NCBI RefSeq assembly: GCF_009914755.1
Contig: NC_060939.1
Length of the DNA stretch: 64,000 bases
Reading direction: 5' to 3' (one strand)
DNA from: the human T2T-CHM13v2.0 reference genome, Homo sapiens
In this document: positions 1-64,000 of the stretch, piece by piece
How positions within the stretch are numbered: the first letter of the stretch is position 1
How the letters are laid out: every line of letters begins with the position of its first letter
Translations under genes and position numbers: made by a program
The notes under the pieces: generated by a model
The model's input: the letters and a program-made list of their open reading frames with translations, nothing else
Told to the model about the DNA's origin: nothing
The model's database searches: none

Positions 1-419
1 ATTTCTCCAGCCTCCTGAGGATATCATGACTCCATCAAATATGCCTTGATGAAATCCATACCCACTATCTTTTATTATATTCTTGCAGACGCCATGCAAC
101 CCTAACAAAGAAAGAAATGAAGTCAATGTGAGCTACTCACAGTGAACCAATCATAACCCTCCCAAAAGTACTGATCATGAACAACCTAGAAGGGTTGTTC
201 AAAGACTCTGTCCTTGATGATGCCCCACTCAATTACTTTAAAATGTTTTATTTGAGGACTAGAAAGTCTTCGTTGTGATCATTAAGTTATGGCTCAGGTA
301 ACTACACATAGATATTAATTCCCAAAAAGCCTCCAAGAAGATCATAAGTTAAAAATCAGCACTGACAAAGCTATGACTGCAAAGAGCCTATTATATTCTG
401 CAGAATTTCAGAAATGATT

Positions 420-965
420 GACAGCATTGGTGAGTTTAGTTTTGACTCTCCAGTATCCATTCCCCCTTGTTCTGGAAACACAACAAACACTCTCACCCTA
501 CTCTCAGCTCAGTGGTTTGGGTAGGGCTGCCGAGCTGGGCATATGACCTAGTCTAAGTCAATCCGCACTTCTTTTCTTCCTGGTCACAAAGAATGGGTCA
601 GGGACAGGCACGTAAGACCCAGGCCTAAGCCAGTCAGCCGATTCCATATCTCTGGCCATAGTGATTAATTTCAAGATGCCCATTTGGGTCAAGAAGAGTT
701 AGGTCCAGGACTTTATCGGACTGTTAGAAAACAAACTTGTTCTTTATTGCTAGCAGTAAGGATGCCATGGAACCTAGAGCTGCTATGGGCCACCATGTGG
801 CACCAGTAAATGAAACTGATATAGATGGAAGCAAAGCCAAAAGGCAGAGATAGACTGGCTCCTAATGCCACTGATCCAGCCAGCCCTTCTGTGAACTTTT
901 CAGTCTCTGGGCCAATAAAATCTCATTTTTGCTTAAGCCAGGTTGAATCAGACTATATACTTGCA
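420..965. mobile_element. Old MaLR LTR (MLT1-like) fragment in MTHFS intron 2
   Basis: MLT1-like motifs such as 'tgtgaacttttcagt...gccaataaaatctc...ttgcttaagccag...acttgca'. Boundaries approximate. Confidence 0.5.
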
Positions 966-1957
966 TTGGAAAAATTCCTGCTCTAATCTAATTGCCCAAG
1001 CAGCCCTTACCTTGAGGATAAACTTGGGAAAGAATCCGACCCTCGATTTCATTTAGCAATCTATTTCTTTTGCTACATATATAATACAAGAATAGCCCAT
1101 GGGAAATTTTTGCTTAGGAACTTATAATTGCAACTGAGGACACAAAAGCTCACTCTTTTCTAAGCTCTGATAATGTGAGCAAACAAGAAAGATAAACAGA
1201 CAACAAAAGCTACACCAACGACAGCCTGAGCTCTGATCAGCTTGTCCCAAACACTGTAAAGCTAGATGTATGCTTAAGCACTGAAGTTGTCACATTTTAA
1301 GTTGCTGACGCAAGTAAAAATCCACAGTACAGAGTGTGATGTTAGGAGATAACAAACAGCTGAGGCTGCCTACTCAAACATTTCTATAAACAACAACAGC
1401 GAGCTTTGACCCCAGACTGAAGTTTCGAGAAACTGTGGGTATAATCCTCTATCCCTTTACAATCCAGATTGCAAGTATCTGCAAAGAAAAATGCATGGGG
1501 GAAAAAAGCCACTGGTACTACAAATATAGCATAAATAAATACTATAGAGGAGAAAAAAAAAATGAGCAACCAGTTGTGGGGTTTTTTTGGTGGACGTTTT
1601 TCTATTCAGAACCATATTCTAAATTTCTATGTTTTTAATATTCAGTATCTTTTCATTTGACACTTATATTTGACATATAATACAGGTTAGGATATTCTGT
1701 TTATGTTCATTTTCTGTCTCATCAGCTATAGTGTGAGTCCCTTCAAATCAGGGCCTTATCTTTCCAGACCTAAAATAGTGTCTGACACAAAGTAGATGGG
1801 TGAAAATATCTGCTGAAAATTACCGAAATGTTAACTACTTGGCTAGTAATGAGTTTATCTTATAATGAATAATTCTGACTTCCTTGCTTAAAATTAATAA
1901 ATTACCATTTATTCGATAGCTCCTATGTGACAAATGACATGCTAAAAACCATACATA

Positions 1958-2264
<307 letters not shown>

Positions 2265-3099
2265 TTATTTGGATTGAGATTATCCTAACCAAGAAGTGTA
2301 AATATAAGTTAAAAGGAAAAATAATGCTTCTTCCTTACTCTTTTCACCACTGTACTTGAATAGAACCAGAACAAATGCACAAAAGTTCAAAGTGACACAC
2401 TTTAGCTCAACCCAAAGAAGATGTTCTAGAAGGAGCACAGCTGTTCTAAAAGGAATGAGCTGCCTCTAGAGGAATTAGTTACTGGAGGAAACCAAGTAAA
2501 ATTTCAATTAGCAGGCACATTATAGAGATGATACAAGCATTGAAGGAGCTGTTAACAGAGTCAACTGGAATTGGGACAGTATCCTGGGTTCCACCATTAA
2601 GCCTGCGAGTCTGGAGTAGCTGCATTAAGTTTGAGCAAAGTCAGTAGCTATAATTTCCTGTCTTTTCTTCTCGATAAACCTAGGCTGCTCTCCAAGATAC
2701 TCTGTATTCCCTTATTATCTCATTGCCTTAAAATGCTTGCAATCTTTCCCCTTGAAAATATGAAAGAGTTTTAAAATGCTGACATTCATCTGGCCTATTG
2801 ATGCAGGACATGAAGGAGGTAGATCTGAATGTATTTTTGGTGCCTAACATCTAGCAAAGCCCAAGATTGGACAATACAGGGAAAGTTAAACTAGCAAAGT
2901 ACATAATCCCTCTACTGTTACGAGTCCTTGACCCTCTCCCCTCTGACTCCATCATACTGACTTTATAGGCTATGGTGTTATATTGGAAGGGGCAGAAACT
3001 GAGCGAAGACTGCATAAAGTTGTGCTAGGGCTTCTTTGCAACCACTTAAGTCTTAGTCAAAAATATACACCTCTAAGATGGGTTTCAGGCATTATACTA

Positions 3100-3720
3100 A
3101 AAAATAATACCCTTAGCTTGTTTTGCTTTCATCTCTTTACCTGTTTCATAATGATAAAACTTCCCAAGCAGCTGTTGGCCAGAGAACAGCATGTATTAAG
3201 ACCCAGCAGTAGAGAAGGCAAAGTGGAGTTGGGAAACAGAGATACTCAGAGTGGCTGGAACTCAGACTATGAAGTGGGGAGTAGAAAGATGTGAAAATAG
3301 AAAGATAGCAGGGCCAAGATTAGGAAGAACCTCGTTAAGGAGGGTTTACTTCAATCTAAGGGCAATAGTAAGTCACAGAAAGATTTTAAGGAGGGGAGAG
3401 AAGTGGCAGATTTGTGTTTTCAAAATCTTGTTTCAATTACTTTTAAATAACCAATAAAGAGGAAGGAGAGGATGCAAGACATGGAGAGAAAGGCCTTTCC
3501 AGGAATGCAGGCAAGAGGAGATGTCAGCTTAGACTGCAGTAGTAGCAGTGGGTTGGAGAGAAATGGACAGATTCAGTAAATATTCAGTAGGTAAAATCAT
3601 TAGGACTTAACAATAGACCACAGGTGGGGCATAAGAGAAAGAGGGGAGTCAAGGATGACCTGGAGATTTCTGGCATGGCCAGCTGGGTAGCTGGTGGTGC
3701 CATGTACTGAGATAAACACA
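3100..3720. mobile_element. L2 LINE fragment
   Basis: Degenerate L2-like purine-rich sequence ('gagtcaaggatgacctggagatttctggc'). Approximate. Confidence 0.55.
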
Positions 3721-4079
3721 TGGTAGGTAGTCGAAGTTGAGAAGATATAAGTGCTCATTAACATTAATAATAATATGCTCATTAGCAAGCAGACCATAAC
3801 TGAAACCACAGGAAATAATTATTCAGGAAAAATATATAATTCAACCCACAAGGTAGGGCAACAATATGTGAGAAGTCAACAATATTATTCATTTACACTT
3901 TACAGTTTTCAAAAGGCATCACATCCTAAACCAGGTAATACAGGTGTCTTGGAACGTAGGCAAAATACAAATTAATCCCTTACAGGAAAAGCAACTCCCA
4001 CTGACCCACACATAACCCGTGGATCTGAGATCTAACAACTGGTCATAATCTAACAACATCCTAACACCATAATACTCAC

Positions 4080-4341
4080 CTGTGGACAAGGCCTCCTCCC
4101 GAACATCACCCTCACCAGGCTGAGGGATATTCCAGGATGTTTTGGGAAGTAAAGAAATTTCCTCTGGTGATTCTATTCTCACCATATCCATGTGATTGCT
4201 CTGGAACCGGTACCGAGGGATGAAGCAGATTTTGCCTCGTTGGAAAATGTCCTTGATGATCTCTTCTGTCTCAATTTCATCTTGCATGCTCAGAAAGATG
4301 GAAATTCTTTTGGACTTTTGATACTCACTGTGGGCAATCAC
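4080..4341 (-). CDS. MTHFS: MTHFS exon 2 (5-formyltetrahydrofolate cyclo-ligase), 262 nt; also used by ST20-MTHFS
   Basis: Translates [44 protein letters not shown]...REEALST. Acceptor tttag|GTG at 4341 (phase 0); donor ACAG|gtgagt at 4080. Exon 3 lies left of the window. Confidence 0.97.
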
Positions 4342-5179
4342 CTAAATGGGAAATTATGGCAATTATATTTTCCAAGACTATATTTAGCAACTCCTCTTAA
4401 CAATTCCTCCTTTCTCTCTCAGCCTTCTCCAATTTCTTTAAATATTAAAAAGAAAAAAAAAGGGGGGGGGACCAGAGTGATATAGTGGGTCAGACAGTGT
4501 TGCATCATGAAGCCTGACTTTTAGTTTGGGACCCAGCACTTACCTGCTCCTTTTATCCCTTCCTGGTACACCCACTCTGGTAGGTGTGAAAACTCATTAA
4601 AAGGTCACTGTGGAGACAAGCTGTCTATCCAGAGAATTCCAGGCTTGATCCCCACCTATCCATTTTAGTAGTCTTCGGTCATTTCACATGCTTTCCCTAG
4701 AGTATGCTTTATTTTACCTCTGTATCTTGGCTCCCACAAGCTTCTCCACTCCTTGGATTGTCAGGCTTCTCTCTCCTCCCAAATTCTACCCATTTAAAGC
4801 CCAACGCAAGCCCTAACTTTTCCTAACTTCTGCCGAACCCTTACTACATTTAGAGTTAATATATACCTTAATAATGATGTACTGTCATGAGTGGGTCACT
4901 AATTGTTTCATGTGCCCTAAATGTGGTATCCCTAACCGGTCCATGAACTGAGTTCTCTGAGGCAGAGAACATGCCTCTACCATCCCCATCCCATTTCCTA
5001 AAATCCATCTGTTCAAATGAATATTAAAATATTCACAATTATGGGGTGGGGGCAGATCCTGGTGAAAGAAACCATATTCAGTTGAATCATCCATCAGGCA
5101 GGAGAAGGTAAATGAGCTTTGCTCATCATAGAAATGTCAACAATCTCAGGAACTTATCCACACTCAGAAGTTAGCCCTT

Positions 5180-5505
5180 CGCTCTCTTTTTTCCTTTTTT
5201 TTTTTTTTTTTTGAGACAGGGTCTCCCTCTGTTGCCCAGGCTGGAGTGCAGTGGTGCAATCTGCAACCACTGCCTCAATCTGCAATCACTGCCTCTTAGG
5301 CTCAGGCAGTCCTCCTGCCTCAGCCTCCAGAGTAGCTGGGACCACAGGTGCAAACCACCATGTCCGGCTGATTTTTCGTATTTTTTGTGGAGACAGGGTT
5401 TCACCATGTTGCTCAGGCTGGTCTCAAACTCCTGAGCTCAACTGATCCACCCACCTGGACCTCCCAAAGTGCTGGGATTACAGGTGTGAGGCACTGCACC
5501 TGGCC
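5180..5505 (-). mobile_element. Alu (AluJ-like), with a small internal tandem duplication (caatctgcaa[c/t]cactgcct x2)
   Basis: Poly-T followed by reverse-complement Alu body. Confidence 0.93.
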
Positions 5506-6676
5506 AGCTCTCTTTTTTTCCCTTCCTTTTCTGTTCCTCCCTATTCTCCAAACTAAAAAGAAAAGAATACTTTTCTTATTCTTTATAAGACTTTTTAATA
5601 CTTTTGTTATTATTATATAATTGTAAGCCATAAAAGTAGCTTATAAATATGACTGGCAGAAAGATACAGGAACAGTAAGTCAGGTTATCACTAATAAAAA
5701 AGGAAACACAGAAATTAAGTAGATAGAGCACATCAAACCAGTCTAAGGAAGAAAGTTAACTCTCACATTCTGAAAAGTTACAAAATTGTTTTGAGGCCTG
5801 AAATGGGCAAAGAAAGGAAATGTGAAACCTAGACCTGGGCAGGCCTGGGGCTTTTGGCATCCAACTACTATATGAGAAAGTTAAGTATCCTTTTTGCTCT
5901 CTTTACAGCAGAATATAGAAGATCGAGAGTTGAATAAGCAGTAATAAACATCAGTTAACACTCAATGTGAGACTGTGCATGCATATTTATCTTCCTTCCT
6001 CAAATCCCATTTATATGATGGTAAAGAAGCACAAAAAAAGAAAATCCATTAGAGTACTGAGAATAAGAGAATAGAGACCTAATTTCTGTAAGACAAAGAG
6101 TGGATGGGACAGTATTTTACTGACAAAACAGCAGCAGATCACAACACTCAGAGAATAAGGGTGCAGGTCAGGCAGAATCCACTCCTCCCTTGAAATCCCA
6201 AAGCAACCATAAAAGGCAGAGGAAATCCCCATTAGCTAAGACATCTTCATTCACAAATATGTACAGATAACAAAGGATCATCAAACATTTTGAAAAGTCA
6301 AAATACAAAATAGAAGGATGGGGAAAAAAATAAGAAGGGGAGAAAAAATGGACAAACAGGACAGATAATTTTTTGAAATTCTAATTAGTTTTCTCAGACA
6401 AACTCAAGAAGATAACTGCATTTCTAAAATAACAATAGACTGCTATGGGGAGGAAGCAATCAGGGAATTATGAAATAATCAATGGAAACTAAAATTGTGA
6501 TTAGCAAAATTAAAACAACTTAGGAGAAAGCCTTGGAGTAGGGGAAAAGGCAAAAATAGGAAAAATGAAAAAAATGTTAAGAAATAGAGAAGATCAATCT
6601 GTGATTTTTATTATCTGATTAACAAGAGTTCCAAAAAGGCACAAAGGAAAATAAATAATCAAAGAAGATATACTTG

Positions 6677-9379
<2,703 letters not shown>

Positions 9380-11823
9380 TCATTGTATGTGCTTAAGAGC
9401 TGTAAAATGTTCCTTGTATGTGTATATTTGTTTGTACAGAGTAAAATGTATTTATTACTGAGGGTCATGGGTCTGCTTTTTAATTTTTCTCTCTCCTCCT
9501 TTAATGCCAGCTCTCAGTCGTCATTCTATTGCTGTCAGTGACTCTGTATCTATGTACACTATTTCCATCTATAGTTTATGAATTCTAATCTTCTACGGAG
9601 AAAGACAACGTAGAAGATTAGAAACTGAATTCATCTTTATTTTCCCCATGCCCCTCCAAAATTTGTTCCAATTCCTACCTTCTTTATGCCTAAGGCTAAA
9701 CACCATTATACCAAGCTCTAAATTTTGGAATCACTGGTGACTCTCCTCCCCTTCCAGTATTCTCTAACCTCTTCCAATCAGTTGCCAAGTCCTGCTGTTT
9801 CTCACTTAACAGTCTCCCATTTGCCTCCTTTCCCCTCATCTTCACTGCCCATGCTCTAGTTTGCATATTTTTCATCTTTCACTTGAATTGGCACAACAGC
9901 CCCTTACTGGTCTCCATATTTTTTTTCTTTCTTCCTTCCTCAACCCATTATCCAAATGCTGCCATTATACTCTTCCTAAAGGACATAACAAACAATAGGT
10001 AAAGCTCTGAATACATCCCTTTACACACTTCTTTAACTCTCACAATCGACCTACAAGAGTGATATTATCCATTTTATAGACAAGGAACCAAAGGTTCTGA
10101 GAGATTATGAGACCTGTCCAAGGATATACAGTTAAAAAACAATGGCGCCAGATTCAGCCCAGATCTGTGCAGTTCCAAAGCCCATGCTAAACTGTATCCT
10201 GTCATCTCTTGCCTAAATATCCCTACTCACACTCCCCTATCCCATCTTTCCCTTCACCTGAAAGAATTCATCTTGTTCTCCGAAATTCATCTCAAACATT
10301 TTCCAATAGAAAGCTTTCCAATTTCCCCTCCCCAAGGCTATGTTTCCACAACATTGGTGTTTACTTTTATCATATATCTGGCTTCAATGCAATTCTTTAT
10401 TCATGTCTGTTTCCTCTTCTAGGCTCTCTGCTCCTTTAGAGCAACAATCATATCTTTTTCATCTCCACAACCCAGTATATAGCCAAGTGTGCACTACATA
10501 GGTGTTCAACATATGTGAATGAATTAGCTAAATTTTAAACAACTAGATAGTAAGGACAAGAGTCTATATCCTTTACATCTACTAAAACACCCAGCAATGC
10601 TTCCTCATAATAGCTAAAATAATTCTGTTTGAACGAACGAATTAACATCTGTATAGATTCCCTCATACACACCTACATAGATGAAGAGAGGGGTGAAATG
10701 AGCATATATGCTTTACTGCTTTAACCCATAGGCACCTTGAATTTGAGTAAATAACGGATAATAGAATAGTGAAGGGTAATTAAGAAAGCCTGATGGTATA
10801 ACTAATTCCAAGGAACATCAAGTTTCCAAATATCTGGTGTCTCTGAAGCATGATGCTGGGAAGACAGATCATCAGTTTGACTTACAACAGAATTACAAAT
10901 ACGTACTTATTCAGGGGACATTAAATTTTTCTTCCTCTGGTGTCTAACAAAAATGAGTCCCCAAAAACTCTTTAGAACATGCCTTCACAACAGGATATGA
11001 CTGCCATTTTATTGATAAGAAAACTGACATTACATAGACTAAAAATACATAGCAGTGCAGTTGGTGAAAGTAATGAAACAGAGGTCTGCTAACCAACAAA
11101 CACGGACCCTCACTTATTCCTCTCATTTCTCTCTTCTGTTTCCTACGTTCTTGGGAAGCCTGGATATGATAGCCAAGTCTTCCTTTCGTTCACTCAAGAA
11201 AAAGCATTTAATGTTGACCAACTCTGAGACAGGAAAAGCCTAGGCCCTGGAGCTACTGAGACACAGCCTTAGCCCTCCATATGCTTAGTGAAGTCCAGTC
11301 AACCTCTGAGTTCTGCCCTTTGGCATCTCCACACCTTTTTTGGTGTTCCCTCGTCTAAAGCACCTGCATCTTTCTCTGGCCATTTTACTAATATAACCGG
11401 AGTCTTACTCGTAGCTCATTAACTTTAGGCCTCACTGAGGGAACCTGGGCACTCAGGTGTTCACCCATCTCCTCTACCACAACTTTCTGTTCTCACCGTG
11501 CTCTCACCACAGCACCGTCATCCCCACGGAGGGTTTTCGAGCACCAAAAGAGCCACCCATGCAAACAAACTCCCCTCCCAGAGATAAATCTGTCAACCCC
11601 TGCCGTCCTCTCGCTCTTTAGCCCCACAACTTTCACTACCGGGCCCTCTCCCCGCCATAGTGCCAAGAGCGTCCAGACCACGACTAGGGGGCGTGCGCGC
11701 GCCGGGGGGTGGGGGGGCGCCTAGCCCAGCGCCAGCACGGACCATGCACAGATCAGCAATCGCTGGCCGCCAGGCCTTCGGAGGGTCTGTCCGCCGCGGC
11801 TTCCGCTACGGGCGGCCTCGCAC

Positions 11824-11940
11824 CTTCTGGCTCAGTACGCGGGACTGGCGTAGCCGCTCCTCGGCACTCATCGCCCGCAGACGCTGCTTCAGCTCTCCCC
11901 GCAGGCTCCGCTTGGCGCTGCTCACCGCTGCCGCCGCCAT
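11824..11940 (-). CDS. MTHFS: MTHFS exon 1 coding part (39 codons)
   Basis: ATG at 11940; translates [39 protein letters not shown]. Donor AAG|gtgcga at 11824, phase 0, joining exon 2 in frame. Confidence 0.97.
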
Positions 11941-12113
11941 CTCACGCCCAAGCCGAGTCCAGTCCCGCCCTCGGCGCCCTGGGCGCCCTCGGGTTCGGTC
12001 TCCGCCCTTGGCCGCTCCCAGGTGGATCCGCGGCCTAGGGGCGGGTCGGGGCTCGGGGAAGCGCCCCCCACCCCGCTTCCGGGACGCGGGCCCGCGGCGC
12101 GCCGCGCGCTTAC

Positions 12114-12300
12114 CTCGCCTCTGGCCCTTGGGAGCCAGCCCTCGTGCGGTCCCCGTGGTCCGGCTCGCCCTCCCCGGTTAGGGGAGCGGTGGCGAGGCGC
12201 CGTCGCTGCCCTGCCGCCTGACCTCCCTGAGCCTGGGCCCTCACCGGGACCGCGGAGGCGGCAGCGCCACTGGCGGGGATGGTAAAGATGGCCGGCAGTA
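12114..12300 (-). other. MTHFS: Candidate alternative non-coding first exon of MTHFS
   Basis: Strong donor GAG|gtaagc with the exon ending at 12114, inside the CpG island upstream of exon 1. The 5' end cannot be determined from sequence. Confidence 0.55.
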
Positions 12301-12384
12301 CCCACGGTGCCTGGCATCTCTTGTACTGTTCAGTAGTGGGACTTCAGGGGCCAGAAAAGAAGGGCAAGGCAGACATGTAGCGAA

Positions 12385-12690
12385 ATCGTCACGAGTCGCT
12401 TAACTACAGGGATATGTCTGACAGATGCCCCGATTTCCTTCTTGTGCAAACATCAGAGTGTAGTTACACAAAGTTACTACACACCTATGCTACACACCTG
12501 TACAGCGTATTTTGTACCGAATACTGTAGGCAATTGTAAGCACCGTGATACTTGTGTATCTAAACACAGAAAAGGTAATGTGTTGGTTGGCTACCACATC
12601 AGTAGGTATTAGGAATTTTTCAGCTCCATTATAATCTTAAGGGACCACAGTGGTTGATGGAAATGTCCTTATGTGATGAATGTATAGATG
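12385..12690. mobile_element. Tigger3-like DNA transposon relic
   Basis: Motifs 'aatactgtaggcaattgtaa', 'gaatttttcagctccattataatctta...ggaccac'. Confidence 0.65.
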
Positions 12691-13791
12691 ATACATAATC
12701 GGGAACACTGCTAAAGCAATAACTGTAGTGTAAAAGCCAAATTTTGCGGGTTTCTAGTGTGAATGTATTCCAGGTAATAGTGCCCACATAGGTACTTCCT
12801 GTTATAACCATCAGTGACTGTTCATTCCCACCACTCAGCTCTGATTAAAACACAAAAATGAATTAAAACTAAAAGCAGTTGGGGGGTGGGTGAGGCACTT
12901 GCAGGAAGAGGTAAAAGGAACTGTTAAGTCTTAAACTGCTCCCAGTAGACAGGCGCCTCAGATGGCATAGACGGTTGCCTCTCAGATGTGACTTCCTAAG
13001 AAAACCAGAGCTGTCTCTGCCAAAAATACGTCCCTACTGACCGCCCCAGTGTCTTAATCCCCACCGTTAAGAATCACACCTCCTAGGTAAAGCATTAATT
13101 AAGTGCCCGGTGAGAATGCACATGGCTTGAGAGGGGAGTTCTGGCTTCTTTATGGAATCTATCAACAGCTTCCAGGGAAAGCTAATGCAAGTCCCAGGGG
13201 GACTGTGTTGTAAGAAAAAGGGAAGGCCAGGCAGGTACAGCGTATACATAGTGCAATTAGATTTGCTGACCTAAAAGTTAGAACACGAGGTCTAACAAAC
13301 TACGTACTTTTCTAATCTGTTCATTTTTACCAAAAAATAAAAATAAAAATTAACACTAGCTCCACGTTGAATCATTTACCAATTTTCTTTGTTCAGAATA
13401 TCCCAGAGTATCCTGCATATCAGGTTGCCATATCCATCAACCCCAAATGGCAAGCCAGAGAGAGAAGGCTGGGGAGGAGGCATCAATGGAAACTCTTAAG
13501 CAGCCAGGGGCACTGGAAACTGCAGAAAGCATGGGAAGGAAGGAGGGAAGAGGGAAGCCGACCTGAGTCTGCTTCTAGCCTGAGTCCGCTTCTCAGTCTA
13601 GTCTGCAGTCTAGCCTAGTGACACAGAAAAGGACTTTTGGGGTAATGGCACACCTTAAAAGTCTGCCTGGGGCAGAAAAGACACCGCCTTCCTGGTCATC
13701 ATCCCATAATTAATTGCCTGGATCCTGTGTTGAGCTTTTACCCTTTGGCTGAATTTCCAGCCAGACTCCAAAACTGAAGACAAAAATGGCA

Positions 13792-13882
13792 TATAGAGAA
13801 AAATACATACAATTTATTCATTAAATAGGGACAAAATTTCTGTAACTCTGGAAGGTCAAGTTACATCATCAAAGTTGTTTAT
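13792..13882 (-). terminator. ST20: ST20 3'UTR and polyadenylation signals (BCL2A1 3'UTR-derived)
   Basis: Minus-strand AATAAA at 13878-13883 (overlapping the stop codon) and at 13813-13818. Sequence matches the recalled BCL2A1 mRNA 3' end (...aataaattgtatgtatttttctctata). Confidence 0.75.
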
Positions 13883-14077
13883 TTAAAAGTAGAAGTATGT
13901 GTTGGCAATCGTTTTCGTAAGAGTCAGAAAAATTAGGCCGGTTTCACAATATAGAGTGTCCTTTCTGGTCAACAGTATTGCTTCAGGACAGAAGAGCATT
14001 TCACAGATCTTTCCTGTAACTTCTAGAAAAGTCATCCAGCCAGATTTAGGCTCAAGCTTCTTTACAAAGCCATTTTC
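13883..14077 (-). CDS. ST20: ST20/HCCS-1 terminal coding exon; paralog of the BCL2A1 last exon
   Basis: Acceptor ctcatag|GAA; translates ENGFVKKLEPKSGWMTFLEVTGKICEMLFCPEAILLTRKDTLYCETGLIFLTLTKTIANTYFYF* (64 aa plus TAA). With the 15-aa Alu exon it gives a 79-aa protein. Confidence 0.92.
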   Translation of the reverse strand, partial: ENGFVKKLEPKSGWMTFLEVTGKICEMLFCPEAILLTRKDTLYCETGLIFLTLTKTIANTYFYF

Positions 14078-14189
14078 CTATGAGAGAATAAATTTAACAT
14101 TTTAAAAATCATTGGAGATTAAGTATGCTGGAATAAAAAGCAAAAATATTTTCATTTAAATAATGCAAATAATCTTCTATCCCTCTAAA

Positions 14190-14460
14190 GGAGCATTGTG
14201 TAACAGAAACACAGTGTGGCCTACATCTGTAATTTTAATTTTTGGTAGCCACATTTTAAAAAGTACAAAAATAGGAAAAATTAATTTTTAAGATATATTT
14301 AGTGATAATGATTTCTGTATGTAATCAATGTCAAATCACTAATGAGATAGTTTTTTTCATAACAAACCTTCAAAATCTCATGAGTATTTAGTACTTACAG
14401 CGTATCTTAATTCAGACTAGCCACATTTTACTACCATAGTGAACAGCAAGCACAGCTCTA
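14190..14460. mobile_element. MER3/MER33-like hAT DNA transposon relic
   Basis: Motifs 'tagccacattttaaaaagt' and 'agtacttacagcgtatcttaattcagactagccacattt'. Confidence 0.55.
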
Positions 14461-16010
14461 GAGGATAAAAAGTCTTTTTGTTCTTGTTCTTGTTTAATTG
14501 TCCAACATTGATTTCAATGCACTTATATTTGTAATATGAATTCTATTATACTGTAAACTGCATTGTATTGAAACTCATGAGAACTCACAGTAAATCCAAA
14601 TTAAACCAATACCTTTGAAGCTATGAAAAGGTTGATGGTTTCTTTTATAATCTACTCTCTTTGTGATCGGACATAGTTTTAAAAATGTAGGATAACCCAA
14701 TTAACTGGACATTTTATTTAATTTACAATCTATAATCATAGAATCCTCACTGAAAAGTCCCTCTGAGATCATCTAGCCTAATGCTCTCTCTTAACAAATG
14801 AGGAAAGTGAGGCCCACAAAAAAAATCAGTTATCTAAGATTAGCCAAACCCTTGGTGCCTGGACCTGGATTAGAATGCAAATACCCTACTTCTTTCCACT
14901 CCATACATTTCCAAACAAGTGCCAAAATATTCGAAAATTGTTAAAATAATTTTTTCGAATGTTCATCTAGCAAACATTTGTGGCTGCATCTTACAGGTTC
15001 CAGAACCTGGGGTTACAAATGCCTGCAAGTAGCTCAGAGCAAAGTGTAACTAATATTGAAACGTAAACCAAGCATAACCCTTTGATAGTTGGGAGAGATT
15101 CGAGAGCTCTGCGGTGCCTTGGAATCATTTTATGAACATCACTGGCAAAGCAGATGAATACCACCAGCCAGGGGGATTTCATTTGAAAGACTTAGAAAGC
15201 CATTTTCTGCCTACGTAAGTGTGCGTCGTGCTCTGAGACATGCTGTCATGCCTTGACAGAGGAAGGAAACTGCCCCTCTTCTTCCTCTTTCCCTTCTGCC
15301 AGTACATACTCATAGATTACACTCTAGGGAGGTATCCACTTCATTACGCCCCTTCCTAAACACCATATTTCGCAAGCATGATGAGACCCTCTGAAATGAC
15401 TTTTATTATAACGATAATCATTGTCTATTATCATTGATCAGTTAACATGTCATATACATCAACGTCTAAAGAAAGGACAGTGAACAAAGAAAATATTGAT
15501 AAATTCAGCCAGATGAAGATTAAAAATATTTTTAACTATGAAAAACTAAAAAGAACAATAAACTAGGAAAATATTTACATATACCATGAAAGTGTTCATT
15601 CAAATGTGAGAGAAAATTCTCAGGCCCTTAATAGTTTAAAAAGGAGAGACCATTAAACAGAGAAATATAAATCATTCACAAGTATATGAGAAAAACATTA
15701 ATAGCAGTTAAAGAAATGTACATTTTAACAAAGTCTTATTTTTTTTAGACCTATTAAAGTGGCTTTATTTGATGCCTATTAAACCCTCAAAATTATTAAT
15801 AGTACCACCCACACTGATAAGGTTGCTATGATATTGTTCTATTGATATAATACTTTCGAAAAGAAAATATGTTTTCCAGTATGCTAGAATATCGTAATTA
15901 TACATACATCTTATGAACCAGTTACTCCACTGTTAGAAATTTATCATGAGGCAGTCTTCTAAAATATTGGAAGGTAGGGGGCACCAGAAAAGCATACCTA
16001 TGCTTCACTA

Positions 16011-17022
<1,012 letters not shown>

Positions 17023-17059
17023 ATACAGGCAAGTATCATGCTTTCTCACTTCTCTAAAG

Positions 17060-17850
17060 ACTATTCCTTTGTTCACTCAGGAAATATTCACTGAGCATTG
17101 GCCACATGCCAGTATCAGTTAAAGTACTGGAAACACAGTGGTGAACAAAGCATACAGGATCCGTGTCCTCACTAAGCTCACATTCTCATGGCAGACACAG
17201 ACAATAAACAGATAAGCAAATAAATATGCAATGGGATGTCCAGTCATGAAAACTATTATGAAGGCAATAAAGTTGGGCAGGGAGACAGAGAGTGATAGTG
17301 GTACTTTCTTAGATGGGTTGATCAAGGAAGACTTCTCTGAGGAGAAGAATTCCTTGGAAGGGATACCTGGGCGAAAAGAAGAGGGAAGGCAGGCGAACTT
17401 ATGGCGGAAAATTATTCCAGGCAGAGGCAACAGCAACTGCAAAGACTGGAGGATGGAGTGTGCTTAGTTTATCTAAGGAGGCTGGAGCTATGAGAACAGG
17501 AAGGGATTCGTAGAAAATGAGATTTGAGAGGCAGGTAGAGGCCAGGTCATAAAGGGCTTTGGGTAACTTCATACTCAGGATGTTGTGCTTTTGTTCCCAG
17601 GGTGAAGGGGCATTTTGGAGAGTTCTGATTAGGCCAAGATCAGATCTAATTCAAGTCTGTAACATATCACTGTGGGTACTATGTGGAAAACAAATTATAG
17701 CAGATAAAGGATGGAACCATGGAGTCTGGCAGGAGGCTACTGACAGAGTCAAGTGATTACAGCATTTCAAAGGGGCAGCCAAGGGGATTTGCTGATGGAT
17801 GGATGTAGGCTATGAGAGACAGGAGTCCAGGCTGACTCCCAAGGTTAGAG
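17060..17850. mobile_element. L2 LINE fragment
   Basis: L2 3'-end-like sequence 'ttcactcaggaaatattcactgagc...ccgtgtcctcactaagctcacattct'. Approximate. Confidence 0.6.
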
Positions 17851-18442
17851 AACTAGCACTTAAGAGAGCTTGACTGAGGGGCCCCTCGGGAGAGGTGCTT
17901 TTCTCTAACTCCTGTGTCACTATCATGCATTTCTGCCTGTCTTGAGGGTCTTTTATTTTTCACTAAATGACTTTAAAATCTCAAGTAAAAATTCAAAAGA
18001 AATAGAAAAATTTTGCCCCAAAACGTATTTAATAAAAGGATATATATGAATACTTGAGATCATAGCACCTCACTGCTAGATGTTTATATGTTTTGGAAAC
18101 GCCTTTGCCAAACTGAATGCTTAGTCAATCATCTATATGTCTCTGTGTGCCCATTTATTTGGCCTCAAATTAACCAGACTATTATTTAGGGTAAGGGGAT
18201 GACAAAGAAAAGAAAGACCTCTTGGCCTAACTCTATGACCCAAGCTTTAAAATGGTGGTTACTTGGAAAGCACCAACTCTGACTGTACGTCCTACTTTCA
18301 CAAGGGCAAAGAATTACCTATCTAAACTTCCTGGAATTTCCCACATGACTCTCATAGTTGCACAGTATTTGACAGTTTGCAAAGCACTTTTAAAAAAAAG
18401 TTTTATAATCCTTTAACTTTCCATTAAAGGTAGGTATTATTG

Positions 18443-18577
18443 TTTTCATTAAATATTATATATAATAATGTCATCATTTTCATTAAATATTATATAAAAT
18501 AATCATGTCATATCATTTTCATTAAATATTATATATAATAAATTATCATGTCATATATTATTATATACATTATATAA
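18443..18577. repeat. AT-rich imperfect tandem repeat (~3 units of ttttcattaaatattatata...tgtcat) inside a MIR
   Basis: Units read directly from the sequence. Confidence 0.8.
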
Positions 18578-19508
18578 GGAATCTGAGTCTCAGAGTACCT
18601 CAGTAACTTACCCAAGGTTATACCTCTAGTGAGTAAGAAAACCAGAGTTCAAATCTCCAGTTTCAGTGTGGCTTCACTAAATCATTCCCTCAGCAAATAT
18701 TTGTTACCTTCTATGCAACAGGTCCTAGGCATGAGGTACACAGTGATGCATTAAATAGATATGATTTCTCCCATGTGGAGCTGAGTGCCAAGCATTCTTT
18801 CTACTCCCCCAGCATATGCAGAGGAGAATGCTTCATTGAAGGGGGAGGAAGTAAGAAGATCCACCTGGTTCAAAAGGAAGGGTGATCCCAAGAGAAGAGA
18901 CACGAGTTTCATCTCATGATCATACTAATGGTTTTTAAGAACCATCCTTTCCTTATGAATGCTGGAGGCAGCCAAATGGCACTAGCTCTCCTGTCAGATC
19001 TTGTGAGAGCACATCCTCTCAGCACTTCAAATTAGGAGAGCGGACAGGAGGAAACCATGGTAAATGTGGAAGAGGACAAAAAGAGAGATGAGAAGCCACA
19101 AACAAAAGAAGGCAGGAAGGCAGGTAGGCAGGAAAGACAAGCTGATAAAAAGGAGAAAGAGAATAAGGAAAGAGATTATAAGTCCCATTACTGATAGACC
19201 AGTCTCGTTTCTTCCCATTAGGGGATCTGCTTTACATGGTAACTAGTATCTAACTGTATTTGATCATATAATTTATGGAAACTAAATATAGTCAGATTCT
19301 CTCAATGGAAGCTAGGTAATACTACTATTACTAACAACAAAAACCCTAAACTTGTACCGAGTACTCATTTTCAGGAATTGTTCCAAGTGCTTTGTTTACA
19401 TTAACTGATTTAATCCTTATACAAGTCCCAGGAGATAGGTTGCAATATTTTCCTGTTTTTACAGATGAGGAACCAAGGCTTAGGGAAGTTAAGAAACTTG
19501 TATAAGTC

Positions 19509-19854
<346 letters not shown>

Positions 19855-19937
19855 CTATACTCACATACTGCATTCTTAATACAAAGTTTCCATAAAGTCT
19901 CTGGGCACTTTTAAAATTTAATTAAATTACAGATTGT

Positions 19938-20254
<317 letters not shown>

Positions 20255-20346
20255 TTATGATCAGTGATTTCTTGAGAGTTTTTTCAGGCAAGTTAAAGCC
20301 AGTGCTCACATCTTGATAAAGTTGTGAGTGCCTCCTCTACTCTTAC

Positions 20347-20400
20347 CTCTTCTTGCGGGCCACTGACTACTAGCATAAGGAAGTGATTGTGCCATTTCCC
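20347..20400 (-). CDS. Candidate 54-nt in-frame cassette exon, paralog of the BCL2A1 'Bfl-1S' alternative exon
   Basis: ttcatttcag|GGGAAATGGCACAATCACTTCCTTATGCTAGTAGTCAGTGGCCCGCAAGAAGAG|gtaaga; translates GKWHNHFLMLVVSGPQEE. The recalled Bfl-1S tail begins GKWHNHTPMLV. Confidence 0.65.
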
Positions 20401-21329
20401 CTGAAATGAATCATTCAAGAGTAAATTCATTCATTTGAGCAGATTTGTCAACATCACTATGAAAAGAAGGTAACAGTTTTCCATGTCAGTTTGTACTAAC
20501 CCAAAAAAGCACTGCCTTTCCTTTCCTTAAGATCAATGCCTCATCTGAGCTGGAAAAGGAGCACATAGATTGCTTTGAAATGACATCTTCAAGAGTATTT
20601 ATTTCATGTCTACAACCTGAACTATTCAGGTGTTTTTTGTTTTTTGTTTTTTTAAAGAGCTTGGAAACTTTAGAAAGGCTGAGTGTGTGCACATGCAGGC
20701 AATGTGTGTATTTGTATCTACACTCGGGAGAGATTCATGCAACTGCACTCATGTTTACATGAGTGTACCACCCTCGAAAGATGAGGGTACTACTAGAAAT
20801 TCTCAGAGACAAGATTCCACAGCCTTTGCTAACAATGAGTTCCAGAAGCTCACAAAATTTATTGTGGAGAAGTTAAATTTTTAAGTAATATTTATTCACT
20901 GTCTGTGTGTTCCAAGTACTAAGCTAGGCATTGGAAATACAATCCAAAACCACATAGAGCCGGCAAACTAGTAGAGTATTTCTCTGCAGGCTCATCTGTG
21001 GTCCTCTGTGCCAGAGAACGTTTGCCTTCACCTGAAATCTACACAATGCAGCTGAAATTTCCACCAGTCCTCAAGTATAGCCTCCCACAGCCAACTAGAA
21101 GAAAACATGACAAAACATTTCACATGCTTCGCCCAGCCTCAGTCAGGCTCAGTTAGAAAGAACTAAGTTCCAGAAAGAAGATGACTAAGAAAGGGGAGTA
21201 GCTTCAGTAAGCTCTATCATGCAGGAAGGCCTTAAACAAAATGAAAAAGGCATCAAGTAAAAGATCAATAAATTTGATCGCAACAAATATTTAAACGGCT
21301 ATAATGACCGAAGACATTGTCAGCTTTAA

Positions 21330-22260
<931 letters not shown>

Positions 22261-22459
22261 TTTGGATAAAAAAATTTGCAGAATTACCACCATGTACTGT
22301 TTTTACATATACACATGTAAATATATGTATGCAAGATTTTTATGTATATATAAAATACATAAACATACATGTACATATATGTACATATATGTATGCTCAT
22401 ATAAAACATTTTACATAAAACATTTACAAAAACTTTTTTTACAAAGAAGTATTATGTTA

Positions 22460-22685
<226 letters not shown>

Positions 22686-23264
22686 AATAACTTATATTAC
22701 CAAAGCCTTAAAACCTACATTCTTTTACAGGTTCATTTTTGCTACTAAAAACTAGTGCAACAGGAGTCACATGCAATGTGCTTTGGCTAGAACAGTGTAT
22801 TGTGGTAACACAAACCATTTACATTAAGACACTACTTAATTCTGCTATTTACTGCCCAAATTGTCTTTTTCAAATATCATGTCAAAATTACACGAATTTA
22901 TATAGTTGTAGACATGTTCCTAGCAGAAGGGTAAGGGAGGCAGGGGTCTGGGTAAGTGGAAGGAGAAGGCAAGTAGCCCTTTTGGGCTACCAGGGCACCA
23001 GGACCGGGTTCCCTGGGCAATTTGGCACAGGGATTTGAATGCAGGGTGGCCTCAAAGATGGGACTGAGCAGCAGCAGCAACATCAGCGATCCAGAAAGTT
23101 CACAGGATGTGAGCAATACTGTTTTGGGTTCCTTATCTGATATTCCTAAAAAACAAAGTTGCTGTCGTTTTTCATGAAAACAGACTACATAGTTTATTTA
23201 GGTAGATACGATAAACATTTTAATAGTTACACTTGCGCAATTTCATTTTCTAAATGTAAAGTTA

Positions 23265-23562
<298 letters not shown>

Positions 23563-24401
23563 TGAAAAGTTAAAAACAAGAATAAGAGGCATTCTAAACC
23601 ACTTTTGGTCGTGGGTGCTATCAAATTCAAGAAATTTTTTTGTCCAATTAAATTGTTAAATTTAAAACAAACAAGTATAATAGATCATAAGATCATATCA
23701 GCTGTCTTGGGTTCCAATTCTATCAAAAATGCATTATCTAAACTTATTGAAACCAAAATTTCTCCATCTGTGATGTATAATCTTACTAGCACTAAGTAAC
23801 AAGGAAAACATCAATGGCTTTTAATGTATCAGGTTATATTATGATCCCTACATGACCACGCGGTAATGAAACTGACAAATTTTATCAGTAGGATTTTTTA
23901 AATTATAAAAGCAATTCATATTCATGAGAGAAAACTTGGAAATCACAAAAAGTACAAAGCACTTTAAAACAAAGTGCTTCTGTAATCCTACAAAACAGAG
24001 CCATGCCAGTACTTTGGTTAATTCTAAAACTGACTTTTAAAATCAGACACTAGATCTAGACAGTATTTTCTTTTTTAATTCATCATGGGAAAGGAGATTC
24101 AATACTGCCATTATTCAGAATCTGTGTGAAATTCCTCATCTGTAACTGGCATAACGGTCATGTAAGAAATTTGGTCTCAGTTTACAGTTTCACCTCATTT
24201 TAACCTAACATCACTGATAGATTGATTTCATTTAAATTAGTATAACTGAAGTCTTACTATACTGTGGTTCTGTTCAGAAACATAAACATGAATATGGTAC
24301 TGTCCTCCTGCTTAGATTGCTCACAATCTAGACTACACAGACCAAAGTACAAGGTGGTTGTGTTAAATATACTCTAAGAAAGGATATATAAACAGTGATA
24401 G

Positions 24402-24825
24402 TGTGTCCGGAGTTGGTTCCTTCCACCGGGTTCTTGGTCTCGCTGACCAACAATGAAGCTTTGGACCTTTGCGGTAAATGTTACAGCTCTTAAAGGTGGC
24501 ACAGACCCAAAAAGTTAGCAGCAGCAAGATTTATTGTGAAGAGCAAAAGAACAAGGGTTCCACAGCTGTGGGAGGAGACCCGAACCAATTGCCTCTGATG
24601 GTTGGGGTGGCCAGCTTTTATTCCCTTGTCCCCGCCCACATCCTGCTGATTGGTCCATTTTACAGAGTGCTGATTGGTGCGTTTTTACAGAGTGCTGATT
24701 GGTGCATTTACAATCCTTTAGCTAGACACAGAGCATTGATTGGTGCATTTACAATCCTCTAGCTAGACAGAAAAGTTCTCCAAGTCCCCACTTGAGGCAG
24801 GAAGTCCAGCTGGCTTCACCTCTCA
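24402..24825 (-). mobile_element. Solo ERV9-family LTR (LTR12F-like)
   Basis: Minus strand begins TGAGAGGTGAAGCCAGCTGGACTTCC and carries repeated CCAATC boxes; 4-bp TSD ATAG at 24398-24401 and 24826-24829. Confidence 0.88.
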
Positions 24826-24986
24826 ATAGGTTAACATTAAAGAGGAAGTAAACCAAGTTAAAAGTTCAGAACTTCACTCAATAGGTTAACATTAAAGAGG
24901 AAGTAAACCAAGTTAAAAGTTCAGAACTTCACTCAATAGGTTAACATTAAAGAGGAAGTAAACCAAGTTAAAAGTTCAGAACTTCA
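24822..24986. repeat. Three perfect tandem copies of a 55-bp unit
   Basis: ctcaataggttaacattaaagaggaagtaaaccaagttaaaagttcagaacttca starting at 24822, 24877 and 24932. Confidence 0.95.
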
Positions 24987-25814
24987 CAAAGGAAAGAAAA
25001 TCTGCATCGTGCTTGAAGAATAAGGAAAATTTTGGTAAGAGGAAGAGAAAAAAGGGATGAACATCAAATGCCAAAGGACATAAATGTTCATAAAGGTTCT
25101 GGGAAAAGCAAGTAAATCTAGGAAAAAGGCAAATTGGCATTGGACTGCTGAGGACTTCTAAGTATCTTGCTAATCCATTTTTATTCACCAGGCATGATAA
25201 GGACTTCTAATGGTTTTCAAAATTCAAACCTACCCTCAAGAAGAAAACAACTGGCCATTACTGAGGATATTCAGAGAAATGTGCCACAGACTTAAAAATA
25301 AAAAATCCATGATGCTTCCATTGCTAAAGATCTCTCCCACACTTAAGCTTAGCACTTTCTCTTGAAGCTATCTTATGCTCCCACACAGACCACAACAGAA
25401 TTAAAAGAACACTTAGAATTCAGATAACTCAACTTTTTTACTTCTTTGTAACATCCCCTGCCACAGGAACATTTGGCAGTCTTCTGAAGATTATTTCCAA
25501 CAATTTTTTCCAGTAGTCCATATCATCCAAAAACAGCTCTATTAGAAAATCCTTCCTTCTACTAAATCAAAATTTTCCTGCCTCTAATTTACACCTATTA
25601 GTGTAATGATGAGGAGTTATATAAGTAATAATCCTTATTATAGTCCTTCAAATATTCAAAAAGTTCTCTTCCCAAGCTAAATAGGCTAAATAAAACAAGG
25701 TCAAACGTTCTTCATTAGACATGACTTTTAGGTTTGGTGTGAATCTCAACTTCACTTTATTAGCTATGTGACTTTGGGCTTAGCTTCTTTTACTCTAAAA
25801 TGGGGATAACATGA

Positions 25815-26150
25815 CACATTCTACCACATGGATGTACTGTGAAGACATAATGCTAAATAAGCCAGACACAAAAAAAAACAAATATTGTATGATTCTATTT
25901 ATATGAGGTACCTAGAGTGGTCAAAATCATAGACACAGAAAGTAGAATGGTAGTTGTCAAGGGCTGGGGGTCATGGGAACAGGCAATTGTTCTTTAATGG
26001 GTATACAGTTTCAATCGAGGAAGATGAAAGTTCTAGAGATGGATGGTGGTGATGACTGCACAACAATGTGAATGTACTTAATGCCACTGAACTGTACACT
26101 TAAAAATGATTATCATGGTAAATTTTGTTATGTACATTTTACAATAAAAA
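25815..26150 (+). mobile_element. L1MB-like 3' end
   Basis: 'aaatattgtatgattctatttatatgaggtacctagagtggtcaaa...gttctagagatggatggtggtgatg...ctgaactgtacacttaaaaatg'. Confidence 0.8.
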
Positions 26151-26193
26151 AAGAATAGTAAGTATGACAAAATTGTACACTTTAAATGATTTA

Positions 26194-27354
<1,161 letters not shown>

Positions 27355-27468
27355 CTTACACAACACTTGGCATATAAAACATGGGCACATAATAGTGACT
27401 GTAATAGACTTACCAACTATGGGGCCTTGCTTGGCTAAATTCTATTTTTTAAGAAAGTAAGAACCTGG

Positions 27469-28029
<561 letters not shown>

Positions 28030-28559
28030 CCAGCTGATTAGTCTAACACACACACACAAAGAAACCACATTACTTTAAAGTAACATCTCCTTGGTACAGA
28101 AGAGTCTAGAAAACATAAAACTTCCCAAGATGTTAGTATGTTAATCAGTGAATGACTGCCAAACTACTCAGATAAGTGGTGATAAGTACACAAATTGCTT
28201 TATTAACTTAGGCTTATCAGATTAAATTACAGGCAAATTTTACCAATGGCCCTCTACAAAAAGCATACATGAACAAAGAAGTCATGTAATAAATAAACTC
28301 TCAGCAGTGAAGAGCCACAAGTGACAAAAAAGACTAAAAACCACAGAGCTACCTGTCTCTGAATTGGGACATTTATCAACAAAGGTTATTCTTGAGAAGT
28401 CAGTATGAGTTTAAAGCATCTTCATAAACGTATCCAGTGAGCCAGGATGTAGCTTGACATGGGTTTAGGCATATCACTCCCAATGATGGAAAGGAACAGA
28501 AATTTTATCACTAATATTATGGTGAACATTGGTAGGATCAAAAGTCTGGATAAAAGGAA

Positions 28560-29620
28560 ATATGAGAATTTCTCATGAGAAAAATAAGCAGTGTCTAGAA
28601 AGTCCAGACCAAACTGATTCCTTGCAAAATTCAAAATTAGATTAAAAAGAATGTTTGGAAGTTAAGAAAGGAAAAGTGAATACATGGAATCCTAGCTAGA
28701 AGATTCACCGTGAACAAGTTCAACCGAATCAACTGCAATGGTTATTTTCAAAGGTTAGTAATGTAGTATTCTTCGCTGTAGGTGAGAATCTTATAGGCAC
28801 AATATAGCTTAATTATAGTATGGCATTTGACAAAATCTTTCCTAATATCCACATAAAATGTCATATGGGCCTGACAATAATAGACAGAACTAGTTGTTAC
28901 TGAACAACCATAATGTGTGCTGATTAATGGACTGGTGTTAATCTAAAGTGAGTCTAGCTGACTTGCACACTTCTGAGTAATTTATTCTGTCAATATTTTT
29001 ATCAACAATTTGAATGAAGACATAGTAGGTATGCCTACCAAATATAAAGATGACCAAATAGAAAGTGTATTAAATGTCTAAATAAAAACTAACAAAAGGA
29101 AATTTAAAAGCCTTATATTTAATCTAAGCACACCTAAAAAAATAAAAAATAAAAATAAAAGCCTTATATTTAAGCTAAAAAAAAAAAAATCCACTACACA
29201 AAAACAGGATTAGGGAGACTCAGTTTAACATCTTATGTATAAAACATTTTAGAGAGAAGTTGACACTTCTGGTTCATATTAAGCATAAGTAACAGAAGTT
29301 AAAACTGTTAATGAAATATTTGGTTTAAAAAAAAAACAAACCAGCATTTGGCTCATACCCACCACACTCTGTCTGGTCAAATATCATCTAAAATGCTGGG
29401 CACAATGTATAATGACAATGAGCAATTAAGGGTTAATTAAGAAAAAATAACCACGGTTGAAGGATCAGAGAATTACATTATCTAAGGAATGGTTAAACTA
29501 ACTGGGATTATTGACTCTGAAGAAGAGAAGGGAATGCTCACCATGTGTGGCAGGGAGAAAGGGTCAGCAGGGACACGACGGTAGTCTTCAAATATGTGAA
29601 GGGGCCATTCGTGTGAAAAC
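28560..29620 (+). mobile_element. Ancient CR1/L3 LINE reverse-transcriptase relic
   Basis: Degenerate 'ggcatttgacaaaatct' (KAFDKV-like) and 'caatatttttatcaacaatttg' (FNIFINDL-like) motifs. Approximate. Confidence 0.55.
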
Positions 29621-30824
29621 GGGGTTATACTTGGAAAAAGCAAAATACAGTGAGAACAGCATGGGCTATGATGTATAAAGACCCAGATTCAAATCCTGGT
29701 GCCATGATTTACTGTGTGTTATTTGGCTTGGAGACAGATTAGCATCCTTACCTAGAAAATGATACTTACCTCATAAATGTATAAAAATTAGAGGCAAAAA
29801 ATATTTATAAGCTGCCTGGCACAGACTGACACACTGTGATGCACAGTGGTGTTAGTTCTCATCCCTAGACCTTTCTGTAATTCTAGAACAGTGTTTTCAA
29901 AGTGAGAACTGAAACTCATTAATGGGTCACAAAATCAGCTTAGCTGGATAGTAACCAGTATTTTTCTTCTGATGAAACAGAAGGAAAATATTAGAGCACA
30001 CCATTTGTGGCAAACATAATCATAATTTTGTGAAACTTCTGTTTCAGTTATTCATATACATGTGAATAGATTATGAGTTAAAATGTATTTCTTATCATGA
30101 AGTTGGATCCAAGAAAAAAATGTGAAAGTGACTACTGTAGAGCACTATTTTCTATGTGTGTTCTATAAGATACTAGTTCCTTGGGAGCTCGATTAGATTT
30201 AGGAACAAACCATACTCCCTAGAGATTTACTATGTTCAGTACACATTAGCATCTCCAAGAGCCCAGCATTAAAGAAACCTGTTTATCTTTCTTGAATCCA
30301 GTTTTTTCCCACATTTATTCAACTCCAGAACCCACCCACTTTTTTTTCCTACATGGTATTTATTGACATCTTCAGAACTACCACTTTGCAGCATATACAC
30401 TCTGGAGGAAACATTCCTCTAGATGAAAAAGAAGATGCAATGGCTAGAAGTTATAGAAGGTAGATTCTTAGCTTGCTAAGAAGAAAAACATCTCAACTTT
30501 GAATCTTCCTGCCACTGACATCCACCCCCTATAACTTTGACCCTACACACATGCCTCATGCATTTTACATATGATTTATCCAACTTTCAATTCACACAAA
30601 TGTTCTCAGAAAAAGTGTAGGACATCTATAATATCTAGATATGAAGCCAGGATCAAAGCAATAAGCAGGAATCATCTGGTCAAAAGAAACTCCTGGCATA
30701 GTATTTAGGAAGACTTGACAAAGCTTAACAAAGCTCATGCTCAGGAACCACAGCAGCCCAAGACTTAATCGGCTTCTCCAAGTGGACTCAATGTGTTCTA
30801 ATAATACATAATTTAAAGTGGGCT

Positions 30825-31458
30825 TGTTATAAGTAAAGTGTTTATTTAGAAACAGAATGCTTGCTCCTCAGTACTGCAAGGAAAAATCAGCATTTAGACA
30901 AAAAGTGTTTTCAGCAAGGCAATTTTACTTTCTGCAGAAAGGGTGCTCCTCACAGATGAAACAATGGCAACAGCACACCCAAACAAAGGAGAGAAGCAAT
31001 TTTTATCCCTTATGCAGCTTGTCCCTGCTACTGTGTCCTGTCTCCATTGGCTGGAGCTGGACCTCACAATTTAAATTAAACCTGACTGGCTAACAACTTA
31101 AAACTTTCCTAAATAGGGAAAGGCAACAGAGAACAAAGGAAATGAGGAAGTTGCTTGCAAAAGGACTTAGAAAAGTAATAATATTTCCAAATAAGGAAGG
31201 GGCATAGGCTGCGAGCTGGAACGTGCCTGTGAGCATGTCCAGCACAAATATCTTGGTTAAAGTACAAGGACATAGAATATACTTATTCCCTTATATCTAA
31301 CAGCTACATAGGATAGGGCTTAATGAAGAGTTATTAGCACAGAGCAGAGGAGGCTGGAAGGAAGTTAGTCTTTAAAAGAAACTATTATTTCTAACACTTA
31401 ATGATTTATTCTTTAACAAGAAGGGAAATTTTTAAGAGGAAACTTTTTACTTTCTACA
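30825..31458 (-). repeat. 3' LTR (LTR10-family)
   Basis: TGTAGAAAG...TAACA on the minus strand, preceded by PPT AGAGGAGGGAAT; CCAAT at 31046-31050, TATA-like GATAAAAA near 31000-31007, AATAAA at 30841-30846. Confidence 0.9.
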
Positions 31459-34400
31459 ATTCCCTCCTCTTGATTTTGTATTTTTCTTTAAACCTTTTTT
31501 TTGTTTAAACGTGTTTTGGCTTAATTGTTTTGCTTGAGTTTTTAAAAGAAAAGGTTTTTATGGCTGATGAAATGTGAGGGCAACAGGGATAGCCAATCGA
31601 ACTAGAGAGCAAGTACTGCTTTAATTATTTGGCAGAGTGCCCAGCAAAGGTCCTTTATAATACCACCATACATCTGCTTGGGGATGAATAAGGGTGGACT
31701 GATGGGTCAGCTTTTGGAAGTGCCTGACCTTACTGCATCCTGTTAAGTCTCCAAGGAATGCCAAATTTTCCCCTTGTCATTGGAGACATGAGATAAAATT
31801 GGTCTTGGAAGATGGAGGCTGAATGGCCCTTGGGGTACTGCACTTTAGGAAACAGCAGAGAGAGTTTGGCACAGTTTACTATCCTAGGCTGTAGGATTTT
31901 GAAAAAGAGCTACCATGCAGTCCATGTCCTGTTAATTAGAGGACCATCTGAGTGGAAAGGAGACAACCTGAGCCTCTGGCCTACTGTGTGCACAAGCATA
32001 ATAATGGCTTTTATTTAGAGTGCAGAGGGAAAATTTAACCCATTTTAGCTAGGCATCTACATCCTGATACCCTGTCTTAATTGCTATGGTTTGCCTTAGA
32101 TTTTTTACTTCTACTACAGAGACTTTGGTTTTGACACTATGTTTGGGAGGAGTGATTGATGGAGAGGTTGAAGGAGCAATAAAGCTTATTTTAAAAATTC
32201 CTTTAGGATCCTTTTCTGAAATGTCAGTTCCCATATTATGACTTAATGAAGGGGAGGAGTTTTCAGATGTTGCAATAGTAATAGTAAGCTGTATAGGATT
32301 ACACTGGTTATGTTGACAGCTAGAAAGAGCAACTCTTTTGGTGAAATGGATATATGGTTTTAAGGACAAAGACCTCTGGAAGCAGTCCACCTTAGACTTC
32401 TAGTGTTCTATAGGATATTAGACCAAGCAGAATATAGAGATTTTGTTTTAGAGGGACAAAAGTCCAATTCCTACCAATTAATATAGCTACTATTCTCTGG
32501 ATTATTAGTATCCTTATAGGAATTTATTATGTCTTTCTAAACTAAGGAAGTCCAAGAGGGACAGAGATATTTTTCTGAAGTAGTAAGCTGTGTTTGGTTA
32601 TTTAAATCTTCACAAGGTGTAACTAAACAGGCATCAAAAGTAATAACTTCAGGTGAGTTAGATCTAGTTACATTAATAATAAGATGGGGAATAGTTAAAG
32701 GGAAGAAAAAGAAAAAGATAAAGTTTTCTTAGCCTTAATTTGGTAGGGCTTGACCTTGGAACAATGTCCCATGATTGTGAAGGTGATGACACTTTCTTGA
32801 CTCGGGTATGATGTGTCCATCCTTTTTCTGCTGTGCGAAAGGCAGTCTCGGTGGTTAGCAGCACAAGGTAGGGTCCTTCCCAGGCTGGCTCCAGTTTTTC
32901 TTCTTTCTATCCTTTGATGAGGACGTGGTCCCCAGGCTGGTGTTAGTGTACTGGAAATTCTAGGGGTGGTACCTGTGCTAAAAGACTTTTAGTTCTGAGG
33001 GAAGGGAAAGTGGAAGTATATAATTTCTGAGAAACTGATCTTTTGTTTTAAATGTGGGGACATCAGCAGTGGAATGTAAGTAAGGTAACCCATAGGTATC
33101 TTTTTGACTTTATAGTCCGTAGTGCCTTTTTGCTAAGAAATTTCTTTTTCCTTGTTTTTACTTATGCTGTCTCTGAGGGACCCTTTGGGGCTCCTTATTT
33201 TGTCAGAACTCTGCATATCCTGGGGCTTGAGGCCCCATGGTGACGCCTCCCGCTCCACCCCGGCTCAGTGCTGCCTAGGGGACGCTGCAGCCCCACCACC
33301 TCTTAAGGTCTTGGCCTCCTTCTGGCCCTCACCACTCCCACGCATTGAGGCCTTGGGGATGAGGGGCCTTGTGATTCACCCGGCTACCCTGGACCTTGCT
33401 CCTCCCTGAGACCCCGCCATCTGGCCCCTGGCCTTGGGCTGGGCTGTCTGTCTAATGGTTGCCCGGCCCCCTCCCCCACACAGGAAGTGTCTGTCTGTGG
33501 TTAGGTCCTCCAGCCGGCTCGCACTGCAGCCTCTATAGGAGTGGCTGGAGGTGAAAACTCATTGGCATTAAGCCTGAGCTTAGAGGGCCCCGGCCTGGGT
33601 TCTTTGATGCAGTTGGAACAAGATTTTTTTTTTTTAATAAGGTGTTTGGATAATATTTCTTTTTGGTTTAGCAATATTCATTTTCCTTTTGAATTTTTTT
33701 AGCACCTATTTTTTAATCTTTTAATGTAGGTAAAAATCTATATTCTTATGCCTCCTTATAATTCTTTTACTAAAAGTATATTTTACTTTCTTTACATACT
33801 TTGCACATAAACTGTTTAATAGTTTTATATTCAGGATGGCTAAAAACTTTTAAATTATACAATATTTCTTGCATAAATTCCCTTTTATAACATTTTTTTC
33901 GACTTTCACAATCTTTAACATGCCTCAACTTTTTGACTACCTTTTACACTATTTCTCTCCCGTTTTACCTTCTGTGACTTTCTTTGATCTCTGTCTCTTT
34001 CAGTCTTTCACTTATTCTCTCCCTCTAATTTGGGCTCTTTTTCTGTCATCCCGTTTCCTCTTTCTCTTACACTTAGTCTTCTGGGCTGGGTGGGATCTGC
34101 ATGGCCACAGTCCGGGCCACCGCCGCCGGCCTAGCAGCTAGGCAGATAGACGCCTGCCCCAAGTTGCATGAGTCATGCCCCTTCGCCTCCTTTGCTCTCC
34201 TCCCGGCACCCGTCCCCGCCCTCTTCCACACAGAGCCAGGCTGGGGAGAGGGACCCACCCTCTGGCGCGCCTGGCTGCCTGGCTGCATGGCACAGGCTCC
34301 TGGCCCCGGTGCGCTCATTCTCTCCCACTCGGCTCCAACTTGCAGGTGTCCGTGGCCAGCTAGCCTCTGAGGGTGGCAGGACGCACCCGAGCAGCACGGA

Positions 34401-35139
34401 AGGTGCGGGGCTCGGGGGCCAGCAGCCTGGGTGGCTCTGGCTGGCTCGGCCGGGAGTGAGGAGAGTGTCTCAGCCACCACCGCTCTGCCAGGTGCCAGCG
34501 ATCCACAACAATGTGGAGCCACGTTCGCTGCTCTTGCTTTCTCTGACTTCCTTTCCTAGTTTCTCTTTCTTCTCTGCTGCTCTTTCCCTTGCCTCTTTCT
34601 TCCCCCAAGAAGAGGGGAAAGGGAAGTTTTGAACATTTTTCCTATGACCGGAAGTTTCTGTGAGGTTCAATCTCCCCCTAATGGGGATTTTTCACCTCTT
34701 TTTAACCTCCAAGACACCTCGACTAAGGAATACTTCACCACCCCCCACCCCCACCCCCGCGGCTTTTCTTTCCTTAGTCCTAAGGAATGCTTTACCTTGG
34801 TATGTCCCAACCAAAGAATGCTTCACTGCCCTGTGGCTTCTTTTTCCTTAGTCCTGACCACCAAGGAAGTATTTTACTGGCTCGCCTGGCATTTCCTTTC
34901 TTGGTCTGTGCAGAGTTGCCTGGTCCAGGTGGTATGTGAGGATCTTTTACTCCAGGTCACCAGCCGGTTTCTTTCCACATTGCTGAGAGTCCAGTTTATT
35001 TGTCATAACTGGTGGGTCTCGATTCCTTACCCTGAGGCCGCTACAACAAGGCAGTGGGGCGCCTTCCTCATGAGAGAGGACCAGAGACCCACCCTCCCAC
35101 CCCCGGAGGAGAATGGCTCCCTGTACAGGCCACCGCCAT

Positions 35140-35760
35140 TGTTACAAGTAAAATGTTTATTTAGAAACAGAATGCTTGCTCCTAGGTACTGCAAGGAAAA
35201 ACCAGCATTTAGACAAAAAGTTTTTTCAGCAAGGCAATTTTACTTTCTGCAGAAAGGGTGCTCCTCACAGATGAAACAATGGTGACAGCACACCCGAACA
35301 AAGGAGGGAAGCAGTTTTTATCCCTTATGCAGCTTGTGTCCTGTCTCCATTGGCTGGAGCTGGACCTCACAATTTAAATTAAACCCGACTGGCTAATAAC
35401 TTAAAACTTTCCTATATAGGGAAAGGCAACAGAGAACAAAGGAAAAGAAGAAGTTGCTTGCAAAAAGACTTAGAAAAGTAATAATATTTCCAAATAAGGA
35501 AGGGGCATAGGCTGCCAGCTGGAACGTGCCTGTGAGCATGTCCAGCACAAATATCTTGGCTAAAGTACAAGGACATAGAATATACTTATTCCCTTATATC
35601 TAACAGCTACATAGGATAGGGCTTAACGAAGAGTTATTAGCACAGAGCAGAGAAGGCTTGAAGGAAGTTAGTCTTTAAAAGAAACTATTATTTCTAACAC
35701 TTATGATTTATTCTTTAACAAGAAAGGAAATTTCGAAAAGGAAACTTTTTACTTTCTACA
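35140..35760 (-). repeat. 5' LTR (LTR10-family)
   Basis: Near-identical to 30825-31458 and followed on the minus strand by the PBS-Ile-like sequence. Confidence 0.9.
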
Positions 35761-35942
35761 GGCTGATGAGTGCAGCTAATCCTCATTATTATAAGCATCA
35801 CTATTATCATCACTTGCAAGAGCCATGTGACAATATTTAGATGATTCTGGGTTCTTTTAAAGTGCATACATACTCAGGATTCCTTTGGGAGGATGCAATT
35901 TCACATTTATATGAAAAACTGTCACTACCACAGTCAGCTCTA

Positions 35943-36928
<986 letters not shown>

Positions 36929-37899
36929 CAGTGCTAAATGCATACATGGATTATCTTACTAAATTTTCATAACTCTATAGAGGTAAGTGCTATCATTATT
37001 TTCTCCATCATAGAGGAAGAAAGTGAAGCTCAGAATAACTTGCTCAAGGTCATACAGGCCTGGGCAAACCCAGGGCCTGAATCCAGCAAAGCTCTTAACT
37101 ACCTCAGAACACTGCACAGTTCGAGCCCTGCAATACTACAGTCTATGAATGATTTCGATTTCACTAAGTTAGAAGCTTGAATTTCAACAGAGACATTTTA
37201 GCTAAAAGGTAAAATTTTAAAAAGGATGAATTAAGAGAATTTCCCACAGACATCTTTATAATAAAATGAGGGGAAAAGCCTCCCATGTCCTATTTATGAA
37301 AGTGATATTAAGGTGTGGGTCACAATTTCATCAAGAAGTGGCTTATGACAATACAGCTTTGGTTTAGGTATTAAAATAGGACTCTTTTCTGCCCATAGGA
37401 GGACATGGAAATGAAGGATAGATGTGATAAATGTCAATTCAGAGCTCTGCAAAATGCCAGACTCAATTCTTGTTTTAAAATATCAGAGCCAGGGCTCTTG
37501 TTTCACCCTTGATTCTTCACACAAAACACCACCATCCTCTGACCTCTTCACACAGAGCAAGCTTTACCCCACTACCTAAAGGGGAGTGATCCACATGGTC
37601 TCCCCATCCACGCTAGAAATTGATCCCAAACACCAACCGCTGCATAGACGTCGGCGACTTTGGTCTGCACCCCCCGAACTTGGTGATACCTCATCAAGCC
37701 AAACCCCTCCCCAACATCCAAAATGCCCAGACCAGCATCCGAAAGCTGGTCTCCTATACAAAGCAGAATCCCTGCCTACAAAGCAGTTTCCCACCTCCGA
37801 CTCCTCCCCACGGCGAACAGCCCTTCTGGATCCAACCAACCCACCAACCCCAATAGGGCCCAGCACCCAGAGGGTCCACAATCCAGAGAAGGAGCTACA

Positions 37900-39200
37900 A
37901 GCCCTGTACTTGCAAGCCTCGAACCCCCAACTCCAACTGACCTCCCCTCTGCCAGAGCAAGACCACGAGTACCCGCCGAGAGCGGACCTGGCTGGCTACA
38001 CAAAGCCAGGCGCCCGACCAGAGGGATCCTCCGGGACGTCCTCCGCCACCGGGGCGTCCCCGCCCAGCCCCGCCCGGCGCCCGGCGCTCACCAGCTCTCC
38101 TCCCCCTCCTCCTAGCCTGACAGACGCTCCAGGTCGTCTAGCAAGCCGCCCTCCCCCGCCGCCAGCAAGAAGGTGGCGTCTCGCAGCTCCTCGTTATTCG
38201 TCCGCCTTGGGTCCATCCGGCCCCGCCGCCCGACTTTGCGCTGAGACCCAAGGGGAAGCCCCGAGGGGACCCCGCGCCGTAGGAGGGAGTGGAGGAGCCG
38301 GCGAACCGCGATGGAGCCGGGGCCCAGCACAGCGCGAGCGGCTCCTCGGCTGTTCGTGCTGCTTCCCCAGCTTCTTCACCGGCACCTGCAGCTTCCGCAC
38401 CTCCTGGTCCGCGTTCACGTTAGAGTTAACGTCCTCCATCCCGGCCCCGCTGCCTCCGCCGCCCGCGGCCCTCTCGCTCTCGCAGCAACAAGGGAAGAGC
38501 CGGAGGAAAGAGGCGTCCACGCCGCTCACTCCAGCCGAGGCCCCCGCATATAGCAGGGCCAGGCCCCGTCGCCAGGGTTCCCCCAGCGCGGGTCCCGAAG
38601 CACCGCTGGCCACAGATGAACCGCCTCCTCAGCGCAGGTCCGGGATTCGGGGAGGCAGCGCCAATATCCGGTCTCTGCAGCCATCTTCCCTCCGTCCCTC
38701 CGCCCACCGAGGGTCGGCCCTGTAGGTGACCTCAGAGCGTCGGGGATGGGCGTGGCCCCGTCGGGCGCTAAGAAGACCTAGCGCAGAGAGGACCGCCGAG
38801 CTCCCGACGGGGCGGGGCCAGGTGTGTGAGGGGCGGGGATTGGACCCGGAGGGGCGTGTCTGGACTGCCGGCGGAAGTGGAACGCGGCCTGACCTGCGAC
38901 GGAAAGCCACTGCAAGCCCGGAGGCGAACAGAAGGCATTCCGCGAGCCGGGCTGAGTTGGTGAACACGGTCCTCGTTCACCCCGCCTATTGGTCTGGGCG
39001 TGTGGGGTATTCTCCACCCACTTATACGGCGTGTGGGACCGACGGGCCCGTCCTGCCCGGCTCCGGTCCGGATCTCGAGTAGGCGCTCAATGGGATTCGG
39101 GGAGACGTAGTTTACTTTGTTCAGCAAATATTTAACCGATGCCTATTTTAATGGGAGATTGTTTCCGCTGGCGGGAGCCTCAGAGACCGCCTGTGTCCTT
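37900..39200. promoter_or_regulatory. CpG island, bidirectional promoter of ST20 / ST20-MTHFS / ST20-AS1
   Basis: High CpG density; GC boxes (ggggcggggcc near 38808, ggggcgggg near 38830); ETS motif GGCGGAAGTG near 38870. Confidence 0.88.
38092..38439 (-). pseudogene. Decayed copy of SLAIN2 exon 1 coding sequence, serving as the ST20 5' exon
   Basis: ATG at 38439: [35 protein letters not shown] (SLAIN2: [35 protein letters not shown]). After frameshifts, [38 protein letters not shown], then TG|gtgagc donor at 38092. Confidence 0.9.
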
Positions 39201-39294
39201 TAAGAAACCCGAATTTCAGACAGTTAAGAGAGGTCTAAGGTCAAAATAATAATCATAATTTCTTCTTACTGGCCAGATACTATGCTAAGCCCTT

Positions 39295-40365
<1,071 letters not shown>

Positions 40366-40877
40366 CAGTGATCCAGTTCTATTACACCTGGGTGTGGACT
40401 CATGCCACGACTGATTTGCTTCTACCCTTTAGCTTTTCTAGTGCCTTAGTTTCCTTGCCTAGAATATCCTGCCTGCCATAGCTGATTCGTTTTCTTAAAA
40501 CCCGTACTCGCTCATTCATTCAGGAAACCTCTTCCTGAAAATTCCACAAAAATCTAATTATTCTTTGTATTCTAGCATTACCCGAGCCATAGTTTTCAAT
40601 AGGTGTTTGCACTTTTTAAAAAATTGCATTATTTTCTAAAAATTATTTTGTTTTTGTCTGTTTACTTGATTTAAAGACACCATTTTTGTTTACCATGTCT
40701 AGTACACTGACACAGTGGATGCTCAATACTTGGTTTGTTGAAAGTTAAGTAGAATGTAAGTTCTTACAGGCCAAAGACCAGGTAGATGTTTATTCATAGC
40801 AAAAAAAGTATTGTGTTAAAAGTTTGCTGGCTAACTGTAAGTCGAGTATTTTCCTAACTATACAGACCTAGTCAAAG

Positions 40878-42177
40878 TGAGAGGTGACAGCGTGCTGGCA
40901 GTCCTCACAGCCCTCGCTCGCTCTGGGCGCCTCCTCTGCCTGGGCTCCCACTTTGGCCAGCTTGAGGAGCCCTTCAGCCTACCGCTGCACTGTGGGAGCC
41001 CCTTTCTGGGCTGGCCAAGGCCAGAGCCGGCTCCCTCAGCTTGCGGGGAGGTGTGGAGGGGGAGGCGTGAGCAGGAACCAGGGCTGCGCGCAGTGCTTGC
41101 GGGCCAGCGCGAGTTCCGGGTGGGTGTGGGCTCGGCGGGCCCCGCACTCGGAGCGCACGGCCAGCCCTGCCGGCCGGGCAATGAGGGGCTTAGCACCCAG
41201 GCCAGCGGCTGCAGAGGGTGTGCTGAGTCCCCCAGTAGTGCCGGCCCACCGGCGCTGCGCTCCATTTCTTGCCGGGCCTTAGGTGCCTCCCCGCGGGGCA
41301 GGGCTCGGGACCTGCAGCCGGCTATGGCTGAGCCTCCCCGACGAGCACCGACCCCTGCTCCACGGCGCCCAGTCCCATCGACCACCCAAGGGCTGAGGAG
41401 TGCAGGCGCACGGCGCGGGACTGGCAGGCAGCTCCACTTGCAGCCCCGGTGCAGGATCCACTGGGTGAAGCCAGCTGGGCTCCTGAGTCTGGCGGGGGCT
41501 TGGAGAACCTTTATGTCTAGCTAAGGGATTGTAAACACACCAATCGGCACTCTGTATCTAGCTCAAGGTTTGTAAACACACCAATCAGCACTCTGTGTCT
41601 AGCTCAGGGTTTGTGAATGCACCAATCCACACTCTGTATCTAGCTACTCTGGTGGGGACTTGGAGAACCTTTGTGTGGACACTCTGTATCTAGCTAATCT
41701 AGTGGGGACGTGGAGAACCTTTGTGTCTAGCTCAGGGATTGTAAACGCACCAATCAGCGCCCTGTCAAAACAGACCACTGGGCTCTCTGTAAAATGGACC
41801 AATCAGAAGGATGTGGGTGGGGCCAGATAAGAGAATAAAAGCAGGCTGCCCCAGCCAACAGTGGCAACCTGCTGGGGTTGCTTTCCAGAGCGTGGAAGCT
41901 TTGTTCTTTTGCTCTTTGCAATAAATCTTGCTGCTGCTCACTCTTTGGGTCCACACTGCCTTTATGAGCTGTAACACTCACGGGAAAGGTCTGCAGCTTC
42001 ACTCCTGAGCCAGTGAGACCACGAACCCACCAGAAGGAAGAAACTCCGAACACATCCGGACGTCAGGAGGAACAAACTCCGGACACGCTGCCTTTAAGAA
42101 CTGTAACACTCACCGCTAGGGTCCACGGCTTCATTCTTGAAGTCAGTGAGACCAAGAACCCACCAATTCCAGATACA
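40878..42177 (+). mobile_element. Solo LTR12C (ERV9)
   Basis: TGAGAGGTGACAGCGTGCTGGCAG start; GC-rich U3; CCAATC repeats; end ...ccaattccagataca; TSD AAAG at 40874-40877 and 42178-42181. Confidence 0.95.
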
Positions 42178-42474
42178 AAAGAATGTATTTGTTTGCGAAC
42201 ATAATTGTCAAGTAATATATATTATCTGTATAATGCACATCTAAATATCATTGCTGTTTCGGACCAGTCTGAACATGTTGCCAGAGGGTTGAAAATCATG
42301 ACTACTGGCCGGGCGCGGTGGCTCACGCCTGTCTGTAATCCCAGCACTTCGGGAGGCCGAGGTGGGCGGATCACGAGGTCAGTAGATAGAAACCATCCTG
42401 GCCAACATGGTGAAACCCTGTCTCTACTAAAAATACAGAAATTAGCTGGGCATGGTGGCATGCACCTTTGACTA

Positions 42475-42633
<159 letters not shown>

Positions 42634-43100
42634 CTACTTCATGTATAGAAGTTCTCACTTGCGTTTAATGCTTTGTGAAATAGATTCCAACTAGTCAGTG
42701 TCTGTAAGGAGAACCCTTCCAATATACTCCTTGAAAAGAGTAGTTCACTGGACATAGGAAGTTAGCACTAACGTTTGGGGCAAGGAGAGCTTGTTGTAGT
42801 GTGGAACAATGAATTAAGAATCGTAAAGCCTGATGTCGGGTTCTAGCTGTAGCATAAATGTGCTTGCCCTGATCACTTGTCTCTTAATCTCTGGTCCTTA
42901 ATTTAGAATATGTGAGTTGGAGGATCTCCAATATCTCTTCCAGGACCAAAAAGTAAAGGATTCTGATGAGTCCCCGTGGTTGCAAAACATAAGAGTAAAT
43001 ATACTTAAATATATAAAGTTAATAGTAGATAGATATACTTGGATTTTTTAATTCAGTTGCCTTACTCAATATCTTACCTTTTTCATTTGATAAATATTGA

Positions 43101-43394
<294 letters not shown>

Positions 43395-43424
43395 TAGGAT
43401 GGTCTCGATCTCCTGACCTCGTGA

Positions 43425-43939
<515 letters not shown>

Positions 43940-44552
43940 TGAGCCACTGCGCCCAGCCTACCAAATCCATTCTTTAAGCAAGTCATGCTGGCTCTGCATT
44001 CAAAATATGTCTTATTACTTCCCAGTACCTCCACTGCTGCGACTCTATTCAAGTCGCCATCTTCTCTTGTCTAGATTACAGTGGTACTGTTTTAATGAGC
44101 TATTCCACTTTGCTACTTACAGAATCTTGTGTACACGGCAACCAGATGATCCTTTGTGTAAGTCACATCAGGTCACTCTCCTGCTCAGAATCCTCCAGTT
44201 GCTTCCCAACGTATTTCAGAGTCTTTTCCCTGGCCTATAAGGCTCTGGATACTTGGCAACTTCCGCAAGTATCTCAATAAACCACCCTTCCCCTTCTCAC
44301 TGTATCACACTGGCCTTCCCGATGTTCTTCAAAGAAGCCAAGCATGTTTCTACTTTAGGAACTTTGCACTTGCTTTTCCATCTATTTAGCATCTGTTCTT
44401 CCTCCACATTGTCATGTGACTGACTCCCTCACTTCATTCCGGTCTCTGCTCAAGTATCACCTGAATTCACTATCCTCATTATGATGATTCTCCATAAAAT
44501 AGCATCCCTATCCCCCATCCTCTTAATTGTTTCATTTTTCCTCAGACACATC

Positions 44553-44650
44553 TTTCTTTCCTTCCTTCCTTCCTTCTTTCCTTCCTTCATTCCATCCTTC
44601 TTTCCTTCCTTCCTTCCTTCTTTCCTTCCTTCCTTCTTTCCTTCCTTCCC
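44553..44650. repeat. (TTCC)n-like simple repeat
   Basis: Read directly. Confidence 0.9.
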
Positions 44651-44895
44651 CTTTCCTGCCTGTCTCTTCTCAATAGAATGTGAACTTCATGAGAACGGAG
44701 TTCAGTTACATTCCCAGTGCCTACAACAGTGCCTAGTACATGCTGAGTGCTCAATAAATGTTTTTTGAATGAGTGAATGGATTTAGGTTAAGTGAAGCCT
44801 CCTAAAAGAGAATTTCAGATAATATGGTTATATCTTAAGTCCTTGAAGGGGAAATTTGCAATTATTTTGAATGGCTGACTTTTTTTTTATTTTGA

Positions 44896-45036
<141 letters not shown>

Positions 45037-45186
45037 TGAGTAATTTTTGTATTTTTAATAGAGACAGAGTTTCACCATGTTGGCCAGGCTAGTCTCAAAC
45101 TCCTGATCTCAGGTGATCTGCCTGCCTCGGATTCCCAAAGTGTTGGGATTACAGGAGTGAGCCACTGCGCCCAGCCGAATGGTTGA

Positions 45187-45218
<32 letters not shown>

Positions 45219-45220
45219 GA

Positions 45221-45424
<204 letters not shown>

Positions 45425-47752
45425 TGATCCACCCACCTTGGCCTCCCAAAGGCTGGGATTACAGGCGTGAGCCACCACACCCGGCCGGTTGACTTTTACA
45501 ATTATATTTTTCCCTTCCAAAAGAGCAACATGTCATACTATATATGTCGTCCTTAAAACTAGGTCACTCTCCACCTCCTGAGAGCCAACAGCCCTTAGGA
45601 GTTGCTGAGGAGAGAGTATGAGGACAAGAATATTTCCTTTCTATCCTTAACCTTGCCAGGATCTTCCTCTTTCTGGTGAACTATGATACCCTGTCCTCTC
45701 TGGTGACTCAGAAGCGTTAGAGCATTTTTTTTAAGTCACTGTAAATGTGACTGTTGTATAGATACAAGAACTGTTATATAGATACAGAGCTAGTAGGTGT
45801 CTAAAGTATGCATCGCAGTTAGCCCAACTAGCTTTTCAGGGGTTGTCTTTTATGATAGCCTTGCTTTCTTACTGGAAGAGGGACTGTCTTCTTTTCTAAG
45901 CAGGTGTGGCCATTTTCATAACTTGCTCCTACATGCATGTTAGCGCTTAGCAAAATTCCTGACAAAGTGGAAAATATTACAAGCCACTAAAAGCATTTAG
46001 AATGAAAAACTGTTACTCAATGGCTTAAAGATATTTAGCCATTCTAAAATCCTAAATCAAAGTGTGTGTGTGTCTGTCTGTCTGAGCACATGCTAAAAAG
46101 TAATTTAGAAATTACTAGACATAGAAATATTTGCATTTCCTTAGAAAATGCTCACTCCTTTGACAAAACCTTTGCTATCCAATCCATCCATTTTTTAAAA
46201 TAACAGATCATTTCACTAGACGGTCTGTTCATTTAATCTTCATGGGTACAGATGGTCAGGTATTTTCTATTTATCCTCTTTCATTTATTCCTTACCAGCA
46301 TCCTTCCTCCAGATGTGCCTCCCTCTGGTCTATCAAAGGGCCTCTTCTTCACTGTCTTGGCACAATGCAATTTTACAAAGGAATCCCAGGAACCTTAAAG
46401 GTTAGGTATATAAGAATTGAAAGCTTGGTGGCAAAAAGAAAGGGGAGTTTCTTAGGGGGATTCTGTCTAGACGGTGGTCCCCTACCACACTGTTGGGGGG
46501 CATATATTATATAGATGTAGGGGTGGGTAAGTCTGTGATCAGAGCAGAGGGTGAACAGGTTCTTGAACTGTTAGGAAGCTGCTGTCTTACCCAAAGTGAA
46601 ACAAATACCTTGTCTTTCACCATTTTTCTGGCAGGAGATGGAAAAATAAGATTCTTAAATAACATCTACTATTTCTTTTTTTTTTCTTTAGTATATCAGT
46701 AGGACAGTGAAGTTGGAAAAGTGGAATATGAACCACTTCTGAATGTCTTTGATGTTTTAGAGAAAGTACTATTCGAAGATGGAAGAAAACATACTAGAAA
46801 TAATCCAAATCTCCAAGTCAATAAAATAAGTCTCAATAATCTGCCCTAGGATTTAAAATATATTATTCTGAGTATTGACTTGGAGATGCAATGGAGAGAG
46901 TAGATTATAAATAGAAACTTGTATCAAGCAAAAGTAAATTAAGCTGCCATTAAGATACTTATATAATTAGCCTTCTAAGAAGTTGAGCGAATTCTATTTC
47001 TGAGTCTTTGGGCACCCCTGGAGTATTACACAGACAAGGACATCATCAACTATTCAATTTGACCAAGTATGTCTACAAAGTTACTTTCTGTCCATCATCC
47101 TTCTTATGTAGACAAAGTTATATGTGCCCTGGAAGTTTAATTCTGTAAATATCCAGGTCTCCAAACTGGCCCAGTAATAATAGTAACAGCTATTGACCAC
47201 TTTTATGACACGTAATAATTCATTTAAAACTCACCATAGTCTTTAGAGGTAGCTGCTGTTACCATCATCATCTCCATTTTACAAATGAAGAAACTGAAAC
47301 ACAGAGAGGTTAAATAATTTCCAGTCCCATAGCCAGAAGGTAGTGGAGCTGAATTTGAACCCAGCTGATCTGACTTCAGAATTGCGCTCACAATCTTCTT
47401 TGGCCCATGAACATGATGAGTTCTCCATTCTTTTACTTAAGAAAGTATTAATACCTAGTTAGCCACCCTCTGGGGTAGGGATTGAGGAACAATGTTGAGA
47501 ACTTAAGGGTCATTGCCTTTGTGATACCCAACAACTCAATCTTCTTCCTCTAAGAGCAAGTTTGCCAGTTTTGATGTCTCAGCACCTCTGGAATCCGCAC
47601 TGAAGGAATCAGTTCCTTAGAGAGGAAGGCAGTTCCTGGATCTCTTGTTCGAAAGTTGGCTGTGTATTTGGGCAGTACTCCAGCTACTGGAGAGATAGGT
47701 AGGAAAGCCGGGAGACCCATCAGTCAGCAGTTTGCTAAAGTGAAGTTTCAGT

Positions 47753-49620
<1,868 letters not shown>

Positions 49621-50100
49621 GCTGCAAAAATAACATTCTCATTCACCAGTCTCACTCAGTTGTTGGAGAAATTACTTAATTTTCAAAATTGTGGGGTAAG
49701 ATGTGTAAGATCTATGCACAAAGCTATTTATTATGGTATTATTGCAATAGCAAAAGACTGAGAGCAACCCAAAATTATCAGTGTGGGACTGGTTTTAAAA
49801 AACTATGATACATCCACGTGATGGAGGACTATGCATCTATGAAAAGGAAAGAGATGAAGATCATGTAGCTCCAGGATAACTGGTTCAGAATGGTGCTTAT
49901 AGTATGCACCTTTAGTACAAGAAGCAGGAAGGGACATGAAAATATATACATATATACTTATGTTTGTAAGAAGCTATGATGAGAAGATAAACCCAAAATA
50001 AATAAAAATGGTAAACAAATGGAGAAGGAGGGCATAGAGTGAAGGGCATAGAAATAGTCCTATGGAGAAAAATAGGGAGGGGGGTGGGGCAGGATTGCAA

Positions 50101-56755
<6,655 letters not shown>

Positions 56756-57229
56756 GACAAGTACAGTTCAACTGGACTCCTGGGTAGATTACTAGAAAGA
56801 GTGCAGCATCAACCTGAGCTACCCATAGAAGCTCAACAATTCGTTAGCAGCTGATTAATGCTGAATTTAAGCCAGAATAGGAGAGAAGAGCTGACCTTTG
56901 GGCTTTACCCATTAGAGGTTAGGATTGAAAGCTACAGGATAAGGAGCCAGCCAGTGAGGCTGAACTGATGGCCTCTTACCTTTTACCACTCCCTCCATCC
57001 TTGAATTAGAACAGCTCTGTCACCAGGGCATCATTCTATCCACCTTGTGGGCTAGGACCAAGGCTTAACTTATCACATTCAATTTTTGGACTCCTTGAAT
57101 AATTACTAGGAAGATAATAAGCATGGCTGGGGAAATATGCTCATCTTTATCTATGATTAATTAGGCCCTTAATAATTTGTAATAAGTCAAAAAACATGAG
57201 AGGGAGAAGGAGAACTAAAACACTAGTTG

Positions 57230-58745
57230 TCAGTCCTGGGACAACTGAATGTCCACATGCACAAGAAGGTAGTTGGACCCCTGCCTAACATCATATTCAA
57301 AATTTAACTCAAAAAAGATCAAAGTCCTGAATGTAAGAGCTAAAACAATAAACACTTAGAAGAAAAATAGGCATAAATTCTTTATCACTTACATCATCAA
57401 GTTCATAAGTGGATTCTTAGTTATGGCCCCAAAAACACGAGCAACAAGAAAAAAATAGGTAAATTGGACTTCATCAAACTTAAATATTTGTGCATCAAAG
57501 GACACCATCAAGAAAGTGAAAAGACGACCTATAGAATAGGAGAAAATATTTGCAAATTATGTATCTGATAAGGCATTTGTATCCAGAATATATAAAGAAC
57601 TCTTACAACTCAGCAATAAAAAGACAGATAATCCAATTTTAAAATAGGCAAAGGACTTGACTAGACATTTCTTCAGACAAGATATATAAATAGCCTTTAA
57701 GCACATGGAAAGATGTTCAACATCATTAGTCATTAGAGAACTGCACTTCAAAACCACAAATAGATACCACTTCACACCCACTAGCATGGTTGTAATTAAA
57801 AAAAAAAGGAAATAACAAGTATTAGCAAGGATGTGGAGAAACTGGAACTCATACCCATGGGAATGTAAAATGCTGCAGACACTTTGGAAAACAGTTTTGC
57901 AGTTCCTCAAAAAGTTAAATACAGAGTTGTCATATGGCACAGTAATTTCACTCCTACATATATACTTAAGAAAACATGTTCACATAAAACTTGCTTATGA
58001 GTGTTCATAGCAGCACTATTCACAATAATGAAAAAGTGGAAATTTCTGTCAAGTTTCTACCAACTGATGAATGTCTAAACAAAATGTAGAATTTTCATAC
58101 CTCGGAATATTAGTCATAAAAAGGAATGAAGTACTCGTATATACTGTGACACAGATGGACTTTGAAAATGGTATACTGCCTGGCTCATGCCTGTAATCCC
58201 AACACTTTCAGAGACCGAGGTGGGGGGATCACTTGAGCCCTTGAGTTTGAGACAAGCCTAGGCAACATAGCGAAACCTCATCTCTACAAATAATAATTGT
58301 TTAAATATTAGCCAAGCATGGTGGCACGCACTTGTCGTCCCAGTTACTCGAGAAGCTGAGGTAGGAGAATTGCTTGAGCCCAGGCAGTCTGCAATGAGCC
58401 ATGATTATGCCACTGCACTCCAGCATGGGCGACAGAGCAAGACCTTGTCTTAAAAAAAAAAAAAAGGAATACTAAGTGAAAGAAATCAGACACAAAAGGC
58501 CACGTATTATATGATCCTGTTTATATGAAATGTCCAGAGCAGGCAAACCCATAGAAACAGAAGGTAGATTAGTGGTTGCCTGGGGAAGCTGGTGGAACTG
58601 GGGTACAGGATTTCTTTTTGAGTTGATGAAAATGTTCTAAAGTTAGAGTGTGGTGATAGTTGCACAAGTCTTGACTATACTAAAAACCACTGAATTGAAC
58701 ATTTTAAAAGGGAGTTTAATGTTATGTGAATTATATCTTCCTAAA
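57230..58745 (+). mobile_element. L1MB-like ORF2 end and 3'UTR, interrupted by an AluJ-like element (~58178-58465)
   Basis: 'ggacaactgaatgtccacatgc...taaattggacttcatcaaa...gcaaggatgtggagaaactggaactc'. Confidence 0.85.
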
Positions 58746-58899
58746 ATAAAAGAGATAAAAGAAAATATACATTGTAGGGGGAATGCAGTAAACATAAACC
58801 AAAAACAAACTTTGGGTACCTACAGGGAAAGGGTGAGAGCTGGGTGGAAACAATGGGAGGATGGGAACAGAGTAGCAGTGACGAGGAGAGAGTAGCATT

Positions 58900-61750
58900 T
58901 CTCTGATTGTAGCTTTGTATATAGTTCTGACTCAGAACCATGGTAATGTTTCACATACACACATACATCCAGTCAACCAGGGTGTGGAGGCAAGCCAAAA
59001 TAGAATGCAAGCAGAAAAAAAAAAAAACTGTGTAATAAATAACTAACATTACCACCACAAAGTGGGTGGAGAAGAAAATACTTAAGTAATTTAGTAAACT
59101 TTTATTTTGACTGTGTCATAAGACTAAAGACAAAAACAACTTCATACAAATATTGTCCTCTGGTTAGTACATTTGTTTTTCACAGGGGTATAAATTAGCA
59201 ATTGTGAATCTACCTTATCTGTATCTGTATATCATTGAACAAATAAGTAAAGTTGTTGTGACCAATGACAATCAGGACTCTCCCTGTTGGAAAAACAAGT
59301 TACAAATAAGAAAAGGGGGAAGGCTAGAATGACCCCTGTTGTTTTGGATTAGAATCAGAGGTGTCAATCTGAGGTATGAACACATGGTTTTTAGTGTACA
59401 CACACAGATAGATACGGCAGGAACTCGCATCCAGGAACAGAGCCCTTTGCTCCTCCCTCAGAATGAATGGGGACCAGAAATCAGATGTTTATGCCCAAGA
59501 AAAGCAGGATTTCTTTCAGCACTTCTCCCAGATCGTTGGGGTGCTGACTGAGGATGAGATGGGGCACTCAGAGATAGGAGATGCTATTGCCCGGCTCAAG
59601 GACGTCCTGGAGTACAATGCCATTGGAGGCAAGTATCACCGGGGTTTGACGGTGCTAGTAGCGTTCCAGGAGCTGGTGGAACCAAGGAAACAGGATGCTG
59701 ATAGTCTCCAGAGGGCCTGACTGTGGGCTGGTGTATGGAACTGCTGCAAGCTTTCTTCCTGGTGACAGATGACATCATGGATTCATCCCTCACCCGCTGG
59801 GGACAGATCTGCTGTTATCAGAAGATGGGCATGGGGTAGGATGCCATCAATTATGCTATCCTTCTGGAAGCATGTATCTACTACCTGCTGAAGCTCTATT
59901 GCCAAGCACAGCCCTATTACCTGAACCTGATCGAGCTCTTCCTGCAGATTTCCTGTCAGCCTGAGATTGGGCAGACCCTGGACCTCATCACAGCCCCTAG
60001 GACAATGTGGATTTTGGCAGATTCACTGAAAACAGGTACAAATCTATTGTCAAGTACAAGATAGCTTTCTACTCTTTCTACCTTCCTGTAGCTGCAGCCA
60101 TGTACATGGTAGGAATCGATGGTGAGAAGCAGCACGCCAATGCTTAGAAGATCCTACTGGAGATCGAGAGTTTTTTCAAATTCAGGATGGTTACCTTGAC
60201 CTCTTTGGGGACCCCACTGTGACCCGCAAAGTTGGCACTGACATCCAGGACAACAAATGCAGCTGGCTGGTGGTTCAGTGTCTGCAACGATCCACTCTGG
60301 AACAGTACCAGATCCTGAAGGAAAATTACGGACAGAAGAAGGCCAAGAAGGTAGTCCAGGTGAAGGCACTGTATGAGGAGCTGGATCTGCCGGCCGTGTT
60401 CTTGCAGTATGAGGAAGACGGTTACAGCCACATTATGGGTCTCACTGAACAGTACGCAGCGCCCCTGCTCCCAGCCATGTTTCTGGGGCTTGTGTACAAA
60501 ATCTACAAGCAGAAAAAGTGACCTAGAGACTGCAAGGACTCGGGAGAGGAGGCACTCAATAAATATTGTGTAAAAAAAACAAAAACAAAAACAAAAACAA
60601 AAAAAAAGATACAAAATATATAGAAATATCTTTATTTACATTTTTTTCTATATTTTATTAACTGGCTCTGTTTGTGAGAGGACCTGGAAGCAATAACACA
60701 CCAGTAGCAATGAAATCTAACATCAAGATCTTGGTTTCTTAATATCATTTTCCAATTTAAAAAAAAAAAAGAGCTTCTTGGAGAAATGGCTGATTCTAGA
60801 GTTGGGGCAGTGAAAATCAGAGCCGAGACTGGAGTATCTTGTGGTGCCACAAAGCAAGGACATGCTCTGAAAGGAAGGGAGCATGACAAGAGGGAGCCAG
60901 GAGCTGAATCAGGGTTCCCAATGGCTAATGCTTGGACAATCTGAGCAACAAAATAATGATAATCTTACATCATAACCCATAAAATAAATATCCATAGTGC
61001 ACACTGATATGAATAAATAACTAGGAGAGAAGAGATATGCTTCCTTATCACATAATTCCAGTTAATAAATGTGGAAGGAATAATGGAAATGGAAAATCAC
61101 CATTAAGCAAACATTGCAGTTATAATTGTTGCAGATGAAAACTGTTGATGGATGCTAAGCTTAGTGGGTGGAAGAATGATGAGAAACATCATAATCACAA
61201 AAACACCATAATCTTAAAAATATATCCCCACAAGAAACTTAATAGTGGAGAAACCTAGCAGACACCACCTTAACTGAGTAGTCAATGTTAGCATTACTAA
61301 TAAGATGACATATGTTCCCCCCAGTATGATGCACTGGAAAGGACACAGCTTTCTGTTGTATTCCTGCCAGAAATGTATAACCTCAATCTAATCATGAAAA
61401 ACCATCAAACCCAAATTGAGGGACATTCTATAAAATGCCAGACTAGTAATCTTCAGAAGTCCCAAAGTCATGAAAGACAAAGACTGAGGAATTGTCACAG
61501 CTTTAAGGAGACATGACAACTAAACTGCACGATCTGTTTTAGATTTTGGACCGGAAAAGGACACTAGTGAGAAAACTGGGGAATACCAGTAAGATTTGTA
61601 GATTGGTTAATCATACTGTATCAATGTTAATGTCCTTCTTTGGATAGTCATACTATAACTATATAAGATGTTAATGTTGGTGGCAGCTAGATGAAGTGTA
61701 CTATTTTTGCAACTTTTCTGTAAAACTAAAATTAGTGCAAAATAAAAGTT
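58900..61750 (+). mobile_element. Old L1 (L1MC/L1MD-like) 3' region, split by the FDPS retrocopy
   Basis: Motifs 'gagcttcttggagaaatggctgattctag' and 'cccaaattgagggacattcta'. Approximate. Confidence 0.65.
59416..60606 (+). pseudogene. Processed pseudogene of farnesyl diphosphate synthase (probably FDPSP9)
   Basis: Intronless. ATG at 59463 (MNGDQKSDVYAQEKQDF...) to ...KIYKQKK* at 60521, with frameshifts and stops (TGA at 59718-59720). AATAAA at 60558-60563, poly-A from 60572, AGATAC TSD at 59410-59415 and 60607-60612. Confidence 0.95.
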
Positions 61751-61864
61751 CAAAAAATTTTTTAACTGTTAAATAAACATTGTGAAAGCATGTGATAGGA
61801 GAGACCATCATATGAAAAACATGGAAATTTTGGTTGACCCTATGTGTTAAGTCAAAAAACATGT

Positions 61865-62944
<1,080 letters not shown>

Positions 62945-64000
62945 CTACAATAAGGCCAGTGATAATAGGTACCATTTCTGAGTTTACTAAATGCCAGGTG
63001 CCAAGTTAAATTTCTTATGTTCCTCAAAATGAACCACAAAGTACTTATTATTACAGTATTTTTATAGAAGAGGAAACAGGTTTGGAAATCCTGTGTCTTG
63101 CCCTAGCTCACGTACGTACTACATAAAGGTTATCAGATTCTAACCCAGGATCTCCAAAACTGACACTAAAATGCACCTCCTCCTCTGTCACAGCACTGTT
63201 TTATTAGCTCTGTAGCTCTGTTCTTGTTCATCCTGTGAAGTATGAGACCGGCCCATGTTCTGTAGTCACCTGTATCTTCACTGCTCAGCACCAGGCCTGG
63301 TGTGGAACGGATGCTCGGCAGATAGCTGCTGAGTCAGTGAGGGAAGGCTGTGTCATGCGACAATGAGGTGGGAAGAGCAACTTATTAAGCTAATAAAATC
63401 CCCAGCTGCTGTTGGAAGTCCAGGTCAAGAGAAGAAACCCCATTGTACTCTTTGCTGACGGAGCTATAGCTGAAGCGCTGCACCACACTTTAAGGGTGGT
63501 ATGGAAAGCTAGTTTTCAGAAGGGGCTGACTTCCTCAGCTCGGGGTGGTAGGTAGTCATTGTAGAAATTTAAAAGAAAAGCCACAGTGTCACCAGGGAAA
63601 ACCCAATAACCAAGTGCCATGCGGTCTCACTGGTTGTGTTTGGGAAGTACTACCACTAATCAATGTATAAACCAAGTGCCAATTTGCAGGAAGAAATAAA
63701 ATTATCATGCAAACGATAATACAGTCAGCCTGCACAGAGCATTCTCTCCATTTAGATAGATCAGGAGGTTGCTGGTGACCCCTCCTTCCCCCGTTCCACC
63801 ATCACCCCCACCCCCACTCCAAGGAAATGACTTTTCAGCTGAAATCACAAGGCTAAGTATGCATTCTTTAGGTGAGAGAGTGAGAACAGGGAAGAGAGAA
63901 AAACTGGAAAATTTTTCATGAAGAAACAACTGTATATACAAAGTTTCTAAAGGGAAACATGGCATGATATTTTAGAGGAATTGAAAGGTGGCCACAATGG

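What the first reader, a model, noticed from the sequence alone, without database searches (positions are those of the whole stretch)
20347..20400. Hidden Bfl-1S cassette paralog converted from frameshifting to an in-frame 54-nt exon
Seen: intact acceptor (ttcatttcag) and donor (GAG|gtaaga) around exactly 54 nt with no stop, encoding GKWHNHFLMLVVSGPQEE. Recalled: in BCL2A1 a 56-nt alternative exon shifts the frame to make Bfl-1S (tail GKWHNHTPMLVESVAHKKRKMAL), which loses the membrane tail. Inference: a 2-nt loss (GTAGAGTC to GTAGTC) made this copy symmetric phase 0. Including it would give a 97-aa ST20 isoform that keeps the amphipathic tail, or an ST20-MTHFS isoform 18 aa longer. The ancestral splice-switch logic would be inverted. 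The ORF track does not show this exon.
Basis: partly seen in the sequence, partly recalled or inferred. Interest (0 to 1): 0.8.

Follow-up and report, generated by a model that had tools for sequence, protein, structure and literature searches.

The report
Leftover copy of BCL2A1's alternative exon
A 54-base stretch inside an intron of the human ST20 gene is a real duplicate of the small optional exon of the neighbouring BCL2A1 gene, but nothing shows that cells use it, so it is best read as a well-preserved leftover.

Summary
Window 20347-20400 (minus strand) is 54 nt, lies between ttcatttcag and gtaaga, and translates to GKWHNHFLMLVVSGPQEE.

It is the paralog of the 56-nt BCL2A1 cassette exon. 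The exon alignment gives 48 matches, 6 mismatches and one 2-nt gap, and both splice sites are identical. The exon sits at the colinear place in a ~9.7-kb partial duplication of BCL2A1 that forms the 3' part of ST20. Including it would keep the frame of both ST20 and ST20-MTHFS.

No evidence supports function:
- Exon identity (48/54) is no higher than the duplicon mean of 90.4%.
- The conserved run across the acceptor is one of 15 runs of that length or longer.
- RefSeq has no such exon and lists ST20 as a lncRNA (hub table).
- 0 of 6 primate ST20 protein models contain it.
- No paper mentions it.

All four BCL2A1 models with the cassette (two Pongo, Aotus, Cebus) are the frameshifting type. 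This favours, but does not prove, a 2-nt loss in the ST20 copy.

Verdict: a relic pseudo-exon, possibly spliced at a low level. Interest is low.

The parts
20347..20400 (-). 54-nt paralog of the 56-nt BCL2A1 alternative (Bfl-1S) exon. It is open in phase 0 and encodes GKWHNHFLMLVVSGPQEE.
   Evidence: 48 matches, 6 mismatches and a 2-nt gap against L003 8038-8093 (minus strand).
20401..20437 (-). Acceptor side: a candidate branch point (tttac, by the recalled yUnAy rule), a weak pyrimidine tract and cag. It is identical to the BCL2A1 copy.
   Evidence: The identity run 20383-20437 is one of 15 runs of 54 or more in the duplicon.
20335..20346 (-). Donor side, gtaagagtagag. All 12 nt are identical to the BCL2A1 copy.
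   Evidence: The donor matches 7 of 9 consensus positions.
12705..22453 (.). About 9.7-kb partial duplication of BCL2A1. It covers the 3' flank, the last exon and most of the intron including the cassette. It is colinear with chr15:77821705-77832681 and interrupted by copy-specific Alu insertions.
   Evidence: chain of blocks; 7987 columns, 6844 matches, 727 mismatches, 416 gap columns; 90.4% identity.
13794..14077 (-). ST20 last exon, the paralog of the BCL2A1 last exon plus 3' UTR. The acceptor and the polyA-proximal end are at the same aligned positions. A 1-nt indel after ...KICEML extends the ST20 frame past the BCL2A1 stop.
   Evidence: 290 of 307 columns identical; window 14077 maps to L003 1585; window 13794 maps to L003 1303.
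22579..22634 (-). ST20 / ST20-MTHFS exon carrying the ATG (22623). It lies inside a member of the ~300-nt repeat family that occurs at dozens of places in the window. The name Alu and its antisense orientation are recalled, not tested.
   Evidence: One search shows repeat hits at 22459-22697.
22459..22697 (.). Truncated Alu-type repeat directly next to the proximal end of the duplicon (homology to BCL2A1 fades at about 22453).

Best explanation
The 54-nt segment is the copy of BCL2A1's alternative exon that was carried along when about 10 kb of BCL2A1 was duplicated some 60 kb away in an anthropoid ancestor. The duplicated piece covered the 3' flank, the last exon and most of the intron, but not exon 1.

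The duplicate acquired an upstream promoter and an Alu-derived exon with an ATG, and became ST20. The cassette copy now lies in the 8.5-kb intron between the Alu exon and the last exon.

Its splice signals survive simply because the copies are only about 10% diverged. Its in-frame length is a by-product of a 2-nt slip at an AG-AG repeat, most likely a loss in this copy.

It is most likely a silent or only sporadically spliced pseudo-exon, not a selected coding exon.

Shown: homology, colinearity, intact signals, frame arithmetic, and no excess conservation. Inferred: the neutral history, the direction of the indel, and low or no usage.
For: - Homology and uniqueness: two places in the whole assembly; 163/181 identity, E 1e-67.
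- Colinear duplicon: window 12705-22453 against BCL2A1.
- Divergence: 90.4% identity over 7571 ungapped columns. My Jukes-Cantor arithmetic on those counts gives K of about 0.10.
- No sign of selection on the exon. The exon is 48/54 identical (88.9%), against 94/100 upstream and 38/41 downstream. The 100-column windows over it score 0.91-0.93, against a mean of 0.904 and SD of 0.056. The 54-nt identity run over the acceptor is one of 15 runs that long or longer.
- Neutral survival of the signals is expected. At about 5% change per lineage, 9 core splice positions stay intact with probability of about 0.63 (my arithmetic).
- Annotation: RefSeq has no exon here and types ST20 as a lncRNA (hub table).
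- Protein models: 8 proteins of 35-112 aa matched the ST20 last exon, and 0 of the 6 ST20-type ones (human, Mandrillus, two Macaca, Pongo, Colobus) contain the cassette. No protein of 80-2000 aa matched the cassette ORF.
- The ST20 ORF itself looks poorly conserved. The two Macaca models lack the start Met, and the models differ in length just where the human 1-nt indel lies.
- Direction of the indel: the 4 BCL2A1 models with a cassette tail (P0015, P0017, P0020, P0052) were picked by a text filter from the 120 fetched proteins of that search. All read ...LVESVA..., the 56-nt frame.
Against: - Both splice sites are identical to those of an exon that is really used in BCL2A1 (Bfl-1S; PMC3405526, passages). 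Some inclusion in ST20 or ST20-MTHFS transcripts is therefore plausible, and I could not look at any RNA data.
- The protein databases searched mostly hold projection-based models, which would not discover a new exon. Their silence is weak evidence.
- Conservation between two paralogs in one genome cannot separate constraint on one copy from constraint on the other.
- The last exon and UTR are somewhat better conserved (290/307) than the duplicon mean. Parts of the duplicate may therefore be constrained or gene-converted.
Confidence: 0.75

Rival explanations
1. The 54-nt copy is a working alternative exon of ST20 and/or ST20-MTHFS. It adds 18 residues in frame, so inclusion keeps the downstream tail instead of removing it as in Bfl-1S.
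For: The acceptor and donor are intact and identical to the used BCL2A1 exon. It is phase-0 symmetric and open, and the products stay in frame at 97 aa. The BCL2A1 final exon alone is membrane-active and cytotoxic (PMC3379997, abstract and passages). A tail-bearing ST20 isoform would therefore not be inert if it were made.
Against: - There is no exon in RefSeq, and ST20 is typed as a lncRNA (hub table).
- 0 of 6 ST20 models hold it, and there was no hit.
- There is no excess conservation.
- The exon body carries 6 substitutions, and 2 of the first 11 residues differ from BCL2A1 (T to F, P to L).
- The start codon is not conserved in the Macaca models.
- No paper holds the peptide strings.
Confidence: 0.12
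2. The polarity is the reverse. The ancestral cassette was 54 nt and in frame, and BCL2A1 gained an AG, which created the frameshifting Bfl-1S mode. The ST20 copy preserves the older state.
For: The gap lies in an AG-AG repeat, where slippage can go either way. Paralog divergence (K of about 0.10) is, by recall, close to the human-New World monkey distance. The duplication may therefore predate that split, in which case Aotus and Cebus are not outgroups.
Against: All 4 cassette-bearing BCL2A1 models, including two New World monkeys, are the 56-nt type. No New World monkey ST20-type protein was among the 8 hits. The time available for a gain on the BCL2A1 stem is short compared with the whole ST20 lineage (inference).
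Confidence: 0.1
3. Gene conversion from BCL2A1 keeps the splice sites and flanks alike, rather than neutral shallow divergence or selection.
For: Some tracts of the duplicon are 98-99% identical, for example 16517-16666 and 18755-19104. The 100 nt upstream of the exon are 94% identical.
Against: The exon itself has 6 mismatches and the indel, so no recent conversion tract covers it. Identity around it is average.
Confidence: 0.03

Closest known systems
BCL2A1 alternative exon giving Bfl-1S (Ko et al. 2003, Oncogene, seen only as a reference; described in PMC3405526, passages read)
   Same: Homologous sequence (48 of 54 aligned bases), identical acceptor and donor, the same relative place upstream of the homologous last exon, and the same first six residues, GKWHNH.
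   Different: It is 54 nt, not 56 nt, so inclusion would not shift the frame. It lies in ST20 and not in a BCL2-family coding gene, because exon 1 with the BH domains was not duplicated (no hit of 150 or more columns). Usage is documented for BCL2A1 and not for this copy.
[quoted passage not shown] 2007, J Cell Sci 120:2912. Only the title was seen, in reference lists; the paper is not held.
   Same: The same duplication event. The ST20 last exon is the paralog of the BCL2A1 last exon, with 27 of the first 28 residues identical.
   Different: As far as I could see, that literature concerns the last exon. The cassette copy in the intron was not found in print. I could not read the 2007 paper itself, so it may discuss the genomic duplication.
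Pseudo-exons and relic exons inside segmental duplications, and Alu exonisation (general knowledge, recalled)
   Same: A splice-competent-looking segment in an intron with no annotated use, and a host gene assembled from a partial duplicate plus an Alu-derived exon.
   Different: Here the relic descends from a known regulated exon, and an indel happened to make it frame-preserving.

Membership tests
Paralog of the BCL2A1 Bfl-1S cassette exon | Significant sequence homology to the BCL2A1 cassette | tested here: met
   163/181 identical, E 1e-67; within the exon, 48 matches, 6 mismatches and a 2-nt gap.
Paralog of the BCL2A1 Bfl-1S cassette exon | Colinear position within a duplicated block that also holds the last exon | tested here: met
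   seven colinear blocks, window 12705-22453.
Paralog of the BCL2A1 Bfl-1S cassette exon | 56-nt length that shifts the frame and removes the C-terminal tail | tested here: not met
   54 nt, frame kept.
Functional alternative (cassette) exon | AG acceptor and GT donor of usable strength | tested here: met
   Both sites are identical to the used BCL2A1 exon. No calibrated splice-site score was available.
Functional alternative (cassette) exon | Inclusion in transcripts | not testable with these tools
   No RNA-seq or junction resource was available. RefSeq lists no such exon (hub table). 0 of 6 ST20 protein models hold it, and there was no hit.
Functional alternative (cassette) exon | Conservation above the intronic background | tested here: not met
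   the exon is 88.9% identical against a duplicon mean of 90.4%, and the identity run is one of 15. This compares paralogs only; no orthologs were available.
Protein-coding ST20 | ORF conserved across primates | tested here: inconclusive
   the two Macaca models start with T instead of M, and the models differ in length at the human frameshift site. RefSeq types ST20 as a lncRNA (hub table). Only protein models were seen, not their DNA.

The most novel reading that the evidence does not exclude
The relic has been co-opted. In some tissue or stress state ST20 (or ST20-MTHFS) includes the 54-nt exon. This would yield a 97-aa peptide that still carries the Bfl-1-type membrane-active tail. It would be a paralog pair in which the same exon removes the tail in one gene and spares it in the other.
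Probability: 0.05. Interest if true: 0.45.

Novelty: new member of a known kind. Interest (0 to 1): 0.2.

Why it matters
The main value is annotation hygiene.
- The two exon copies share their first 18 bases and both splice sites. Short reads from Bfl-1S transcripts can therefore be mis-assigned to the ST20 intron, and the reverse.
- Any claim of ST20 cassette usage must rest on the six discriminating bases or the 2-nt gap.

It also documents how ST20 was assembled: a partial BCL2A1 duplicate, an Alu-derived start exon and a 1-nt frameshift. That supports caution about ST20 as a protein-coding gene.

If the exon were shown to be used, it would be a tidy example of an indel flipping the consequence of an inherited splice switch. 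Nothing here shows that.

Tried and rejected
- Rfam scan of 19500-23000: no family reached its gathering score, so there is no hint of a structured RNA.
It was repeated with the 45-aa contiguous genomic ORF that contains the cassette: 6 candidates, none at E of 10 or below, lengths 80-2000 only. The tool itself calls this weak evidence. Proteins of 25-79 aa were not searched with that query.
- Last-exon search: 8 hits, none with the ST20 cassette. One unnamed ORF (P0008) is BCL2A1-type, with the cassette read in another frame plus the BCL2A1 last exon. It says nothing about ST20.
- Literature: ST20+BCL2A1 gave 15 papers, 13 listed, all gene-list-type titles judged from the listing only. ST20+Bfl-1 gave 3. 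HCCS-1 / suppressor of tumorigenicity 20 / ST20-MTHFS gave 43, of which 30 were listed; none of the listed titles or abstract starts concerned exon structure. The peptide strings gave 0. Ko 2007 and Ko 2011 are not held.
- Chance explanation: rejected on homology.
- Dating the duplication against the platyrrhine split by Alu subfamilies: considered and dropped, because subfamily diagnosis would have rested on recalled consensus sequences.
- Folding the hypothetical 97-aa isoform: not done, because it would need a joined sequence.
- The first pseudo-exon scan used too strict a donor threshold (8 of 9) and found nothing, not even the finding itself. It was redone at 7 of 9.

Full report
**1. The observation**

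- On the minus strand, window 20347-20400 is 54 nt. It is preceded by ttcatttcag and followed by gtaagagta.
- It translates without a stop to GKWHNHFLMLVVSGPQEE.
- The upstream ST20 coding segment 22579-22623 is 15 codons, [15 protein letters not shown].
- The last exon opens in phase 0 with ENGFVKK....
- Splicing the pieces by coordinate gives 79 aa without the segment and 97 aa with it. ST20-MTHFS also stays in frame.

**2. Is it more than chance?**

The signals alone are not.
- A crude scan used a YAG acceptor, at least 60% pyrimidines at -20..-4, a donor matching at least 7 of 9 positions of a recalled consensus, and a length of 30-200 nt.
- In the 8501-nt intron it found 89 acceptors, 19 donors and 30 pairs.
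- Ten pairs were a multiple of three and two of those were open. One of the two is this segment.
- A first run with a stricter donor threshold found nothing, not even the finding.

Homology is what makes it real.
- A 251-nt query has two places in the whole assembly: itself, and chr15:77830497-77830693 inside BCL2A1 (90% identity, E 1.3e-68).
- The local alignment is 163/181 identical (E 1e-67).
- Within the exon there are 48 matches, 6 mismatches and one 2-nt gap at GTAG(AG)TC.
- The 36 intron bases before the acceptor and the 12 bases after the donor are identical.
- PMC3405526 (passages) describes this variant: three exons, a shifted frame, 163 aa, and a KKRK-containing hydrophilic end.

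**3. Context**

The segment is part of a colinear duplication.
- Seven blocks link window 13212-22307 to the BCL2A1 locus (only hits of 150 or more columns, out of 494, were inspected).
- The chain continues weakly to about 22453 on one side.
- On the other side it reaches 12705.
- That is about 9.7 kb here against about 11 kb at BCL2A1. Repeat insertions differ between the copies.
- Global alignment of the seven blocks gives 7987 columns: 6844 matches, 727 mismatches and 416 gap columns. Identity is 90.4%, so K is about 0.10 by my arithmetic.
- BCL2A1 exon 1 (ORF located) has no counterpart among the inspected hits.

The ST20 last exon matches the BCL2A1 last exon end to end.
- Window 14077 maps to L003 1585 and window 13794 maps to L003 1303.
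- 290 of 307 columns are identical.
- One 1-nt indel after ...KICEML carries the ST20 frame through the BCL2A1 stop into the former UTR.

The ATG-bearing exon 22579-22634 lies in a truncated copy of the ~300-nt repeat that occurs at dozens of places in the window. That copy sits directly at the duplicon edge. The name Alu and its antisense orientation are from recall.

ST20-type protein models exist for human, orangutan, Mandrillus, two Macaca and Colobus. The duplication is therefore at least as old as the catarrhine ancestor.

That Bfl1 and HCCS1 (= ST20) share a tail-anchoring domain is in print (Ko et al. 2007). I saw only the title, in reference lists, and the paper is not held.

**4. Evidence on function**

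I found none for it.
- The exon (48/54, 88.9%) is not better conserved than its flanks (94/100 upstream; 38 of 41 ungapped downstream) or than the duplicon.
- The 100-column windows over it score 0.91-0.93, against a mean of 0.904 and an SD of 0.056 over 152 windows.
- The 54-nt identity run across the acceptor is one of 15 runs of that length or more among 644 runs.
- At about 5% change per lineage, nine core splice positions stay intact with probability of about 0.63 (my arithmetic). Survival of the signals needs no selection.
- RefSeq lists no exon here and types ST20 as a lncRNA (hub table).
- None of the six ST20-type models contains the cassette.
- A search with the 45-aa genomic ORF around the cassette found no protein of 80-2000 aa at E of 10 or below (weak evidence).
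- No paper holds the peptide strings.
- The ST20 ORF itself looks unstable. The Macaca models lack the initiator Met, and the models differ in length at the site of the human 1-nt indel.

Against my reading:
- The splice sites equal those of an exon that is really used.
- I had no RNA data.
- Projection-based protein models would not reveal a new exon.

**5. Direction of the 2-nt change**

- The search with BCL2A1 exon 1 found 136 proteins at E of 1e-20 or below among 151 candidates; 120 were listed and fetched.
- A text filter picked out those whose sequence after ...GGW is not the canonical last exon.
- Four of them carry a cassette-type tail: P0015 and P0017 (Pongo), P0020 (Aotus) and P0052 (Cebus).
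- All four read ...LVESVA..., and the two New World monkey tails end as in Bfl-1S. That is the 56-nt frame.
- None shows the in-frame type.
- So the frameshifting state goes back at least to the anthropoid ancestor of BCL2A1.
- If the duplication is catarrhine-specific, these are outgroups and the ST20 copy lost 2 nt. No New World monkey ST20 model was among the 8 hits, which fits this only weakly.
- If the duplication is slightly older, the polarity is formally open.
- I put the loss in ST20 at about 0.85-0.9.

**6. Mechanism and verdict**

- This is a paralogous relic of the Bfl-1S cassette, preserved by shallow divergence inside the ST20/ST20-MTHFS intron.
- A slip at an AG-AG repeat made it frame-neutral.
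- Sporadic inclusion is plausible, because the splice sites are competent in BCL2A1.
- A selected coding role is unlikely.
- The final exon of BCL2A1 alone is cytotoxic and membrane-active (PMC3379997, abstract and passages). This explains why ST20 constructs can kill cells, but it does not bear on the cassette.
- Relative to what is known, this is a new, unannotated member of a familiar class: an exon relic in a segmental duplicate.
- Interest is low unless RNA evidence appears.
- No supplementary files were consulted.

Noticed in passing
window 22459-22697 and 22579-22634: The ATG-bearing exon of ST20 and ST20-MTHFS lies inside a truncated Alu-type repeat. One frame gives [12 protein letters not shown]... 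and the used frame gives [10 protein letters not shown].... The repeat sits exactly at the proximal edge of the BCL2A1 duplicon. The ST20 ORF is therefore Alu-derived start + duplicated BCL2A1 last exon + frameshifted former UTR.
   Followed up: partly
window 13990-14000 (last exon, after ...KICEML): A 1-nt indel relative to BCL2A1 shifts the ST20 frame through the BCL2A1 stop codon. Primate ST20 protein models differ in length just here, and the two Macaca models lack the start Met. This fits RefSeq's lncRNA label.
   Followed up: partly
window 16517-16666 and 18755-19104: These tracts of the duplicated intron are 96-99% identical to BCL2A1, with identity runs of 126, 104 and 96 nt. That is well above the 90.4% mean. 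They could be gene-conversion tracts or conserved intronic regulatory elements.
   Followed up: no
protein P0008 (unnamed source, 52 aa): This ORF reads the BCL2A1 cassette in its third frame from an internal ATG and continues into the normal BCL2A1 last exon. It differs from the human genome's reading at one residue. It looks like a gene-caller ORF on a spliced Bfl-1S-type cDNA contig. It shows that the Bfl-1S mRNA contains a downstream ORF for the free tail.
   Followed up: partly
proteins P0015, P0017 (Pongo, isoform X2, 200 aa): These orangutan BCL2A1 models include the cassette but then end ...KKSLSLLNY instead of the Bfl-1S ending. This implies a different downstream splice choice.
   Followed up: no
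window 12705-13084: The distal end of the duplicon lies only about 470 nt from the alternative first exon of MTHFS (12114-12238). The duplicate was therefore placed right beside the MTHFS promoter region. This may explain the ST20-MTHFS readthrough transcript.
   Followed up: no

What the first reader, a model, noticed from the sequence alone, without database searches (positions are those of the whole stretch)
37500..38700. The SLAIN2 copy is a genomic duplication, not a retrocopy: promoter capture
Seen: SLAIN2 similarity ends at ...EES-TG|gtgagcg, a donor followed by GC-rich intron-like sequence. I found no exon-2 sequence, poly-A tail or TSD, and the CpG island continues upstream. The CDS has frameshifts, an in-frame TAG at 38112-38114 and prolines in the coiled coil, yet the CpGs and donor persist. 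Inference: coding function was lost while promoter and splice function were retained. Much of ST20 intron 1 and the upstream flank may be SLAIN2-locus derived.
Basis: partly seen in the sequence, partly recalled or inferred. Interest (0 to 1): 0.72.

Follow-up and report, generated by a model that had tools for sequence, protein, structure and literature searches.

The report
ST20: gene stitched from SLAIN2, BCL2A1
The human ST20 gene is stitched from a 35-kb copy of the start of SLAIN2 (chromosome 4), an Alu repeat at the seam and a 10-kb copy of the end of neighbouring BCL2A1, likely joined in a primate ancestor about 35-50 million years ago; it shows a gene built from borrowed parts, though no benefit is shown.

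Summary
Observation confirmed and extended. Window 22,686-57,232 is a collinear genomic copy (89% identity) of chr4:48,286,4xx-48,317,640. It holds 22 kb of SLAIN2 upstream DNA, exon 1 and 8.5 kb of intron 1, but no exon 2. It is not a retrocopy. A 5'-truncated Alu without a target-site duplication lies in the seam between the blocks and supplies exon 2. The copied CpG island has stayed unmethylated (10 of 129 CpGs deaminated, against 67 of 120 outside) and holds the annotated ST20, ST20-MTHFS and ST20-AS1 starts, so promoter capture holds. 'Splice function retained' does not: both annotated first exons use other donors, and survival of SLAIN2's donor is expected by chance (p 0.3-0.6). Selection is not shown. 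ST20-like predicted proteins occur in catarrhines, while the BCL2A1 tail is mammal-wide. The direction is therefore BCL2A1 to ST20, opposite to a review's wording. The ST20-BCL2A1 link is in print; the SLAIN2 origin was not found in my searches. It is a three-part variant of 3'-truncated duplicate/fusion genes.

The parts
12705..22448 (-). Copy of the BCL2A1 3' part: intron 1 minus its first ~0.9 kb, the last exon and ~2 kb downstream (donor chr15:77,821,705-77,832,662)
   Evidence: non-CpG K2P 0.087 +- 0.004 over 7,843 columns
13794..14077 (-). ST20 last exon = BCL2A1 last exon (acceptor, coding tail with a 1-nt insertion, 3' UTR, poly(A) signal)
   Evidence: 13 mismatches in 283 columns; 27 of 28 residues identical to the BCL2A1 tail before the frameshift
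22459..22683 (+). 5'-truncated Alu (S-type by recalled motifs) filling the seam between the BCL2A1 and SLAIN2 blocks; no flanking direct repeat
   Evidence: non-CpG divergence 11 of 138 columns
22579..22656 (-). ST20 exon 2, an exonised antisense Alu (56-nt or 78-nt form); carries the ATG at 22,623 of the 79-codon ST20 frame and of ST20-MTHFS
   Evidence: gene table
22686..57232 (-). Genomic copy of the SLAIN2 5' region (chr4:48,317,640 to ~48,286,4xx)
22686..38091 (-). Copy of the first 8.5 kb of SLAIN2 intron 1, enlarged by later insertions
30825..35761 (.). LTR element with two LTRs and 4-bp flanking repeat GGCT, present only in the copy; used as an internal clock
   Evidence: LTR-LTR K2P 0.043
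37988..38041 (-). Annotated first exon of ST20-MTHFS, in SLAIN2 intron-derived DNA; its donor CAG|GTCCGC reads CGG|GTCCGC on chr4
   Evidence: gene table
38085..38094 (-). SLAIN2's own donor (CTG|GTGAGCG, phase 2), unchanged but not used by any annotated transcript
   Evidence: gene table
38092..38439 (-). Decayed SLAIN2 exon-1 coding sequence (3 frameshifts, stop at 38,112-38,114); first 13 codons without amino-acid change
38401..38701 (-). Annotated ST20 first exon = SLAIN2 5' UTR plus 13 codons; donor GAG|GTGCGG, phase 0 to the SLAIN2 ATG, also present on chr4
   Evidence: gene table
37950..39100 (.). Copied CpG island (123 CpG, GC 0.70, o/e 0.88; chr4 141, 0.73, 0.88) with YY1-like motif 38,677-38,687, GC boxes 38,817 and 38,838, CCAAT 38,843 and 38,992 (motif labels recalled)
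37720..39803 (+). ST20-AS1, lying wholly in SLAIN2-derived DNA; the two ATTAAA hexamers near its end are not on chr4
   Evidence: gene table
38702..57232 (-). Copy of ~22 kb of SLAIN2 upstream DNA, with later Alu and LTR insertions and a ~6.5-kb deletion
4080..4341 (-). MTHFS exon 2, reached in frame by the ST20-MTHFS readthrough (15 Alu-derived codons in place of 39 MTHFS codons)
   Evidence: gene table

Best explanation
ST20 is a three-part chimeric gene: promoter, first exon and start of intron 1 are a genomic copy of SLAIN2, exon 2 is an Alu in the seam, and the last intron, last exon and poly(A) site are a copy of BCL2A1, likely laid down together in one complex insertion just upstream of MTHFS about 35-50 million years ago. 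Shown: the two blocks, their ends, the Alu between them, the decay of the SLAIN2 frame and the unmethylated history of the island. From annotation: the island holds the starts of ST20, ST20-MTHFS and ST20-AS1. Inferred: replication-based template switching copied 11 kb of BCL2A1 from 60 kb away and 31 kb of chr4, and an Alu cDNA was caught at the joint. Because the joint fused two first introns, the product had a promoter, donor, acceptor and poly(A) site from the start. Direct use of SLAIN2's donor (phase 2) on BCL2A1's acceptor (phase 0) would have given a truncated SLAIN2 N-terminus. That frame then decayed, and annotated splicing uses other donors and the Alu exon. The island most likely persists because CpG islands with their factor sites resist methylation on their own, so the transcripts may be largely by-products. 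Selection is not shown.
For: Collinear chr4 chain over intron and upstream DNA. BCL2A1 chain ending at 22,448, Alu from 22,459 to 22,683, SLAIN2 chain starting at 22,686. No flanking direct repeat at the Alu, and each side matches its own donor. Similar divergence of the blocks, non-CpG K2P 0.089 +- 0.004 and 0.098 +- 0.003. Of 23 Alus inside the SLAIN2 block, 3 are shared with chr4 and carry J-type motifs; 20 are private. The LTR pair inserted later is only 0.043 apart. CpG deamination is 10 of 129 in the island against 67 of 120 outside (p 3e-17) and is symmetric between copies, 10 vs 7. Predicted ST20 proteins with the Alu-derived start and the frameshifted BCL2A1 tail come from orangutan, mandrill, two macaques and colobus (5 of 8 hits). 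The stretch beyond 57,232 is single-copy or old repeat in the two pieces tested, so it looks native.
Against: The blocks differ slightly in divergence (Fisher p 0.036), which allows two events or later gene conversion of the local copy. The seam is A/T-rich, so a decayed target-site duplication cannot be excluded (a gapped 14-of-16 resemblance by eye). The pre-insertion site could not be rebuilt: no continuation of the flanking L1 fragment was found in the window (6 continuations tested). No outgroup DNA, CAGE or methylation data were available, so promoter activity rests on annotation and CpG decay. Ages use recalled primate substitution rates.
Confidence: 0.72

Rival explanations
1. Same parts, two events: a local partial duplication of BCL2A1 and the SLAIN2 insertion happened at different times, and the Alu was already at the end of the first block or inserted later at the A/T-rich joint.
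For: Block divergences differ at p 0.036. Gapped resemblance of the two Alu flanks. The copy gained 20 private Alus, so this region accepts Alus easily.
Against: Three ends meet within 11 and 3 bases. Neither donor has an Alu at the matching place. The divergence gap is small and within what regional rates or local conversion could give (inference).
Confidence: 0.3
2. One reading: selection kept the promoter and the SLAIN2 splice donor while the coding sequence decayed, so the captured promoter is useful (for ST20 or as a second MTHFS promoter).
For: CpGs retained. The 50 nt around the ATG and the used donor have 1 mismatch, against 35 of 299 in the rest of the exon. The first 18 residues are unchanged in two other copies from unnamed records. 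The last exon is closer to BCL2A1 than its introns are (p 0.014).
Against: No annotated transcript uses that donor. Its survival has p 0.32-0.63 by chance. The proximal promoter is the most diverged stretch (K2P 0.24). The exon similarities are expected from constraint on the donor genes alone, and the 50-nt window was chosen after looking. The ST20 start codon is missing in 2 of 5 non-human predicted ST20 proteins. RefSeq calls ST20 non-coding, and upstream ATGs precede its frame.
Confidence: 0.25
3. A processed (retrotransposed) SLAIN2 fragment or unspliced pre-mRNA retrocopy.
For: Only exon 1 is present, and an A-rich tract lies at the 3' end of the block (it is the Alu's tail).
Against: 22 kb upstream of the start site is copied collinearly with shared old repeats, which no transcript of SLAIN2 would contain. 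There is no exon-exon junction.
Confidence: 0.01
4. The chr15 sequence is the donor: BCL2A1 took its tail helix from HCCS-1/ST20, as a review words it, or SLAIN2 took its promoter from chr15.
For: Sentence in PMC8157266 citing Ko et al. 2007.
Against: The same tail is in BCL2A1 of rhinoceros, bats, hippopotamus, dugong, camel and cats (named rows among 27 hits). ST20-like proteins came only from catarrhines. ST20's start codon lies in an Alu. SLAIN2 is whole on chr4, while the chr15 block is cut at both ends and frameshifted.
Confidence: 0.02

Closest known systems
3'-truncated duplicate genes that keep the ancestral promoter and fuse to downstream sequence (SRGAP2C, ARHGAP11B, NOTCH2NL-NBPF, GTF2IP1/4 with GATSL2 promoter; Dougherty 2018, PMC6169893, passages read)
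   Same: Incomplete genomic duplication carrying promoter and first exon; fusion transcripts into neighbouring or other duplicated sequence; new splice sites; open frame rarely kept.
   Different: Far older (89% identity, under the usual 90% cut-off for segmental duplications, recalled). Almost all donor coding sequence is lost. It has three sources, one on another chromosome, and an Alu in the seam is itself the middle exon.
HCCS-1/ST20 sharing the BFL-1 (BCL2A1) tail helix (Ko et al. 2007 J Cell Sci 120:2912; title seen only in reference lists; paper not held)
   Same: ST20's last exon encodes the BCL2A1 tail (27 of 28 residues). The BFL-1 alpha-9 helix alone kills cells when over-expressed (PMC3379997, passages).
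   Different: Here the duplicated unit is mapped as 9.7 kb, dated and polarised BCL2A1 to ST20, opposite to the wording in PMC8157266. The promoter is traced to SLAIN2. HCCS-1 = ST20 is a recalled alias.
Alu exonisation from the antisense right arm (recalled)
   Same: Two acceptors 22 nt apart at the poly-T end and a donor inside the element.
   Different: The Alu marks a rearrangement junction rather than an ordinary intronic insertion.
Template-switch (FoSTeS/MMBIR) complex insertions and retroelement-cDNA-bridged rearrangements (recalled)
   Same: Several templates, no long homology at the joints, a 5'-truncated retroelement without target-site duplication between unrelated sequences.
   Different: Germ-line, fixed and about 40 million years old, so junction signatures are blurred; the mechanism is inferred only.

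Membership tests
Genomic partial duplication (3'-truncated duplicate gene with fusion) | Intron and upstream DNA copied collinearly | tested here: met
Genomic partial duplication (3'-truncated duplicate gene with fusion) | Ancestral start region kept, downstream exons missing | tested here: met
   annotated start 38,701 aligns to chr4:48,308,477, 265 nt before SLAIN2's ATG; no other SLAIN exon on chr15
Genomic partial duplication (3'-truncated duplicate gene with fusion) | Transcripts splice into foreign downstream exons | tested here: met
   gene table exons mapped to Alu, BCL2A1 copy and MTHFS; the transcripts themselves come from annotation
Genomic partial duplication (3'-truncated duplicate gene with fusion) | Expression pattern follows the donor gene | not testable with these tools
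   no expression data
Segmental duplication in the strict sense (>1 kb, >=90% identity; recalled) | >=90% identity | tested here: inconclusive
   SLAIN2 block 89.3%, BCL2A1 block 90.9%, both without gaps counted; lower with gaps
Processed pseudogene | Introns removed, no upstream DNA, poly(A) and target-site duplication | tested here: not met
Alu-Alu recombination-mediated duplication | Alu at the matching breakpoint in donor and acceptor | tested here: not met
   no Alu at chr4:48,317,640 or at the BCL2A1 breakpoint
Alu-cDNA-bridged junction | 5'-truncated Alu exactly between unrelated sequences, without target-site duplication | tested here: inconclusive
   position and truncation met; no ungapped repeat of 9 nt or more flanks it, but a decayed one cannot be excluded
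Promoter under purifying selection | Substitution rate below neutral in the copy's lineage | tested here: inconclusive
   pairwise rates are not below background; no outgroup to split the branches
Protein-coding new gene | Conserved start codon and evidence of translation | tested here: inconclusive
   frame open in 5 catarrhine predictions, start codon absent in 2 of them; no proteomics available

The most novel reading that the evidence does not exclude
A complete, spliceable gene was born in one step when an Alu cDNA bridged a chr4 template and a local BCL2A1 template. It put the exon for BFL-1's membrane-damaging tail helix under a housekeeping CpG-island promoter. The protein is made from SLAIN2's own start codon: with the 78-nt Alu exon it opens a 103-codon SLAIN2-Alu-BCL2A1 frame. 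The same promoter gives MTHFS a second start with a swapped N-terminus.
Probability: 0.15. Interest if true: 0.8.

Novelty: new variant of a known kind. Interest (0 to 1): 0.58.

Why it matters
It gives the full ancestry of a named human gene reported as a tumour suppressor. None of ST20's three exons arose from plain non-genic DNA, so it should not be counted as a de novo or orphan gene. It reverses a printed statement on where BCL2A1's unusual tail came from. It is a clean natural experiment on CpG islands: one moved to another chromosome stayed unmethylated for about 40 million years after its gene died. It has a practical side too. ST20's last exon is 95% identical to BCL2A1's, so 3'-tag or short-read signals for ST20 may include BCL2A1 reads (inference; one chimpanzee database protein already looks like a mosaic of the two).

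Tried and rejected
Retrocopy: rejected.

Alu-Alu recombination at the ends: rejected, no Alu at either donor breakpoint.

A shared young Alu at 52,636 and at 51,471 suggested by the automatic chain: rejected on alignment as independent insertions. These columns, and paralogous matches at 21,000-22,660, 47,752-48,048, 51,199-51,456, 55,590-55,917 and beyond 57,215, were dropped before the counts; still contained three of these Alus.

One L1 split by the insertion: no continuation found.

A third donor for 57-64 kb: not seen in two pieces; the stretch from 64 to 73.7 kb was not examined.

A 10-kb search of the left flank returned only Alus and was uninformative; a repeat-poor piece then revealed BCL2A1.

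PDB search and the protein atlas gave nothing for the ST20 last-exon translation.

Selection on the first 13 codons or positive selection for helix-breaking changes: numbers too small (0 changes in 13 codons, 5 in the next 22; pN/pS 0.52 over the exon).

Literature: ST20+SLAIN2 gave 1 unrelated clinical paper (listing only); SLAIN2+segmental duplication 0; ST20-MTHFS+duplication 2, one read as a table row only; HCCS-1+cervical cancer suppressor 0; ST20+orphan gene+primate 0; ST20+de novo gene 8 irrelevant; ST20-AS1 25 expression-signature papers (listings); ST20+BCL2A1+MTHFS 3, one read in passages, no origin discussed.

Full report
OBSERVATION. The window is human chr15 (hub note). On the minus strand, 38,439-38,092 is a decayed copy of SLAIN2 exon-1 coding sequence followed by GTGAGCG. 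Against chr4 it has deletions of 2, 12, 2, 1 and 24 nt, a TGG>TAG change at 38,114-38,112, and L20P and L31P. A genome search with 36-40 kb found one non-Alu paralogue, at chr4:48.307-48.311 Mb (40 of 22,489 candidates scored). The Pfam SLAIN search gave 10 matches, on chr4 and chr13 only. The next chr4 exon is at 48,336,872. That the chr4 gene is SLAIN2 and the chr13 gene SLAIN1 is recalled.

EXTENT OF THE SLAIN2 COPY. Blast of the window against 200 kb of chr4 gave a collinear minus-strand chain from window 22,686 (chr4:48,317,640) to 57,214 (48,286,411). Alignment extends the far end to about 57,232. The copy holds about 22 kb upstream of the start, exon 1 and 8.5 kb of the 27.7-kb intron 1. 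Identity is 89.3% over 19,552 columns. After three mis-paired Alus were also removed, non-CpG K2P outside the island is 0.098 +- 0.003.

A search with 13,300-15,900 hit chr15:77,823,311-77,826,583 at 87-88%. The gene table places BCL2A1 there, and the Bcl-2 domain maps to its exon 1. The chain runs from window 12,705 to 22,448 against 77,821,705-77,832,662, in the same orientation and about 62 kb away. It starts about 0.9 kb inside BCL2A1 intron 1; non-CpG K2P is 0.087-0.089. ST20's last exon (13,794-14,077) is BCL2A1's last exon, with 13 mismatches in 283 columns and a 1-nt insertion that extends the frame into the former 3' UTR; 27 of 28 residues before the shift are identical.

THE SEAM. 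Between 22,448 and 22,686 lies a 5'-truncated Alu (22,459-22,683). Neither donor has an Alu at the matching place. No ungapped direct repeat flanks it, and each flank matches its own donor. ST20 exon 2 (22,579-22,634 or 22,656) is this Alu read antisense. ST20 is therefore SLAIN2 5' module + Alu + BCL2A1 3' module. The two pieces of 57-64 kb that I tested are single-copy or old repeat, so the simplest reading is a 44.5-kb composite insertion 0.5 kb upstream of the MTHFS start. MTHFS keeps its own island (CpG o/e 0.87).

AGE. Of 23 Alus found in the SLAIN2 block, 3 are shared with chr4 and carry J-type motifs (26,208; 51,194; 55,927, the last by its place in a chained match only) and 20 are private. 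Subfamily motifs are recalled and noisy, but the two shared copies measured diverge 0.135-0.169 from a local profile and the private ones 0.028-0.105. A two-LTR element inserted only in the copy has LTRs 0.043 apart (26 of 621 columns), less than half the block divergence. Predicted ST20 proteins with the Alu-derived start and the shifted tail come from orangutan, mandrill, two macaques and colobus. They are 5 of 8 hits; the others were a human model, a chimpanzee BCL2A1 model and an unnamed BCL2A1 fragment. These are gene predictions, and the search is annotation-limited, so absence from New World monkeys is not shown. With recalled rates (about 0.05 per lineage back to the simian ancestor) the age is about 35-50 million years.

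PROMOTER. The annotated ST20 start (38,701) aligns 265 nt upstream of SLAIN2's ATG. A YY1-like motif and GC boxes are shared with chr4 (labels recalled). In 37,950-39,100, 86 CpGs are shared; of 129 chr4 CpGs only 10 read TG/CA on chr15, and 7 go the other way. Outside, 17 are shared and 67 of 120 are deaminated, 69 the other way (p 3e-17). Both islands have thus been unmethylated in the germ line for most of their history. This does not show selection: the proximal promoter is the most diverged part (K2P 0.24), and islands resist methylation through their own sequence (established knowledge).

SPLICING. The SLAIN2 donor at 38,092 is intact, but p is 0.32-0.63 for that by chance, and no annotated transcript uses it. 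ST20 exon 1 ends at 38,401 on a donor inside the coding sequence that SLAIN2 also has. ST20-MTHFS exon 1 ends at 37,988 on a donor whose CAG exists only in the copy. SLAIN2's donor is phase 2 and BCL2A1's acceptor phase 0, so the first chimera would have made SLAIN2's 129-residue N-terminus plus five residues. Two copies from unnamed records share L20P, N28H and the first frameshift but not E19V or L31P, so decay began early. The 38,401 donor is phase 0 to the SLAIN2 ATG. With the 56-nt exon 2 that ATG opens a 36-codon frame overlapping the ST20 start, which would repress it. With the 78-nt exon 2 it opens a 103-codon frame that includes the whole 79-codon ST20 frame. That the second RefSeq transcript pairs this first exon with the 78-nt exon is inferred from the gene table, which lists no other first exon. 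A human database model also reads the 78-nt exon in this frame (P0001). A 52-codon upstream frame precedes both. ST20-MTHFS replaces the 39 codons of MTHFS exon 1 (residues 1-39 of structure 3HXT) with 15 Alu codons. That this removes ATP-binding residues is recalled, not tested.

MECHANISM. I commit to one complex, replication-based insertion with an Alu captured at the joint (0.72 for the whole account; the anatomy alone is near certain). For: three ends meet within 11 and 3 bases, there is no target-site duplication, the ages are similar, and the Alu is among the older private ones (11 of 138). Against: block divergences differ at p 0.036, the seam is low-complexity, and the empty site could not be rebuilt. 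Two events are the main rival.

KNOWN WORK. Dougherty 2018 (PMC6169893, passages) defines 3'-truncated duplicates that keep the ancestral promoter and form fusion transcripts; ST20 works like these. The ST20/HCCS-1 link to the BFL-1 tail is in print (Ko 2007, title only, seen in reference lists). PMC3379997 (passages) reports that the BFL-1 alpha-9 helix alone induces apoptosis when over-expressed or added as a peptide. PMC8157266 (passages) says BCL2A1's helix came from duplication of HCCS-1 sequence. The data here reverse that: the tail is in BCL2A1 of rhinoceros, bats, hippopotamus, dugong, camel and cats, while ST20 depends on an Alu and a primate-age duplication. I could not read Ko 2007 itself, so it may give the direction differently. 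The SLAIN2 origin was not found. The library lacks most subscription papers, I opened no supplements, and self-alignment tracks or pseudogene catalogues may already list it.

VERDICT. Real, and richer than reported: a three-part chimeric primate gene with a captured CpG-island promoter. New variant of a known kind; interest 0.58.

Noticed in passing
window 30,825-35,761: Two-LTR endogenous retroviral element, present only in the copy, 4-bp flanking repeat GGCT, LTRs 0.043 apart; related elements at 76-91% elsewhere. The family label (ERV1 class, primer site like tRNA-Ile) is recalled, not tested.
   Followed up: partly
window 40,878-42,177: 1.3-kb GC-rich solo LTR with flanking AAAG, absent from chr4, 2.2 kb upstream of the ST20 start; many full-length relatives at 82-89%. 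Looks like LTR12C (recalled); could act as an enhancer or promoter.
   Followed up: partly
window ~50,217-51,199: A solo LTR (LTR5-like, recalled; flanking GAGCCC) sits inside a chimeric old Alu whose halves match two chr4 Alus 6.5 kb apart. This points to an Alu-Alu deletion in the copy followed by LTR insertion.
   Followed up: yes
window 52,636-52,914 and chr4:48,292,144-48,292,423: Independent Alu insertions at almost the same site in the two copies, with different flanking repeats.
   Followed up: yes
window 22,686-57,232: The copy gained 20 private Alus in 34.5 kb, about twice as many as the chr4 original over the same interval.
   Followed up: no
window 38,843, 38,878, 38,992: The copy has CCAAT at two sites and an ETS-like ACTTCC at one site where chr4 reads otherwise; which side changed cannot be told without an outgroup.
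   Followed up: partly
window ~39,766 and ~39,779: Two ATTAAA hexamers just before the ST20-AS1 end are not on chr4, so its poly(A) signal may be new.
   Followed up: partly
protein P0009: A chimpanzee 204-residue 'BCL2A1' entry mixes BCL2A1-type and ST20-type features in its last exon; likely a transcript-assembly chimera of the two 95%-identical exons, or gene conversion.
   Followed up: no
window 12,434-12,690: DNA-transposon fragment (MER7/Tigger3-like, recalled) ending about 15 bases before the left end of the BCL2A1 block.
   Followed up: no
window 24,402-24,935: 534-bp insertion in the copy that is not an Alu and includes a repeat of the 44 bases next to it.
   Followed up: no
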